Shown here: one piece after another, positions 1 to 64,000 of the stretch | Numbering within the stretch: position 1 is the first letter of the stretch | Layout of the letters: each line of letters starts with the position of its first letter | Assembly: GCA_965116885.1 (NCBI GenBank) | Contig: OZ220741.1 | Span: 2,560,001-2,624,000 of the forward strand | Reading direction: 5' to 3' | From: Candidatus Latescibacterota bacterium | GTDB taxonomy: Bacteria > Latescibacterota > UBA2968 | Length of the DNA stretch: 64,000 nt | Made by a program: the position numbers and the translations under genes | The notes under the pieces: generated by a model | What the model was told of the DNA's origin: nothing | What the model saw: only the letters and a program-made list of their open reading frames with translations | Database searches by the model: none

Positions 1-2
1 TA

Positions 3-419
3 ATCCGCAGAGAGTGCGGTTTCTTCCATGCGTCGCGCAACGCCTGGCAATGATGCGGCGCGAAAATCATCGTGTGAACGCGCCCATGCAGATAGGGGTG
101 CCGTGGCGGAGAATTGCGTGAGTGCATTTACTATTGTCGCACGCGCCAGGCCGTCGCGCAAGGGGATGGGGTCGCCTTTATCGAGGGGCAAATTGCCATT
201 GTGCGCGCCGGTCGCGGGAAAGGTGATGAGGGGCAGGACGTCAAAGCCGATTTGTTCGCCGAGGGATATCCAGGCCGCACGCCATTCGGCGGCCATTTCT
301 CTGCGCTCGCGCCAGGTCGCGCTATCGCGCAGTTCACCGTGCGGGACATCGGCTATGACGGCTACTGTTTCGTCGGGTTCGGGATGAAATACATCTGTGA
401 ATAATTTGTGTAAGTCCAT
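3..419 (-). CDS. Partial CDS running off the left edge; putative aminopeptidase (M29/AmpS-like) or conserved hypothetical protein
   Basis: Hand translation of the - strand from ATG at 419 is open to the window edge: MDLHKLFTDVFHPEPDETVAVIADVPHGELRDSATWRERREMAAEW...RAASLPGVARRMEETALSADY. It starts 2 nt after the stop of the upstream isomerase, so likely the same operon. Not in the ORF track because it has no stop in the window. Confidence 0.6.
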   Translation of the reverse strand, partial: MDLHKLFTDVFHPEPDETVAVIADVPHGELRDSATWRERREMAAEWRAAWISLGEQIGFDVLPLITFPATGAHNGNLPLDKGDPIPLRDGLARATIVNALTQFSATAPLSAWARSHDDFRAASLPGVARRMEETALSAD

Positions 420-420
420 T

Positions 421-1233
421 TTACAAATTGTCCAATACAGCGCGCAGTTGCCGCACGCCTTTTAGCATGAGTTCTGGGGATCCCCAGTGTTCGATGCTCA
501 CGTTGCCCGTATAACCGTCTGACAGGACCATTTTGAGCAGGTCTTCGTATTTTATATCGCTGTCGCGAATGGGGTCCAGCTCTTTGTCGGGGTTGGGTTT
601 GACGTGCAGGTGGGTGATCCGTCCTTTGATCTGTTCGTAGCCATCTGGGATGGCTTGTTCGCCACATCCGATGCCGTTGTTTACGTCCCAGCAGAAGCTG
701 AATCCCGATGTGTCGCCCAGGGCGTCGGCAACTGTTCTGGCTTCCGCGCAACTGCCGGCGATGGTCGCGCCTTCATTTTCCAGCGATAGGGTGACGCCTT
801 CGCGTTCGGCAGTTTTTGCAATGGGTTCGAGAAATGGCACGATGACGTCGAGATAATTCTCAACGCCGGGTCGATTTGCCCGGTCTCCTTTTCGCCGATT
901 GGGATTCCAGAGGGAAAATCCGCGGATGACGGTTGTATCAAATGCTTTTGCGAGTTCGATCATGCGGTCAAACATGCGCTGGTGTTCGGCTTTTTCTCGG
1001 TCGCTGTCGTGCGCGCATTTGCCCACGGGCGATCCGACGGACATAACCGTTACATTGTACTTTGCGAGTACGTCCTGGACGCGCTGCAATTCGTCGTTGT
1101 CGATTTCCTGGACGCGTTTGCCCCAGATGCCCCCGCGCAGTTCAATGCCCGTTGCACCCGCTTCTACGCCCAGGCGCACAGATTTATCAAAATCAGCTTT
1201 GTCGATTTCATCTGCAAAATAACACAGTTCCAT
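421..1233 (-). CDS. Sugar phosphate isomerase/epimerase (xylose isomerase-like TIM barrel)
   Basis: Motifs GIELRG, LSLENE, WDVNN, HLHVK, SIEHW. Start moved to MELCYF (ATG 1233) with SD GGAGGA. Confidence 0.85.
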   Translation of the reverse strand: MELCYFADEIDKADFDKSVRLGVEAGATGIELRGGIWGKRVQEIDNDELQRVQDVLAKYNVTVMSVGSPVGKCAHDSDREKAEHQRMFDRMIELAKAFDTTVIRGFSLWNPNRRKGDRANRPGVENYLDVIVPFLEPIAKTAEREGVTLSLENEGATIAGSCAEARTVADALGDTSGFSFCWDVNNGIGCGEQAIPDGYEQIKGRITHLHVKPNPDKELDPIRDSDIKYEDLLKMVLSDGYTGNVSIEHWGSPELMLKGVRQLRAVLDNL

Positions 1234-1267
1234 CCGTTCCTCCTGTGAGTGGTTATACGAATCTACG

Positions 1268-1338
1268 GAGCGTTGTACAACTGGTTCAGGCCAGTTCATC
1301 GGCAAATCAATGTAGGGGCGGTGCCCCTGTGCCCGCCC
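1268..1338 (+). repeat. Composite extragenic repeat: GAGCG-TGTACAACTGG...CCAGTTCA module plus GTAG-type REP (GTAGGGGCGGTGCCCCTGTGCCCGCCC)
   Basis: Near-identical composite at 47782-47844. REP part also at 1829-1854 and 43581-43607; first module also at 36966-37000. Confidence 0.8.
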
Positions 1339-1453
1339 GTAGGGTGGCTTGGCTACAATAAATATAATATCTCCCTTCACAGTCAAAGAAAAACGCGACC
1401 CACAGGTGTTTATTTTTAATTTTTAATTTCTGGTTTTTAATTATCATGATTGT

Positions 1454-1774
1454 ATGAACGAACAGACGCGAAAGAAAATTCTGCAATCCACACCACACCC
1501 GAAGGGGATTCGCAAGGTGGATAGAAAACGCCTGCTGGCACAATTGTCCCAGGCTGATCCACCGCCCGATTACGACCGGTATATACGATCCAAGTCATGG
1601 CAGATTAAGAGGCAGAAGTTTCTCACCCATTACAATTGCCAGTGCGTTTTGTGCGGGAGTAAAGCGCATTTGCATGTGCATCACTTGCACTACAAGACGC
1701 TGGGGAATGAGGGTGTGGAGGATGTGATTGTCTGTTGCAGGCGTTGTCATTTTATAGAGCACTTTAAGAAGTGA
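1454..1774 (+). CDS. Small standalone HNH endonuclease (106 aa)
   Basis: CVLC...HVHHLHY...CRRCH zinc-finger HNH pattern; SxSW..KR motif typical of small HNH proteins. Confidence 0.85.
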   Translation: MNEQTRKKILQSTPHPKGIRKVDRKRLLAQLSQADPPPDYDRYIRSKSWQIKRQKFLTHYNCQCVLCGSKAHLHVHHLHYKTLGNEGVEDVIVCCRRCHFIEHFKK

Positions 1775-1790
1775 TCCAGCGGTTTTGTCT

Positions 1791-1854
1791 GTCATCGCGG
1801 CATGCTTAAAGCCGCGATCCAGTATTTTGTAGGGGCGGGCCCCCGTGCCCGCCC
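1791..1854 (+). repeat. GTCA...TCCA palindromic repeat followed by GTAG REP
   Basis: GTCATCGCGGC-ATGCTTAAA-GCCGCGATCCAG hairpin, with related copies at 22845-22903 and 22920-22950, then GTAGGGGCGGGCCCCCGTGCCCGCCC. Confidence 0.7.
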
Positions 1855-1872
1855 GCACTTCCGGAGATTTTT

Positions 1873-3153
1873 ATGCCGAATATTATAATTATTACCACGC
1901 ACGATACAGGTCGGCATTTTGGGTGTTATGGTGTCGATACGGTGCATACACCCGCGATTGATGCGATTGCCGATGATGGGTTCAAGTTTACCAATTATTT
2001 TACGACGAGTCCGGTGTGTAGTCCCAGCCGGGGGGCTATGCTTACGGGGCGCTATCCGCAGAGCAATGGGTTGATTGGGTTGACGCATTCGCCGTGGGAT
2101 TGGTGTTTTAATGAGGGCGAGCGACACCTTTCGCATATTTTGCGCGATGCGGGCTATTACACGGCTCTTTTTGGGTTGCAGCACGAGGCGTCCAATACTG
2201 AGGATTTGGGTTTTGAAGCGTCTTTTGCACAGCGCGATGAAACGGGTCGCCGCGCAAACGCGCTTGTGGTTGCCCAGGCTCTGGGGGATTTTCTCAGGGC
2301 TGACGCGGGTTCCAAGACGCCGTTTTATGCACAAGTCGGTTTTTTTGAGACGCATCGTCCGCACGATTTTGGCGATGTGGGGCCTGATGATAGTAAGGGT
2401 ATTGATGTGCCGCCTTATCTGGTTGATGACGAGACGTCGCGCCGGGAACTCGCTTTGCAACAAGGTGCGATTCGCCGCGTTGATGAGGCGGTTCAGATTA
2501 TTGCCGATGCATTGAGGGAGAGTGGGTTGGAAGACGATACGCTGCTGGTTTTTACGGTTGATCACGGTATTGAATTTCCCCGGGCGAAGTGGTTTTGCTA
2601 TGACGCGGGTATTGGCGTTGCATTGCTTATGCGCTGGCCCGGTGGGGGTGTTCGGGGTGGACGGAGCTGTGACCATTTGCTCAGCAATGTCGATTTTTTG
2701 CCCACGCTTATGGATCTCATAGATCAGCCCATTCCGGATAATGTGGAGGGTTTGAGTTTCGCCAGTGTGTTCAAAAGTCCGGATGCGGAACCCACGCGGG
2801 ATGCGGCTTTTTCGATTTTTCAGGGTAGCGATAGTCGGAGTGTTCGCACCGATCGCTATAAGTTTATTCGCAATTTCAGTCCGCGGCGTCTGATAGATGT
2901 GCCCGTGGATATGACCGATCCCCCAAGGCCGCGCATCAAACAGCCGGTGGCGCAACTCTACGATCTGGAGAAGGATCCCAACGAATTTGAGGATGTCGCC
3001 GATAAACCCGAATACCGGGATGTTTATAATGCGTTGAGCCAGCGCCTGTGGCGATGGATGGAAGATGTGAATGATCCGTCACTCAAGAGTCCGATTCCCA
3101 CGCCGTATTATTGGGAGGCGATGGCAGAATATAACACGAGAAAGGAAGGGTAA
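1873..3153 (+). CDS. Sulfatase (formylglycine-dependent, S1 family)
   Basis: PNIIIITTHD start; CSPSRGAMLTGRYP signature; VDHG; LYDLEKDPNE. Confidence 0.95.
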   Translation: MPNIIIITTHDTGRHFGCYGVDTVHTPAIDAIADDGFKFTNYFTTSPVCSPSRGAMLTGRYPQSNGLIGLTHSPWDWCFNEGERHLSHILRDAGYYTALFGLQHEASNTEDLGFEASFAQRDETGRRANALVVAQALGDFLRADAGSKTPFYAQVGFFETHRPHDFGDVGPDDSKGIDVPPYLVDDETSRRELALQQGAIRRVDEAVQIIADALRESGLEDDTLLVFTVDHGIEFPRAKWFCYDAGIGVALLMRWPGGGVRGGRSCDHLLSNVDFLPTLMDLIDQPIPDNVEGLSFASVFKSPDAEPTRDAAFSIFQGSDSRSVRTDRYKFIRNFSPRRLIDVPVDMTDPPRPRIKQPVAQLYDLEKDPNEFEDVADKPEYRDVYNALSQRLWRWMEDVNDPSLKSPIPTPYYWEAMAEYNTRKEG

Positions 3154-4358
3154 TGTCCAGAGGAAAAATTGTAAATCTCGCGCTCGTCGGCTGTGGCGGT
3201 ATTGCCGGCGGGCATCTTCGGCGGTATGGAGAGCTTATTGACAGTGGTGAAGATCGTTTTCGCATTGTCGCCACGGTTGATAGCGATATCAGTCGCGCAC
3301 AGGCATTTGCCGATCAGATTAATGGCAAGACCGGGTGGGAGGTCAATAGTTATCTCTCGGTTGAGGATCTGCTCAATTCAGAGTCCAATTTCGATGGGGC
3401 CGATATATGCAGTCCCCATGGCCTTCATCACGTGCTCGCCTGCGAGTTGCTCGAAGGCGGTGTGAATATTTTGTGTGAGAAGCCCATTGGTATAACGGTT
3501 AAAGCCACGCAGAAAATTATCGATACAGCCAGGCGCCATCAGAAGATCGCCGCGAATGCCGAGCAGTGTCGGCGCAGTGTTGGACAGCGCACGATTCACT
3601 GGGCGTTTAACGGTGGTCCGCTCGGCGAACCCAGATTGTGGTACGCGATCAGGTCGGGGTGGCAGGATCCCGCAGATTATCCCGATTGGCACTGGCGCGT
3701 GGATCGCAAACTGGGCGGTTGCGGGATGGTTATGGATAGCGGTGCGCACTGGGTGGATACGATGCGCTACTGGTTTGGGGAAGTGGAGAGTGTTTATGCG
3801 CGTGTGGAACAAATGGAACAGCGTCCCCATAAGAAAGGCGATGATCTGGTCGATGACAGCCGCGAGGATTTTTGGACCAGTATTTTCAATTTTGAAAGTG
3901 GCGTGATCGGCACGTGGTCGTGGACGGTTAGCGCGCCGGGGAAGGGTTTTACACAACTCAATCTCACCGGGAGCAAGGGTACGATTGTCGAGAGCGATAT
4001 TTTTCATCCGGCAGCGTCTCAGGCGCGCGGTGAATGCAATTTTATAGATGGCACGGCTTATGGCGTGTCCCAGCTTCAGGATATGTTTCTGGATTCACTG
4101 AGTCAGGGTGAAAAGGACCGCCTCTTTCCCTATGGGCTAACCGATGGCATGGCGATTGAGTTGTGGGATTTTATCGATGCTCTGAGTGTTGGGCGCGATG
4201 TGGAAATCGATGCGGAAGAGGGGCTTAAGAGCAAGGCCGTGAGCGAGGCAATTTACGAGTCTGGGAAAAGCGGACAGGTCGTCAAGGTGGGCGATGTGGT
4301 GTCCGGAAAGGTCTGCGCGTATCAGGAGGATATTGATCAGATGTGGGGTTTGGCGTGA
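3153..4358 (+). CDS. Gfo/Idh/MocA family oxidoreductase
   Basis: VGCGGIA Rossmann motif; CEKP; GGCGMVMDSGAHWVD. Confidence 0.93.
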   Translation: MSRGKIVNLALVGCGGIAGGHLRRYGELIDSGEDRFRIVATVDSDISRAQAFADQINGKTGWEVNSYLSVEDLLNSESNFDGADICSPHGLHHVLACELLEGGVNILCEKPIGITVKATQKIIDTARRHQKIAANAEQCRRSVGQRTIHWAFNGGPLGEPRLWYAIRSGWQDPADYPDWHWRVDRKLGGCGMVMDSGAHWVDTMRYWFGEVESVYARVEQMEQRPHKKGDDLVDDSREDFWTSIFNFESGVIGTWSWTVSAPGKGFTQLNLTGSKGTIVESDIFHPAASQARGECNFIDGTAYGVSQLQDMFLDSLSQGEKDRLFPYGLTDGMAIELWDFIDALSVGRDVEIDAEEGLKSKAVSEAIYESGKSGQVVKVGDVVSGKVCAYQEDIDQMWGLA

Positions 4359-4379
4359 GGGTTGGATGGGTGACTGCTG

Positions 4380-4423
4380 AAAAAACAGGCCGCGGTCTCA
4401 AGGGATCGCGGCCCGATTTTTTT
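4380..4423. terminator. Bidirectional intrinsic terminator between convergent genes
   Basis: A-run, GGCCGCGGTC...GATCGCGGCC stem, T-run. Confidence 0.7.
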
Positions 4424-4815
4424 CACGCATTTCCCGGACGACCGATTTCGATGAGGTTGCCATCCGGGTCGTGTACGAAAACATAGCGCGTGCCGTCGTG
4501 TGGACGCACGCCGGGACCGGAGGCAACGCGCACGCGTTCGCGGTCGAGCGAGGTGATGACGCGATCGAAGTCATCGACTTCAAAGGCGATGTGGCGGCGC
4601 GAGGGGCGGGGGTATTCCTCGGCGAGGATCAGGTGAATTTCGATGTCGCCACAGCGATACCAGGCACCTGCAAAGTCGTAATCTGGCCGGGGAATGGGTT
4701 GCAGCCCCAGGAGCTTTTCGTAAAATGCCGATGCGCGCTCGAGGTTACCTGTAACCAATGTGATGTGGCTGACGCGGGTGATGCCCACACCAGCCGATTC
4801 CATGCGATTGGCCAC
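4423..4815 (-). CDS. VOC/glyoxalase family protein
   Basis: HITLVT...AFYEKLLG; HIAFEVDD; FVHDPDGNLIEI. Confidence 0.92.
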   Translation of the reverse strand: MANRMESAGVGITRVSHITLVTGNLERASAFYEKLLGLQPIPRPDYDFAGAWYRCGDIEIHLILAEEYPRPSRRHIAFEVDDFDRVITSLDRERVRVASGPGVRPHDGTRYVFVHDPDGNLIEIGRPGNA

Positions 4816-4819
4816 CGGA

Positions 4820-5701
4820 TCAATTCTCCATCAGTAAGGTTCTCATTTTTCGCATACGAGAGGGATGTTTGAGTGCCGCCAGGGCTTTGTCGCGTATCTG
4901 GCGCACGCGCTCTTTGGTCAGGTTGAGGATGTTGCCAATTTGCTCCAGCGTCATTGTTTCACCGCTGTTAATGCCAAAATAGAGGCGCAATACGCGAGCA
5001 TCGCGCGGAGCCAATGTGTTGAGCGCGGTGTGTATTTCCTCTGCCATAGAGTTTTCGAGCATGGCCTCTTCGGGGGTTTCCTGATCGTTGTCTGACAACA
5101 TTTCCAGCAAGCTGGTGTCAGGACCGTCTTCAAGAGGCATGTCATAAGAAATATGCCACCGCGAAGCGCTGAGGAGGTCTTGTACTTGTTTGGGGTGCAA
5201 TTCGGCCTGTGCGGCGATTTCTTCGATACGCGGTTCGCGCCCCAGCGATTGTTTGAGTTCCGAGGATATGCGTTCCAATTTGCTCAGGTGTTTGATTTTG
5301 TTGACGGGCAGTCGCACCATGCGGGCTTTTTCCGCCAATGCGGATAAGATACCCTGCCGGATCCACCAGACTGCATACGTGGTGAATTTGACACCAACGG
5401 TTTCGTCATAGCGGGTAGCTGCGCGCACAAGCCCCATGTTCCCTTCTGCAATGAGGTCTTCCAGGAGCAAGCCGCGTCCCTGATATTCTTTGGCTATGGT
5501 AATGACAAATCGCAAATTGGATTCGATCATTTTATTGAGGCTTTTGCGATCCCCTGCGCGGATGCGCTTGGCCAGATCAATTTCTTCCTGTGGCGTGAGC
5601 AATTCGCTATAGGCGATGTCTTTGAAATAGAGTTCCAGTGCAGAACTACTGCCTCCATTTGTTCTGGTTGAGGTGCTGGAACTCATGAGTGCGGCAGACA
5701 T
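4820..5701 (-). CDS. RNA polymerase sigma-70 factor, RpoD/RpoS-like paralogue lacking region 1.1
   Basis: Region 1.2 LELYFKDI..LLTPQEE; NLRFVITIAKEY; KFTTYAVWWIRQ; TLEQIG..LTKERVRQI. Confidence 0.95.
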   Translation of the reverse strand: MSAALMSSSTSTRTNGGSSSALELYFKDIAYSELLTPQEEIDLAKRIRAGDRKSLNKMIESNLRFVITIAKEYQGRGLLLEDLIAEGNMGLVRAATRYDETVGVKFTTYAVWWIRQGILSALAEKARMVRLPVNKIKHLSKLERISSELKQSLGREPRIEEIAAQAELHPKQVQDLLSASRWHISYDMPLEDGPDTSLLEMLSDNDQETPEEAMLENSMAEEIHTALNTLAPRDARVLRLYFGINSGETMTLEQIGNILNLTKERVRQIRDKALAALKHPSRMRKMRTLLMEN

Positions 5702-5782
5702 GTATTTCCCCCGTGACTGAGAAAACGACTCTCTTGATCGAGTGTCTTGTGTTTCAACTCGTCAAAGGTGTACAATAGCATA

Positions 5783-6046
5783 AGCTGTGACACCTTCCGA
5801 CTCCTGTATGGGAGAGAATCGGTTGTTGTCAGAATATATGGCACATCGATCATGGGGAGACCAATGGCCTGATTATGTGACAACCTGGTTTAGGGGAGTG
5901 TTACTTTGGGGAGTCGATCTGGATGGGGAAACGACCACGAGCCGCAGGGGAGCGGTGTGCTCGACCAAATCATAGTGTGGGGCAAGTATTGAGGGGAAAA
6001 ATAATACTTGGGCAGACAAGATAGCGGATTCAATTCTGTAATGCAA
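5783..6046. promoter_or_regulatory. Structured non-coding region with repeated GGGGA (+) / UCCCC (-) hairpin loops; sigma-gene leader or sRNA
   Basis: GGGGA at 5854, 5893, 5908, 5925, 5947 and 5993, several in stem loops. Minus-strand promoter TTGCAT(6046-6041)-N17-TATCTT(6023-6018). Confidence 0.5.
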
Positions 6047-6198
6047 CCCTTTTTCTATACCATTCTCCTGATATTTTGAAACTCAAGGCCATATTTTTTA
6101 GTTTTTTTAATGAAATACTTATTGGCATGTTGAGAGAAAATAATAAATAGAGTTTTATTTGTCAATAAATAACTCTTGTTTAACAAGTTACAGGCTTG

Positions 6199-6717
6199 CT
6201 ACTGGCCCTCGGTAGTGTCTGTGCCGTTGAGTCCTCGCTGGGCGAGGTCGCGGTCGAGTAAGAACAAGCCGTTGCCCTCTATGCCGACCAGCTTGATCGT
6301 GTCGATCAATTCTCTGACAATGGCTTCTTCTTCGACTTGTTCGGCAATAAACCACTGTAGAAAGGTATGGGTGGCGTGGTCGCGTTCGGACAGGGCGAGA
6401 TCGGCGATGTTGTAGATGCTTTGAGAGACTTTTTGCTCCTGGGCAAGGGAATCTTCAAATACTTCTAATGGGCTGTCCCAACTTTGTTTGGGGGTCTCAA
6501 TGGCGCTAAAGCGTATATCGGCTTCGCGGTCGTCGAGAAAATCGTATATTTTCATGCCATGGGTGAGTTCTTCCTGGGCTTGAACGCGCATCCAATGGGC
6601 AAAGCCGTTGAGATTTTGCGTGAGAAAATACGCGGACATTGCCAGATAACTATACGCCGAGTAATATTCCATATTGAGTTGTGCATTGAGCGCGGCGGTT
6701 ATGTTTGTGTTAATCAT
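6199..6717 (-). CDS. ftnA: Non-heme ferritin (paralogue 1)
   Basis: LNAQLNMEYYSAYSYLAM; QEELTH; FLQWFIAEQVEEE ferroxidase motifs. SD AGGAGG before ATG 6717; promoter TTGACA-N16-TATACT at 6800-6773. Confidence 0.95.
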   Translation of the reverse strand: MINTNITAALNAQLNMEYYSAYSYLAMSAYFLTQNLNGFAHWMRVQAQEELTHGMKIYDFLDDREADIRFSAIETPKQSWDSPLEVFEDSLAQEQKVSQSIYNIADLALSERDHATHTFLQWFIAEQVEEEAIVRELIDTIKLVGIEGNGLFLLDRDLAQRGLNGTDTTEGQ

Positions 6718-6982
6718 GGTGTCCTCCTGTTGCGAGAGGGAGAAAAAAGCAGTATCCAAAAGGGGGAGGGTAAGTATAAGAAAAATATGGGTTTTGTCAA
6801 CCTATTAAAATAATTTGTTGATTATACGTTATTTAGAGCAATAAATCCCCAATGGTGTAGTGAATTTTTCTATTGATTCTTTTTGCGAAATTGCGTAAAA
6901 CTTTAGCAACTTTTAGACGTGGAGCATTTGACTACCCTATTGTGGCCCATAAGTCACCCAACAGGAGGTTTGTTTTTTTCTT

Positions 6983-7462
6983 ATGATTCCCCAAAAGGTC
7001 CTCATGGCCTTGAACGAGCAACTCAATTTTGAGTTTCATTCGGCGTTTCACTATCTCGCCATGGAGACGTATTTTCACGGGGTAAATCTGCCCGGGTTTG
7101 CCCATTATATGCGCGAGCAATACAAGGAAGAACGGATGCACGCGCTCAAGATTGTGGATTATATCAATGCGCGGAACTGCCGGGTTCTGCTCAAGCAGAT
7201 CGCCGAACCCCCTTCTGAATGGGCATCTCCTCTGGAGGTTTTTGAAGATGCGCATCGGCAAGAGCAGAAATCCAGTGGGATGATCAATGATCTGGTCGAT
7301 CTCGCACTGAATGAGCGCGACCATGCAACGGAGATTTTCTTGAAGTGGTTTATCGAGAAGCAGGTAGAAGAGGAGGCGCAAATCAGCAGTATTGTGCAAA
7401 AGTTGAAGCTGGTGGGCGATGACGCTTATGGATTGTTTTTACTGGATCGAGATATGGGGTGA
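6983..7462 (+). CDS. ftnA: Non-heme ferritin (paralogue 2), divergent from paralogue 1
   Basis: LNEQLNFEFHSAFHYLAM; KEERMH; FLKWFIEKQVEEE. Confidence 0.93.
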   Translation: MIPQKVLMALNEQLNFEFHSAFHYLAMETYFHGVNLPGFAHYMREQYKEERMHALKIVDYINARNCRVLLKQIAEPPSEWASPLEVFEDAHRQEQKSSGMINDLVDLALNERDHATEIFLKWFIEKQVEEEAQISSIVQKLKLVGDDAYGLFLLDRDMG

Positions 7463-7507
7463 TAGATACTTGTATCTGCTGGAGACTAAAATGGTTGCGC
7501 CACAGAG

Positions 7508-7541
7508 AAGCACCCTAAGATTGCACTGAGGGTGCTTTTTT
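7508..7541 (+). terminator. Intrinsic terminator after ferritin 2
   Basis: AAGCACCCT...AGGGTGCTT followed by a T-run. Confidence 0.75.
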
Positions 7542-8319
7542 ATATGGGTACAATGAGAGGAAATTTTTTGACGGGATGGGCAATTTGCTGTACGCGAATA
7601 TCAAATGCATCTGAAACCACGTCTGGCGTCAGTACCTGATCGGGTACACCACTGGCCACTTGTTCGCCATTTTTCAACACATGTACCTCGTCGGCATATT
7701 GGGAAGCTAAGTTGAGGTCGTGCAACACGCAGAGCACACCTGTTTCATTACTGGCCCATTTTCGTGCCAGTTGCAATACCTGATGCTGATGCGATAAATC
7801 CAGGCTTGTCGTTGGTTCGTCCAGCAGCAGATAGCGCCCTGCGGTGAGATGTTTGTCCCAGATTTGAGCCAGTACGCGCGCAAATTGTACCCGCTGTTGC
7901 TCTCCTCCCGATAATGTTGGATAAACGCGCTGTTCCAGGTGCGCCACGCCTACCCGTTTCAAAGCTTTCTGTGCAATCTCATAATCTCGTGCACTTTCTA
8001 TGCCTTTTACGTGTGGGAAGCGCCCCATGAGCACCACGTCTAAAACGCGGAAGGGGAAAGTTAAAAAAGACTGTTGTGGCAAGATCGCGCGCTGTTTCGC
8101 ACAGTCAACAGGTGTTAAATCGGCAATTGGACATCCATCTATCCAGATCGTTCCCTCAGAGGGGATCCATTCACCACACATCACTTTTACCAATGTGGAT
8201 TTGCCCGCGCCATTTGGCCCGAGCACAGCCACAACTTTGCCCGGTGCGATCTGGATCGAAACGCGTTTGAGCAGATAGTGCCCATCAATCAGAACAGAAA
8301 CCTGACGCGCTTCAAACAT
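7540..8319 (-). CDS. hmuV: Heme ABC transporter ATP-binding protein
   Basis: GPNGAGKST; LSGGEQQRVQFARVLAQIW; LLLDEPT; LHDLNLA. Confidence 0.92.
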   Translation of the reverse strand: MFEARQVSVLIDGHYLLKRVSIQIAPGKVVAVLGPNGAGKSTLVKVMCGEWIPSEGTIWIDGCPIADLTPVDCAKQRAILPQQSFLTFPFRVLDVVLMGRFPHVKGIESARDYEIAQKALKRVGVAHLEQRVYPTLSGGEQQRVQFARVLAQIWDKHLTAGRYLLLDEPTTSLDLSHQHQVLQLARKWASNETGVLCVLHDLNLASQYADEVHVLKNGEQVASGVPDQVLTPDVVSDAFDIRVQQIAHPVKKFPLIVPI

Positions 8320-9419
8320 CAAAATACCTGTCGGTTGCGGTTTTGTAGCAATAAAAAGAGGAAAAAGGGTACGCCGATGACTGCGGTTACAATGCCTATG
8401 GGCAATTCGGCAGGTGCGACAAGCGTGCGTGCTACCAGATCAGCGGCCATCAATAGAGAAGCCCCCAGGAGTGCTGCTCCAGGGATTAAGTAGCGATGAT
8501 CTGGCCCAATTGACAACCGCAGAAGGTGCGGCACCACCAGGCCGACAAATCCGATTATGCCCACCACAGAAACCGATGCGCCCACAGCGAGCGCGGCCAG
8601 TGTCACCACTTCGCGCTTCATGCGTTCGATAGATACGCCCAGATGTCTGGCTTCGGCTTCGCCCAATAAAAAGATGTTGAGCGCGCGTCCATAGAGACCG
8701 AGCAAACAGACCGATATAATAATAAAAGGCGTTACCACGCTCACTGATGTCCAGGTCGCGCCACCCATGTTGCCCATGCTCCAGAATGTGATATTGCGCA
8801 ACTGGGCATCTGTTGCCACAAATGTCAATAAACCGGTTAATGCACCGCTCAACGCATTGATGGCTATGCCGGCCAATAGCATTGTTGCCACAGCTACGCG
8901 TCCACTTGTCGCGGACAATTGATAGACCAGTAGTGTTGCAGCGACTCCACCGATAAATGCGGCAATGGGCAGTGTAAAGATGCCCAAAATCTCCGAGAGG
9001 CCCTTCAATACAGTCGCGCCCAGGACAATCACCGATACCGCAGCTAATGCGGCGCCACTTGACACGCCTATCAAACCGGGGTCGGCCAATGGGTTGCGGA
9101 AAAGCCCCTGCATGGCAGCGCCTGATACAGCCAATCCGGCTCCGACGAGCACGTTCAAAAGGACTCTCGGCAGCCGAATGGCGACGACAACGGCTTCCTG
9201 GTGCGATTGAAATGTTTGCTCAACAGAAAACCCCATTCGTTTTGCAAAGATCGACAGAATCTGTGTAGGTGTAACGGATACTGCGCCAATGCCCACCGAG
9301 GCCACTACCAGTACGCATAGCAATACGCACAGTGCCAGCAATATCAGAGAAGTTCGTTTTATTTGTAAGCGAGAAATGCGAATACCATCCCGTTGTAAAA
9401 CTGTTGGTGCCGCGCTCAT
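8319..9419 (-). CDS. hmuU: Heme ABC transporter permease (FecCD family)
   Basis: IRLPRV; QGLFRNPLADPGLIGVSSGA; GIIGFVGLVVPH. Confidence 0.92.
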   Translation of the reverse strand: MSAAPTVLQRDGIRISRLQIKRTSLILLALCVLLCVLVVASVGIGAVSVTPTQILSIFAKRMGFSVEQTFQSHQEAVVVAIRLPRVLLNVLVGAGLAVSGAAMQGLFRNPLADPGLIGVSSGAALAAVSVIVLGATVLKGLSEILGIFTLPIAAFIGGVAATLLVYQLSATSGRVAVATMLLAGIAINALSGALTGLLTFVATDAQLRNITFWSMGNMGGATWTSVSVVTPFIIISVCLLGLYGRALNIFLLGEAEARHLGVSIERMKREVVTLAALAVGASVSVVGIIGFVGLVVPHLLRLSIGPDHRYLIPGAALLGASLLMAADLVARTLVAPAELPIGIVTAVIGVPFFLFLLLQNRNRQVF

Positions 9420-10273
9420 GACCCATCTTTCAATTGTGGGTGTAATAGATGAGACAGGTCGCGCACCGCATCGGCCAATCGGGGACCGAATCCCAACAGA
9501 TAAATGCCATTCATCGTCACAATGCGCCGTTTCTGTCCCGCCGGTGTCAATGCTACGCCGGGTACTTTGAGCAGGTCATTCTCACCGCCCAGACTTTCCA
9601 GCCCACTGTCGAGCATCAAAATGACATCGGGTGCAGCAGCGACTAATGCCTCAGATGTTAAAGGTTTATATCCGTCGTATTCGGTCACGGCATTTACGCC
9701 ACCTGCCAAGTTGATCACGGCATCGGCAGATGTATTTTTCCCCGATACTAACATTGTGCCCTGCCCCCGTGCATAGATAAATAATACGCGGGGATGAAGA
9801 GATACTTTCGCGAGCAATTGGCGCGTTTGCTGCATATTGTCAGATAATTTTTGTGCGAGAGCCTCCCCTTTTTCCGTCTTTTTTATTGCGCTGGCAATCA
9901 CACGGATCTTTGTTAAAGCTACATCTACGGTATGTGAGTCGGGCAGTACCACTACCCGTACGTCGGCCTGGCGAATTTGTTCCAGAGCCGCGGGTGGTCC
10001 AGCATCTGCACTGGCCAATACCAGGGTTGGGTTTAGAGACAATACGCCTTCGGCTGAGAGCCGGCGCTGGTATCCCACTTTGGGCAGGGATGTCGCGGCT
10101 TCGGGATATTGGCTGGATGTATCTACACCTACCAGGAGTGAATCGGCGGCGAGTGCGTACACAATCTCTGTGACGTCGCCACCTACCGATACGACGCGCT
10201 GTACGTGTTCATCGGTATGGCCTTGTGTGAATAATCCACAACACAGGATTAGAAGAATGATTACGCGACGCAT
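9416..10273 (-). CDS. hmuT: Heme ABC transporter substrate-binding protein
   Basis: Signal peptide; RVVSVGGDVTEIVYAL; VGYQRRLSAEGVLSL with the heme-ligating Tyr; LLGFGPR. Confidence 0.92.
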   Translation of the reverse strand: MRRVIILLILCCGLFTQGHTDEHVQRVVSVGGDVTEIVYALAADSLLVGVDTSSQYPEAATSLPKVGYQRRLSAEGVLSLNPTLVLASADAGPPAALEQIRQADVRVVVLPDSHTVDVALTKIRVIASAIKKTEKGEALAQKLSDNMQQTRQLLAKVSLHPRVLFIYARGQGTMLVSGKNTSADAVINLAGGVNAVTEYDGYKPLTSEALVAAAPDVILMLDSGLESLGGENDLLKVPGVALTPAGQKRRIVTMNGIYLLGFGPRLADAVRDLSHLLHPQLKDGS

Positions 10274-10596
10274 TAGACCGTCTCCTTGCGCTCAGAGTCC
10301 AGAAAAACCTCGTGAATCTCCAATTGGTTTGAACCTGTAAACGCCTCTTTGGGTAATGATCCCGACCTGGCATGGCCTTTTTGGAATGCCTCGGAATTGA
10401 CCCAATTTTTGAAATGTTCGTGCGATTCCCAAAAGGTGAGCACGATATAGGGATGATCCTTTTTTTTGGGTCTTAATACTTTGTTGGAGATAAAACCCGG
10501 CATGCCATCCACCAGGTGTGCTCGATTGCGAAAACGCTCTTCAAACTGCTCGGCGTATTCTGGATTTACAAAGATGCGATTGGCAACAGCTATCAT
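10273..10596 (-). CDS. Heme-degrading monooxygenase (ABM domain, IsdG/HmoA/MhuD-like)
   Basis: VANRIFV; FEERF..R; PGF; TFWESHEHFKNWVNSEAFQKGH. The Asn/Trp/His pattern fits the IsdG family, and the gene sits inside a heme operon. Confidence 0.85.
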   Translation of the reverse strand: MIAVANRIFVNPEYAEQFEERFRNRAHLVDGMPGFISNKVLRPKKKDHPYIVLTFWESHEHFKNWVNSEAFQKGHARSGSLPKEAFTGSNQLEIHEVFLDSERKETV

Positions 10597-10622
10597 AACA
10601 GACCTCCTGTCTCGTGTTTCAA

Positions 10623-11387
10623 TTACCGAAGCGAGCGCGTCCCGTCGGGTTGAAACGTGTAAGTGAAATTGTAAAAACGCGATTGTGCACCAGCGGATGG
10701 TATTGCGCCACCGCCTTTGTAATAGCTCGTAAATTTGAGCTTGGCATAACGTCTATCTGCGGTGCGTATAATCAGTACGACCCCTGGATTCATCAGGATG
10801 GCATGAGGTGGAAAACCCTCAGGCCCGGTATATGTGTACCATGCTCTGCCGATAGCGGGTAATCCGGTCTGGTCCTGTACATATCCCGATTCAGGCACTG
10901 TGGAAAGGGTATCGTAGTCTGTTGCCGTGAGCGCGATTGCACCGCCTTGACCGGGACCACTGCTGCCGCTGTTGGTTAAGACGGTCGTGGATTTAAACGC
11001 GAGATCCCATTTTGTGGAATTGGAATCTGCCGGTGATACAATGGCACTGTCTCGAAGGCTGTAATACGTGAAGACGTCCTTCCTGTCCGGATCGGCGGGA
11101 ATATCCCGAACGACCACTTCTGTTAGCGTTGTAATGGGCGCAGGGGCTGGCGCGGCTTCACTGCCGAATACCTGGACAAAGAGTAAGAAGTCTGCAAAAT
11201 CAACCGTTCCATTGTTGTCGAGGTCATATAAGGCCTCTGTTGTGCCAAAAGCCTGGGCAAACTGGAGAAAGTCGGGGAAATCGACTGTGCCACTGCCGTC
11301 AAAATCGGCATTGGACGGTGTTTGTGCCAGGGCTGGCGCTGTTGCTAAAACAAAAATACAAAGGGCCAGCAAGTTTAGAGTTTTCAC
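10623..11387 (-). CDS. hmuY: HmuY-family hemophore with N-terminal tandem EF-hand/dockerin-like repeats
   Basis: SPI signal (ALA-Q); DFDGSGTVDFPDF / DLDNNGTVDFADF repeat; Pro/Ala linker; HmuY motifs KWDLAF, NSGSSGPGQGG, WYTY, IIRTADRRYAKLKFTSYY. Confidence 0.85.
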   Translation of the reverse strand: MKTLNLLALCIFVLATAPALAQTPSNADFDGSGTVDFPDFLQFAQAFGTTEALYDLDNNGTVDFADFLLFVQVFGSEAAPAPAPITTLTEVVVRDIPADPDRKDVFTYYSLRDSAIVSPADSNSTKWDLAFKSTTVLTNSGSSGPGQGGAIALTATDYDTLSTVPESGYVQDQTGLPAIGRAWYTYTGPEGFPPHAILMNPGVVLIIRTADRRYAKLKFTSYYKGGGAIPSAGAQSRFYNFTYTFQPDGTRSLR

Positions 11388-11417
11388 GACGGTATCCTCC
11401 CTGAAAATTTGAAGTGA

Positions 11418-13748
11418 TTAGAAGCTCTTTGTCAATCCCACATAGAGTGTTCGCCCGGGCAGTGAAGGGGTGTAGTCCAGTCGTTTTTCATCGAATATGT
11501 TGTCGATGCCCAATTGAACTGTCGCGACTTTGCGTATGTGTTGGGATATGGAGATGTGCCAGAGGTCATAACCCGGTGCATATTCTTCTGGTGCGTCTAA
11601 GATGGTATTTAAGTTGCGGTCGCGATAACCGTATCGCCCTCGATAAACACCGCGCAAACTTCCACTAAAACCGAGTTTCTCATTGTGAAAAAAGAATCGC
11701 ATCGTGGCCATGTGTTTTGAGCGATTGTACAAACCGCCGTATTCGGATATTTCAACGTGGCGCAGCTTGTTGGTTTCTGTGTCAATTTTTACAATTTGAT
11801 CGGCTTCGATTTTGTCCAGGACTTCTTCGTCTCCGGTTTCCAAATACTGATAGCCCGCGGATAAGGTTACGCTTGAGAATGGGCGTAGCGTGAGGTCGCT
11901 TTCTATGCCTTTTGTAAAGACGCGATTGAGGTTGAAATAGGTATAGACACTCTGCCCGCTCATTTTGCGCGCGATGGGCGAGGCTTCAATGAGGTCCTGT
12001 ACGTTATTGCGGAAGAAATTGATTTTGGCGGATATACTGCGTAGGGGGGCGATTTCAATGCCTCCGTTATATGAAACCGCACTTTCAGCGCGAATCTGTT
12101 CCAGTGATTCAACATCTTGCAAGATGGCGGCAATACGGCCTTCGCGTTGTAGTAATGCCAGGCCTTCGTGCATGTATGTCGATCCCAACACGGAATAACC
12201 CACGGAGGGATTTGTAAAATCCAGATACAATTGCTGAAAGGTAGGTGCTTTGAAACCGCTGCCGATAGAGGCGCGGAGGCGCAGAGAGGGTATCGGTTTG
12301 ATGAGGAGTGCTGCTTTGGGGCTTAAACGGGTTGCGTAATCGCTGTGTGCATCAATGCGTCCGCTGAGGACGATGTTGAGATAGGTGGTGGGCAACCATT
12401 CTTCTTGGAGAAAAGCAAAGGCATTTTGCGAGGTTTGCCGTCCACCTGTGATGCGGTCTGCTTTGACCGATTCCCAAATGCCTCCTGCGCCCATTGTGAT
12501 GAGATTTGTTTTTCTCAAGAGCTTTTGGGCCTGTACTTCGGCTTTGTGATAGGTTTGGGCAAAGGTTGAGGCAGAGTAGGTCTCGCCGCTGTTGCGATAG
12601 GTGAGTTCGCTTTTGGTATGGTACCTGGTGGTATAAAATTTTCCCGTTATCTGGAAATCGGGTGTCCATTGAAAGACGATTTTGGGATTGATATTCCAAT
12701 CCGTCAGTCGCGCATCACTGTGGATGGCCTCTATCGCACCGTTTGAGTAGATCTCATCCAGGTTGTACTGGTCTTCTACAAATACCCGCGCTGCAAGCGA
12801 TAGCGTGGTTCGTTGATTGGGGCGGTAAACGATTTTGGGATTTAACGTGTAGGTGACATATTCAGGTGTGGTTGGAGAAATCGTTTCGGGGGTGTGGTCA
12901 TATCCGTCACTTTGGCCTCTGTCAATAAAGAATGAGGTTCCAAGCTCGCGTTGGTGGGTTTCTAATTCGCCGGTGATATTCAAGGAGCCGAAGCTGCCAT
13001 AGCGCGGACGCACAGATATGGAGAATGGTTTTTCAGGCATTCGCGTGATGAGGTTAATCACACCGGCGAGTGCCTCACTGCCATAGAGGGATGATGTAGG
13101 CCCTTTGACGATTTCTACTTGCTCGAGATTGTTCACCAAAAAGCGGTCCAGGTCGAGCGTTCCCGCTGTGCGGCCGATAATGGGTTCGCCATCCAGGAGA
13201 ATAAGCGTATAATCGGGGTCAAAGCCCTGCATCTGTACGCCCATGCCGTGATCTGATATGACGGCCAGCCCGGTTTGTTCTGCCAACAAGCCTCTCAGAT
13301 TTATTACGCCAGAGGCATCAATTTCTCGTTTGGTAATGACCTGCGTTTGGATGGGCGCATTTTCGACTTTGCGAGATGATTTGGTGCCTGTGACAACAAT
13401 CGGCGGTAATGCAATATTCTCGGGTGTCAACATGATGGTCATTCGAGCGGTGGTGTTTGTCGAGATTTTTATCTCTTTTTTTGTGGGATGATATCCTACC
13501 AGACGCGCTATTAGGACGTAATCACCAGCCGGCACATTGTTGAAAGAAAATCGTCCTGTCGATGAACTCACAGTTCCCAATGATGTATTTGCAATGGTGA
13601 TATTCACATTGGACAACGGCGTTCTTTCAGATGTTTGCACCACTCCTTGAATCCGACCTGTTTCATGTTTTGCAGCGACGGCATTGCATTGCCAGGTCAG
13701 GAAGAGGAGCGGTCCAATCCATTTCATTCCATTCATTATGTATCTCAT
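11418..13748 (-). CDS. TonB-dependent (heme) receptor with N-terminal carboxypeptidase-regulatory-like domain
   Basis: IVVTGTK; plug motif EIVKGPTSSLYGSEALAGVINLIT; GFKAPTFQQLY; terminal Phe. Confidence 0.93.
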   Translation of the reverse strand: MRYIMNGMKWIGPLLFLTWQCNAVAAKHETGRIQGVVQTSERTPLSNVNITIANTSLGTVSSSTGRFSFNNVPAGDYVLIARLVGYHPTKKEIKISTNTTARMTIMLTPENIALPPIVVTGTKSSRKVENAPIQTQVITKREIDASGVINLRGLLAEQTGLAVISDHGMGVQMQGFDPDYTLILLDGEPIIGRTAGTLDLDRFLVNNLEQVEIVKGPTSSLYGSEALAGVINLITRMPEKPFSISVRPRYGSFGSLNITGELETHQRELGTSFFIDRGQSDGYDHTPETISPTTPEYVTYTLNPKIVYRPNQRTTLSLAARVFVEDQYNLDEIYSNGAIEAIHSDARLTDWNINPKIVFQWTPDFQITGKFYTTRYHTKSELTYRNSGETYSASTFAQTYHKAEVQAQKLLRKTNLITMGAGGIWESVKADRITGGRQTSQNAFAFLQEEWLPTTYLNIVLSGRIDAHSDYATRLSPKAALLIKPIPSLRLRASIGSGFKAPTFQQLYLDFTNPSVGYSVLGSTYMHEGLALLQREGRIAAILQDVESLEQIRAESAVSYNGGIEIAPLRSISAKINFFRNNVQDLIEASPIARKMSGQSVYTYFNLNRVFTKGIESDLTLRPFSSVTLSAGYQYLETGDEEVLDKIEADQIVKIDTETNKLRHVEISEYGGLYNRSKHMATMRFFFHNEKLGFSGSLRGVYRGRYGYRDRNLNTILDAPEEYAPGYDLWHISISQHIRKVATVQLGIDNIFDEKRLDYTPSLPGRTLYVGLTKSF

Positions 13749-13792
13749 AAGAGCCTCTTTTCCAGGTATTTGCTGCTGGAAATAGTGTTGGT

Positions 13793-14212
13793 TTAGTTGA
13801 GATGAATCTGCTGCGGGTTGTGATGTATTTGAGGCAAGGGGGGTAGTATTGCACCCGAGAAATCATCGCATTCTTTTTGTATGGGCAAAATGTCTGCAAT
13901 CTCGCAGTCTTCGATAAATTCCAGGCGTTCCTGGGCGCTGGCGAGACTGTCGCTCATAAGGCAAAATTCATCTGTGGGGAGCACCAGCGTTGTTGAGCCA
14001 TAATTGACCGTAATATGTGATGCCTCAATCGTGCCCTGTTCGACCTGACTGTGTATTGCAAAAATTGATTGACACAATTTGGCGAAGCAAGTCAGGCACA
14101 TGCAGATGTTGACATAGCCGTAAAAGAGGCAAATGTGGTCTTCTTTGTAGCGATATACACAGATTGGATGTGTGCCTTCGGTGTTGTTCGCCAGGATTTG
14201 TGAATTGTCCAT
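13793..14212 (-). CDS. Cys/His-rich hypothetical protein, first gene of the heme module
   Basis: SD GGAGGA before ATG 14212; 139 aa; internal repeat HICLFYGYVNICMCLTCF / HITVNYGSTTLVLPTDEF. Confidence 0.65.
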   Translation of the reverse strand: MDNSQILANNTEGTHPICVYRYKEDHICLFYGYVNICMCLTCFAKLCQSIFAIHSQVEQGTIEASHITVNYGSTTLVLPTDEFCLMSDSLASAQERLEFIEDCEIADILPIQKECDDFSGAILPPLPQIHHNPQQIHLN

Positions 14213-14286
14213 GGTGTGTTCCTCCAAATAGATGGATTGTGAGAATTTTGGTTGCATGCATGTATGAGATTTATTTTTTTTAATAT

Positions 14287-14367
14287 GCTGCGCCTCCTTT
14301 GAGGTGTGGCTCTCTGCCATCGGTTTTCTGCTTTGACGGGCGATAACCGGTGGCATTTTTGTTTTTT
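14287..14367 (+). ncRNA. Candidate antisense small RNA 1 (two hairpins plus U-tail) in the leader of the heme module
   Basis: GCTGCGCCTC-CTTT-GAGGTGTGGC hairpin, then TGCCATCGGTT...AACCGGTGGCA-TTTTTGTTTTTT. G-U pairs only on the + strand. Promoter unclear. Confidence 0.4.
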
Positions 14368-14377
14368 GTGCAGAACG

Positions 14378-15763
14378 CTACAAGGATTGCAAAAAGGCGA
14401 GCAATGCGTCGCGGTCTGTTTTGGATAAGTTTCGCACGGCTTCGCGCGATTGTTCGGCTTCGCCGCCGTGAAACATAATGGCTTCGAGCAAGGTTCTGGC
14501 TCTGCCATCGTGTAAGTAGGCTGGAACGCCGCTGACGGTTTCCGTGAGTCCAATGCCCCACAGTGGGGGCGTTTTCCACTCGCGGCCATCGGCTTCGTAG
14601 TCCGGGCGATTATCGGCGAGGGCTTCGCCCATGTCGTGGAGCAACAAATCTGTGTAGGGGTGAATGATTTGATCCGATAGTGACGAGATGCTGTGGCTGC
14701 CTGTTTTGAATGTGGTGGTATGGCAACTTGCACAACCGGTTGATTCAAAGAGTGCTTCGCCTCGCAATGTCTGTGGGTCGTCCCACAGACGTCGTGCGGG
14801 TACGGCGAGTGTTTGTAAGTAAAATGTGGTGATGTCCAGTGTCTCCTGTAGGATTTCCGGATCGTCGTTGCGGCCGTCGTGCTGGGGTTGTCCCAGGACG
14901 GATTCCCGAGGGAAATAGGGGTTGGTAACGCCCATGTCTTCGTTGTATGCGCCAGCGGTCTGTTGCAAGAGATCGGGGTTGTTGGCTTTTAGTCCAAAGC
15001 GCCCCAGTTCCATTTGGCCCGTTCGGAAATTGTACACGTAATTGGGGCGGCCCGATATGCCGTCCCGGTTGGCATCTCCGGGATCTGATAGGGCGAGGAT
15101 ATCGGCCTCGGGGATGGCTTCCAGGAGGCCGCGTCCAAATACGGGCGGGGCCATGCGCGCGGACAGGAGTACGCCAGCGGGCAGTGGTTGATATGCGTCA
15201 ACAATGGTGTAGATGGGGTGTTTTAAGTAAACCTGTTCGCCATCGGATAGGGTTTCCGTTGTTTCGTAAAAGCTGACTTGAACACGCGCTTCGAGTGCGA
15301 CGCCATAGTTTGAGCGGTCGCCGAGTTGGACGCCAAAGCCGGGGACAGGTACAGGGCCGCCGTGTGGGGTGAATCCGGGCAGGCTGACGCGCATGAGCAT
15401 GGAGCCGACAAAGGGTGGTTCAGCGCCAAATGCACCGCGTCCCCGTCCGTCGCGCAGATGACATCCCACGCAAGAGGTGTGACTAAATACGGGACCCAGG
15501 CCGGGGTTGACGTCTGCAGGAGCCGTGACAAAGACCTGTTCAAAGGCGAAATCCCCCGCAAAAAATTGGTCGAGTTCGTCGGGTGAGAGTGTTGGTATGG
15601 GCATTTCAAAAGCCTGGCTGGATGCGTCGAAGACGGTTGCCGCCTCCCCGCCAGATAGGGCACTGTCCTCTGAGGGAGTAGGCTCAACTGGATTTTTGCT
15701 GCTACACGCAGAGAAGAACAGCATTGCAGCTATGGTGGATAAAATATGGCGATCTATTTTCAT
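14378..15763 (-). CDS. Di-heme oxidoreductase family lipoprotein (DUF1111-like)
   Basis: Lipobox FFSAC; CVGCH and CASCH heme-c motifs; PYTDLLLHDMG; WKTPPLWG; LHDGRA. Confidence 0.9.
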   Translation of the reverse strand: MKIDRHILSTIAAMLFFSACSSKNPVEPTPSEDSALSGGEAATVFDASSQAFEMPIPTLSPDELDQFFAGDFAFEQVFVTAPADVNPGLGPVFSHTSCVGCHLRDGRGRGAFGAEPPFVGSMLMRVSLPGFTPHGGPVPVPGFGVQLGDRSNYGVALEARVQVSFYETTETLSDGEQVYLKHPIYTIVDAYQPLPAGVLLSARMAPPVFGRGLLEAIPEADILALSDPGDANRDGISGRPNYVYNFRTGQMELGRFGLKANNPDLLQQTAGAYNEDMGVTNPYFPRESVLGQPQHDGRNDDPEILQETLDITTFYLQTLAVPARRLWDDPQTLRGEALFESTGCASCHTTTFKTGSHSISSLSDQIIHPYTDLLLHDMGEALADNRPDYEADGREWKTPPLWGIGLTETVSGVPAYLHDGRARTLLEAIMFHGGEAEQSREAVRNLSKTDRDALLAFLQSL

Positions 15764-15855
15764 AATTCACTAAAGACACTGAACAGTTCACGACGCGAAG
15801 AATAGCCTGCCCAACCCTACCTCAGGACGGAGGAGTTGGACAATGCAAGATCTGG

Positions 15856-16926
15856 CTACTGTTCTGCTACTACGAGAGACATAACATCCCCTTCGAGCGT
15901 TTGTTGCAAGGTTGCAATGGCCTGTTGTGCCGCTGTTATTTGTGCGGCATCGGTGGCGAGGGCGTCGCGGAATGGGAAGGAGATTTTGCCAATTTCTGTG
16001 ATGGTCGCCTGAATTTCCGCTTTGACACGCTGGTCGAGGGCGGAGTTTTTGCTTTTGATAAATTCATCGAGGCCCATTGCTTCAACATTGTGTCCCCCTT
16101 CATAAACATTTTGAATGCTGCGCATGTTGTCTTGAAAATCGAGGAGGGAGTTAAAGCTGAATTGCGATTCCACCAGGCGCGTGTCTTGTTCGGTAAAGGG
16201 ATCGGCTATTTTGCCGTTTCCGACTTCGTCGGCAATGCCAACCATGCCGTTGACCATTTCCTGGACAGCGGCTTTTTGCGTAGTGTAGGCACTGCTCCCC
16301 GCGCCGGCATTGACCACCTGTGCGCGGAAGTTTTCGCCCGAGGCTATCCAACTCGTGTGCAGTGCTACTGCCGCATCTACGAGCAATTCTGTTGCCGCGA
16401 TCAAATAATCGTATTGACGCGGGGTAAAGTCGTCGATGGTTTTGCGGCTGCCCTCGTCAAAGAGCAAAAATTCAATGGTATGAAATCCTTTGAGTTCGTT
16501 GGCGAGGTTGTTGACGGATGTTTTGGTGAGGGGATCGTTGCTGCCCAGGACACCTTCGAGGTCTGTGCGGTTGACCGGCCAGGAATCCAGCGCGGGATCA
16601 TAGCCGCTAAAATCAACGGGTCCGAACAAAAAACCCTCGCTTTGTTCCCAGGGAATACGCGATGCTACCCATTTTGCTCGGGCGGTTGCCAGCGTAGCTG
16701 TCGAGGGATTGTTCTTGAGATTGTTCACCGCGGCGAGGAGATCTCTGGCGGCGGTGTCGAGGTGTTTGTAGGTCGGGATGACTGTTTTGTCGGCAAAGTC
16801 TGCCAAGATGGGTGAAAAATCGTATCCGGGATCGGGTTCTGGTTCTGGCGCGACCGGGCTTGCACCCTTGCTGCTGCATGCCGCGAGGGATAGGGCGAGG
16901 ATGATACTGAGGGTAATGTGTTTCAT
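15856..16926 (-). CDS. Imelysin (peptidase M75-like) iron-regulated lipoprotein
   Basis: Lipobox SLAAC; WEQSEGFLFGP; LDSWP; KGFHTIEFLLF (HxxE motif). Confidence 0.9.
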   Translation of the reverse strand: MKHITLSIILALSLAACSSKGASPVAPEPEPDPGYDFSPILADFADKTVIPTYKHLDTAARDLLAAVNNLKNNPSTATLATARAKWVASRIPWEQSEGFLFGPVDFSGYDPALDSWPVNRTDLEGVLGSNDPLTKTSVNNLANELKGFHTIEFLLFDEGSRKTIDDFTPRQYDYLIAATELLVDAAVALHTSWIASGENFRAQVVNAGAGSSAYTTQKAAVQEMVNGMVGIADEVGNGKIADPFTEQDTRLVESQFSFNSLLDFQDNMRSIQNVYEGGHNVEAMGLDEFIKSKNSALDQRVKAEIQATITEIGKISFPFRDALATDAAQITAAQQAIATLQQTLEGDVMSLVVAEQ

Positions 16927-16944
16927 GGTGATTCTCCTTAAAAG

Positions 16945-18186
16945 TTAGAATTGAAAGCCGAGTGCAAAACTGGCGGTATTTTCGCCGTTGAAGTTGCCCG
17001 TGCCCAACCGACGCATGGCATAGTCGCCTTTCAGGACGACGGCATTGCCCATGGTGTAGTTGATGCCGAGCGTGTAAACGCGGCGTTGGAAACGCGGGTT
17101 GTCAAAAAAGTTCTGTGGCATTTCGGCCATTGTATCGTAGCTATCAAATCGAAAGAACAGGTGGCATTGATCCTCTTTACGCGAAGTGAAGAAGGGCATG
17201 ATGTCGTAACCGGCTTCGGCGTAAAATGCGTACGCTGCACTGGCAACGGGCGTTCTCAAGACGTCGAGGTTGTTGGATAATGTGCGGTTGCGCTCGCTGA
17301 CAATGTCCGCATTTTGCAGGTTTCCGTAGAGGTACATGCCCTGTGCGCGGAAGCGATTGTATCGCAGCACAGCGTGAACGTCAAAAATGGATATGTAGGC
17401 GTCCGTATCTTTCATGTCGGGTTTGGGGCGGTTGTCGGCGCTGTTGCCGCGGTAGCCCGATACGCCAAAGGTGAGACCGTTGATGAGGCGGTAGTCCAAC
17501 CGGCCCACAAGGGCCATGTTGGTTGCGCGGACTTCTTCAAAGCGCGTTTGATGCCCGCCCACAATCCAGTTTTGCGAATCGAAGCCCGTGGCGTCTAAGC
17601 CGTTGACGAGTTGGAGTTGGTAGGTCAGGCGATTGGTATGACCGCTGATTTCAATACCTGTTTCGTGCCATATTGCTGGAATAACCGCGGTCTCCGATTC
17701 GGAGCGGCGGGTGCCAAAAAAATCTGTGGGGTGGTATTGCTCTGTGGTGAGGCCCACCGCGACGTAGAAGTGGCCCAGGCGGATGTTGAAGGCGTCGCTA
17801 AATTCGCGTTTGATGTAGAGTTCTTCGAGGATGACTTCTCCGCCTTTTTCCACTTCGGTTTCGTATTCGCCGAATTCCTCGTATTCGATTTCGAGGGCAC
17901 CGCCTGTGCCGCCGTGTTCGATTTCTACTTCGGTTTCCAGTTCGACACCGCGCAGCAGACGCAATTCCATTTCGAGTGCCAAACGCGCAATATCTATGGT
18001 GGCGCGGCTATCTGGCGGCGAACCCGCTGGGCCGCTTTTCTGGTCGGGACCGTAATCAAAGTGGGAGTAGATGAGTTCACCGTATCCCGTGATTTTAATT
18101 TTGGGTGCTGACTTATGGTCTTCTGCCATGATGCTTATTGGCAGCGCGAGCGTTAGACAGATGCGAAATAAAAGAAGTCGGTTCAT
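16945..18186 (-). CDS. Outer-membrane porin (LbtU/phosphate-porin-like) associated with imelysin
   Basis: Signal peptide; GYGEL; EVEIEHGG..EYEEFGE; WHETG; terminal Phe. Confidence 0.8.
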   Translation of the reverse strand: MNRLLLFRICLTLALPISIMAEDHKSAPKIKITGYGELIYSHFDYGPDQKSGPAGSPPDSRATIDIARLALEMELRLLRGVELETEVEIEHGGTGGALEIEYEEFGEYETEVEKGGEVILEELYIKREFSDAFNIRLGHFYVAVGLTTEQYHPTDFFGTRRSESETAVIPAIWHETGIEISGHTNRLTYQLQLVNGLDATGFDSQNWIVGGHQTRFEEVRATNMALVGRLDYRLINGLTFGVSGYRGNSADNRPKPDMKDTDAYISIFDVHAVLRYNRFRAQGMYLYGNLQNADIVSERNRTLSNNLDVLRTPVASAAYAFYAEAGYDIMPFFTSRKEDQCHLFFRFDSYDTMAEMPQNFFDNPRFQRRVYTLGINYTMGNAVVLKGDYAMRRLGTGNFNGENTASFALGFQF

Positions 18187-18206
18187 AAACCTCCCCTGTG
18201 TGAGTA

Positions 18207-18328
18207 TTGACGCTTAAAAGGCGTGCTGTTATATTGTGTTTTGCAAGCGCAGAGGGTTTGATCTCTCTGTCGCGTGCGTGCGGGTGATCGGTGATGGCCG
18301 GCAAGTCAGAACCGATCGCCCTTTTTTT
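18207..18328 (+). ncRNA. Candidate antisense small RNA 2 with its own sigma-70 promoter
   Basis: TTGACG(18207)-N17-TATATT(18230) with extended TG. Hairpin GCAGAGGG-TTTGA-TCTCTCTGT. Terminator GGGTGATCGGT...ACCGATCGCCC-T7. Confidence 0.6.
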
Positions 18329-19083
18329 CATGTCCGACGGCGCTTTCGGGTGCGCCACCAGATGACCAGGCCAGAGATGGACAGGCCGATCAGGCCCCAG
18401 GCGGCGATGTCGTAGAGATAGACAAACCAGTCGGCGAAGAAATAGCCGGTATGAATCTGGTGCATGATCGTGTAGAGATCTCGTCCGGGTTTTGCGGATT
18501 GGCCTACAGAGGCCCAGGTTTTTCCGCCATTGGAACTGGTGAGCAGGCCGCCCGATGTCCACAGGTTCAAATTTTGGGTGGAGCCTATGCCAATGCGCTG
18601 GAGGCGAATGCCTTCGGCAAGAGGCATAAATCCGAGGCCGACTTGTTCCCATACGATGCCGCCGTCGGTTGAGCGAATGAGGCCCAGGTCTTCGAGGACG
18701 ACGTATATGTGATCGGGATTGTCGGGCGCGTAGGCGATATCCACAGCGCGTTCTGCCGCGAAGAGCATTGGGACTTCGGTCCAGGTTTTTCCGCCGTCTT
18801 CAGAAGAATAAAGTGCCGAGCGCGTGCCGCGATAGAGGTGTTGGGGATCGCGGGGGTCAACCGCAAATGAGAGGGTGCGTTCAGAGGGCGCGCCGAGCAG
18901 ACTGGGGTGATTGAGCAAAAAACCCGAGACAGCGAGGAGTGATAAAAATATGAGTGCGCCGATGCCGACATAGCGATGGAGTTTGCGGAAAAATTCGGCG
19001 CGTTTTTTGCGCGTTTTGGGCTGTTTCTTGTGAAGCGGGATGGTTTTGTTCCGACGTGTGTAGGCTTGAGGTGTAGCACTCAT
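18328..19083 (-). CDS. PepSY-associated TM helix protein with periplasmic BNR/Asp-box repeats
   Basis: FFRKLHRYVG and MHQIHTGYFF TM His motifs; SEDGGKTW, STDGGIVW and SNGGKTW Asp-boxes. Confidence 0.8.
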   Translation of the reverse strand: MSATPQAYTRRNKTIPLHKKQPKTRKKRAEFFRKLHRYVGIGALIFLSLLAVSGFLLNHPSLLGAPSERTLSFAVDPRDPQHLYRGTRSALYSSEDGGKTWTEVPMLFAAERAVDIAYAPDNPDHIYVVLEDLGLIRSTDGGIVWEQVGLGFMPLAEGIRLQRIGIGSTQNLNLWTSGGLLTSSNGGKTWASVGQSAKPGRDLYTIMHQIHTGYFFADWFVYLYDIAAWGLIGLSISGLVIWWRTRKRRRT

Positions 19084-19667
19084 TGGGATTCTTTTTTTGG
19101 GTAAATGACATCGAGGACGGTGAGAACTCTCTTGACGCCCGCGTTTAAGGCGCGCACCGATAGGGTTGCGCCACTGATGCCGATGATGTCGCGGTTGAGA
19201 CGAATGTGATGATTGACATTTTTATTTCTATATTGGGTCAAGAACCGCTGGCGCTTGACCTGACCGCCTCGCGATTCGCGATAGACCATGATCCATACAC
19301 CGCCAACGCGGTGGTCGGGTTTGACCTTGACGATGAAGGTGATGGGTTTGTAGAGGCCAATTTGATTCGCGATGATCGCGTATCCCTGATGTCGGTCATT
19401 TTTTTTTGCCTGAAAAATCGTGAAATCGGGTTCTTCGAGGCGCCACCCCAACCGCCGTTCAATGCGCCGCCGTTCTTGTGGGGTTGGGGTCCAGACTTCG
19501 CTCCAGAGCGTGTCTGCATCTGGGAAGGCTTTTTTTAGAGCCTGTTCTTCTGTGAGATATACAGTGATAGCCTCTGGGCCATCGGGACCCTGCGCGAATC
19601 CGAGTCCCGACAGGAGGCAGACCATGATACAGAGCACGTACTTATTTTTTATCACTGTTTTCTCCAA
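19080..19667 (-). CDS. FMN-binding domain protein (extracytosolic flavinylation substrate)
   Basis: Signal peptide; YRESRGGQV; DIIGISGATLS matches the [S/T]GA[S/T] flavinylation motif. Confidence 0.85.
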   Translation of the reverse strand: MEKTVIKNKYVLCIMVCLLSGLGFAQGPDGPEAITVYLTEEQALKKAFPDADTLWSEVWTPTPQERRRIERRLGWRLEEPDFTIFQAKKNDRHQGYAIIANQIGLYKPITFIVKVKPDHRVGGVWIMVYRESRGGQVKRQRFLTQYRNKNVNHHIRLNRDIIGISGATLSVRALNAGVKRVLTVLDVIYPKKESQ

Positions 19668-19676
19668 CTCCTTTTT

Positions 19677-20795
19677 TTAGAAATACGATGCAATCGAAAA
19701 GAAGAGGCGTCCAATGCCGTCGCCTTTGTCGCCATTTGCCGGGGTCTTATAGGTGGTGTTGTAATCCAGCTTGAAAGCCGTGTCTTCAACGGGGCGGAAG
19801 TTCAAACCAAAGGTGATCCCGTATTCCGAATCGCCACTTACCGAGGTATCAAAATCGACCCAGTCCCAGCGCGCGATGGCTGTGAACACGGATTCTGACA
19901 AGAAATGATCGTGCCCAAAATGAAAGTTGGTTTGTGCATAAGCACCGCGCTGGTCGCCATTAAATCCATCGGCGGTGGCTTGTCCGTATTCGCCCTGAAG
20001 TTCAAAGGGTCCCTGTGTAAATTGCGCGTCGGCTCCGAAGATGGAGAGGCGGTTGTTGCCCGCATCGTCGTATTTGCCCGTGTGAAGAGATGCGCCGAGG
20101 TCAATGCCCAGTCGCGGGCTGAAGCCGAATCGTCCGACGAGTGCTTTGTCGTGGTTGTTGTCCGATTTTTGGCTGCCCCGTCCGCTTCGAATGCGGAGAT
20201 TGCCGCTGGAGTTGACTTTTTCGTTGAATCCGTTGACGAGGTAGATTTCATAGGTTGCTACGGAGAGTTCAGAGGGGTAAAAGGTGCCAAAGAAGCCCAT
20301 TCCCGCTTCTGAGAGGGTGGATGGCATGATCTGACGGTTCACGGTGGGGCGTTCGGTGAGGTCGTTGAGCGGGCTATCGTGCAAGAGGTTGAAGCGCCCA
20401 AGTGGAGAGAGTATGACACCGCCCCGATAGTTGAAGGCTTCTGTAAAGGTGAAGTCCATGATGGCGAATTCGAGTTTGATTTCGCCATCGGTGTTGCTGC
20501 TGCCTTTGACGAGCCCCCCGTGTTCAAATTCGATTTCGCATGAAACGTGAATTCGGTCGGTGATTTCCGAAAAGATGAAGGGGATAAAACGGTGCTGGTC
20601 AAAGGTGCTGTCTTTTCCTTCTGTCCATTCAAATTCGTGGTCAATATATCCGCCGATAGCTACATTTCTGCCCATGCGTTTGATATAGGGTTTGTCGTAT
20701 ATGCTGCCGGGCAATTCGGGCCGTTTGTTTTCTTCGGCTATGGTGGGTAGTGCGAGTGTGAGAGATAAGAACGAAACGAGCAGTTTGAAGCGCAT
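19677..20795 (-). CDS. Outer-membrane porin, second paralogue
   Basis: Signal peptide from MRFKLL (SD AGGAG); GGYIDHE; EIEFEHGG; GRFNLLHD; terminal YF. Confidence 0.8.
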   Translation of the reverse strand: MRFKLLVSFLSLTLALPTIAEENKRPELPGSIYDKPYIKRMGRNVAIGGYIDHEFEWTEGKDSTFDQHRFIPFIFSEITDRIHVSCEIEFEHGGLVKGSSNTDGEIKLEFAIMDFTFTEAFNYRGGVILSPLGRFNLLHDSPLNDLTERPTVNRQIMPSTLSEAGMGFFGTFYPSELSVATYEIYLVNGFNEKVNSSGNLRIRSGRGSQKSDNNHDKALVGRFGFSPRLGIDLGASLHTGKYDDAGNNRLSIFGADAQFTQGPFELQGEYGQATADGFNGDQRGAYAQTNFHFGHDHFLSESVFTAIARWDWVDFDTSVSGDSEYGITFGLNFRPVEDTAFKLDYNTTYKTPANGDKGDGIGRLFFSIASYF

Positions 20796-20835
20796 GCTTT
20801 TCTCCTGTGTAAAACACAAGACCATTCAAAGTGGG

Positions 20836-20946
20836 TTGACATGGTGCGCGAGAAACCCTACTTTGAATGTGAGTTGTGCTTTTGGTGTGACTCAGACCAT
20901 CTTCCGCCGGGCTGGCAGGCTCTTAAAGCGGGAGGTGGTCTTTTTT
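20836..20946 (+). ncRNA. Candidate antisense small RNA 3 with its own sigma-70 promoter
   Basis: TTGACA(20836)-N17-TACTTT(20859). Hairpin TGAGTTGTGC-TTTTG-GTGTGACTCA. Terminator AGACCATCTTCCGC...GCGGGAGGTGGTCT followed by a T-run. Confidence 0.6.
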
Positions 20947-21070
20947 GTTTGGTGGTCTATAAAAATGTTTTACTAACAAAACACTCGCCCAACAAATAAA
21001 ACAAGTGTTGGGCTTATGTCAATATTTTTTTAATAATTCAGGGGATATGTCAACATATTTTTTAATAACT
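20941..21070 (-). promoter_or_regulatory. Promoter/operator block of the iron operon (copy A of a ~130-bp duplication)
   Basis: Minus-strand TTGACA; inverted repeats CCCAACA-N11-TGTTGGG and TGTTTT-N6-AAAACA; homologous to 22689-22820. Confidence 0.7.
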
Positions 21071-21305
21071 GATGTTACGCAGTTTGTCGAAAAGTACGCC
21101 ATTTTTGCACAATAATATAGAGTTCTGTGTAAGATCAGTTATTAGTCTATTCCGATTTTTAGTTGGAAAGCACCAGAATGAATGAGTGAATCATCCGTAC
21201 ACTAAAATCGGTCGGGCCACCAAACGTGTGGATGACCGGGTGGAAAGAGAGCTTCCAGTACAGGAATAATTTCCTCTGTTATTCTCACACATTACATTTG
21301 GGACT

Positions 21306-22025
21306 TCAGAGTCGCTCATTCGCTGTCGATTCCCGGTTTTGCATCGCCACGAAATGGCGTTCCACCCGGCCTGTCGCCAACATCGTACCGATGAGCAGTA
21401 ACCATAGAACGAAGGCTGGCCCACTGAAATGATGCATACCGATCACTGCGTCTGTCCATATAAATTGCATGGCGATGCCGATAACTGCAGATGCGGGTGC
21501 GACATATCTGAGTTGACCGCCGACTTTCCACTGGTACCGCGCCGCGAGGATGAGTGCCAATCCAGCTGCCGAGAAACCGATTTTGCCGGTGAACCATCGA
21601 AGGTATTCGGTCGTCTCTGCCGTGGCGGTCACTTCTGGAGCAATGGCAACAAGCGCGATTGTACACGCCCCGGAAATGATCGTAAAAAGTCCAGACACAG
21701 CGAACAGCACCGGTACCAGAGGCGTACCCAGTCGCTCCTTGATAATCCAGGTTCTCGACAAAAACCACGCACCTGCAACCAGCGCAACCCCCGAGAGCAG
21801 CCTGCCGACACCTCCCGTAGCGTAAAGGCCACCACTCTCTGAGATCGCGACGAGCGATTCAGCAAACGTGGATTGATCCGCGTCGGCAGCGACTCGTCCA
21901 ATAACGGCAACACCTGTTGCTAATGCAGTCAATATCAGAGATAGCCCTCCTTTGCGAGTGCTGGCATCCTGTGGCCGATCAACTATCTCCTCGCCCGAAG
22001 TTGATGGATGCGATGATTCTTTCAT
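21306..22025 (-). CDS. Integral membrane protein (DUF4386-like)
   Basis: About 6 hydrophobic segments; SD AAGGAG; C-terminal FVLWLLLIG. Confidence 0.6.
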   Translation of the reverse strand: MKESSHPSTSGEEIVDRPQDASTRKGGLSLILTALATGVAVIGRVAADADQSTFAESLVAISESGGLYATGGVGRLLSGVALVAGAWFLSRTWIIKERLGTPLVPVLFAVSGLFTIISGACTIALVAIAPEVTATAETTEYLRWFTGKIGFSAAGLALILAARYQWKVGGQLRYVAPASAVIGIAMQFIWTDAVIGMHHFSGPAFVLWLLLIGTMLATGRVERHFVAMQNRESTANERL

Positions 22026-22058
22026 AGTGATTACTCCTTTTATGTGGGTACAGCGGAG

Positions 22059-22628
22059 TCAATCCGTCCAGTTCAGCACCTCTTCGAGAGGTTTGCGCCT
22101 CGGTTCAGGTATTTCATCGGGATATCCGGTATAGAAAAATCCGATGATGTATTCGTCCTCGGTATCTACACCCAACAATTTGTAGGTGTTTTCTTCCAGC
22201 GTGATCGGCCCCGTGCTCCACTGCATGCCAACCCCTTCTGCCCAGGCGGCCAACTGTACATTTTGCATGGCGCAACACGCAGCCGCATAATCTTCTCTGT
22301 TCTTGATGTCATCGCCATCTTGCAAACACACCACCGCAATAATTGTGGGCTTTGACATGAACTTGTCATAACCGGCATCTTTTAATATGCGCCTGGCCTC
22401 GTCGCTGGCACCTTCAGCCGCTTTTGCCTCCTGAATTTCGCTGTAGCGTTGCGCCAGTATTTCTTTGGTTTCTTCTCCCAGGACTACAAACCGCCACGGT
22501 TCTGTCAAATGGTGATTGGGTGCCCAAAGACCGGCCTCAAAAGTTTTTTCAATCACATCTTTGGGCACACCACCCGGTTTGAACTTAAAAATTGTGCGCC
22601 GTGTGTGAATGGCTTCCAAAACGTCCAT
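22059..22628 (-). CDS. Nitroreductase family protein
   Basis: AIHTRRTIFKF; WAPNHHLTEPWRF; AMQNVQLAAWAEGVG. Confidence 0.92.
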   Translation of the reverse strand: MDVLEAIHTRRTIFKFKPGGVPKDVIEKTFEAGLWAPNHHLTEPWRFVVLGEETKEILAQRYSEIQEAKAAEGASDEARRILKDAGYDKFMSKPTIIAVVCLQDGDDIKNREDYAAACCAMQNVQLAAWAEGVGMQWSTGPITLEENTYKLLGVDTEDEYIIGFFYTGYPDEIPEPRRKPLEEVLNWTD

Positions 22629-22688
22629 TGCTTGCCTCCTGTTGGGTTTCGGTAAAAGAAAGTCTTAAAGTTTGGTTTGGTAGTAATC

Positions 22689-22820
22689 TTTTTTGTTTTG
22701 TGAACTATAGAATTGTTTTGCTGGTAAAACAATCGCCCAACAAACAAAACAAATGTTGGGTATATGTCAACAATTTTTTTAATAGTTTAGAGGATAAAGC
22801 AACATTTTTTTAATAATTAG
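22689..22820 (-). promoter_or_regulatory. Promoter/operator block (copy B) upstream of the nitroreductase
   Basis: Same CCCAACA-N11-TGTTGGG, TGTTTT-N6-AAAACA, TGTCAA and ATTTTTTAATA elements as 20941-21070. Confidence 0.7.
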
Positions 22821-22844
22821 CCGTCAGTGGTCAGCAAAAATCTC

Positions 22845-22950
22845 CTGGATCGCAGTTCGGCCCTGTCCCTGCGGGAGTAAGCAGGGGATCTTGCCGCGAT
22901 GACGATCGCTATGCCCGTTGTCACGCCTGCATGCCTTAAGCAGGCGTCCA
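22845..22950. repeat. GTCA...TCCA palindromic repeat pair
   Basis: CTGGATCGC...GCCGCGATGAC and GTCACGCCTGC-ATGCCTTAA-GCAGGCGTCCA; related to 1791-1822. Confidence 0.6.
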
Positions 22951-23052
22951 AAAAGAGGGAGGCTGATCGCTCTTGGCTCATCACTTTACACTTTGCACTT
23001 TGTACATAACCGTCTATTTTGCAGAGGAGTTTTGGCAATGAGGAGGTACGAA

Positions 23053-24030
23053 ATGTCTGAAAGGTTGAAGGTCGCTGTTATTGGTGCGAGTGGCATTGGA
23101 CAGCACCACGCGCGATGGCACCATTTGTCGGGGTCTCGAGTGGTGGCATTTGTGGGTACTTCGGAAGAATCGTGTGCAAAGACCCGATCGCAATTGCAGG
23201 CGTATTTTGGCTTTGATGGGCACGCATATACGGATGTGGCACACATGCTGGCGACTGAACAGCCCGATGTAGTCGATGTTTCAAGTCCTTTTAATTTGCA
23301 CAGAGACCATGCAATTATGGCTCTGGAAAGTGGGTGCCATGTGGTGTGTGAAAAGCCCTTGTGTTGGGATGTGGATAGGGATTTGGACGATATTCTGGCA
23401 GATGGACAGGCTGTGGTGCGTGCGGCGGAACAGGCGGGGAAGTCGCTGGTGATGTCTGCACAGTATCCCGCGGGGATTTCAGTTTATCGCGATTTTTACG
23501 CGCGTGTGCGGGGGGCGTGGGATAAGGTTGAATCGCTTGAGATGGAGATGGAGGTGAAGGGGCGGGGGGGACCAAAGACGCGGGAAGCTATCTGGATTGA
23601 TGTGGCTTCCCATCCGCTGAGTTTGGTTCTGGGGTTTTTGCCAGGGGGAGAAATCGATTGGACAACGGTCTCATGTGCAATAGGCGAGCGGGAAAATCGC
23701 GCGGGTTTTGAGGTAGTTACGCCCAGTGGACGGTGCGATGTGCGGTTTGTTTTGCGCGATATCGATGAGGGGGTGCCTGCGCGGCAATTTGGCGTGAATG
23801 GCTTTTTGGTGAATTGGGAAGGGTTTGCCGATGAGGAGGGTATTTATCGCGCGCGATTGGTCCACGGAGACGAGGCTGTGATTTGTGACGATTTTATGCA
23901 TATTTTAATCGATGAATTTGGCAAGTATGTGCGCGGCGAAGGTGGGCGGGTTGTTGTTTCTGGCGCGGATGCGTTGGTGAATTTACAGTATCAAATTGCT
24001 CTGTTAAAGCTGGCGGAGTGGCCTGTATGA
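23053..24030 (+). CDS. Gfo/Idh/MocA family oxidoreductase
   Basis: VAVIGASGIG; VVCEKP; SD AGGAGG before ATG 23053. Confidence 0.88.
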   Translation: MSERLKVAVIGASGIGQHHARWHHLSGSRVVAFVGTSEESCAKTRSQLQAYFGFDGHAYTDVAHMLATEQPDVVDVSSPFNLHRDHAIMALESGCHVVCEKPLCWDVDRDLDDILADGQAVVRAAEQAGKSLVMSAQYPAGISVYRDFYARVRGAWDKVESLEMEMEVKGRGGPKTREAIWIDVASHPLSLVLGFLPGGEIDWTTVSCAIGERENRAGFEVVTPSGRCDVRFVLRDIDEGVPARQFGVNGFLVNWEGFADEEGIYRARLVHGDEAVICDDFMHILIDEFGKYVRGEGGRVVVSGADALVNLQYQIALLKLAEWPV

Positions 24031-24770
24031 GTGCAGATATTGGGGTGGTGATTACCACGCATAATTACGGGCATTATCTCGCCGCGTGTTTGGAATCGGT
24101 TTTGTCACAGACGCTTTTGCCCCGTCAGGTGGTGGTGGTTGACGATGCGAGTGAAGATAATGCGGCAGATGTTGTGGCATCTTTTTCCGATGTGCAGTAC
24201 TGTCGCGTGGATTTTCGCAATGGCAACCGCGCTCGGAATTTTGGGTTTTTGAAGGTTTCGACTCCTTATGTCGCGTTTTTTGATGCCGATAATGTGATGA
24301 TGCCGCGTTTTCTATATGTGCTTTACGGTGCGTTGCAAGAGGTTCCCCGCGCGGTTTATGCTTATGGTGATCGCATTGTGTTTGCCGACGGCGATTTACA
24401 GCAGGGCGAACGCGAGGTGTCTGGCCCGTTTGACGTGCGGCGATTGCGCGCGGGAAATTATATCGATCTCGCCGCGTTGATTCGAGCTGATCGCTTTCCC
24501 GGATTTGATCCCGATGTGCGCCGATATCAGGATTGGGATTTGTGGTTGAATATCGCGCTCAAACAGGGGGGGATTGGGCAGTATGTGCCCGGGGCATTAT
24601 ATTATTATCGGGTGCATGCTCAAAGTGTAAGCCAGCGCGAAGATAGAGACCGGGCTATGTGGCGTATCCGCAGAAAATATCGTCTCGGATGGGGTGCGCT
24701 GCCCTTGCTGCGCCATTCTTTCAAGCTCTATCAACTCGCGCGGAAGACGAAGTCGGTGTGGACGGGGTGA
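24027..24770 (+). CDS. Glycosyltransferase family 2
   Basis: VVITTHNY; VVVDDAS; ARNFG; FFDAD; QDWDLWL. Confidence 0.92.
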   Translation: MSADIGVVITTHNYGHYLAACLESVLSQTLLPRQVVVVDDASEDNAADVVASFSDVQYCRVDFRNGNRARNFGFLKVSTPYVAFFDADNVMMPRFLYVLYGALQEVPRAVYAYGDRIVFADGDLQQGEREVSGPFDVRRLRAGNYIDLAALIRADRFPGFDPDVRRYQDWDLWLNIALKQGGIGQYVPGALYYYRVHAQSVSQREDRDRAMWRIRRKYRLGWGALPLLRHSFKLYQLARKTKSVWTG

Positions 24771-24802
24771 GCGGTTGGAGGGAACTTCTGACCGCTGCCA
24801 TC

Positions 24803-24831
24803 TTGACATGATGCGGTGTAGGCGTTACTTT
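24803..24831 (+). promoter_or_regulatory. Sigma-70 promoter of sucA
   Basis: TTGACA-N17-TACTTT. Confidence 0.65.
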
Positions 24832-24884
24832 TTTCGGGTGTGTACATATACTCAATAAGGGCATTCATAAAAGTGGAGATTGCC

Positions 24885-27683
24885 ATGTCATTCGATATTG
24901 CTGCAATTGCCAATGCCGATTATATCGACGCGATGTATGAGAAATACAAACAAGACCCAGATCTGGTGGATGAAAGATGGCATATATTTTTTGCGGGTTT
25001 TGATTTGGGGGTGCAGCGCGATGGTGCCGACATGACTCCAGATGCGTCAGATGAAAGCCAGGCGGAGAAAGAGGCGATGGCGTTTCTCGACGCTTATGAC
25101 ACCTTGGAGGAATATACCCGTATGGATGCGAATAGGCAGCAGGGGGCTATGGCTCTGGTCAATGCCTATCGCACATGGGGGCACCTTGTCGCCGATATCG
25201 CGCCGATGAGTTATACGCGTCCGCCGTATCCGTTGTTGGAGTTGTCTGAATACGGCTTTACAGAAGAGGACCTGGATCAAATTGTCGGCAATGGCGGATT
25301 TCTCGGTCCTACGGACGGGACGTTGCGCGACCTCGTTGCAAAGCTCAGGCAAACATACTGCGGTTCTGTGGCGGTAGAATATACGGACATTCCGTATAAG
25401 AGCCAGCACGAGTGGCTGGAACAGCACATGGAGCCGATATTAAATCGGCCGAAACTTAGCGCAGAACAATGCCGAGACCTGCTGAAAAAATTGATTGAGG
25501 CACAGGAGTTTGAACAATTTTTGCACGTTAAATATATTGGGAGAAAGCGATTTTCTATTGAGGGCGGCGAAGCACTTATCCCGATGTTGCACGCGCTTAT
25601 TGAAACGGGAGCTGCGTTAAATGTCCAGGAAATGGTGATGGGGATGGCGCATCGCGGCAGGCTCAATGTGCTCTCGCATATCATGCAAAAGCCCTATCCG
25701 GAGATATTCAGTGAGTTTGAGGGCGTTGAGGTGGGGCGCTCCGAGGGGTCGGGCGATGTAAAATACCACATGGGATTCGCCCATGAGTATGTCACGCGCG
25801 ATGGTCACACGGTGCATTTGGGTTTGACGCCCAACCCGAGTCACCTCGAATTGGTCAATCCCGTGATTGAGGGCATTGTTTGTACGAAGCAAGAGACAAA
25901 AGGCGATGTTCAGCACGAGCATATCGTACCGCTGATCATTCACGGCGATGCCGCTTTTGCCGGGCAGGGCATTGTGCCAGAGACGATTTGTTTGTCCCAT
26001 CTGGATGGCTATGATAATGGGGGTACGATTCACATTGTTGTGAATAACCAGATCGGTTTTACTGCGTTGCCCCGGGAGTCCCGTTTTACAGCGTATCCAA
26101 CAGATGTGGCGAAGATTGTTAAGATGCCCATTTTTCACGTCAATGCCGATGACCCCGAAGCTGTGGTACACGCGGCGCGCATGGCTATGGCTTATCGCCA
26201 GGCAGTGAAAAATGATGTGATTATCGACCTGTGGTGTTATCGCCGATACGGCCACAATGAATCCGACGATCCGGCTTTTACACAGCCTCTGCAATCTGCT
26301 GAAATCGCCGGGCATCCAACGGTTGTCGATCTGTATTCGAGGCGTTTGATTGAGCAAAATATCGCAACAGAAGATGATGTCGATGCGATGAAGCAGGCTG
26401 TGCGTGAGAAACTCGAGGCGGCATTCGTCGATGCGAAAAATCAAAAGACAAAACCGCGCGAGCCAAGATTTGGAGGCGCGTGGAAGGGGTTTGGGAAGGC
26501 GGGCGCAGATCGCACGGCAAAAACTGCGGTAAGCAGAGAAATATTGATTGATATTGCCGAAAAGGCGACGACGGTGCCCGAGGGATTTAACGCCTATCGC
26601 AAATTGGTGCGCCAACTCGATTACCGCATGCAAATGGTCCACGGTCAGGTGGGTATGGACTGGGGCTGTGCGGAGATGCTCGCGTTTGGCAGTTTGTTGG
26701 TCGATGGATTTCCGGTGCGATTGGCCGGGCAAGATTCACAACGGGGGACATTTAGCCACAGGCAAGCGGTGTGGCACGATATCGAAAATGGCGCGATTTA
26801 TTCACCGCTGAACCATCTATCGGATGGTCAGGGTGGTTTCAGGGTTTATAATACCATGCTTTCGGAGTTGGCGGTGCTGGGCTTTGAGTTTGGCGTGAGT
26901 TATGCCAATCCCAATAAATTGACGATCTGGGAAGCCCAGTTTGGCGATTTTGCCAATGGCGCGCAGATGATTATCGATCAGTTTATTTCCAGTTCTGAGG
27001 CCAAATGGCAAAAGATGAGCGGACTGGTGATGCTGTTGCCACATGGGTTTGAAGGCCAGGGGCCAGAGCATTCGAGCGCGCGGTTAGAGCGTTTTCAGGC
27101 GCTGTGTGCCGAAGACAATATGCAGGTGGGCTGTCCCACGTTGCCCGCGCAGTATTTTCATTTGCTGCGTCGCCAGATGCTGCGCGCATTTCGCAAGCCT
27201 CTCGTTTTGATGATGCCAAAGAGTTTGTTGCGGCTCAAAGGATCAACCTCAACGCTCGAGGATTTGTCCGAGGGGGCGTTTTATCCCGTTTTAGACGATC
27301 CCGCACAGCCCGATCCCGGCGGTGTGAAGCGCGTTGTTTTTTGTACGGGAAAGGTTTTTTTTGATCTTAAAGAAGGGCGGGACAAAAAGGGCGAGGAACG
27401 GCTCGCACTGGTGCGGATTGAGGAGCACTATCCCTTTCCGTGGGATGAGGTGGGTGCTATACTCGAGAAATACGGCGATGCGGATATTTTTTGGGGACAA
27501 GAAGAGCCGCAAAATATGGGTAGTTGGGATTTTATGGAGCCAAAACTCCGCCGATTGCTCGATAACAAAGAGCCCGTGCGCTATCTGGGTCGAAAGCCCA
27601 CGGCTGCAACGGCCACGGGTATTCAGTCGGTGCATTTGGCCGAACAGCAAGAGATCGTGGAGATGGCTCTGGATTTTTCTTAG
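24885..27683 (+). CDS. sucA: 2-oxoglutarate dehydrogenase E1
   Basis: KRFSIEGGE; GMAHRGRLNVL; GDVKYH; HGDAAFAGQG; WEAQFGDFANGAQ; GPEHSSARLERF. Confidence 0.97.
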   Translation: MSFDIAAIANADYIDAMYEKYKQDPDLVDERWHIFFAGFDLGVQRDGADMTPDASDESQAEKEAMAFLDAYDTLEEYTRMDANRQQGAMALVNAYRTWGHLVADIAPMSYTRPPYPLLELSEYGFTEEDLDQIVGNGGFLGPTDGTLRDLVAKLRQTYCGSVAVEYTDIPYKSQHEWLEQHMEPILNRPKLSAEQCRDLLKKLIEAQEFEQFLHVKYIGRKRFSIEGGEALIPMLHALIETGAALNVQEMVMGMAHRGRLNVLSHIMQKPYPEIFSEFEGVEVGRSEGSGDVKYHMGFAHEYVTRDGHTVHLGLTPNPSHLELVNPVIEGIVCTKQETKGDVQHEHIVPLIIHGDAAFAGQGIVPETICLSHLDGYDNGGTIHIVVNNQIGFTALPRESRFTAYPTDVAKIVKMPIFHVNADDPEAVVHAARMAMAYRQAVKNDVIIDLWCYRRYGHNESDDPAFTQPLQSAEIAGHPTVVDLYSRRLIEQNIATEDDVDAMKQAVREKLEAAFVDAKNQKTKPREPRFGGAWKGFGKAGADRTAKTAVSREILIDIAEKATTVPEGFNAYRKLVRQLDYRMQMVHGQVGMDWGCAEMLAFGSLLVDGFPVRLAGQDSQRGTFSHRQAVWHDIENGAIYSPLNHLSDGQGGFRVYNTMLSELAVLGFEFGVSYANPNKLTIWEAQFGDFANGAQMIIDQFISSSEAKWQKMSGLVMLLPHGFEGQGPEHSSARLERFQALCAEDNMQVGCPTLPAQYFHLLRRQMLRAFRKPLVLMMPKSLLRLKGSTSTLEDLSEGAFYPVLDDPAQPDPGGVKRVVFCTGKVFFDLKEGRDKKGEERLALVRIEEHYPFPWDEVGAILEKYGDADIFWGQEEPQNMGSWDFMEPKLRRLLDNKEPVRYLGRKPTAATATGIQSVHLAEQQEIVEMALDFS

Positions 27684-27695
27684 GGAGGCGCGTAC

Positions 27696-28877
27696 ATGCC
27701 TGTTGATGTGGTTTTGCCCGAATTGGGAGAGTCGGTGACCGATGCCATTCTGGTCGAGTGGTTGAAATCGGATGGCGAGGCCGTGACGGTGGATGAACCT
27801 TTGGCGGTTATTGAAACGGATAAAGCCGATGTCGAGTTGCCCGCGCCTTCGGCGGGTGTGTTGCATACACTGAAGGCCGATGGGGATACGATTGAGGTCG
27901 GCGAGACTATTGCCACAATCGATGAGGATGGCAAAGCCGTTTCAAAGGTTGAAGTATCGGAGAAGGTCGATACGCCTGTAGAGGCCGATGGTTTGAGTCC
28001 GGCAGTGCGTCGGTTGGTGACAGAGCACGATCTCGATCCCACGGCGATTACGGGTACGGGGAAAGACGGGCGGTTGACCAAAGAAGATGTGCTGGCGCAC
28101 CTTGAATCTGCCGCGTCCGATCCGCCCGTTTCTGAACCCGAAGCTCCTGCGCCACCTCCTGCGCCCGCTACTTCGAGCGATGGCGAGCGGCGCGAGCCTA
28201 TGAGCCATATTCGCACGCGCATTGCCGAGCGTCTGGTTTCTGCACAGCAGACAGCGGCGATGTTGACGACGTTTAATGAAGTCGATATGAGCGGTATTTT
28301 TGATTTGCGCGCGAAATACAAAGAGATGTTTGCCGATGTACACGGCATATCCCTGGGTTTGATGTCCTTTTTTGTGCGTGCCTGTGTTATTGCTTTGCAG
28401 GAATATCCCGATGTCAATGCCAGTATCGATGGTTCTGATATTGTCTATCGCGATTATGTCAATATGGGCATTGCTGTGGGTACTGATCGCGGTCTTGTCG
28501 TGCCGGTTTTAAAGTCGGCAGAGCGCATGTCTTTTGCTACTATTGAGTCCGAAATTAAGCGCGTGGCGCTCTCTGCGCGAGAAGGCAAGCTGGGGTTGGA
28601 TGAGTTGAGCGGGGGCACGTTTACAATTACCAATGGCGGGGTGTTTGGGTCGCTGTTGTCAACGCCTATTCTCAATCCGCCTCAGACGGGTATTTTGGGT
28701 ATGCACGCGATTCAGAATCGGCCTATCGCCGTGGGGGATGAGGTGGTTGTTCGCCCGATGATGTATCTGGCATTGACTTATGATCACCGCCTGATTGATG
28801 GTCAGACTTCGGTTACGTTTCTCGTTCGCGTAAAAGACTTGCTCGAAGACCCCGCGCGTATGATGCTGGAAGTGTGA
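27696..28877 (+). CDS. sucB: Dihydrolipoyl succinyltransferase E2
   Basis: Lipoyl domain [28 protein letters not shown]. Confidence 0.97.
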
Positions 28878-28974
28878 TCCGCAGATGGACGCAGATGGAC
28901 GCAGATGACGGATAAACCGTAGGGGTGATCCCTCCTGGGTGCCCGAATTTTTTACCGATTTTGAGGAGCCTCTC

Positions 28975-30363
28975 GTGGCAGATGATAATACATTCGATCT
29001 CATTGTTATTGGTGCTGGACCGGGGGGATATGTGGCGGCGATTCGCGCGTCGCAATTGGGTATGCGTGTGGCATGTGTTGAGAAACAGGCATTGGGAGGT
29101 ACATGTCTGAATGTGGGCTGTATTCCGAGTAAAGCCCTTCTGGAGTCGAGTGAGTTGTTTCATCAGGCAGAGTCTTCGTTGGGTATTCACGGTGTGAAGA
29201 CCGGTGGTGTGGAACTGGATTTGATGGGTATGATGAAGCGCAAGTCCAGTATTGTGCGGAGGATGACGGGGGGTATTCGCGGGCTGTTTCGCAAGAATAA
29301 TGTGACGCATATTTCGGGGCTGGGGCGGTTGGCTGGCGATGGAAAGGTCGATGTTGACGGGGATATTTATTCGGCAGAGCGTATTTTGATTGCTACGGGT
29401 AGTTCTGCTATTGAGTTGCCCAATTTACTTTTTGATGGTGAGTATGTGATTAGTTCTACCGAGGCGTTGGCACTGGATGAGGTGCCCGGGAAGATGATTG
29501 TTATTGGCGCAGGTGCGATCGGTCTCGAGTTGGGGTCGGTGTGGCATCGCCTGGGGGCAGAGGTGCATGTGGTGGAATTTCTCGATGGGGTGACGCCGAC
29601 GATGGACCGCGAATTGTCCCTCGGTTTGCAGAAGGTGCTGGAGAAGCAGGGGCTGAGGTTTTCGTTTGAGACGCGCGCGGAGTCGGCGGAGGTTCGCGAT
29701 GGGAAGGTGGTTGTGACTCTCGCACAGGGCGAGGAGACGACTTCTGAGATGTGTGACCGATTGCTGGTCGCTGTTGGGCGAAGGCCAAATACCGATGGGC
29801 TGGGTGGCGAAGATGTGGGGTTGGAGATGGATGACCAGGGGCGCATTCTGGTTGATGAAGTATTTGAGACAAATTTGCCCGGTGTCTATGCGATTGGCGA
29901 TGTGATTCCCGGTCCGATGCTGGCGCACAAGGCAGAGGAAGAGGGTGTGGCTGCGGTGGAATGTATGGCGGGAGAGGCGGGGCATGTGAATTATGGCGCG
30001 ATTCCCAATGTGGTGTACACGCATCCAGAACTGGCATCGGTGGGGCTGACAGAGGAGCAGGTTGTGGCGGATGGCATTCCCTATAAGGTGGGCAAGTTTC
30101 CAATAGCAGCCAATGGTCGCGCACATACGCTACAGGCGGTGGATGGAGAGGTGAAGATTATTGTCCACGAGAAGACGGATCGCGTTATGGGTATTCACAT
30201 TCTATCTGCACGCGCGTCCGATATGCTCGCCGAAGGGGTTCTGGCAATGGAATTTTCCGCGAGTGCAGAGGATATCGCGCGAACGATGCACGCGCATCCC
30301 ACGCTTCCAGAGGCGTTGAAGGAGGCCGCGTTGAATGTGGAGGATGAGGCGATTCACATTTGA
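28975..30363 (+). CDS. lpdA: Dihydrolipoyl dehydrogenase E3
   Basis: GAGPGGY; GGTCLNVGCIPSK; HAHPTLPE. GTG start with SD GAGGAG. Confidence 0.97.
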   Translation: MADDNTFDLIVIGAGPGGYVAAIRASQLGMRVACVEKQALGGTCLNVGCIPSKALLESSELFHQAESSLGIHGVKTGGVELDLMGMMKRKSSIVRRMTGGIRGLFRKNNVTHISGLGRLAGDGKVDVDGDIYSAERILIATGSSAIELPNLLFDGEYVISSTEALALDEVPGKMIVIGAGAIGLELGSVWHRLGAEVHVVEFLDGVTPTMDRELSLGLQKVLEKQGLRFSFETRAESAEVRDGKVVVTLAQGEETTSEMCDRLLVAVGRRPNTDGLGGEDVGLEMDDQGRILVDEVFETNLPGVYAIGDVIPGPMLAHKAEEEGVAAVECMAGEAGHVNYGAIPNVVYTHPELASVGLTEEQVVADGIPYKVGKFPIAANGRAHTLQAVDGEVKIIVHEKTDRVMGIHILSARASDMLAEGVLAMEFSASAEDIARTMHAHPTLPEALKEAALNVEDEAIHI

Positions 30364-30369
30364 GAAAAC

Positions 30370-30658
30370 TTGACATTGCCTGTTTATATATGTAGCTTTA
30401 AAAACATCACCTTTAAGGTTTAATCTAATGACATCCTCTGACACGCATACATCTATCGCTCACCAGACTATGATCGTTTTGCTGGTGAGAAAGGCCGCGT
30501 CCTGAAGACGGGTTTTAGGGGATAGGTGTGTCTATGCGTGAAAGAAGGGATCTTGCCTGATTTGTTCATAAAATAAATAAAATGAACGGTTTAGGCTTGA
30601 TTGCAATTTATTTTTTAAGGCTGTGGCACACATTGTGACCACAGCCTTTTCTTTTTTT
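30370..30658 (+). promoter_or_regulatory. Promoter and ~260-nt structured attenuator leader of the ABC-F gene
   Basis: TTGACA-N17-TAGCTT; several uORFs; terminator AAGGCTGTGG...CCACAGCCTT-TTCTTTTTTT 14 nt before the ATG. Confidence 0.65.
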
Positions 30659-30671
30659 GAAAGTGCGACCA

Positions 30672-32465
30672 ATGACCATTTTAGAATTACATCATATTGC
30701 AATGGCTTACGGTGCTCAGGATGTGCTGATCGATGTGTCTTTTAAGATCAATAAAGGTGAGAAGGTTGGTTTGATCGGTGACAACGGCTGCGGAAAGACC
30801 ACCATTTTAAAACTGATTGCTGGTATTGAAAGACCCGTTTCTGGCACTGTGAGTAAGGTAAAAGGCATATCTACGGGGTATCTCGCGCAGCATCTGAAAT
30901 TTCAGGCGGGAAGGCGTGTTGAAGAAGAAATCGCCTCGGTATTTGAAGCAGTCAATCGGATGCAGCGCAAAATGCGCGAACTGGAAGCTCAGATGGCAAA
31001 TGGTGCGTCCGATCAGATTAATGGGGTGATGGAACAGTATGGGCGCTTACAGGAGGCTTTTGAGCGGGCAGATGGCTATGCTTGTCAGGCAAAAATTGAT
31101 GCGGTCATAGATGGACTGGGTATAGGGGCTTGGCGGGACCAATCTGTCGATGTATTGAGTGGCGGCGAAAAGAATCTGGTGGGCTTGGCAAAAATTCTGC
31201 TGGGGGAGCCTGATCTGCTGTTGCTGGATGAACCGGGCAATCACCTCGATTTTGAAGGATTGGCCTGGTTAGAGGCATTTTTGCAAAATTTGGATCGAAC
31301 GGTGATTCTGGTATCACATGATCGCTATATGCTGGACCGGGTTGTGAATCGGGTCGTGGAAGTTGAAGATGGAAAAGCCAGCACATATATGGGCAATTAT
31401 TCGGCCTACCGCGCAGAAAAAATGCGTCAGTTGCTCTTGCAGAAAGCGGCATACGACAACCAGCAGAAAGAAATTCAACGACTGGAGGAGATGATCAAGC
31501 GTTTTGAATTGTGGGGTGGAGAAAAAAATATACGGCGTGCGAGAAATAAGGGAAAAATGCTGGACCGCATGGACCGGATCCATCGACCAGTCATGGACCG
31601 CCAGCGCATTGATCCTGCATTTGGCGCGATTCAAGGCAGTGGAAAAATTGCTTTAGAGTTGCGAAAGTACGGACGCAAAGCGGGTGAGCGCACGCTGTTT
31701 CGAGATGTTGATTTGCTGGTGCAATCGGGTGAGCGCGTCGGATTGGTTGGGGGTAATGGGACAGGTAAATCCCTGCTATTTAAGGATATTGTTGCCGAGG
31801 CTGCCTGGGAACATCCCACAATGCGAATCGGTCCACGCATTCAATTGGGATATTACGCACAAGAACACGAGACCTTAAATGACAACCGAACCATTCTCGA
31901 AGAGATCTGTTTGTCGGGTGAGTTGAACCGCGATCAGGGAGGTGGAGTGTTGTCCAGGTTTTTATTTGGATGGCGTGATTTGGACAAAAAGGTCGGCAAT
32001 TTAAGCGGTGGGGAAAAAAGCCGCGTTCAGTTGGCCTGTTTGATGGTGTCTGGGGCCAATATGTTGCTATTGGATGAGCCAACCAATCATCTGGATATCG
32101 CATCCCGCGAGCAGGTGGAAGATGCCCTTGAAGACTTTGATGGTACACTTATAGTGATTTCACACGATCGCTATTTTCTCGATAAAATTGCCGAGCGGGT
32201 GATTGAGGTACGCGACCTGAATTTGGAATCCCATGTGGGCAATTTCTCAGATTTTTGGGCAAAATGGAGATCAGATAAAACGCCGGATGGAGAGTTCGAT
32301 TCTGAGGTTGAAAAACAAATCGAGGTGTTGGAAGATGAAAAATTGCGATTGGAACGGGGGATGGCATCGGCTTTTGAAAAAAAAGATTTCAAACGAGGAG
32401 ACCGCCTCAGCCGTCGATTGCGTCTGGTGGAACAGCAGATTGAAAATCTTTATGGGGCTTTGTAA
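30672..32465 (+). CDS. ABC-F family ATPase (ribosome-associated, ribosomal-protection-like)
   Basis: Two ABC domains (GDNGCGKTT, LSGGEK, LLDEP; GGNGTGKS, LSGGEK, LLDEPTNHLD), no TM segments, GNYSAY linker, C-terminal coiled coil. Confidence 0.92.
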   Translation: MTILELHHIAMAYGAQDVLIDVSFKINKGEKVGLIGDNGCGKTTILKLIAGIERPVSGTVSKVKGISTGYLAQHLKFQAGRRVEEEIASVFEAVNRMQRKMRELEAQMANGASDQINGVMEQYGRLQEAFERADGYACQAKIDAVIDGLGIGAWRDQSVDVLSGGEKNLVGLAKILLGEPDLLLLDEPGNHLDFEGLAWLEAFLQNLDRTVILVSHDRYMLDRVVNRVVEVEDGKASTYMGNYSAYRAEKMRQLLLQKAAYDNQQKEIQRLEEMIKRFELWGGEKNIRRARNKGKMLDRMDRIHRPVMDRQRIDPAFGAIQGSGKIALELRKYGRKAGERTLFRDVDLLVQSGERVGLVGGNGTGKSLLFKDIVAEAAWEHPTMRIGPRIQLGYYAQEHETLNDNRTILEEICLSGELNRDQGGGVLSRFLFGWRDLDKKVGNLSGGEKSRVQLACLMVSGANMLLLDEPTNHLDIASREQVEDALEDFDGTLIVISHDRYFLDKIAERVIEVRDLNLESHVGNFSDFWAKWRSDKTPDGEFDSEVEKQIEVLEDEKLRLERGMASAFEKKDFKRGDRLSRRLRLVEQQIENLYGAL

Positions 32466-32484
32466 CATATTCTCGTGTTATAAG

Positions 32485-32520
32485 AAAACACCGCAACAAA
32501 TCTGCTGCGGTGTTTTTGTT
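32485..32520. terminator. Bidirectional terminator
   Basis: AAAACACCGCA...TGCGGTGTTTT. Confidence 0.75.
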
Positions 32521-32540
32521 TTAAGACTGTCTTGCCCTGT

Positions 32541-32846
32541 TTATTCCAGATCTTTGAGGGGTATTGAGAGGGCGTCTCGAAGTATTTTGCCGGGTTTGAA
32601 CCCGACTTTGCGTCGCGCAGGTACATAGACTTCTTCGCCCGTTCGGGGATTGCGTGCGCGAGGACGGGCATTGGTGCGTTTGACTTCCCAACTTCCAAAG
32701 CCTCGAATTTCGATTCGTTCACCTTCGATGATAGCTTCTGCAAGAGTTTCAAAGAGTACATCTACGGCTTGTTTCGCCATTGTGTTTTTGCAATCAATTT
32801 CATCTGCCAGTATTTTTGCCAGGTCTGCTTTGGTTATGGTTTGCAC
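32541..32846 (-). CDS. HU/integration host factor family DNA-binding protein
   Basis: TKADL; IEIRGFGSW; ARNPRTGE; FKPGK. Confidence 0.95.
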   Translation of the reverse strand: MQTITKADLAKILADEIDCKNTMAKQAVDVLFETLAEAIIEGERIEIRGFGSWEVKRTNARPRARNPRTGEEVYVPARRKVGFKPGKILRDALSIPLKDLE

Positions 32847-32985
32847 TCGCTACCCTCCACAAAAAATACCAAACGCATTGAACAATTCTATAAAATAAGG
32901 CGTTTCAGGCGATTATCCAGAAAATAATGGAGTGATTTTTCATAAAAAAACGGCGACCTCGCTGGATGGTCACCGCGATGATTTA

Positions 32986-33062
32986 TGGTGGGCGCACAGG
33001 GACTCGAACCCCGGACCAACGGATTATGAGTCCGTCGCTCTAACCAACTGAGCTATGCGCCC
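32986..33062 (-). tRNA. tRNA with CAT anticodon, probably tRNA-Ile2 (lysidine type) rather than Met
   Basis: GGGCGCA acceptor stem, AGCTCAGTTGGTTAGAGC D-arm, ACGGA-CTCATAA-TCCGT anticodon arm, GTTCGAGTC, encoded CCA. The G1-C72 pair excludes initiator; C4-G69 fits Ile2. Confidence 0.92.
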
Positions 33063-33151
33063 TAAAGTTTAGTTTTGCTAATCCAACGCGAAAAACAAAG
33101 ATAAGGAACAGAGGTCAGTTATGCAACCGAAAATTAGACACCTTATAGAAG

Positions 33152-34924
33152 TTATTTTGGTTCAGCCATCGCTTTGCGCTGGGCAGTAAGGTGGCGATGT
33201 TTTTCCAGTGTGGCGTGCAGGTCGTCGGGAGAAAGCGGTTGGCGCAATTGATTTTCGAGCAGTTCGATTTCACTTTCGAGACTTTTGAGCTGGAACTTGT
33301 GAATATAATCTTGAATGGGAACATCGATGTTGGGATTCTCAATGCCGATTTCCAGAGATAGGTGGGTCAATATGCGACTTAAGCGATCATCGTTACACTG
33401 ATTGATGAGGTGTGCGATCTCGATGGGTTGTTTCTGCTGTCGGTTGCGGGCAATCAGAGTGGCGATTTGCCGGTAGGCACTATTTGTAAAATTTTCGGGA
33501 GAAATTTGACTGAATACGCTATCGGCAGTTTCGGGATGCTGCATCAGGAAGGTGAGCAATTCGCGCTCGGAACGGGGCCGCGTATCATAAGGTTCGGGTT
33601 CTGGTTGTCCATTTTGCGGTCTCGTGGTGCGGCGTTGTGTTTGGGCAATGCCAATGAGGATTTCTTCATCTATCCCGATTTTTTCGGCGATGTCTTTGAT
33701 GAGAAATTGTTTGAGGGCGTTGTCTGTGATGCGTCCAACGAGTTCGGCCAATGCGTTTGCTGTTCGGGTTTTGCCATCTATGGTGGAGAGGTCGTCGCGT
33801 TGGGCAAATTGTTCCATGAGGAAGTCGGTGGCGGGTGCGGCGTTTTCGGTGAGGCCCAGAAGGCCATCGGGTCCATGGGCGCGCACGTAGCTGTCGGGGT
33901 CGTGGTCTTCGGGCAGGGTGACAACGCGGACTTCGAGGCCCACTTCAAAGAGCGATCCGATCCCTCGCATTGCCGCGGTTGCTCCGGCGGTGTCGCCGTC
34001 GAAGATGAGTATGGTTTTGGGTGCATAACGTCTGACCAGGCGCGCCTGGTCGGTTGTGAGTGCTGTGCCAGAGGATGCGACCGCGTTTTCAATGTCGTAT
34101 TGCGATAGGGCAATGAGGTCCATATACCCTTCAACAACGAGTGCTACACCTGCATCGCGGATGGCATCTCTATTGCGCCACAAGCCGTACAGGGTAGCAC
34201 TTTTGTTGTACACAGGGGTTTCCGGAGAGTTGATGTATTTGGCCTGTTCGTTGGGGTCAAGGGCGCGCGCACCAAAAGCGACCGGGCGTCCTGTGGCGGC
34301 GTGAATGGGGAAGGTGATGCGATTGCGAAAGCGGTCGTAAAAGCCACCTCCTTTTTGCCTTGGTGTGACCAGACCGGCGCGTTCGAGTATTTGCGGAGAG
34401 AATCCCCGGCGGGTGGCGACTTGCAAGAAGCCATCCCATTGATCGGGCGCGTAACCGAGAGAAAAGGCATCGATTACGTCGCGGTTTATGCCGCGATTTT
34501 TGAGGTATGCCATTGCATCGGCGGCTTTCTCGTCCTGTGTGAGCAGGTGGTGAAAATATTTGACCGCGAGTTCATTGGCGCGGTAGAGTTGGTCAAAGAC
34601 TTCCTGCTGGTCCGGGTCTGCTGGCTTTGCATCGGGCAAGGCTATGCCCGCGCGATCGGCGAGTTGGCGAACGGCTTCGATAAAGCTGATGTTTTCTATG
34701 TCGCGGAGAAATGTAAAGCTGTTGCCGCCCGCACCGCAGGCAAAACACTTGTAGATCTGTTTTTCCTGCGAGACGTTTAAGGAGGGTGTGGAATCGTCGT
34801 GGAAGGGACACAGGCCGACAAAGCTTTTGCCCCGGCGGGTCAGCGCAACGTGATCGCCCACAACATCGACAATGTCGATAGACAGGCGCACTTGATCGAT
34901 GACAGGTTCTGGAATGCGCGGCAT
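33152..34924 (-). CDS. dnaG: DNA primase
   Basis: CPFHDD..PS zinc finger; KYINSPET; VEGYMD; FDGDTAG; DPDS. Confidence 0.97.
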   Translation of the reverse strand: MPRIPEPVIDQVRLSIDIVDVVGDHVALTRRGKSFVGLCPFHDDSTPSLNVSQEKQIYKCFACGAGGNSFTFLRDIENISFIEAVRQLADRAGIALPDAKPADPDQQEVFDQLYRANELAVKYFHHLLTQDEKAADAMAYLKNRGINRDVIDAFSLGYAPDQWDGFLQVATRRGFSPQILERAGLVTPRQKGGGFYDRFRNRITFPIHAATGRPVAFGARALDPNEQAKYINSPETPVYNKSATLYGLWRNRDAIRDAGVALVVEGYMDLIALSQYDIENAVASSGTALTTDQARLVRRYAPKTILIFDGDTAGATAAMRGIGSLFEVGLEVRVVTLPEDHDPDSYVRAHGPDGLLGLTENAAPATDFLMEQFAQRDDLSTIDGKTRTANALAELVGRITDNALKQFLIKDIAEKIGIDEEILIGIAQTQRRTTRPQNGQPEPEPYDTRPRSERELLTFLMQHPETADSVFSQISPENFTNSAYRQIATLIARNRQQKQPIEIAHLINQCNDDRLSRILTHLSLEIGIENPNIDVPIQDYIHKFQLKSLESEIELLENQLRQPLSPDDLHATLEKHRHLTAQRKAMAEPK

Positions 34925-34977
34925 GTAAGGAACTCCCTGGGGAGAGGGAGACTGTAAACAGGTGTTGTAAGCTAATT

Positions 34978-36927
34978 TTAAGCTGGATCAACCCAATCGC
35001 CACCGGCGCGTATCAGGTCAATCAGTTCGTCAACCGCGCCTTCTGTGGGGATATTGCGTTTGACGATGTCTTTGCCCTTGTAGAGCGTGATTTTGCCAGG
35101 ACCACTGCCCACATAACCGTAATCGGCGTCGGCCATTTCACCGGGACCGTTGACAATGCAACCCATAATGCCAATTTTGACGCCTTTGAGGTGGTTGGTG
35201 TGGCTGCGAATCAGGGCGGTGGTTTCCTGCAGGTCGAACAGGGTGCGCCCGCACGAAGGACAGGATATGTATTCGGTTTTGGATATGCGGGTGCGCGTGG
35301 CTTGCAAGATGCCGAAGGCCGTGCGGGTAAGGGTGTGATCGTCTATTTGATCGGATGCTTCGAGCCACAGGCCATCGCCGAGGCCATCGACGAGCAGTCC
35401 GCCGCAGTCGGTGGCGGCGTAGAGCATGAAGGCATCATTGGTTGGGTGCATTGTTGCGCTATACGTTCGGCGGATGACTACGGGTATGTCGCAATGCCAA
35501 TCTGCAAGCAGGCAGAATGCGCGGCGCAGTTCGGGCATGGCGTGGGTGTTGTGGGTTTGCAGGATGAGTACTGCACAGGGATCGGCATTGAGCGCATGGA
35601 TAAGTGGTGCGTCGAGTTCGTCGAGTTCGGTACAGACAAAGGTGATGTGGTCGGCTGTGTGATTGGCTTGTAAGTATGCAGTTGCAGAAAAAATCGGGTA
35701 TGCGGTGGAAGCGGGCGACCAGGTCCGGGCATTTTGAATGACGCCGAGCGTGCCCGGTAGTTCAAAATTGAGGGTGCGATTGCCGGTGTAGATAAAGTCA
35801 ACGGCCATGTCGGCGATATGCCATTTGTCGAGTGCTGCGTCATACGAATACCCAAAAGGTTGCAGGGATTCGGGGGTGATGGTGCCCTGTGGGGTGGCAA
35901 TGACGATTGGGACACTCGGTTTGCCGATTTTTTCAATCTGTCGCGTTTCGCGGCGCGTGTACGAAAATGGATCGATATGGGATGTTTGAATTTCCGGTAT
36001 TGGCGCGTGGTCGCTGCGGTTGCGATAGCGGGCGACCAGTGTTTGCGCTACGGGGATTTCGGCTTCGGGTTCTTCGGTGAGGGAGACGCGAATGGTATCG
36101 CCCAGGCCGTCTTCGAGCAGCGCGCCTATGCCCACGGCCGATTTGATGCGTCCGTCTTCGCCATCGCCAGCTTCTGTGACGCCCAGATGGAGCGGATAGT
36201 TCATGTCTTCGGTCATCATTTTGTGTACGAGGAGACGGTAGGCTTGAACCATAATTTGCGGATTGCTGGCTTTCATGGAGAATACGATGTCGTGATAGTC
36301 GAGGTCACTGCATATTCGCGCAAATTCGAGTGCGGATTCGACCATGCCGAGCGGGGTGTCGCCAAACCTGCTCATAATGCGGTCTGAGAGCGATCCGTGG
36401 TTGGTGCCAATCCGCATGGCTGTGCCGTATTCTTTGCAGATTTTGACCAGTGGTGCGAATCTGCCGCGGATGCGCTGTAATTCTTCGGCGTATTGGGCAT
36501 CGGTGTATTCGATGATCTGAAATTTTTTTTTGTCGGCATAATTGCCGGGGTTTACGCGCACTTTTTCCACAATGCGAGCGGCGATTTCCGCGGCATTGGG
36601 GGTGTAGTGGATATCGGCTATCAGTGGGGTGTTGTAGCCCGCGGCTCTGAGTTTGTTTTGGATGTTTTCGAGGTTGCGGGCTTCGTTCTGGCTGGGTGCT
36701 GTTATGCGCACGTATTCACATCCGGCGCGGATCATGCGGATGGACTGGGCGACCGTGCCATCGGTGTCCATGGTATCGGTTGTGGTCATTGATTGCACGC
36801 GGATGGGATTGTCGCCGCCGAGTGGCACACCCCCGATATCGACTTCGCGGGTTTTGAAGCGGGCGTATTCCGTGAGCGAATTGCAATATTTGCCCGGGGA
36901 AACGAGCAGGTCACTGGTTATGGACAT
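34978..36927 (-). CDS. ispG: HMBPP synthase, long three-domain form
   Basis: VQSMT; ADIH; RVNPGN; RIGTNHGSLS; HLGVTEAG; ISCPSCGRT; MGCIVNGPGE. Confidence 0.97.
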   Translation of the reverse strand: MSITSDLLVSPGKYCNSLTEYARFKTREVDIGGVPLGGDNPIRVQSMTTTDTMDTDGTVAQSIRMIRAGCEYVRITAPSQNEARNLENIQNKLRAAGYNTPLIADIHYTPNAAEIAARIVEKVRVNPGNYADKKKFQIIEYTDAQYAEELQRIRGRFAPLVKICKEYGTAMRIGTNHGSLSDRIMSRFGDTPLGMVESALEFARICSDLDYHDIVFSMKASNPQIMVQAYRLLVHKMMTEDMNYPLHLGVTEAGDGEDGRIKSAVGIGALLEDGLGDTIRVSLTEEPEAEIPVAQTLVARYRNRSDHAPIPEIQTSHIDPFSYTRRETRQIEKIGKPSVPIVIATPQGTITPESLQPFGYSYDAALDKWHIADMAVDFIYTGNRTLNFELPGTLGVIQNARTWSPASTAYPIFSATAYLQANHTADHITFVCTELDELDAPLIHALNADPCAVLILQTHNTHAMPELRRAFCLLADWHCDIPVVIRRTYSATMHPTNDAFMLYAATDCGGLLVDGLGDGLWLEASDQIDDHTLTRTAFGILQATRTRISKTEYISCPSCGRTLFDLQETTALIRSHTNHLKGVKIGIMGCIVNGPGEMADADYGYVGSGPGKITLYKGKDIVKRNIPTEGAVDELIDLIRAGGDWVDPA

Positions 36928-36948
36928 TGGTCGTCTCTGTAATTGTGA

Positions 36949-37011
36949 GTAGGTGCGGGTTTCGAGCGATGTACAACTGGTCGCTTCTCAGACCAGTTCA
37001 ACCCGTCTCTA
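36949..37011. repeat. GTAG...CTAC REP-like doublet enclosing the TGTACAACTGG...CCAGTTCA module
   Basis: GTAGGTGCGGGTT...AACCCGTCTCTAC. Confidence 0.55.
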
Positions 37012-37617
37012 CTTGGATTCCTCAAGCATTTCGTTGATTTTTTTTCGCGCTTTACCGGCTTCTTCGTTGATTTTTTCAATCAGAGGAGGCGTTTTTTCGA
37101 TCTGAATGCCCAGTGCTTCGAGCAGGGTTTTTACGTTGGGAAACATGGCCTGTACACCATCCGCAATCACCCGAGCAGATTTTTGAAGCGGTGCGCCTAA
37201 GGCGGAGTTGTCGATGAATTCGGGCACGCGGCTATGGATGGGCTTTGCATGTAAAAATATGGCGATCAGACCCAAAATCAATGCGCCTTGAGCCAGCCCC
37301 AGAGCAATGCCACCAAATGCGTCAATTGCGCCGAGGGGCGAGGCACGCAACATTCCGTGAAGGGTGCGACCGAGATAATAGCAGGCGGCCAGGACGCCCG
37401 CAAATACCACAAAGAACCCGATTAGCGCGGTGCCCGTGCCGAGGTCTTCTGTTGTTTCGAACAAAGCGCGCGCAGTCGTTTCGCCATAAGTGAGGGCAAA
37501 ACCATAAGCCAATATCACGCTGAGTAGCATGATGAGGCTTTGTACCAGCCCAATTTGCCATCCTTTTCGAGCGAACCAGAAGAGGCCAAGGGCAAAAATG
37601 AGATCGACGATGTTCAT
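37009..37617 (-). CDS. cvpA: CvpA (colicin V production) family membrane protein
   Basis: MNIVDL..KGWQIGLV; DAFGGIALGLAQG. Confidence 0.88.
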   Translation of the reverse strand: MNIVDLIFALGLFWFARKGWQIGLVQSLIMLLSVILAYGFALTYGETTARALFETTEDLGTGTALIGFFVVFAGVLAACYYLGRTLHGMLRASPLGAIDAFGGIALGLAQGALILGLIAIFLHAKPIHSRVPEFIDNSALGAPLQKSARVIADGVQAMFPNVKTLLEALGIQIEKTPPLIEKINEEAGKARKKINEMLEESK

Positions 37618-37700
37618 TTGAAGTGCAAAATGGGAATGGATAAAAAAAAGCGATAGCCACCCTGAGTGATTATCGCTTAATTCGAATAATTGCGAAAGAC

Positions 37701-37898
37701 TTAGCGGGTGTATTGCTGGTCCAATTTGATCCGCTTGCGTCTTGCTGCGGCAATTTTGCGTTTCCGACGTTCACTCGGTTTTTCAAAGTGCTGATTTTTC
37801 TTCATGTCGGAAATAACACCGGCTTTTTCGCAGGCCTTTTTGAACCGTTTGAGTGCTCTTTCAAACGGCTCGTCGTCACGTACGAGGACACCAGGCAT
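37701..37898 (-). CDS. rpsU: 30S ribosomal protein S21
   Basis: EPFERALKRFKK; FEKPSERRKRK. Terminator at 37642-37680. Confidence 0.96.
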   Translation of the reverse strand: MPGVLVRDDEPFERALKRFKKACEKAGVISDMKKNQHFEKPSERRKRKIAAARRKRIKLDQQYTR

Positions 37899-38163
37899 GC
37901 CGGGACTCACCCCTTTCTTTGGAGAATGTGATGAATTACCAAAACGAATTTCAATATAACATATAAAATGTCCCGCACTTTTGCAACCCGTTTTTCCCGC
38001 GTCGCCCAACTCAGAATTTGCTCGCTACAAAAAACGTCTTTGTTCATTTCAAGGCGTGTTTTATTTTTAATGCGGAAATAGTGGGACTTTGGTTTTGAAT
38101 GGGAACTCAAAAAAGTGTCGGGCGTTTTGGGTGAGGGGAAGGAACGCCAGATGGAGGGGCGAA

Positions 38164-39441
38164 ATGCAGTTAACAAATAAAAATAAGATCGATGACAAGC
38201 TCAAAGATTTACACTTACGCCTGGCCAGCCAGAGTTTTTTAACGGCTTATTTTTTTCTTTTGGCGGTTATTATTGTCACCGCTTTTCTCATTTATACCCA
38301 GCTTTACGTGGTGCAACCCATGCGGCAAGAAGCCAGGCGTATGGGAGAGTTCTATGCATTTATGCAGAGCGTGGCTGCGTTGGATACAATTGAGGTCAAG
38401 GGATTTTATAAGGATGTCATTTTTGATACTGTCCAGAATCCCAATTTCCCAGTTGTAATCACAGACGAACAGGGTCTTCCCCGATACTGGAAAGCGGTTG
38501 GCATTCCCTTTGATGACCACAGTCCGGAAATTCTGGGTAAGGTGATGGACAAGGCTTACGCGCTCGATCAAGAAAATGACCCGTTGCCATTTGAATGGCC
38601 CCTCAAGAAGGAACCGGAAATCTGGCATTTGCACTGGGGTGCGTCCGCGCTGGAGAAGCGTTTGAATTGGTTGCCCTGGGTCGTTTTTGGGGTGACAATC
38701 GTATTTACTGGGGGTGGATATCTCGGATTTCGGTATATTAAGAACAGAGAACAGCGATCTATCTGGGTGGGGATGGCTCGGGAAACAGCCCATCAGTTGG
38801 GAACGCCGCTGTCTTCGCTGTACGGTTGGTTGGCGTTGTTGAAGGACGAGTTGGATGCAGAGGGTGATAAAGAGAGCAGTCAAAGGCTGAAAAATATCCT
38901 GGGAGAAATGGATCGGGATACGAGTCGATTGGACAAGATCGCTTCTCGTTTTAGTCTGATTGGTTCCACGCCCGAATTGCGATTGGATCGGGTGCGCGAT
39001 GTGGTGGCTGAAACAGCGGGTTATCTGCGCGCACGCTTGCCGGAGAACGTGCAAATTGTAGAGGAATTGGACGATGTGCCGGTTGTTCCGCTCAATCGAG
39101 AACTTTTGGGGTGGGCGTTTGAAAATCTTTTCAGGAATGCCGCCGATGCGATGGAGGGGAGAGGCGGCCGCATTGATGTATCGTCGCGTCTGGAGGAACA
39201 CCGGGTGGTTATTGAGGTGCGCGATACGGGAAAGGGCATGCCTTCGCATATGTTTAAGCAAGTTTTTTTGCCGGGTACCAGCACTAAAAAACGCGGGTGG
39301 GGACTCGGCCTGGCATTTGTGAAACGCATTGTGGAAGACTATCACAGTGGAAAAGTATATATCAAAGAAAGTGTGCTGGATCGGGGTACGACATTTGTCG
39401 TCTTGCTGCCTTTGTCTCCGGCAGATTTAGATGACTCCTAA
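38164..39441 (+). CDS. Membrane sensor histidine kinase
   Basis: Two TM helices; ETAHQLGTPLSSL H-box; ENLFRNAADA; DTGKG; GWGLGL. Confidence 0.93.
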   Translation: MQLTNKNKIDDKLKDLHLRLASQSFLTAYFFLLAVIIVTAFLIYTQLYVVQPMRQEARRMGEFYAFMQSVAALDTIEVKGFYKDVIFDTVQNPNFPVVITDEQGLPRYWKAVGIPFDDHSPEILGKVMDKAYALDQENDPLPFEWPLKKEPEIWHLHWGASALEKRLNWLPWVVFGVTIVFTGGGYLGFRYIKNREQRSIWVGMARETAHQLGTPLSSLYGWLALLKDELDAEGDKESSQRLKNILGEMDRDTSRLDKIASRFSLIGSTPELRLDRVRDVVAETAGYLRARLPENVQIVEELDDVPVVPLNRELLGWAFENLFRNAADAMEGRGGRIDVSSRLEEHRVVIEVRDTGKGMPSHMFKQVFLPGTSTKKRGWGLGLAFVKRIVEDYHSGKVYIKESVLDRGTTFVVLLPLSPADLDDS

Positions 39442-39470
39442 TCCTTTATCAATCAACAAAAGAGGTGCAT

Positions 39471-41039
39471 GTGAATCAAACACAGGAAGCCAAGCAGATT
39501 TTGTGGGCGGATGACGAGATCGATTTGTTGCGACCCCATCAAATTTTTCTCAAAGATCGGGGATATGATATAACCCCTGTGACCAATGGCGACGATGCTA
39601 TTGCCCTGGTGCAGAAGCGCGGATTTGATGCGGTATTGCTCGATGAGATGATGGCTGGACGAGATGGGTTGTCAACTCTGGCTGCGATTAAGGATATCAA
39701 TCCGCATATTCCGGTTATTATGATTACGAAAAACGAAGAAGAACGGTTGATGGAACAGGCTATTGGACAGCGGATTGACGACTATTTGACCAAGCCCGTG
39801 AATCCGAGTCAGATTTTGCTGGCGTGCAAAAAATTGCTCGACGCACGTCAAATTCAAAAAGACCGCATGGGGCTGGACTATGCGGCTGCATCCAACAGGT
39901 TGCGCGAATCTCTGATATTGGCTGAGTCCTGGCGAGATTGGATTGATCTTCATGTGCGCCTGTCTGAGTGGGATTTGGAATTGGACCGCTTTTACGATCC
40001 GGGCTTGCGCACCATGCACGACGATTTGCGCAGCGCCTGCAATTTGGGGTTTGGCAAGTTTGTAGAGGACAATTACAGCCAATGGGTGCAAGATGAAGAG
40101 GATTCTCCCACGCTTTCTGTGGATATTGTATCCGAATTTGTCGCGCCCTATGTGCAAGATGGGCAACAGGTGTTTTTTGTGGTGGTCGATTGTATGCGAT
40201 TGGATCACTGGCTTGCCATTTTGCCGTTGTTGTCCGATATTTTTGATATTGAGCAACACTACCATTACTCTATTTTGCCCACTGCGACGCCGTATTCTCG
40301 GAATGCCATTTTTAGCGGCCTTTTTCCCATTGACCTCGCGGTTTTGTATCCAGATGAGTGGCAGGTGGCGCGTGACGACGACATGAGTCGCAACCGACAC
40401 GAACACCAATTGCTCGATCAACAACTCGCAGAAATTGATCCAGAATTGAATTTGGATACGCGCTATGTCAAAATACTGGATATTGCAGAGGGCAACCGGC
40501 TGGCGAAGAAGGTGCATTCGTACCGGTCTTTTCCGCTTATGGCAGTTGTGGTCAATTTTTTGGATATGCTCACGCACGGTCGTTCCGAATCCGAATTGTT
40601 GCAAGAAATGGCGCCCAATGAGCCTGCCTATCGGTCTTTGACGCGGTCGTGGTTCTCGCATTCTTCTCTTTTTGAGATGTTGCGCAAGCTGTCCGAGACC
40701 GATTCGACAGTGGTGTTGACGACAGATCACGGCTGTATGCTGAGTGCGCGGGCTTCTCTGGCTTATGGCAATCGGGATACTTCGACGGGGATTCGTTTCA
40801 AATACGGCAAAAATTTGCGATGCGATAACCGCCACGCGATGCATATTCGAGATCCCGAGGCTTTTGGTCTGCCGAGTGTGGGGCAAGGGACCAATTACAT
40901 TATTTGCAGGGAAGATTACTTTTTTGTGTATCCCACCAATTTCAATGAGTACCAGGCCAAATACGCCAATAGTTTTCAACACGGGGGAATCTCCCTCGAA
41001 GAGTGTATTTTGCCGGTTGCCATTATGCGCGGGAAATGA
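39471..41039 (+). CDS. PorX-like response regulator (REC plus PglZ phosphodiesterase domain)
   Basis: LWADDE; LDEMM; DYLTKPVNP; VDCMRLDHW; SILPTATPYSRNAIFSG; TTDHG; FQHGGISLEE. Confidence 0.9.
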   Translation: MNQTQEAKQILWADDEIDLLRPHQIFLKDRGYDITPVTNGDDAIALVQKRGFDAVLLDEMMAGRDGLSTLAAIKDINPHIPVIMITKNEEERLMEQAIGQRIDDYLTKPVNPSQILLACKKLLDARQIQKDRMGLDYAAASNRLRESLILAESWRDWIDLHVRLSEWDLELDRFYDPGLRTMHDDLRSACNLGFGKFVEDNYSQWVQDEEDSPTLSVDIVSEFVAPYVQDGQQVFFVVVDCMRLDHWLAILPLLSDIFDIEQHYHYSILPTATPYSRNAIFSGLFPIDLAVLYPDEWQVARDDDMSRNRHEHQLLDQQLAEIDPELNLDTRYVKILDIAEGNRLAKKVHSYRSFPLMAVVVNFLDMLTHGRSESELLQEMAPNEPAYRSLTRSWFSHSSLFEMLRKLSETDSTVVLTTDHGCMLSARASLAYGNRDTSTGIRFKYGKNLRCDNRHAMHIRDPEAFGLPSVGQGTNYIICREDYFFVYPTNFNEYQAKYANSFQHGGISLEECILPVAIMRGK

Positions 41040-41495
41040 TTGAGCACTATGTCGTCAGATAGAACGATCACACAGGTGTCTTCATCACCTGATCAAACAC
41101 ATCGGTTTGGACGCGACCTCGCGGCTCGGCTCGAGCCGGGCGATTGCGTTGCGCTCACAGGAGATTTAGGTAGTGGTAAAACTTGTTTTGCACAGGGTGT
41201 TTGTGCGGGCTTGAATGTGACTGATTATGTGACGAGTCCAACTTTTGTAATCGTCAATGAATATGCGGGGGTCTCGCCCGATGGAAAGCCTATGCCGGTG
41301 TATCATTTTGATCTTTATCGGTTGGGCAGTCCCGACGAACTCTATGAGATTGGGTGTGATGATTTATTTTTTGGCGAGGGTGTGTGTTTGATTGAGTGGG
41401 CAGATTTGGGGGGCGATTTGATTCCCGACCATGCCATTGATGTGCATTTTGCCCATGCAGGGGAGATGGTTCGGAATCTGACGATTGAATTGTAG
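41040..41495 (+). CDS. tsaE: tRNA threonylcarbamoyladenosine biosynthesis ATPase
   Basis: GDLGSGKT; VTSPTF; HFDLYRL; LIEW. Confidence 0.96.
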   Translation: MSTMSSDRTITQVSSSPDQTHRFGRDLAARLEPGDCVALTGDLGSGKTCFAQGVCAGLNVTDYVTSPTFVIVNEYAGVSPDGKPMPVYHFDLYRLGSPDELYEIGCDDLFFGEGVCLIEWADLGGDLIPDHAIDVHFAHAGEMVRNLTIEL

Positions 41496-41525
41496 CGTCA
41501 TTCGGTCAGACCGGGAGGGCGTGAC

Positions 41526-42329
41526 GTGTTAAAAAAAAGATATAATTTCAGACCTATTAGGCTTCGGTCAGGACGAGGTTGTACACTACTTGTCATGTGG
41601 GCGGTGTGCGTTATGGCATTTGTACCGGTTTGGGCACAGCAAGACTTACAGCCACGACAATTGGTCGAAGCTCCCACGGCGGGTTTGTTGCCCGGTCGGA
41701 GTTTGGGGTTAGATCTTCGGTTTTATGGGAGCGATGGGATTTTGGGCGGTGTGTCGGTTGGTTTGTTCAGCCGGGGTATGGTTGGGGTGTCTTTTGGCGG
41801 AAGCGATATTTTGGGCAATGAGGCGCTGGATTTGAACCCCCGGATCGAGTTTTCAGGTCGCGTGCGGGTGATTGAAGAGGGATATACAATCCCGGCTCTG
41901 GCAGTGGGTTATACATCGCAGGGATACGGGATGTTCGATGATGAGTCGAAGCGCTATACCCGCAAGTCCAAGGGGATTTATGCTGTTGCCAGCAAAAATT
42001 TCAAGTTGCCTTTGGGACATACGGGTCTTCACGTTGGGGCGAACCGAAGTTTTGAAGATGGCGATGGCGATGATGATTTTACGGGTTATGTCGGGGTAGA
42101 TACAGGGTTTGGAAAATATGTGGTGGTGCTGGCGGAATACGATTTTGGATTGAATGATAACTCGGACGATAGCCTGGGTTCTGGAAAGGGATTTTTAAAT
42201 GCCGGTATCAGATGGACGCTGTCTGAGGCATTTGCTCTGGAATTTGATTTGAAGAATATTTTCCGCAATGGCATGCAAAATCCACATCCCGACCGGGAGC
42301 TTCGCATTGCGTATTTTGGAAAGTTTTGA
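41526..42329 (+). CDS. Exported beta-barrel-like protein (YjbH-like)
   Basis: Signal peptide; LVEAPTAGLL; GIYAVASKNF; alternating beta strands; terminal Phe. Confidence 0.6.
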   Translation: MLKKRYNFRPIRLRSGRGCTLLVMWAVCVMAFVPVWAQQDLQPRQLVEAPTAGLLPGRSLGLDLRFYGSDGILGGVSVGLFSRGMVGVSFGGSDILGNEALDLNPRIEFSGRVRVIEEGYTIPALAVGYTSQGYGMFDDESKRYTRKSKGIYAVASKNFKLPLGHTGLHVGANRSFEDGDGDDDFTGYVGVDTGFGKYVVVLAEYDFGLNDNSDDSLGSGKGFLNAGIRWTLSEAFALEFDLKNIFRNGMQNPHPDRELRIAYFGKF

Positions 42330-42347
42330 TTTTTTTAAGCGTGAGTT

Positions 42348-42806
42348 TTACCATCCCTCTTTCATCCACTCAAACATTTTGTAGTGGTTGCCATCCATTC
42401 CCATTGCGTTATAAGTTTTTTGCGCCCGTTCGTTTTCCCTTTCGACGTAAAGCCGGAGCCCGCGCAGGTCGGCTGATTGTTCGACTCTGGTTTTTAAGTT
42501 TTCATACATCATCCGAAAAATACCGCGCCGCCGTGCGCTGGGGATTACATAGACCGAATGGATCCACAATACGGTTCCGTTGCGCCAGTCACTCCATTCG
42601 GGGACGGTGAGCAAGCAGCCAGCGACTTCTCCGTCTAATTCTGCTATCCAGTACGCCCCTTTGTGCGGGTCGTCAAAGATGGCCTGTACGCCTTTTTCTA
42701 CGGTTGGTCGATCCAGTGTAAGATCTTCCGCTTCTTTTGCCATTCGGATTTGAAAATCTATGATATTGGGCGCATCCTTTCGTCGCCCTCGACGAATCTC
42801 TATCAT
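42348..42806 (-). CDS. GNAT N-acetyltransferase
   Basis: EWSDWRNG..WIHSVYV..RRRGIF; NERAQKTY..GM. Confidence 0.9.
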   Translation of the reverse strand: MIEIRRGRRKDAPNIIDFQIRMAKEAEDLTLDRPTVEKGVQAIFDDPHKGAYWIAELDGEVAGCLLTVPEWSDWRNGTVLWIHSVYVIPSARRRGIFRMMYENLKTRVEQSADLRGLRLYVERENERAQKTYNAMGMDGNHYKMFEWMKEGW

Positions 42807-43540
42807 AATCCCTGCTTCCATTTGCGATATAGTTCGAATGTTTCTTCATCTGGCGGATAGTATTTGCCCGGGGAGAGATTTTCCGTGTCCAGGCGTCTTC
42901 TGATCCATTCTTCGAGGTCGTCGTATTCTATTGCTTTTTGAGCCATTTCTGGCGCGACTTTGCGCGGGATGACGACTACGCCGTCGTCGTCGGCTACGAT
43001 GTAGTCTCCCGGTCTGACGAGGACGCCATCGACCTGTACCCAGTCATTGGTTGAATAGGGCGTTCCAACGCGGGTGCCGAGGTTTGATGTTTTGCCATAT
43101 CCCCATAGCATGATGCCATAGTCTTTGACGGTGTGCATGTCGCGGATGCCGCCATCGCAGATCAGTCCATCTACGCCCCGCTGTTTTAAGCGGAGAAATT
43201 TGATGTCTCCGCCAATGGACATCAGTTTGGTGCGCATGGATTCCATGACGATGACATCGCCTGGTCCGGCGAGTTCAAAGGCGGCGTATTCAGGGGATTC
43301 TTCGCCGTCTGGTTTTTCTTCGTCTGCATCGGGACGCGAGGGTACAAAGCGCACGGTGATGGCTCTGGCGACCAGTCGTTCTCCGGGGTTCATGGTTTGC
43401 AGATTGGGCATGTAGGTGTACCGCGCGTCGTAGCCATTGCGCGCGAGGACATCGACTACAGCGGTTGTGTTCACGCGCTTGAGTGCTTCTCGCGTTGCTT
43501 TGTCCAATACGTGATCGGGGGTGGGTTGTACAATTGCCAT
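42803..43540 (-). CDS. RraA/HMG aldolase family protein
   Basis: RAITVRF; GGDIK; DGGIRD; VRPGDYIVADDDGVVVIP. Confidence 0.88.
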   Translation of the reverse strand: MAIVQPTPDHVLDKATREALKRVNTTAVVDVLARNGYDARYTYMPNLQTMNPGERLVARAITVRFVPSRPDADEEKPDGEESPEYAAFELAGPGDVIVMESMRTKLMSIGGDIKFLRLKQRGVDGLICDGGIRDMHTVKDYGIMLWGYGKTSNLGTRVGTPYSTNDWVQVDGVLVRPGDYIVADDDGVVVIPRKVAPEMAQKAIEYDDLEEWIRRRLDTENLSPGKYYPPDEETFELYRKWKQGL

Positions 43541-43580
43541 ATATTCTCCTGTGTATGAATCAACGAATCAGCGAATCAAT

Positions 43581-43640
43581 GTAGGGGCGGTGCCCCTGTG
43601 CCCGCCCGTTGGGTGGTTGGGCAGGGTTCTATTCGCGTTC
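43581..43640 (+). repeat. GTAG REP copy
   Basis: Core identical to 1312-1338; 3' extension shared with 47818-47878. Confidence 0.8.
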
Positions 43641-44620
43641 TATTTGCTCTCGTTTTCGACGGCCTGTATCAATGCGATGATGTATCCAAATTGGAATGCC
43701 CAGGCCTGGGTTACGCGGCTGGAGACACCTTCGGGGGCTGTGTCGTCGGGATGGCGAGGGGCGTGGTCGGGCATGAGCATGTACGGATAGCCTGCCTGAT
43801 GTAACGCTTTTACGATTTCGTACATGTTGACGTCGCCTTCATCTGGCCAGGTTTCGCAAAAGTCGTGCAGGCCTCCGCGGATGTTTCTGAAGTGTACGTT
43901 GAAGATTTTTTTTCTTTCTGCGAAATATTTGATGATGGGCGGGAGTTCTTCGGCCGGGTTTTCCAGTCCTTCGGCGGCTACGCCGCAGCAGAAATTGAAT
44001 CCGTGATAGGGGCTGTCAACCAGTTCGCTGAATCGCTTCAGGCCTTCAAATACGGGATAATTCCACTTTTCTATGCCGTTTAACACAGGTGCGGGCGGGT
44101 CGTTGAGGTGGCACGCTATTTGGATTTTGTATTCTTCGGCAACGGGTATTACGCGTTCGAGAAAGTATGCGGCGCGTTCAAAAGCTTCTTCCCGGCTTAC
44201 GCGGCCGATTTCGGTGAGGGTGTCGTTGTCGTATTCAGAGAGGACAAAAGAGCTGTACGTCGTTCCGCCGCGGCCCGGTCTGCGTCCGGTGCGCTGTACA
44301 AGGCCGCCGGAAGGTGCGCGCAAGACGCAGAAGTTGTAGTTTAGACCGCGCAGTCCGGCTTTGTGCGCGTTTTCGATGTATTGACAGAACAGGTCGATGT
44401 CTCTGTCGCGTTGCGGGTCTTTTGCCATGGGGATGCTGTCCATTGGGGGGACGTGAATCATTTCGAGTTCGACTCCGTAAGCAGCGGCTTCTTCTCTGTG
44501 CCGCGCGAGGGTGTCGGCATCCATGCCATCTACTGTGGCGTCAAAATGGGTGACGCCATGACGGGATAGAAATTCCATTTCTATTTTTGATGTGCCGAAG
44601 TACTGTGTGCCTACGTACAT
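43640..44620 (-). CDS. uxuA: Mannonate dehydratase-like protein
   Basis: LNYNF; FLERVIPVAEE; HLNDPP; NVHFRN; DEGDVNM; MPDHAP. Confidence 0.8.
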   Translation of the reverse strand: MYVGTQYFGTSKIEMEFLSRHGVTHFDATVDGMDADTLARHREEAAAYGVELEMIHVPPMDSIPMAKDPQRDRDIDLFCQYIENAHKAGLRGLNYNFCVLRAPSGGLVQRTGRRPGRGGTTYSSFVLSEYDNDTLTEIGRVSREEAFERAAYFLERVIPVAEEYKIQIACHLNDPPAPVLNGIEKWNYPVFEGLKRFSELVDSPYHGFNFCCGVAAEGLENPAEELPPIIKYFAERKKIFNVHFRNIRGGLHDFCETWPDEGDVNMYEIVKALHQAGYPYMLMPDHAPRHPDDTAPEGVSSRVTQAWAFQFGYIIALIQAVENESK

Positions 44621-44631
44621 GATTCATCCTT

Positions 44632-45747
44632 TCAAAGAATTTGGGATAGAGCTTCGTCGAGTTTCTGGACGGTGCGGTCGATGTTCTGGAGTTTGTCCAG
44701 GCCGAATAGGCCCAGGCGAAAGGTTTGAAAGTCTTCTGGTTCGTCGCATTGCAAGGGTACGCCAGCGGCGATTTGAAGGCCCGCGTCCATGAATTTTTTG
44801 CCGGTGTGTATGTCGGGGTCTTCGGTGTAGCTGACTACCACTCCCGGTGCCTGGAAGCCTTCTGCCGCCACGCTTTTTATGCCTTTGCTGTCCAGGAGTG
44901 CGCGAACTTTGTGGCCGAGTTCTCGTTGCTGGGCGCAAATTTTATCAAAGCCGTAATTTTCGGTTTCTTTCATTGTGTTGCGAAAGACTGTGAGGGCGTC
45001 TGTGGGCATGGTTGCGTGATACGCATGGCCACCACCTTCATAGGCTTCCATAATTTGAAGCCATTTGTGCAGGTCGCAGGCAAAACTGGAACTGGTGGTG
45101 GATTCGATTCTTTCCAGCGCAGGGGAACTGAGCATGACAAGGCCGCAACACGCAGCGGCGCTCCAGCCTTTTTGTGGGGCGCTGATCAGGATATCGACAC
45201 CGCGGGCTTTCATGTCGACCCAGATTGTTCCCGAGGCGATGCAGTCCAATATTAGGAGGCCGCCAACAGCGTGTACGGCGTCTGCTACGGAACGGATGTA
45301 GTCGTCGGGGAGTATGATCCCGGATGCGGTTTCGACGTGTGGTGCGAAGACAAAGTCGGGTTTTTCTGTTGCGATTGTCTCTGTGACTTCTTCAATAGGT
45401 GGCGGTGCAAATGGGGCGTGTTTGTCTTCGCCTGTGCGCCGCGCTTTGAGGACTGTGGATTGGGATGGGATGTCGCCCATTTCGAAAATTTGGCTCCAGC
45501 GATAGCTGAACCATCCATTGCGAATGACAAGGCATTTTTTGTCTGTTGCAAATTGTCGCGCTACGGCTTCCATGCCGAATGTGCCACTGCCGGGTACGAC
45601 GATGACCGCGCTGGCGTTATACACTTTTTTGAGTGTGGTGGAAATATCTTTCATCACACTCTGGAAGGATTGCGACATGTGGTTGAGCGCGCGGTCTGTA
45701 TAGACGACAGAGTATTCCAGGAGTTTATCGGGACGTATATCTGACAT
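44632..45747 (-). CDS. Class V aminotransferase (serine-pyruvate/alanine-glyoxylate-like)
   Basis: LLEYSVVYTDRALNHMS; PGSGTFGMEA; HVETASG; DCIASG; SAPQKGW. Confidence 0.92.
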   Translation of the reverse strand: MSDIRPDKLLEYSVVYTDRALNHMSQSFQSVMKDISTTLKKVYNASAVIVVPGSGTFGMEAVARQFATDKKCLVIRNGWFSYRWSQIFEMGDIPSQSTVLKARRTGEDKHAPFAPPPIEEVTETIATEKPDFVFAPHVETASGIILPDDYIRSVADAVHAVGGLLILDCIASGTIWVDMKARGVDILISAPQKGWSAAACCGLVMLSSPALERIESTTSSSFACDLHKWLQIMEAYEGGGHAYHATMPTDALTVFRNTMKETENYGFDKICAQQRELGHKVRALLDSKGIKSVAAEGFQAPGVVVSYTEDPDIHTGKKFMDAGLQIAAGVPLQCDEPEDFQTFRLGLFGLDKLQNIDRTVQKLDEALSQIL

Positions 45748-45778
45748 TGTTGCCCTCACAGTGAATGGATAGTTTGGT

Positions 45779-46747
45779 CTATAGTTCCACTTCGGCGATG
45801 GCTATGCCGCTTTCTCCTGCGACGGCATATAGTAAATAGATGTGGTTATTTTCTTCAAAGATTGCCGGGTCGCGCAACTGGTTGACGTGTCCATAAGCTA
45901 CGCTGCGGATAGAGGGTTCCAGTGGTGCGTCCGCGCCTTCATAGGGGTGTTCTGGGCGCAGGATTTCTACGCTTTCTGTTTCGCGCCAGTTTTGCCAGTC
46001 AGCCGATATGTCAATGGTGCTGAGTAATATGCTTTCGGGTACGTCTCCTACCTGTGTCCAGAATATGTACAGGGTATTTTCGCATTTTAACAGTGCTGCG
46101 TGGCGCATGTTTTTGTTGAATAGCAATGGGCCTTCTTCAAAGTGCGAGAGTCCGTTAGCTGACCGATAAAATTGGCCCGGCATTGCCATGCCATAGACAT
46201 AACCCGCGTGTCGAAAGATTCTGAGATAGCTTTTGGCGAAGGTTTCTGGGCGCGCTGTGAAGTTGATTCCATCGGGAGATGTGGCGACGCGGCTGATTTG
46301 ATGTGCGAGTTTTTCGAGTCCGTGATAGTACATGACTATGGTTTGGTCGGCGTGGTTGACGTGTACATCTGGCGATGCGATATGCGGTGTGGTGGCTTCT
46401 GTCAGGAGGTCGTGGGATAATTTTTGAGGTCCTTTTTCCGCGTGCCAGCGTGCTTTGATTTGCGCTATGTCTTTTTCTGATGCGGCGAGTGGCTGTGTGG
46501 GAAAATGCGAGTCGGCGAGTTGCAAAGTTCCCGGTGGATGTATTTTCCAGGGTCCGCGCAGGTCATTTGCATAAGCGAGGCGGATGTAGCTTCCTTTGTG
46601 GTCGGCAAAGTAGAGGTAATACGATCCGAGTGGTTCGGAGACCCAGTCGGGTACGCGGATTAGCGAGGGTCCCTGGATGTTGTGTCCGATGCTCGGGTGC
46701 AGATCCGGGGTGATGATGGGTGCATTGCGTAGCCGCGTGACGCGCAT
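45779..46747 (-). CDS. Beta-propeller glycoside hydrolase-like hypothetical protein
   Basis: GPSLIRVPDW; YYLYFADHKG; HIASPDVH; QLRDPAIF. Confidence 0.6.
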   Translation of the reverse strand: MRVTRLRNAPIITPDLHPSIGHNIQGPSLIRVPDWVSEPLGSYYLYFADHKGSYIRLAYANDLRGPWKIHPPGTLQLADSHFPTQPLAASEKDIAQIKARWHAEKGPQKLSHDLLTEATTPHIASPDVHVNHADQTIVMYYHGLEKLAHQISRVATSPDGINFTARPETFAKSYLRIFRHAGYVYGMAMPGQFYRSANGLSHFEEGPLLFNKNMRHAALLKCENTLYIFWTQVGDVPESILLSTIDISADWQNWRETESVEILRPEHPYEGADAPLEPSIRSVAYGHVNQLRDPAIFEENNHIYLLYAVAGESGIAIAEVEL

Positions 46748-46758
46748 GTTATTTTCCT

Positions 46759-47751
46759 TTATACCAGTCCTGGTGTGAAGATTACCATGTCTTCTTCGAA
46801 ATTTCTCAATGGCGCTATGCCGAGTTTTTTGAGTGTGTTGTGGTAGATTTTGACCCCTTCTTCCGGGCTGATAAGGCCGTCTGCGATGTCGCGCAGGACT
46901 TCGACAAATGCTCTGGGATTTTCGGCACCTTTGATGCGGCGGCCAAAGAGGGCGACGCGCGCGCCGTGTTTTTTGGCTTCGGATATGAGTTTGAATGAGT
47001 CGTAAGTGGTGCTCGTTGGTCCGCCGAGGATGCCGACGACGACTGTGGAATCGTAGTTGACGAGGGCTTCCATCGCTTCTGGGCCATTGTAGGCGATTTT
47101 CAAAAATTCGGGACGCGATGCCCGGGGTATGCCGGCGAGCATCCGGGCGATCTGGTCATTTACGTATGTGGGGATGTCTTCTGGATTCAACCCGCAGTCC
47201 GTTACATTGGGATTAAAGACTTCGAGGAAGTATCGAAAGCCTTTGCGTGTGGCTTCTGTTCTGAAGGCTTTGAACTGCATCAGTGAGAGCCAGTCTGTAT
47301 CCAGGTTGTTGTTGAATGTGATGGAGTACAGGCCGAGGTCGATGTCTGGTTTCTGGTCGGGTTTGGGCAATAGTGTGCCGTATTGCGCTTCTTCAATTGT
47401 GGGTGAGGCAAAGGGGCGAGATGGGAGGGAGGTGTATTCTGCGCCTGTTGCATCCCACAGGTCAGTTGTGTCATTGGCGCGTACGGCAGGTGTTACGGGT
47501 GATGTGTCAAAAAGTCGTTTTTCTCGCGCCAGGACATCCATAGTGGAGACAGAGGTCAGCAGAACATCGATTTTTGCTTGTTCAGTGATATCCACAAGGT
47601 CATCGTAATAGGCTTGTATAGATGGTGTGGCATCTGTGAGTGTTGCAAGTCCTTTTGACATGTCGGGATCAGCGGCATACGCGATGATAAATGCATCGCT
47701 GTTGGGGTTGTTGCGTATGTCGGCGAGTTTTGCGTCTAATGATTTTTTCAT
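46759..47751 (-). CDS. Class I aldolase-like (DhnA-type TIM barrel) protein
   Basis: AADPDM; RANDTTD; LEVFNPN; FLKIAYNG; GILGG; LFGRRI. Confidence 0.6.
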   Translation of the reverse strand: MKKSLDAKLADIRNNPNSDAFIIAYAADPDMSKGLATLTDATPSIQAYYDDLVDITEQAKIDVLLTSVSTMDVLAREKRLFDTSPVTPAVRANDTTDLWDATGAEYTSLPSRPFASPTIEEAQYGTLLPKPDQKPDIDLGLYSITFNNNLDTDWLSLMQFKAFRTEATRKGFRYFLEVFNPNVTDCGLNPEDIPTYVNDQIARMLAGIPRASRPEFLKIAYNGPEAMEALVNYDSTVVVGILGGPTSTTYDSFKLISEAKKHGARVALFGRRIKGAENPRAFVEVLRDIADGLISPEEGVKIYHNTLKKLGIAPLRNFEEDMVIFTPGLV

Positions 47752-47781
47752 CTGTGTCCTTTTCCTTTGTGATGAGCAGCG

Positions 47782-47878
47782 GAGCGGTGTACAACCGGTT
47801 CAGGCCAGTTCATCGCTGTAGGGGCGGTGCCCCTGTGCCCGCCCGTTAGGTGGTTGGGTGGGGTTCGTCTATTCGTCT
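47782..47878 (+). repeat. Composite extragenic repeat (module plus GTAG REP)
   Basis: Near-identical to 1268-1345. Confidence 0.8.
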
Positions 47879-48530
47879 ATTCGTCTTTGTGAATTAGAAT
47901 CACATCGGCTCCGATGAATTCGATTTCTGTTTTATAGGTGTTTCCCAACCATTCAAATGTTGGTTTTGAAAAAAAGCAGATGTGTGTTGGGTCTCTTTTG
48001 TAATGCCAATTTTCAAATGCGGATTTGTCAATTGCGAGTTTGGTCATGATGCCGAGTATGCCGCCTGGCTTTATAAGGCGATAAAGTCTTTGTAATTCAT
48101 ATTGCGGGTTTTTCAGGTGTTCGACGACTTCTGTTGCGGTTACAAAGTCGTATTCGCGCTGGAAGACTTCGGGGTTGTGCGCGTAAAATTTGTCGTATAT
48201 TTCGACGGTATGTCCATGCTCTTGAAGCATAAGGGATAATGTCGGTCCGGGACCGCATCCGAAATCCAGGCCGTGCGCGCGTTTGGGTAGGCGCGCTTTT
48301 AAAGGGTTGCAAATTCGCGATAAAAATGTCCTGTATTTTGGGTCTGCGGGGTCGTTTTTGTGCAGGTCGTAGCGTTGTTTTTCCTCTTGTTCTGATAGGT
48401 GAAACGTTTTGGGTACAAAGATGAGAGAACAATCCGTACAGGTCAGATATTCCCTGAATGCGTCGCGGAGATAGTGGGTTGTGTTCTGGCTTTTGCAAAG
48501 CGGACAGGTGTCCGCTGGAGAGTTGTGCAT
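47877..48530 (-). CDS. Class I SAM-dependent methyltransferase with N-terminal Zn ribbon
   Basis: CPLC..CTDC; GLDFGCGPG; TEVVEH; DPTHICFFS. Confidence 0.9.
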   Translation of the reverse strand: MHNSPADTCPLCKSQNTTHYLRDAFREYLTCTDCSLIFVPKTFHLSEQEEKQRYDLHKNDPADPKYRTFLSRICNPLKARLPKRAHGLDFGCGPGPTLSLMLQEHGHTVEIYDKFYAHNPEVFQREYDFVTATEVVEHLKNPQYELQRLYRLIKPGGILGIMTKLAIDKSAFENWHYKRDPTHICFFSKPTFEWLGNTYKTEIEFIGADVILIHKDE

Positions 48531-48660
48531 AGTGTAGATTAAATGATGTGGCGTCTCAAAATCCCATTGTATTATTCGCGCAATCAGAATATCTTTGGCT
48601 CCGACCCTGCATAAGGTAACAATTTATCCATTTTTCACAATATACAAAACGGAGATTTTC

Positions 48661-50289
48661 ATGACTGGTTACGATGCTATGGCGCGTGTGCTCAAGGCAG
48701 AAGGCGTTGAGTTTCTGGTGGCTTTTCCCCATCAACACCTCATTGAGTCCGCGGCCAAAGTGGGTATTACCCCTATTATTTGTCGTCAGGAGCGCGCGGG
48801 TGTCAATATGGCCGATGGTTTTAGTCGCGTGTCCAATGGAAAAAGGTTTGGCGTTTTTACGATGCAGCAAGGTCCCGGCGCGGAGAATGCGTTTGGGGGC
48901 GTGGCGCAGGCGTATGCAGATTCGGTGCCTGTGTTGCACTTGCCCGGCGGGGAATCGCTGTTGCGCCAGGGTATTCATCCGACATTTGAAGCGGTGCGGA
49001 ATTACCGTCATATTACGAAGTGGGCGGCTCAAATATACGCGGTAGAGGATATTCCGGTTATGTTGCGTCGCGCGGTTGTGCAGATGAAGAGCGGGCGTTT
49101 GGGTCCCGTGTTGTTGGAGATGCCCAGAGAGGCTATGGCGGTCGAATATCCAGGTGAAGATGTCGCTTATTCGCCGGTTCAGATCCGACGCTCCGCTGCT
49201 GCGTCTGAGGATGTGCGGGATATGATTACAGATCTTCTCCGCGCTCACCGTCCGGTTATTATTGCGGGGCAGGGGGTGTTGTATGCCGAGGCGACGGAGG
49301 AGTTGATTGAGTTTGCGGAGTTGACGAGTATTCCCGTGATGACGACGCTTGCGGGCAAGAGTGTTTTTCCAGAGACGCATCCACTGTCACTGGGCACTGG
49401 CGGACACACGTACACGTTGATGGTTAAGCGGTTTTTGGAGACGATGGATTTTGGGCTGGGGATTGGTACAAGTTTTACGCGCAATACATTTACCACGCCT
49501 ATGCCAGAGGGGGTTCCTCTGGCTCAGGTGACGAATTGCGCGGAGGATATGGGCAAGGATTTCGAGGTTGCAGTGGGCGCACTGGGGGATGCCAAGCTGG
49601 TGTTGAGGCAGATGATTGAAGAGGTGAAGCGACAGGTTGGCGAGGGTGGGCGTGAGAATGATGCCGAGGACCGGGTTGCCGCTGTGACTCGGGAGTTTGC
49701 CGATTTGTGGGAGCCGCATTTTACGTCTGATGAAATTCCGATTAGTCCTTATCGCGTGATTCGTGAGTTGGAAAATGCGGTTGATGTGGGCAATACGATT
49801 ATTACCCACGATTCGGGTTATCCGCGCGATCAACTCGTTCCGACGTGGAAGCCTGTGACGCCGCGTGGGTACCTGGGGTGGGGCAAGTCAACGCAGCTGG
49901 GCTATGGTTTGGGGCTGGCGTTGGGCGCGAAGTTGGCTGCGCCGGAGAGACAGGTGATCAATTTGATGGGCGATGCGGCGTTTGGGATGGCGGGGCTGGA
50001 TCTGGAGACGGGTGTTCGGGCAGAGATTCCGATTTTTACGGTTGTGCTCAATAATGGGGTGATGACAAAGTACGATTCGCATATGCCCTATGCGTCAGAT
50101 CGCTTTGGGAGCAATGAGATGAGCGGGAATTACGCCCAGGTGAGCGCGGGTTTGGGCACACATGCCGAGCGCGTGGATACGCCCGCAGAACTCGCACCCG
50201 CGATCCACCGTGCACTCGCCGCGAATAGAGAGGGCAAAACCGCTGTGCTGGAGGTGATGACCAAGGCAGAGCCAAATGTCCCGACGTGA
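48661..50289 (+). CDS. Thiamine pyrophosphate-requiring enzyme (acetolactate synthase-like family)
   Basis: RQERAGVNMADG; QGPGAEN; GDAAFGM..VLNN. Confidence 0.92.
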   Translation: MTGYDAMARVLKAEGVEFLVAFPHQHLIESAAKVGITPIICRQERAGVNMADGFSRVSNGKRFGVFTMQQGPGAENAFGGVAQAYADSVPVLHLPGGESLLRQGIHPTFEAVRNYRHITKWAAQIYAVEDIPVMLRRAVVQMKSGRLGPVLLEMPREAMAVEYPGEDVAYSPVQIRRSAAASEDVRDMITDLLRAHRPVIIAGQGVLYAEATEELIEFAELTSIPVMTTLAGKSVFPETHPLSLGTGGHTYTLMVKRFLETMDFGLGIGTSFTRNTFTTPMPEGVPLAQVTNCAEDMGKDFEVAVGALGDAKLVLRQMIEEVKRQVGEGGRENDAEDRVAAVTREFADLWEPHFTSDEIPISPYRVIRELENAVDVGNTIITHDSGYPRDQLVPTWKPVTPRGYLGWGKSTQLGYGLGLALGAKLAAPERQVINLMGDAAFGMAGLDLETGVRAEIPIFTVVLNNGVMTKYDSHMPYASDRFGSNEMSGNYAQVSAGLGTHAERVDTPAELAPAIHRALAANREGKTAVLEVMTKAEPNVPT

Positions 50290-50345
50290 TGTAGTGCGAG
50301 CAGGTAGTATTTCAACTTTTGCCAGATAATAGGTGGTGGTTCGGC

Positions 50346-50972
50346 ATGGACAGTGTTTTCATTTATTGGGACAATTCCAATATTTTTCATGAAGCACAAC
50401 GGCTGGCGGAGGAACGGCGCGAAGGCCCCAATGCCCGTTATCGCGTGCGTATCAACGTTGACAATATATTGCGCCTGGCGCATGCCGACCGCTCTTTGAA
50501 GAAGGCTCTCGCCGCTGGCTCTGTGCCGCCGGAGATGCGCCAGTTGTGGAACCGGATGGAGAGCAAGGGGGTGGAGGTTCATCTATTTGACCGGGGCGAA
50601 TCTGCGCGTGGCGAACAAGAAATGCCCGACCGGGTGTTGCAGTTGCGGATGCTGGAAGATGCGTTGGATTACAACGGCAATCCGGGTATTGTGGTGTTAT
50701 TGACGGGCGATGGCGCAGGTTATCTGGAAGGTGCAGGTTTTCACAGTACATTGGAGCGCATGCACAAGCGCGGTTGGCGGGTGGAAATCCTTTCCTGGAA
50801 GCATTCTTGCAACCAGCGGATGCGCAGATGGGCGCAGAAAAACGGCGTGTTTGTGGCGTTGGACGACTTTTATGAGGCCATTACGTTTATGGAGCCGTCC
50901 CGACCAGGGGCTGAGCTTGCGGTTCCACGCGATTCTGCGGAATTGGACTTGTCGAAAAGGCCGATGGCTTGA
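50346..50972 (+). CDS. NYN domain (PIN-fold) ribonuclease
   Basis: FIYWDNSNIF; AGSVPP; EQEMPD; VLLTGDG; GWRVEILSW. Confidence 0.85.
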   Translation: MDSVFIYWDNSNIFHEAQRLAEERREGPNARYRVRINVDNILRLAHADRSLKKALAAGSVPPEMRQLWNRMESKGVEVHLFDRGESARGEQEMPDRVLQLRMLEDALDYNGNPGIVVLLTGDGAGYLEGAGFHSTLERMHKRGWRVEILSWKHSCNQRMRRWAQKNGVFVALDDFYEAITFMEPSRPGAELAVPRDSAELDLSKRPMA

Positions 50973-50981
50973 TTGGGAATG

Positions 50982-51205
50982 TCTATTCACGTTAAATTGT
51001 CAAATTTTAGTGAATGGACGGACAAAATGGGCTCTATTCACGTTAAATTGCCAAATTTTAGTGAATGGATAGATCAAAATGGATGCCATTCATGGTAAAT
51101 TGTCAAATTTCAGTGAATAGATAGGCTAAAATGGGTTCTATTCATGGTAAATTGTCGAATATTAGTGAATAGATGGGTAAAATGGGTTCTATTCACGGTT
51201 TTTTT
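50982..51205. repeat. Tandem array of ~4.2 palindromic 51-52-bp units ending in a T-run
   Basis: Units start at 50982, 51033, 51085, 51137 and 51188. Consensus TCTATTCAYGKTAAATTGTCAAATTTTAGTGAATRGA plus a 14-15-nt linker containing AAAATGG. Confidence 0.92.
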
Positions 51206-51248
51206 AGATCAGGTGGCAAAAATTTCGTATGTGCAAGCCTTTCAACAT
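51204..51248 (-). pseudogene. Truncated 5' stub of an AAA/OLD/SMC-type ATPase gene
   Basis: SD GAGGAG then MLKGLHIRNFCHLI*, matching the typical M-x-x-x-L-x-I-x-N-F start; it ends at the repeat array. Confidence 0.4.
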
Positions 51249-51253
51249 CGCTT

Positions 51254-52033
51254 TCACTCCTCGCGTGGCGCGCCAGCCACTTGTAATGAAGTGCCGAGCA
51301 TTTGATTGTGTTTTATATCGGGATATTCCTGCCATTGTCGCCCGTCCAGTGTGTTGCCCCCAGCCTTGGGCGTGCGTCCTCCCCACTGCTTAAAGAAGAA
51401 AGCGACGTTTTGCGCCTGGCATTGATCGCGCAATTCACGCAACCACTCTATTTTGACCGGACGCGCTCCTGGTCCACTCTCCCCTCCAGCAATTACCCAA
51501 TGAATGTCCGTAAGATCCAACGAACCAAGCGCGTCGAGCAATGGCTCGAATGAAACAAAGCGCGTTGAGGCGTTGGTCTGTTTCAAGTGCCGCAGGCGCG
51601 TCATGGCTGCCGCGTTTTCGATGGAGACTCCGAGCCAGATATGTGGTGGAGCAGGCAGGTTCTCATAGCGTTGACGGACAAAATCGCGCATCAGTGAACT
51701 GCGCTTGGTCAGTACTTGATAGATGTGCCAATCCGCATGCTCCATTGTATCAAATACGCGATGGATGTACTGAGTTGGTATGTCCTTGTGGAACAGGTCG
51801 CTCATCGAATTGACAAAGATGAGTTGCGGACGCCGCCAGTGCCTGGGTTGCTCAAGGCGTTTGGGACGAAGCGTGAGATCAAAACCCGTCTCAAAGGGGT
51901 TGCCCTTAACGCCGCGGAAACGCTCCGATAATCGTTCGGCATAGCAATGATCGCAACCCGCACTCACTTTTGTGCAGCCAGTGACCGGGTTCCATGTGCT
52001 GTTGGTCCACTCAATAGTGCTTTTACGCGACAT
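51254..52033 (-). CDS. DUF5131 (phage Gp37/Gp68-like, radical-SAM-like) protein
   Basis: IEWTNSTWNPVTGCTKVSAGCDHCYA; FVNSMSDLFH; GGESGPGARP; FFFKQWGG. Promoter TTGCTC-N17-TATACT at 52110-52082. Confidence 0.93.
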   Translation of the reverse strand: MSRKSTIEWTNSTWNPVTGCTKVSAGCDHCYAERLSERFRGVKGNPFETGFDLTLRPKRLEQPRHWRRPQLIFVNSMSDLFHKDIPTQYIHRVFDTMEHADWHIYQVLTKRSSLMRDFVRQRYENLPAPPHIWLGVSIENAAAMTRLRHLKQTNASTRFVSFEPLLDALGSLDLTDIHWVIAGGESGPGARPVKIEWLRELRDQCQAQNVAFFFKQWGGRTPKAGGNTLDGRQWQEYPDIKHNQMLGTSLQVAGAPREE

Positions 52034-52287
52034 GTAATTCCCCTATGTGCCACTTGAAGCTTCTAAAGATTACTGCACATAAGTATAGTTTGTTCTTGCC
52101 GAAAGAGCAAGTATGTGGTATTTTCTCTCAAAAAAAGATAGGTTATATTCGGCTTATGATACTCAGCTAATGTGATGATGAGCCGAAGTCCCGCCGGTTA
52201 GGCAAATTAGTCTTACGACCTTGACAAATTGTCAATCTCAATCTAATTATATATGTCAACCTTTAATTGTACATTGGAGGTGGTTGC

Positions 52288-53376
52288 ATGAGTGAATCTC
52301 TTAATCAAGAGGTGTACAACCGCGATGGCAGTCTATTCAATGCACAAGTGTTTGATCTATTTTGCAGTATTGGAGGTTTGACCTATGGGCTAAAAAGGGC
52401 TGGAATTGAGGTCAACGCAGGGCTGGATATTGATGGTTCGTGCCGTTACGCTTATGAAAATAACTGCGAAGCGACTTTTATTGAAGCAGATATTAGGGAA
52501 ATCTCTTTTGCTGATATTTCAGGGTATTTTAACGATGCGGAATATCGCGTGCTTGTCGGTTGCGCGCCCTGTCAACCTTTCTCCAGCCACACGGCCAAAA
52601 TGAAGTCTATTGAGTCGGATTCGAGGTGGAATCTGATTGATGAATTTCTGAGAATAATTCTTGAAGGCAGGCCAGAGATTATCTCAATGGAGAATGTGCC
52701 TCAACTCATGGATAAACCGATTTACAATAAGTTTAAGCGCGAATTAGCCGATGCAGGGTATAGTGTTTCTGATGGGGTTATATCCTGTGCCGATTTCGGG
52801 GTTCCGCAAAGTCGAAGCCGTTTGGTTATGCTGGGATCTTTGTTGGGCAGAATTGATATGCCGAAATCCGGTGCCCAAAAGTCCAAAACGGTTAGACAAG
52901 CAATTGGACACCTCGCACCTCTTAAGCACGGGCAATCAAGCGAGACCGATCCTTTGCATGTTTGTTCTCGATTAGAGCCAATAAACTTGGAACGCATCCG
53001 GCGCTCTAAGCCCGGTGGGACTTGGCGAGATTGGCCTACTGAACTATTGCCAGATTGCTATAAGAAAGCCAGCGGCTTAAGCTATGGGAGCGTTTACGGA
53101 CGTATGCAGTGGGACATGCCAGCACCTACGCTGACCACGCAATTTTATCGCTATGGAACCGGACGCTATGGGCATCCAGAACAAGACAGAGCTTTGAGCT
53201 TGAGAGAAGGTGCAATTCTCCAAACTTTTCCAGGGCGATATCAGTTTGTTGCTCCCGGTGAAAAAGCGTCATTTTCGAGAATTGGTCGTCAAATCGGCAA
53301 TGCTGTTCCGCCATCTTTGGCTTATGCTATTGGGAAAGCAATTACAGGTCATTTGAAAAAACATGCCCCTGAATGA
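52288..53376 (+). CDS. C5 DNA cytosine methyltransferase
   Basis: Motif I DLFCSIGG; IV GCAPCQPFS; VI MENV; VIII PQSRSR; IX RALSLRE; X QIGNAVPP. Confidence 0.95.
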   Translation: MSESLNQEVYNRDGSLFNAQVFDLFCSIGGLTYGLKRAGIEVNAGLDIDGSCRYAYENNCEATFIEADIREISFADISGYFNDAEYRVLVGCAPCQPFSSHTAKMKSIESDSRWNLIDEFLRIILEGRPEIISMENVPQLMDKPIYNKFKRELADAGYSVSDGVISCADFGVPQSRSRLVMLGSLLGRIDMPKSGAQKSKTVRQAIGHLAPLKHGQSSETDPLHVCSRLEPINLERIRRSKPGGTWRDWPTELLPDCYKKASGLSYGSVYGRMQWDMPAPTLTTQFYRYGTGRYGHPEQDRALSLREGAILQTFPGRYQFVAPGEKASFSRIGRQIGNAVPPSLAYAIGKAITGHLKKHAPE

Positions 53377-53401
53377 TTTAATCAGGGGAGGACTGAAAGA
53401 C

Positions 53402-55375
53402 ATGCCTGAAAAATACACTCTGGACATTGATTTAAATGTACTCAATCATTTGGGATTGAACCTGTATAGCAATGTCCCTGCGGTCCTATCTGAACTAATT
53501 GCCAATGCTTGGGATGCCGATGCTTCTCGGGTAGATGTATCTGTAAAAGAACAGGGTGAAGATAAAAGAATTATCATTCAAGACAATGGCTGTGGGATGA
53601 ATGATGCAGATTTACGTAAGAAATTTCTAACCGTTGGTTATCAACGCCGGAGCACAGGAAGTGGTGATCAAACACCGGGCAAAGGACGGCCCGTTATGGG
53701 AAGAAAGGGCATTGGTAAGCTGTCAGTCTTGTCTATTGCTCGGAAAGTCTATGTCTATACAAAAAAAGAGGGCACCGACCCTCTGGCAATTGAGTTAGAA
53801 GTTGAAAGAATTCAAGAGGCAATTCGAAGAAAACAAAAATACCATCCCCCTGTTATAAATGTGCCAGAGGATATTAATCTTGGAAGTTCTGGTACCGTAC
53901 TCGTTCTGAGCGATCTTAAGAAAAGGGTTAATGCATCGCTTGACACCTATCTGCGTCAGCGCGTAGCTCGTCGTTTTTCGATTATTTCCAAAGACTTTCA
54001 AGTGTTTGTTAATGATGATGAGATAACAATAAATGACAGGAACTATTTCGGAAAACTGGAATATGCATTGGTGTACGGCGATTTTGAAAAGTCCAATTTT
54101 AAGCAAGCTGAGAGATATGTGGTTCAACGAGAGGAAAACACAGTAGATGAGCAAGGGCAATATTCTGTCCGTGGCTGGATTGGCTTGGTCAAAGAATCAG
54201 GAGCATTGCAGGATGGCGCGGATAATTTGAACAAAATATCCATACTCGCCAGGGGGAAGGTTGCCTTGGAAGATATTCTGGATTCCTATCGAGAAGGTGG
54301 CTTATATACAAAATATGTTATAGGCGAGTTGGAGGCCGACTTCCTTGATTTAACAGAGAAAGACGATATTGCCACATCCAGCAGACAGGATTTTATTCAG
54401 AGCGATGAACGATTTGTTCAATTGAGGGAATTTGTCGAACAGGAACTAAAATATTTGGCAAACGCACGAGTAAAACTAAAGGATGAAGAAGGGGCGAAGA
54501 AAGCCAGTGAAATCCCTGCTGTCAAGGAATGGTACGAGTCATTACAGGGAGATACTAAAACATCCGCCCAAAAACTATTCGGCAGAATTAACCAAATAGC
54601 AACCGACGAAGACCACAGAAAAACGCTTTATAAACATGGGGTTTTGGCGTTTGAACACTTGCACCATAAGGAAAAACTAAACGAACTGGAACAGCTTGAT
54701 ATCAACAATCTTGAGGTTGCTGTAAAGCTCTTTTCCGAGTTAGATGATATAGAAGCATCGTGGTATTACCAGATTACGGAAGGTCGTTTAGATATAATTA
54801 AAAAATTGTCTGATCACATTGATGATGATGTGCTGGAGAAAGTTATACAACGTCATATTTATAATCATCTCTGGCTATTGGACCCATCGTGGGATAGAGC
54901 TACGGAAACCCCCACATTAGAACAGTCTGTTACTACGGAGTTTAAGAAAATTTCCGACAAATTGACCCCTGAAGAAAAACAGGGGCGTCTGGATATTAGA
55001 TACAAGAAAACATCGGGTAAGCATGTGATTATTGAGTTGAAAAGAGGATCTGTTAGGACTTCTACGGGTGCTCTCATAGACCAAGTCAAGAAATACATAC
55101 GAGCATTGAGGAAACAGTTACGGGAAGCAAGGGAAAGTGAATCTATAGAGGCGATTTGTCTGGTCGGAAAAGAACTCAGTGATTGGGAAGATTTAGAAAG
55201 CCGACAAGAGTCGGAACGATCTTTGGAAGCAATGCATATCCGCGTAATTACCTATCAGCAACTGATCCGCGATGCCGAAGCAAGCTACCAACAGTATCTC
55301 GAAAAGAAAAAAGATAAAGGCAGGATTAAAAAGATATTAGATGAGATTGAAACCTTTGATAGCTCTACATTCTGA
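53402..55375 (+). CDS. GHKL ATPase plus C-terminal PD-(D/E)xK nuclease; probable restriction endonuclease (HgiDII/BbrUII-like)
   Basis: ELIANAWDADA; DNGCGM; GRKGIGKLS; HLWLLDPSW; RLDI..IIELKR. Directly downstream of the MTase. Confidence 0.8.
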   Translation: MPEKYTLDIDLNVLNHLGLNLYSNVPAVLSELIANAWDADASRVDVSVKEQGEDKRIIIQDNGCGMNDADLRKKFLTVGYQRRSTGSGDQTPGKGRPVMGRKGIGKLSVLSIARKVYVYTKKEGTDPLAIELEVERIQEAIRRKQKYHPPVINVPEDINLGSSGTVLVLSDLKKRVNASLDTYLRQRVARRFSIISKDFQVFVNDDEITINDRNYFGKLEYALVYGDFEKSNFKQAERYVVQREENTVDEQGQYSVRGWIGLVKESGALQDGADNLNKISILARGKVALEDILDSYREGGLYTKYVIGELEADFLDLTEKDDIATSSRQDFIQSDERFVQLREFVEQELKYLANARVKLKDEEGAKKASEIPAVKEWYESLQGDTKTSAQKLFGRINQIATDEDHRKTLYKHGVLAFEHLHHKEKLNELEQLDINNLEVAVKLFSELDDIEASWYYQITEGRLDIIKKLSDHIDDDVLEKVIQRHIYNHLWLLDPSWDRATETPTLEQSVTTEFKKISDKLTPEEKQGRLDIRYKKTSGKHVIIELKRGSVRTSTGALIDQVKKYIRALRKQLREARESESIEAICLVGKELSDWEDLESRQESERSLEAMHIRVITYQQLIRDAEASYQQYLEKKKDKGRIKKILDEIETFDSSTF

Positions 55376-55453
55376 CCTCTCCACCCCATTCGACCGTCAC
55401 TTAATCCGCGATTCAGATAGTATTCCCTTCACCTCACATCCTTCCCGTGCATC

Positions 55454-55570
55454 TCACATCTTCTTTTTCAATTGCTCAAACTTCCGATTCGCATCCATCA
55501 CTACCTTTTCAGCTTCAATTCCGGCGACAATGGCTTGTTGAGTTTCGCGTGGCGGCAGGGCGATCTTTAC
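55454..55570 (-). pseudogene. Relic C-terminus of a Type I HsdS or M-S fusion protein
   Basis: Hand translation VKIALPPRETQQAIVAGIEAEKVVMDANRKFEQLKKKM* resembles the HsdS IPLPP..EQ..IV conserved helix; no start codon or upstream frame. Confidence 0.6.
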
Positions 55571-55607
55571 GCGGTACTTATCTGTCAACCGTCAAGACTG
55601 TGTAGGG

Positions 55608-56534
55608 TTATGGGGACGAATTCCGAAAGCTCACGAAGCGATACTCCAGGAAATCACGAGACGGCCAATCTTCTCGTTCTCTTGGAAGCCGGAGTTGCGT
55701 TCCATCAAGGTCTTTGATAGCTGCCAGCAAGTCGCCATCTTCTTGATCGTGCAACTGCGACGATACCTGGACTCGGAAATCGGGGTCAATACCGATCAAG
55801 TGCCGATCAAAGGCGAGATGGTGCAGTGCAGACATGCAGATCCCATTCTGAATCGAAGGAGGGCCACCTTCGGCATCGGGTACAATATGGGCACCGACCA
55901 GCAATTCGCGTACCGGTAATCCGCTAAATGCACATCTCCATTGGTATGCCGTTTTAATACGAAAGCTAAACTTGGCTTGGTGGATTCTGGTGCGTGTCAT
56001 TGTCTGGGAATAGGAAGCTACAATGCTATCTCGTATTATGTTAGATGATCTGACTCCGGGAACCTCAAAGTCGTCTGTCGTCAGTAGCACGTATCCTTCT
56101 TCCTGCTTGAACTCTTTGATCCAGATCGGAAATATCGGCAGATACGTGGCTGGCGCAAGCCCCATAAAGTAGATAAGCGGTGCGCCTCGCCGCCTTGCGG
56201 CTAACAGTGCCTGATTGGTTGGGTTATTCGGTCCGCCGTGTGCGAGGTCATAACGAATCAGGCCGGTATCGTAGTCCAGGTTTGAATCGAGATCCTGATC
56301 GCGATACCATCGCGACCTTCCGATGCGAGGGACTGTCGTCTTGATGCTGAGAGCGGCACTCATCTGCTTCGGCTTGAAGATACCTGTCACCTTGTTGGCA
56401 AACAGCACACGTTCGCCGCCCACCTGGAAACCTGTCCTTATTGCCTCCCAGGGAACCTGCTCGCCCCACTGACGCGAAATTTTTTCAATGGCGGCTAATG
56501 CTGCAGCGCGAATATGTTTATCTGGATCGGTCAT
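55608..56534 (-). CDS. HNH endonuclease with SRA-like N-terminal domain (putative modification-dependent restriction enzyme)
   Basis: C-terminal RIHQAKF..CAFSG..GAHIVP..NGICMSALHHLAFD; N-terminal GIFKP..ALSI..N.AL..PLIYF. Confidence 0.8.
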   Translation of the reverse strand: MTDPDKHIRAAALAAIEKISRQWGEQVPWEAIRTGFQVGGERVLFANKVTGIFKPKQMSAALSIKTTVPRIGRSRWYRDQDLDSNLDYDTGLIRYDLAHGGPNNPTNQALLAARRRGAPLIYFMGLAPATYLPIFPIWIKEFKQEEGYVLLTTDDFEVPGVRSSNIIRDSIVASYSQTMTRTRIHQAKFSFRIKTAYQWRCAFSGLPVRELLVGAHIVPDAEGGPPSIQNGICMSALHHLAFDRHLIGIDPDFRVQVSSQLHDQEDGDLLAAIKDLDGTQLRLPREREDWPSRDFLEYRFVSFRNSSP

Positions 56535-57406
56535 CTCTCACCCGATAACTCCGCATACTCAATTTCCAGTGGCTGGGTGATTCGGTTTGTTAATTCTATG
56601 AGATCTGGCCGGTTGGGTGGGAAATCTTTTTCCATCTTTCCATCGGGATACACGGTAACAGTGTCTATCCTTTTTATGAATCCCTTTTTGGCTGTCGCTC
56701 GATTGAACTGGAGGCCGTCTTTTGAAATTGCCATGCGAGTCTGTAAAATGCGTCCCTCGCCGATAATGCGAAAAAGAAAGCCCAGGATGCCGGATGTTGG
56801 GCGGCCTGTAAGCCCGTTGATCTCGTCATAGGCAACCCAATTTCCAAAATCCAGCAGTCGATAGGACATCACCCGCCGATTGGTTACTTTGAGATTTGGG
56901 GTCGAAAGCGTATCCATGTACGAATACCGATCCGGCTTGCCGGGCTGGTCTTCCCACCAGATTCGTACATTTACTGCCAGTTCTGGCGTTGGGGCTTCCA
57001 CTATCTCGCGGATGACGCGATCTATTCGATAATCTACTTCCATATTCTGTTTGTGTTGATAGGATAACTGCGCGTATTGGGGCATCGCGTCTTCCGGGCG
57101 TGCGGTCACTTCCATAAATGCCCGAAACCAGTTTTCGTACCCGATAAATAGCGGCAGTCCCTGCGGGTCGCGCGCCCTTGCCTTCTGTGCGAGATAAAGG
57201 ATCATCTCCCCCTGAAACCGCACACCATTGGTCGTTGCTGTCGGGTCGTAATTGCCACACTGCCGCATTGCCTCTACGATCTCTGCCCGACTCACCACCT
57301 GATACCCCGGACGCACGCCGTCTGCACATGCTGGTCGATCCAAAAAAAAGAAAAAACAAAGGAGGGTTGCGATTCTCAACCCTCCTTTGTTGTGAAAGCT
57401 CGTCAT
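56531..57406 (-). CDS. Hypothetical exported protein
   Basis: SD AGGGA; signal-peptide-like N-terminus; 291-aa frame coupled to the HNH gene by an ATGA overlap. Confidence 0.65.
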   Translation of the reverse strand: MTSFHNKGGLRIATLLCFFFFLDRPACADGVRPGYQVVSRAEIVEAMRQCGNYDPTATTNGVRFQGEMILYLAQKARARDPQGLPLFIGYENWFRAFMEVTARPEDAMPQYAQLSYQHKQNMEVDYRIDRVIREIVEAPTPELAVNVRIWWEDQPGKPDRYSYMDTLSTPNLKVTNRRVMSYRLLDFGNWVAYDEINGLTGRPTSGILGFLFRIIGEGRILQTRMAISKDGLQFNRATAKKGFIKRIDTVTVYPDGKMEKDFPPNRPDLIELTNRITQPLEIEYAELSGER

Positions 57407-57426
57407 ATTATCCCTCGCTACGCGGT

Positions 57427-58281
57427 CTAATTTTTCAATACAATGAGGATGCGCTGACCGACGAGCAGGGGGTCGGAAAAGGAGATGGTGAGGGTTTTGG
57501 CTTCTTTATCCTCGCTGAGTGTGTATTCTTTGTCTTTGCTCAGTTTGCCATGGTCGTCGCATACGGCGGCGAGTTCGCCCTGTACAGTAATGGTTTCTCC
57601 AATGGCAACTTTTTTAACGTCGGTGTTGTCAACGTCGGGGAAATTTATAATTTTGTAGTTTTTGCGAATCCTTCGCCAGGTATGGAGATACCCCTGTTCT
57701 TTCAGATTATCTTCGACGCCGACATAGACGAGGACTGAACTGATAATTTCCTCGGCATCCTTAAGGTCTTCTTTGGTGACCTGGAGGTCTTCTTTGGTAA
57801 CCTTAAGGTCTTCCTGGGTGACCTTAAGATCTTCCTGGGTAGCCTGAAGGTCCTTATGAGCTTTTTCGAGGGCTTCTGTTACGCGTTGAAGGCGATTGGT
57901 TTGCTCGAAGAGGCTGTTGCGGAGGCTGTCGCGTGCGGCTGCCACCTGTTCGAGATCACCTCTCAGAGTGGTGGTGAGACGCCGGTATTCTTTCATCTCA
58001 TTGGTAAGGCGGTGGAGGGTGGTCAGCAAAACTTTATTTGATGTGCTGGTACTATCCATTTGTGCACGCACAGAATCGATGCGGACATTTAGTCCCTCGA
58101 CCACCATATTTAGAGAGTCTATCAGTGCTTCATCGCGTTTGGCTTCTTCCTCTATTTGCATGACGTAGGGACTTTCTTTAATAATCTCCTCTTCGCTGGG
58201 CAAAAACGCGATGTACAAAAGAAGGGCTACTGCGATGGCTGCAATGCCAATTACCAGGATGATTTGCTTGTTGTTCTGCAT
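57427..58281 (-). CDS. Membrane-anchored coiled-coil protein with heptad tandem repeats
   Basis: N-terminal TM; long coiled coil; LQATQED-LKVTQED-LKVTKED-LQVTKED repeat. Confidence 0.75.
   Translation of the reverse strand: MQNNKQIILVIGIAAIAVALLLYIAFLPSEEEIIKESPYVMQIEEEAKRDEALIDSLNMVVEGLNVRIDSVRAQMDSTSTSNKVLLTTLHRLTNEMKEYRRLTTTLRGDLEQVAAARDSLRNSLFEQTNRLQRVTEALEKAHKDLQATQEDLKVTQEDLKVTKEDLQVTKEDLKDAEEIISSVLVYVGVEDNLKEQGYLHTWRRIRKNYKIINFPDVDNTDVKKVAIGETITVQGELAAVCDDHGKLSKDKEYTLSEDKEAKTLTISFSDPLLVGQRILIVLKN
57759..57853 (-). repeat. 21-bp coding tandem repeat (~4.5 copies)
   Basis: CCTTAAGGTCTTCTTTGGTGA-type units. Confidence 0.85.
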
Positions 58282-58406
58282 GAGTACCTCCCAAAAGAGA
58301 CGGTTGCAAGAAATGAGGGCTGTGGGTGTTGGAGAGCAAGGGACTTTTTATGGGGCTGTCCCTGCTCTGAATTATTTGCGTGGTGAAACTGTGTGGTCCT
58401 CCCTTT

Positions 58407-59834
58407 TTATGGTGTTATTACGGTTTCGCGGTTGGGAAACCCGCCGCCCAATGCGAGGTGTAGGTCAATGCGCGTCTGGAGTCGTTGCTGGCGCACAACG
58501 AGCAATTGACTTTCGGTGAGGTAAGCCGTGTTGCGTGTTTGAAGCACGGTCAACAGGTCTGTAAGCCCTCTGTAATATCTATCTTCTGCCAATCGACGTG
58601 CTTCCCGCGCCTGTTCAGCGGCGGTTTCTAACGCGGTCTGGCGTTTTGCCAGATGCGCTTCTGCTGAGAGTGCATTTTCAACTTCGCTATATGCTTGCAA
58701 AACGGTTTGGGCAAATAGTGCGGCGGCTTCGTTTTCTCTGGCACTGGCCAGGTCGATATTGCCCTGTATGCGCCCGCCCTGAAAGAGGGGTTGTGTGAGG
58801 TTGCCGATCAGGCTCCACACGCTGAAGTCTCCATTGAGCAGGTTGCCCAATGCATCGCTGCTGGTTCCGCTTGACGCAGTCAGGCTGATGCGCGGATAAC
58901 GCAGGCGTTTGGCGGCTTTGTGATTGGCCTGAGACGCGGCAAATTGGCGTTCAACGGCAATGAGGTCGGGGCGTCGGGAAATGAGATCTGCCGGGAGGCC
59001 CGCGGGTACTGAATGTGGTACCTGGGGAAGGTTTTCGGCAATGGCGAATGTGCCTGAGGGATAGCGACCGATGAGTACTTCGAGTTGGCGAATGGTCATT
59101 TCATAGCGTTGTTCACGCTGGTGCAGGCGGTCTTGCGATAACGCGAGTTCGGATTTGCTCTGGCGCATGTCGAGTGAGGGCCGCACCCCCCGTTCGTAGC
59201 GCGTGCGTACCTGTTCGTGGTTGGTGAGGCTGTTTTCATACGTCGCCTGCGCGAGTTCGAGTTGGCGCCTGGCTTCGATGGTGGCAAACCACGCTTTGGC
59301 GGTTTGTGCTGCCAGTGACATGCGCGCCCCCCGATACATAGCCTGTGTTGCCTGATAGGTGGCTTGTGCAGCCGCAGCACTTGCGCCAAGCCGCCCCCAG
59401 AGGTCGATTTCCCACGCGGCACTTATGGAAACGCCATAGGTGGTGCTGGTGTTTGAGATTACCTCTCCAGGTGCCTGCCCGGGAATGGGAAATCCAATGA
59501 AGTTTTGTTTGCGTCTCAATCCCGAGGAGCCCGCGCTGATTTGCGGGTATAGCGGTGCGCCGGCCATTTTGGCCTGTGCGCGTGCGGCTTTGAGACGCGC
59601 TGCAGCAGCGTGCAGGTTGTGGTTGTATGCGAGTGCTTGGGCGATTAAACTGTCGAGACGGCTATCGTTAAATGCCGCCCACCAGAGGGTATCGGCAGGT
59701 GTTGTTGCGGCGGTTTCTGTTTGATAAGTTTGAGGTGGCTGAACCTGGGATTGTTGAACGCGAGGCGCAGACGCACAGGCGGTTATAAGTGCAAAGCAGA
59801 GTGCAAAGAAGTGCCATGTTGTGTGGGTACTCAT
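58407..59834 (-). CDS. RND efflux outer-membrane lipoprotein (NodT/OprM family)
   Basis: Lipobox ITAC; WWAAFND; WEIDLWG; LISRRPD; PLFQGG; LALGGG. Confidence 0.93.
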   Translation of the reverse strand: MSTHTTWHFFALCFALITACASAPRVQQSQVQPPQTYQTETAATTPADTLWWAAFNDSRLDSLIAQALAYNHNLHAAAARLKAARAQAKMAGAPLYPQISAGSSGLRRKQNFIGFPIPGQAPGEVISNTSTTYGVSISAAWEIDLWGRLGASAAAAQATYQATQAMYRGARMSLAAQTAKAWFATIEARRQLELAQATYENSLTNHEQVRTRYERGVRPSLDMRQSKSELALSQDRLHQREQRYEMTIRQLEVLIGRYPSGTFAIAENLPQVPHSVPAGLPADLISRRPDLIAVERQFAASQANHKAAKRLRYPRISLTASSGTSSDALGNLLNGDFSVWSLIGNLTQPLFQGGRIQGNIDLASARENEAAALFAQTVLQAYSEVENALSAEAHLAKRQTALETAAEQAREARRLAEDRYYRGLTDLLTVLQTRNTAYLTESQLLVVRQQRLQTRIDLHLALGGGFPNRETVITP

Positions 59835-59919
59835 TCTCGATCTCCTGAAAGAAGCTGACTTTATCATAAAGAAACTTTTATTTTTGTCAATATATATCGC
59901 AATCAGAGAGGATTAGATT

Positions 59920-60870
59920 ATGGCGACGCATTGTTTTGAGGGTGTACTTGAGAGCACGTCGGTTAATATAGGATTGACACTGGGATCGGGACAAGTGTTT
60001 CGGTGGGGACGAGATGTCGATGGATGGTGGAAGGGTATTGCTTATGGCGTGGTTGTGCATCTGAGACAAATGGGAGATCAGATCGCGTATCGCGCATCGT
60101 CCGGGCAGGTGGCTACATACTGTGGTGAGATGGAGATTGATGATTTTTTGAGGTGGTATTTGAGACTGGATCACATGCCCCGGATCAGGGTGCAGCGCGA
60201 GGATACCTATTTGCGAAGGGCGAGGGATTTGTTGAAGGGGCTGCAATTTGTTCGCCAGGATCCATTCGAGTGTATTATTTCCTATGTTCTCTCGGTTCAA
60301 GCACATATGTCGTTGACCAAAAAACGGATCGGATTTGTTGCGCGAACTCTGGGTGAGAGACGCGTTTTTGAGGGCGAGATGTACTGGACATTCCCGGGTC
60401 CAGATGCACTATCTGAGTTGGATAGTGGATTTTACAGGCGCCACCGTTTTGGCTGGCGTTCGGAGCGGGTGGCTGAAACAGCGCGTTTTATCACCGAGTC
60501 AATACGCGATGGGGCGGCGGATCTGGATACCTGGCGGTGTGTTTCTGATGATTTGTACGCGCTGTCCGGCAGTGGCGTTGGTATTAAGGTGGCGCGGTGT
60601 ATTGATCTGTTCTCGCTGGATCGGCTCTATGCGGTTCCCGTTGATACCTGGGTGCGAAAATTTGCGCGAGAGTGGTATGGTGTAACGGGTTCAGACGCGA
60701 AGATATGCCAGTGGGGCGAGGCGCGATGGGGCAAGTGGGCGGGTTATTGCAATGAGTATTTGTTCGCGTATTATCGCGAGTTGTATGGGCCAACGCTGTA
60801 CGATCGGGTGCTTTCTTTTGATGCTTCTGGTGAAGCGTCAGCGGTGATGCCGTTTGAGGATGCGGGATGA
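59920..60870 (+). CDS. 8-oxoguanine DNA glycosylase (OGG1-like, HhH-GPD)
   Basis: TLGSGQVFRW; RQDPFECIISY; GVGIKVARC; PVDTW; AGY. Confidence 0.88.
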   Translation: MATHCFEGVLESTSVNIGLTLGSGQVFRWGRDVDGWWKGIAYGVVVHLRQMGDQIAYRASSGQVATYCGEMEIDDFLRWYLRLDHMPRIRVQREDTYLRRARDLLKGLQFVRQDPFECIISYVLSVQAHMSLTKKRIGFVARTLGERRVFEGEMYWTFPGPDALSELDSGFYRRHRFGWRSERVAETARFITESIRDGAADLDTWRCVSDDLYALSGSGVGIKVARCIDLFSLDRLYAVPVDTWVRKFAREWYGVTGSDAKICQWGEARWGKWAGYCNEYLFAYYRELYGPTLYDRVLSFDASGEASAVMPFEDAG

Positions 60871-60877
60871 TTGTTTT

Positions 60878-62149
60878 TTATTCTCTGTCGTATTTGGGGT
60901 TGCCAAAGCCGTCGTTGACGATGTGGGAACGCGCGGGAATTTCGGATTTGTCGGGGATGATGAGATCCAGTTCGGTGCTGTTTTCGACGATTGTGCCGTC
61001 GCCTACGCGCACGTGATCTCCCAGGATGATTTTTCCCGGGTTTCGAGAACCCGACCGCACGGTGCCGAGTACGACTGACGATGCGATTTGACAGCCCGTG
61101 CCCGTTTCGACATAGCCGTAGATGTCTGTGCCACTGCCAATCGTGGAGCGGTTGCCAATGACGACGGGACCGAGCAGGGTGGCGTCTGTGCCAATTTTTA
61201 CAAAATTGCCAATGGTGGGGTGTCGCTGCCGCGCTCTTTCTGTCAATCCGCCGAGTGTGCAGGGGTAGATGATGCACCCGTAGCCTATGATACCTGTTTG
61301 ACCAGTTGTAAGGCCGCGGTGTGGGTGTTCGAGAAAGTTGGCGTCTGCGATGGTGGTTTCCGGATGGATATCGGCTTGATAATAACGCCCGCCGAGTTCT
61401 GAGATGGCACGCGGCAAGAGGGGGATGGGCGTGCAGTCAAAATTTTCAACCTCGCCGGTTTGCGTGAGGGCATTGGCGATGTCGTGATAAAACAAGACGC
61501 GCCATCCGGGATACGCACTGGCGACGAGTTGCATCTGATATGAGAAGGCAGATTGCAGGTCTTTTTCGGCGAGAAATGTTTCGTAGAGATCAAAGGTGCG
61601 CGCTTCAATAGCTTTGTCAATGACGGGCGCAAATGTGAGGGCGGCGAGGTCGCTGTTATCCAGGTTGTGTAATTTGCGTAAATACGCATCCCACACGGCG
61701 GGGTCTTTGAGCGATGCAAAGCGGTTCCAGAGTGCGCGGGTTTTGAGCTGGGGCAGTCGAGAAATGAGCGCGAAGGCGGATTGTAGTGCCATGTCTTCTA
61801 TCGGGCCGTTTTCGCCCTGTGCAGCTTGAAGCGATTGGTAGATCATGGCGTAGAGCTGGTCGGCGATTTCTTCGATATTTTCTGTCAGGGTTGCCTGCGC
61901 GGCTTCAGACGCATTGTGGGAGCCGGGTGCGACGCATTCGAGCAGGTTGCCCAGTACGGTTTCGAGCAGATCGCGGTTGACAAAACCGCGTCCTGAACGC
62001 TGTGAGAGAATCGCGCGATTGATGGGGTCAATGCGAAGCGCAGCCAGTTCTTCTGCTGTGTAAATCGGTCGAATTTGTTCGATTACTTTTTCGAGAAGCG
62101 GGCGTTTGCGGTTTGCATACGCGGCGTCGAATAAGGTGGTGTTGTTCAA
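60878..62149 (-). CDS. Serine O-acetyltransferase-like hexapeptide protein with long N-terminal extension
   Basis: ADIHPETTI..FLEH; TLGG..RHPTIG; extra hexapeptide repeats at the C-terminus. Confidence 0.7.
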   Translation of the reverse strand: MNNTTLFDAAYANRKRPLLEKVIEQIRPIYTAEELAALRIDPINRAILSQRSGRGFVNRDLLETVLGNLLECVAPGSHNASEAAQATLTENIEEIADQLYAMIYQSLQAAQGENGPIEDMALQSAFALISRLPQLKTRALWNRFASLKDPAVWDAYLRKLHNLDNSDLAALTFAPVIDKAIEARTFDLYETFLAEKDLQSAFSYQMQLVASAYPGWRVLFYHDIANALTQTGEVENFDCTPIPLLPRAISELGGRYYQADIHPETTIADANFLEHPHRGLTTGQTGIIGYGCIIYPCTLGGLTERARQRHPTIGNFVKIGTDATLLGPVVIGNRSTIGSGTDIYGYVETGTGCQIASSVVLGTVRSGSRNPGKIILGDHVRVGDGTIVENSTELDLIIPDKSEIPARSHIVNDGFGNPKYDRE

Positions 62150-62176
62150 AAAAAATTCCTTTGTGATTCTGTTTGT

Positions 62177-62980
62177 TCAACTTCCGGTGGAGCGATAATG
62201 GCGCACGCCGATTTTCCATATCTGGAGGGCGATAATGAGAAATATAACGCAAATCAGGGGCGCGCTCCACTGTAAGGCGACGGGAAATCCCAGGGGGTCG
62301 CCTCGTTCGAGAATTGCCAGTGCCGGTAAGTAATTTACACACGCAAGGGGTACGATGTAAGTAAAAAATTTGCGAAACCAGATGCGGTAGATGGGTAAGG
62401 GATACTGTGCGGTCTCTACACCACCGTAAGTCATGGTGTTCATGAGTTCGAGAGATTCGGTGGTCCAAAACGCAATGGTGGCTTGAATGACCATGAGGCC
62501 GATGAAGAGGCAAGCACCTCCAAATATGGCGGTGAAGACGAGATAGATTTTTGGCACTGACCAGGCGATGTCGAGGGTGTAGCTTGCCCAGGAGAAGACT
62601 GCGATGCCCTGAAGCAGGCGACCGACGCGGCGGAGGGTGAGTTCATGGCCTGCGAGTTGCAGGGCGGTGCTGCGGGGACGAAGGAGGAGGCGGTCGAAGT
62701 CGCCGCTTTTGACCATGGTGCCGAATATGTCGAAGCCGCGCGAGGCAGCGTCGGCAAAAGCGAAGGAGATGTTGATGAGGCCGTAGAGAAAGGCTACTTC
62801 GGGGAGCGCCCAGCCCTGAATGTGTTTGAATCGCGCGAAGAGGGAGGCAATGGCGAGAAATTCGACGCCGGTTGTGAGGAAATGTCCAAAGGAGAGCATG
62901 ATGAATGACGCGCGATATTGCATTTGGCTGCGGACAGATTGGCTGAGATAGTGCATGTAGAGGCGAAGCGCGTTGGTCAT
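62177..62980 (-). CDS. ABC-2 type transporter permease
   Basis: MQYRASF; GDFDRLLLRP; YPLPIY; YRSTGS end. Confidence 0.9.
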   Translation of the reverse strand: MTNALRLYMHYLSQSVRSQMQYRASFIMLSFGHFLTTGVEFLAIASLFARFKHIQGWALPEVAFLYGLINISFAFADAASRGFDIFGTMVKSGDFDRLLLRPRSTALQLAGHELTLRRVGRLLQGIAVFSWASYTLDIAWSVPKIYLVFTAIFGGACLFIGLMVIQATIAFWTTESLELMNTMTYGGVETAQYPLPIYRIWFRKFFTYIVPLACVNYLPALAILERGDPLGFPVALQWSAPLICVIFLIIALQIWKIGVRHYRSTGS

Positions 62981-62984
62981 CGGA

Positions 62985-63828
62985 TTATCCTCCTTGCGCG
63001 ACGAGGCGGCGAATACCGCGGGTGAGGATGAGGTGTCCGGCTGTGATCAGCGCAATCAGATAGGCGATTTGAAACGGCAGGTGATACCAGATTTGTTCCG
63101 GTGAGATATGGCCCATGTAGAAGCGGAAGGGGATATCCATGAGATATCGAAATGGGAGGATGTTGATGGCTGTCTGTGCCCAGTCGGGGAAAAAGAGCAA
63201 GGGGATAATAATGCCGCTGAAGAGCCAGGTCAGACTGCTCAGGAGTACGCCCAGGCCCTCGCCAGATATGGTCCACAAGAGGGCAATGGTCAGGAGATTG
63301 GTGATGGCTGCGCTGATGAGGACGGCAAAGAGCATCGATACGAGCCAGGCACCTGTAGCCGGGATATTGGGGGGCATTTGCAGGTTGAAGAAAAGACTGG
63401 CTGTGATGAACATGGGGAGAGCGCGGAAGACACCGGGCGCGGTGCGTTGCGCTATGGCGCGGCTGTACCAGAAGAAATGAAGACAGGCTTGGCGCGGCTG
63501 CCGGGCGCACGAGTTCATAGACGACATTGCCCGAACGCACCATGGCGCGCACGTCGGGGTCGGCACCCTGGTAGGGGATGAGAACGAGAAATGCTTGGCC
63601 GAGCCATATATAGGTGATGACTTCATCGGCGGTCATGGGTTGGGGGGCGGTGGTTGATCTGTAGAAGGCTTCAAAGATCATGACGCGGATGAGGCCCCAG
63701 AAGAGTTGGGTGCCGAATCCCGCGAATGCCGCGGCGCGGTATTGCAAGAGGGTGCGAAATCTGGCGGAGAGGACGGCTATGTACGGTTTGATGGCCAGCG
63801 ATGATGTGAGGTTAGCGATTTTCGGCAT
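62985..63828 (-). pseudogene. ABC-2 type permease with a frameshift near 63490-63500
   Basis: N-terminal frame (LQYRAA...GNVVYELVRP) and C-terminal frame (FFWYSRAIA...VAQGG) are separate; an apparent 13-nt insertion joins them. Confidence 0.75.
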
Positions 63829-64000
63829 AGAGGCGTGAGATGATTTCTTCGATGGGGGTGTTTTCGACAAAGAGGTCGCGCACGGGGTGCTGCGCGGTGA
63901 TGCGGGCGATTAAATCGGCCGTGGCAATGCGGTCGGGATCAAATGTGACGCGGTCGGGGTCAAATGTGAGGTGTACGCGGTGTCCGTCGCGCAATACGAC
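63812..64000 (-). CDS. C-terminus of an ABC transporter ATP-binding protein (partial)
   Basis: ...PVRDLFVENTPIEEIISRLY* is typical of ABC-2 ATPase C-termini; precedes two permeases. Confidence 0.75.
   Translation of the reverse strand, partial: VVLRDGHRVHLTFDPDRVTFDPDRIATADLIARITAQHPVRDLFVENTPIEEIISRLYAENR

Follow-up and report, generated by a model that had tools for sequence, protein, structure and literature searches.

Sok, CopA, and RNA-OUT represent a class of plasmid-type antisense RNAs carrying YUNR U-turn recognition loops. In noncontiguous operons and excludons, a gene of opposite direction is situated inside a co-transcribed array, and the overlapping transcripts regulate each other. 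Among iron-related RNAs, PrrF adjoins haem-uptake genes, IsrR is about 177 nt long, and RNA-alpha and RNA-beta extend over several hundred nucleotides; RNA-beta, attributed to Stork et al. 2007, reportedly acts at an intergenic border of the pJM1 iron-transport operon. IsrR is the cis-antisense RNA of isiA, an iron-stress-induced gene of Synechocystis; it is abundant while its target is off, and co-degradation of the two generates a threshold and a fast shut-off (PMC8635728). In the fat/ang operon of Vibrio anguillarum pJM1, RNA-alpha represses fatA/fatB in iron-rich conditions and its synthesis depends on Fur, according to two articles (PMC5524678, PMC7968456), the second of which also mentions the excludon concept.

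The window analysed here, a stretch of 64,000 nt (contig OZ220741.1, positions 2,560,001 to 2,624,000, forward strand), derives from a Candidatus Latescibacterota bacterium (GCA_965116885.1) of an uncultured, sponge/coral-associated lineage. All its iron genes are arranged on the − strand between 7540 and 20795. The array comprises Por2/FMN_bind/PepSY_TM (20795–18328, Por2 being porin-like), BBP2 porin/imelysin/di-haem DHOR (18186–14378), a 140-aa protein without assigned function between the DHOR and TonB receptor genes, and haem TonB receptor/HmuY/ABM/binding protein/FecCD/ABC transporter (14215–7540). Coordinates and folds bear out the original prediction that three elements of the same design are embedded in this all-minus array on the + strand, at 14287–14367, 18242–18328, and 20870–20946. 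In each, a 5' hairpin whose loop carries UUUG is followed by a long terminator hairpin and a T-run.

Element 3 is placed in the leader, between an AT-rich module and the first porin gene. Its RNA (20871–20947, +, with a predicted start) is formed by a 5' hairpin (20871–20893, UUU(U) loop), a terminator hairpin (20894–20941), and a T-run (20942–20947). Element 2 is located in the spacer separating the PepSY_TM and BBP2-porin genes; the RNA (18242–18328, +, start likewise predicted) consists of a 5' hairpin at about 18238–18281 with a GUUUGA loop, a terminator hairpin (18282–18321), and a T-run (18322–18328) that abuts the PepSY_TM stop codon (18328–18330). Element 1 lies directly past the DHOR gene, and its RNA is predicted to start at 14284 and ends at its T-run (14367, +). 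A 5' hairpin (14287–14310, UUUG loop) is followed by the linker UCUCU, a terminator hairpin (14315–14355), and the T-run (14356–14367), which stops 10 nt short of the DHOR stop codon (14378). Each of the three 5' hairpins has UUUG in its loop, as do most orthologues; we take this loop to fit the YUNR/U-turn recognition motif.

The AT-rich module (20939–21068, no strand assigned) begins with the T-run of element 3 and contains − strand TTGACA boxes behind A-tracts, plus two palindromes. The regulated − strand promoter/operator that serves the island is likely to lie here; the search for a sense-strand promoter gave no confident position. The module is repeated at 22687–22816, where the T-run stands without a preceding hairpin, and in some relatives it comes directly after element 2. 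On the − strand, the spacers that separate the genes from 20795 down to 7540 all lack an intrinsic terminator, so transcripts of the sense strand are expected to read through the elements. Coral metatranscriptome contigs from a relative bridge element 1 with DHOR, and others bridge the BBP2 gene, element 2, and the AT module; these contigs carry neither strand nor transcript-end information and may be DNA carry-over.

The near-consensus promoters ascribed earlier to elements 2 and 3 were found at 18207–18235 (+, TTGACG-N17-TATATT, the −10 box being preceded by TG) and 20836–20864 (+, TTGACA-N17-TACTTT). Both agree with the TTGACA-N17-TAnnTT form of the tRNA genes of this genome. The pattern TTGAC[AG]-N17-TAnnTT has only 168 matches in the 5.56-Mb genome (143 outside gene cores), two of them positioned 6–7 nt upstream of elements 2 and 3. 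All 10 orthologues of element 2 retain its boxes around a varying spacer; for element 3, TTGACA and TA(C/A)(T/C)TT are each kept in 12 of 12, again around a variable spacer. Element 1 has a weak candidate promoter (14248–14277, +, TTGGTT-N18-TATTTT), and a TTGCAT box is kept in relatives, but its spacer is only 14 nt in this genome. At a threshold of at least 4 of 6 matches in the −35 box plus TAnnTT, a box pair was recognized in seven of the 11 element 1 orthologues; this genome is one of the four with no promoter above that threshold.

In addition, the three terminator hairpins, 40–48 nt long and each followed by its T-run (ΔG −22.1, −25.5, and −28.5 kcal/mol for elements 1, 2, and 3), are the strongest on the + strand within 6000–24000. 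A genome-wide scan for non-bidirectional terminators with ΔG ≤ −22, antisense between co-directional genes, returned 17 on crude gene calls, and three of them fall inside this 6.7-kb stretch of the 5.56-Mb genome.

Conservation in orthologous loci, proposed with the original prediction as a check, extends to the hairpins and to the promoters of elements 2 and 3. Among the 21 genomes of the genus, element 1 is present as a single copy in each of 11, and elements 2 and 3 are each present in 12. In eight relatives' loci, the identity of element 1 is 89–99%, against 78–96% for the adjoining coding DNA; the comparison covered elements 1 and 2, and in both the conservation equals or exceeds that of neighbouring coding DNA. 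The alignment of element 2 contains one 4-nt indel plus 1-nt indels, and such indels argue against coding. Loops and apical portions of the terminator hairpins hardly vary at all, a degree of conservation that termination would not demand. Conservation this high would fit protein binding or targets elsewhere as well.

The proposed arrangement of one element for each module, placed before the module's first gene, breaks down across relatives. In five genomes, G004 among them, the match is confined to the DHOR-side sequence and element 1 is absent; four relatives' loci without element 1 carry a plain hairpin terminator past DHOR, readable on both strands in two of them. Element 1 belongs with the 3' end of DHOR, and the link to the haem module, as first proposed, is not conserved. 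In one genome, about 20 nt separate the PepSY_TM and BBP2 genes and element 2 is missing, and G004 has an element of the element 3 type just upstream of its BBP2 porin gene, the place of element 2 here. Judged by these losses, the elements are dispensable. Furthermore, four loci of a second lineage contain a different antisense unit past DHOR, with the promoter TTGAC(G/C)-N17-TA(T/G)GTT. Read on the opposite strand, its 5' hairpin forms the sense terminator, which means that this unit must overlap the DHOR 3' untranslated region.

The reading that we favour, with roughly even confidence, is that the elements are three independent + strand small-RNA genes whose products would act in cis as antisense RNAs on iron-operon RNA. 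Structured + strand RNA genes of roughly 75–90 nt, as originally predicted, are supported by strand-specific wobble pairs, own promoters, intrinsic terminators, and conservation, all of them computational results. The T-runs adjoining the stop codons of upstream sense genes and the overlap of the second-lineage unit with the DHOR 3' untranslated region are both counted as pointers to cis action. Each RNA would be transcribed from a promoter of its own, a strong one in elements 2 and 3 and a weak one in element 1, and would possess a U-turn-type UUUG recognition hairpin and an intrinsic terminator. Given sense read-through, it would match iron-operon RNA with perfect complementarity, be it in a leader, between cistrons, or in a 3' untranslated region. 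The small RNAs, made from housekeeping-type promoters, would pair with the sense RNA loop-to-loop first and as a full duplex after. The duplex would then be cut in the manner of RNase III, or the converging polymerases would interfere. Leaky iron-uptake messages would thereby be removed and the modules uncoupled until strong induction outruns the antisense RNA.

Two functions had been proposed at the outset, and cis-antisense action appears to be the better fit; RyhB/PrrF-like action fits less well, because of the absence of Hfq and of an E. coli-type Fur box in the window, the scarcity of single-stranded seed, the YUNR-type loops, and the lack of sense terminators between modules. Under that second function, the elements would be trans-acting iron riboregulators in the style of RyhB, PrrF, or NrrF, pairing imperfectly with remote messages, such as those for iron-rich proteins. 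Their location within an island that holds genes for iron uptake and storage agrees with it, as do the near-invariant loops and apical parts. Moreover, the apical motif GCUGGCAGGC is common to element 3 and the second-lineage antisense unit, and an apical motif like that of element 1 occurs at a weak match elsewhere in the genome (E 0.028). However, a search with PF17209 found no Hfq gene in the 98.4% complete genome, while control genomes responded. A Fur gene is present in the genome, but a 19-nt E. coli-type Fur consensus, which may not be that of this phylum, had no match with up to three mismatches in the 64 kb, and the promoters resemble the tRNA-type housekeeping ones. The folds of the three elements leave almost no single-stranded seed. 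The original statement that no known family is represented also stands: Rfam at the gathering score recognized no element in the whole window (the sole match being a tRNA at 32989–33062), and at E ≤ 10 none of the five matches in 13500–21500 overlaps an element on either strand, iron sRNA families included. Each covariance model matches its own element alone in this genome, one copy each, with weak cross-matches in relatives at the sites of the other elements. The three RNAs hence have no model-detectable sequence in common, and on these searches the proposed family is one of architecture only. Trans action is unlikely on this evidence.

A second alternative, in our view also an unlikely one, regards the elements as transcription-only units, an insulator or transcriptional-interference device at the module borders, with an irrelevant RNA product. 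The strong promoters do oppose the incoming sense polymerase, and the terminators stand exactly at the stop codon of the upstream gene or at the promoter module. The cassettes are also exchangeable, as in the G004 replacement upstream of the BBP2 porin, and where they have been lost the operon shows no visible damage. Interference alone, however, would require neither an RNA body conserved at least as well as coding DNA, 5' hairpin and loop included, nor substitutions that preserve + strand pairing.

Such substitutions also bear on the strand to which the structures belong. As single sequences, elements 1, 2, and 3 fold on the + strand with −38.7, −47.5, and −35.4 kcal/mol (z −5.2, −5.4, and −4.2), and an equally good fold was seen in none of 200 shuffles. 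The corresponding − strand values are −24.7, −33.1, and −19.7 kcal/mol (z −3.7, −3.95, and −2.1), so that elements 1 and 2 fold better than shuffles on this strand as well. This would suit a structure of the − strand message (riboswitch, attenuator, or stability hairpins) with coincidental + strand features, as would the position of the elements in sense-strand leaders and spacers and a palindrome flanking the element 3 promoter, a potential leader hairpin. The consensus folds, however, reach −34.5, −40.6, and −33.6 kcal/mol on the + strand and about half of that, −18.1, −25.6, and −15.7 kcal/mol, on the − strand. Across the orthologue alignments (80 stem pairs, 32 distinct sequences), the stem cells comprise 676 Watson–Crick, 163 G–U, 2 A–C, and 12 other combinations, confirming the wobble asymmetry noted before. 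G–U occurs in 27 pair columns and A–C in two; read on the − strand, the 163 G–U cells become A–C mismatches, and the cells able to pair fall from 97–99% to 71–88%. Furthermore, no U-run follows the three hairpins on the − strand, and the + strand promoter boxes are conserved while their spacers vary. A structure of the − strand message is very improbable. A sense-strand riboswitch or leader attenuator was considered specifically and rejected on the same pairing, energies, missing U-run, and lack of an Rfam match.

One-sided changes that keep + pairing occur in about 20 pair columns of the orthologue alignments, and pair-breaking changes in about six, with one divergent terminator left out. Pairs altered on both sides number 0 of 25, 1 of 27, and 2 of 28 in elements 1, 2, and 3, and for elements 1 and 2 the covariation shuffle controls give an unimpressive result. 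The covariation check suggested earlier yields strand-specific substitutions, and true compensatory covariation of the three elements is thin. That the elements are chance hairpins or decaying functionless remnants, as their patchy presence in 11–12 of 21 genomes per element might suggest, is hardly credible against the shuffle result, the clustering of three of 17 antisense terminators, a rare promoter pattern correctly positioned at two of the three elements, and the conservation of elements 1 and 2.

Compared with RyhB, PrrF, and NrrF, the elements are of comparable size, end in an intrinsic terminator, and have iron genes nearby. However, those RNAs are Fur-repressed and Hfq-dependent, whereas the elements lack an Rfam match, Hfq, an E. 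coli-type Fur box, and an obvious seed, and would have full complementarity to an overlapping sense RNA instead. As in noncontiguous operons and excludons, a unit of opposite direction is embedded in a gene array, but those arrays usually embed protein genes or long antisense RNAs, in contrast to the three short non-coding cassettes here. With Sok, CopA, and RNA-OUT, the elements share a compact, chaperone-free design in which a 5' stem-loop with a YUNR loop precedes a terminator; those RNAs control replication, killing, and transposition on mobile elements, whereas the elements are single-copy and belong to a chromosomal iron island.

With RNA-alpha and RNA-beta, the elements would share the arrangement of more than one cis-antisense RNA within one polycistronic iron-uptake operon. 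Both Vibrio RNAs overlap coding sequence, whereas the elements are short, terminator-closed, and from another phylum; RNA-alpha is Fur-dependent, whereas the elements sit behind promoters of the housekeeping type and lack an E. coli-type Fur box, a consensus that may not be the host's. IsrR differs in being a single RNA inside the isiA coding region, unlike three cassettes of 75–90 nt placed outside coding sequence, in the leaders and spacers of uptake operons, and has no sequence or Rfam relation to them. By analogy, however, an antisense RNA to an iron-stress gene with threshold logic would follow the same logic as that proposed for the elements. Cis-antisense control is a known kind of regulation, met here in a phylum for which, to our knowledge, no regulatory RNA has been described so far.

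The iron-uptake island carries genes exclusively on the - strand from 7540 to 20795, as originally noted. The first module (20795–18328, -) contains a porin-like gene, an FMN_bind gene, and a PepSY_TM/BNR gene. The second (18186–14378, -) encodes a BBP2 porin, an imelysin with weak similarity to EfeO, and the di-haem protein DHOR, while the third (14215–7540, -) encodes a 140-aa protein with no function assigned, followed by a TonB-dependent receptor, HmuY, an ABM monooxygenase, and a haem-type ABC transporter. Two ferritin-like genes, at 6199–6759 (-) and 6983–7462 (+), are situated just past the island. Three elements on the + strand, element 1 (14287–14367), element 2 (18242–18328), and element 3 (20870–20946), lie amid these genes, and each of the three predicted sites has the matched two-hairpin and T-run design: a 5' hairpin with a UUUG-containing loop, a 40–48-nt hairpin with a structured top, and a T-run. 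The T-run of element 2 ends at the PepSY_TM stop codon, and that of element 1 is located 10 nt from the DHOR stop codon.

The + strand of each element folds more stably than the - strand, at -38.7 (z -5.2) versus -24.7 kcal/mol (z -3.7) for element 1, -47.5 (z -5.4) versus -33.1 (z -3.95) for element 2, and -35.4 (z -4.2) versus -19.7 (z -2.1) for element 3; none of 200 shuffles matches the + strand fold energy. In orthologue alignments from genomes of the same genus (11, 10, and 12 sequences for elements 1, 2, and 3, respectively), the consensus folds reach -34.5, -40.6, and -33.6 kcal/mol, compared with -18.1, -25.6, and -15.7 kcal/mol for the reverse complements. With the structure predicted on the + strand and the aligned sequences being close kin, the base-pair entries of the 80 predicted pairs comprise 676 Watson–Crick, 163 G-U, 2 A-C, and 12 other cells, so that the originally noted bias of wobble pairs, G-U on + and A-C on -, is borne out. 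G-U occurs somewhere in 27 pair columns and A-C in 2, and 97–99% of cells are able to pair on the + strand versus 71–88% on the - strand. By hand count, one-sided changes leave the + strand pairing intact in approximately 20 pair columns, and breaking changes affect approximately 6, the divergent terminator of locus L020 being left out. Covariation is thin, with 0–2 compensatory pairs per element: none of the 25 pairs of element 1 changes on both sides, against one of the 27 pairs of element 2 and two of the 28 pairs of element 3. Against shuffles, only element 3 exceeds most, its covariation score being reached by 1 of 500. Because few pairs change on both sides, the strand asymmetry, rather than classical covariation, forms the main structural argument. 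Indels of 1 and 4 nt within the elements show that they are not coding.

To our knowledge, the promoters of Latescibacterota have not been described; the promoter form was therefore derived from the 48 tRNA genes of the source genome itself. TTGACA-N17-TAnnTT is situated approximately 10–30 nt upstream of about half of them, and one tRNA gene has hexamers identical to those of the element 3 promoter. Judged from these sequences, the housekeeping promoter form of the source genome is TTGACA-N17-TAnnTT, close to the E. coli type. The promoter form of Bacteroidota, which are assigned to this superphylum too, is a different one. With both strands counted, the pattern TTGAC[AG]-N17-TAnnTT has 168 sites in the 5.56-Mb genome; 143 fall outside gene cores, a fraction that makes up 16% of the sequence. 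Among the 168 are the sites at 18207 and 20836, located 6–7 nt ahead of the 5' hairpin in elements 2 and 3. Their boxes are kept in 10/10 and 12/12 orthologues, respectively, with freely variable spacers, which is a promoter signature and agrees with the near-consensus promoters predicted for both elements. In the case of element 1, the relatives possess TTTGCA-N18-TATGTT or TGGACA-N16-TATTTT, and 7 of 11 orthologues pass the threshold; the source genome has a spacer 3 nt shorter and merely TTGGTT-N18-TATTTT, and its expression of element 1 is therefore doubtful. Elements 2 and 3 are well supported as putative small RNAs on the + strand, and element 1 has fair support. An imperfect 14-nt inverted repeat (ATTCAAAGTGGGTT ... 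AACCCTACTTTGAAT) flanks the element 3 promoter at 20826–20870, without compensating changes in two variant relatives; it may serve as an operator, or form a hairpin in the leader of the sense RNA.

No known family with this layout had been recognised, and the Rfam search agrees. At gathering thresholds, the sole match in the whole window is a tRNA (32989–33062); elsewhere in the source genome, a tRNA-SeC is present at 607502–607599. At E ≤ 10, the region 13500–21500 yields five matches (lncRNA, miRNA, and snoRNA models and one Brucella sRNA model), far under gathering scores and none overlapping elements 1–3. Elements 1–3 are described as new putative RNA families of a kind already known. The covariance models of the three elements each recover their own element alone in the source genome; additional matches are weak (E 0.03–8) and, where checked, have no iron link. 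Run over 53 genomes of the order, the element 1 model finds a single copy in each of 11/21 genus genomes and has no convincing match in the 32 that lie outside the genus; elements 2 and 3 each occur in 12/21 genus genomes. Weak full-length cross-matches occur at the sites of other elements in relatives (E 0.01–0.4). The elements have a common design and perhaps a distant ancestry, with no detectable sequence family. A comparison of elements 1 and 2 over eight loci from relatives gives 89–99% identity for element 1, versus 78–96% for the adjoining coding DNA, and 83–97% for element 2 where present. A metagenome scan with the 17-nt invariant core of element 1 matched at least 120 stretches, and none of the 120 matches listed carries adjoining element 1 sequence; those listed are therefore chance matches that add no diversity.

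A terminator scan of all non-core DNA of the genome, based on crude longest-ORF gene calls, gives 1056 hairpin-plus-T-run sites. Thirty sites with dG ≤ -22 are antisense between co-directional genes, 13 of which are two-way terminators; three of the 17 one-way sites are elements 1–3, all within 6.7 kb. The same scan also assigns to the antisense class four 37-nt hairpins of nearly identical sequence (GCCGCCGACA...TGTCGGCGGC), each with a T-run and flanked by co-directional genes. They are located outside the window on the - strand of the source contig (1833844, 1938144, 1939165, and 2396443), and may be a further small-RNA family or a repeat family. Separately, the element 1 model weakly matches contig positions 1453237–1453320 (-; 1501–1584 of locus L134; E 0.028). 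This site combines two hairpins with a T-run and, at its top, shares GCTTTGACGGG with element 1. It is co-stranded with the neighbouring UDP-glucose dehydrogenase and PAS histidine kinase genes and, lying between them, is not iron-linked.

Across relatives, the BBP2–imelysin–DHOR core is kept in 29/29 Latescibacterota loci examined. The original proposal of one element per module does not hold across relatives, element 1 going with DHOR rather than with the haem module. Wherever present, element 1 directly follows DHOR; on its other side, the haem operon is found in the source genome and one relative only, and elsewhere a different TonB receptor (24% identical) lies approximately 220 nt away. 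Element 1 is absent from five relatives (G004, G006, G012, G014, and G019), and in four loci without it (L054, L058, L059, and L060) DHOR is followed by a plain hairpin terminator, which in L058 and L060 can be read on either strand. G015 has no element 2, and its PepSY_TM and BBP2 genes are approximately 20 nt apart; G004 has a cassette of the element 3 type directly before BBP2; and in the close relative L053, elements 2 and 3 with the intervening genes are lost by deletion. Another, more distantly related lineage (L075, L077, L078, and L081), with imelysin 56–58% identical, contains a different antisense unit after DHOR. This unit has a TTGAC(G/C)-N17-TA(T/G)GTT promoter, and the top of its terminator has GCUGGCAGGC in common with element 3. 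Since the sense terminator consists of the complement of its 5' hairpin and a following T-run, its predicted small RNA necessarily overlaps the 3' untranslated region of DHOR. In these four loci, convergent terminators are interleaved at approximately 8460–8730, with an inferred transcript overlap of approximately 100 nt. Locus L055 has an additional antisense hairpin with a T-run between imelysin and DHOR (7076–7156, -; dG approximately -36 for the folded stretch); the corresponding spacer of the source genome (15764–15855) has no such structure.

An AT-rich module of approximately 130 nt (20939–21068) follows element 3 and is repeated at 22687–22816 (83% over 93 nt); the copies precede the first porin operon and a nitroreductase gene, respectively. 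In several relatives, this module directly follows element 2. The T-run of the second copy has no hairpin in front, so the element 3 cassette looks like an insert using the T-run of the module. The module contains TGTCAAY-N-TTTTTTAATAA units (an A-tract and TTGACA on the - strand) and two palindromes. Genome-wide, this motif has 5 matches in all, with 3 sites in the AT-rich modules; weaker copies are found between the two ferritin genes (6800–6823) and near a tRNA. The module probably serves an iron regulon as its operator/promoter. Upstream of the gene modules, no housekeeping-type box pair occurs on the sense strand except TTGACA-N18-AAAAAT in the AT-rich module, which also holds the only upstream intergenic candidate for a sense-strand terminator.

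No intrinsic terminator is present on the sense strand in the spacers between genes from 20795 to 7540. Since the T-runs of elements 2 and 1 also lie at or 10 nt from stop codons, sense transcripts should cross the elements, and each small RNA would therefore be complementary over its whole length to leader or intercistronic RNA. The best-supported guess, on which we are evenly balanced, is that elements 1–3 act as cis-antisense RNAs. They would be synthesised steadily from housekeeping-type promoters and pair with sense RNA. The duplex would then be cleaved, or the polymerases would interfere with each other, and in this way leaky iron-uptake messages would be removed and the modules separated. 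The YUNR U-turn loop is a motif of fast-pairing antisense RNAs, and the 5' loops of all three elements fit it. The other mode originally offered, a RyhB/PrrF-like role in trans, fares less well and is unlikely. No Hfq gene is found in the source genome by a search to which control genomes respond, and single-stranded seed is nearly absent from the folds. Despite two Fur-family matches in the genome (346355–346678 and 4640880–4641143), the 64-kb window has no Fur box at ≤3 mismatches to an E. coli-type consensus that may not be the host's. Together with the YUNR loops, these features suit chaperone-free cis-antisense action better. That the elements are insulators working through transcription only is improbable, and a leader structure of the sense RNA, with merely 71–88% of cells pairing on that strand, is highly so. 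A type I toxin reading was dropped, as inspection by eye revealed no plausible small open frame opposite the elements.

Three public metatranscriptomes contain 5–8% of sampled words. The contigs, from coral, belong to a relative (mostly 90–99% alike) and extend over the iron genes and across elements 1 and 2; they are unstranded, have no ends or levels, and may be DNA carry-over. A loose contig end at 15856 resembles the imelysin–DHOR hairpin sequence of L055.

Building on the cis-antisense reading, a more tentative possibility is a chaperone-free punctuation, in which constitutive, site-exchangeable short antisense cassettes would mark the module borders of a terminator-less iron super-operon and, by duplex formation, set the expression threshold and the 3'/5' end of each module. 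Such a system would be an RNA-level stand-in for sense-strand terminators and internal promoters. Latescibacterota are uncultured, and a full-text search found no literature on their regulatory RNAs, the matching papers being unrelated. If real, elements 1–3 would, so far as this search shows, be the phylum's first candidate regulatory RNAs, and an Hfq-less sponge/coral symbiont would control the uptake of iron, a contested resource inside the host, partly via antisense RNA. For stranded metatranscriptomics, the three loci offer precise targets, and the TTGACA-N17-TAnnTT form is useful for annotating other genes of the lineage. The proposed removal of leaky messages and separation of modules parallels the accounts of IsrR/isiA (PMC8635728) and of RNA-alpha of Vibrio anguillarum (PMC5524678 and PMC7968456).
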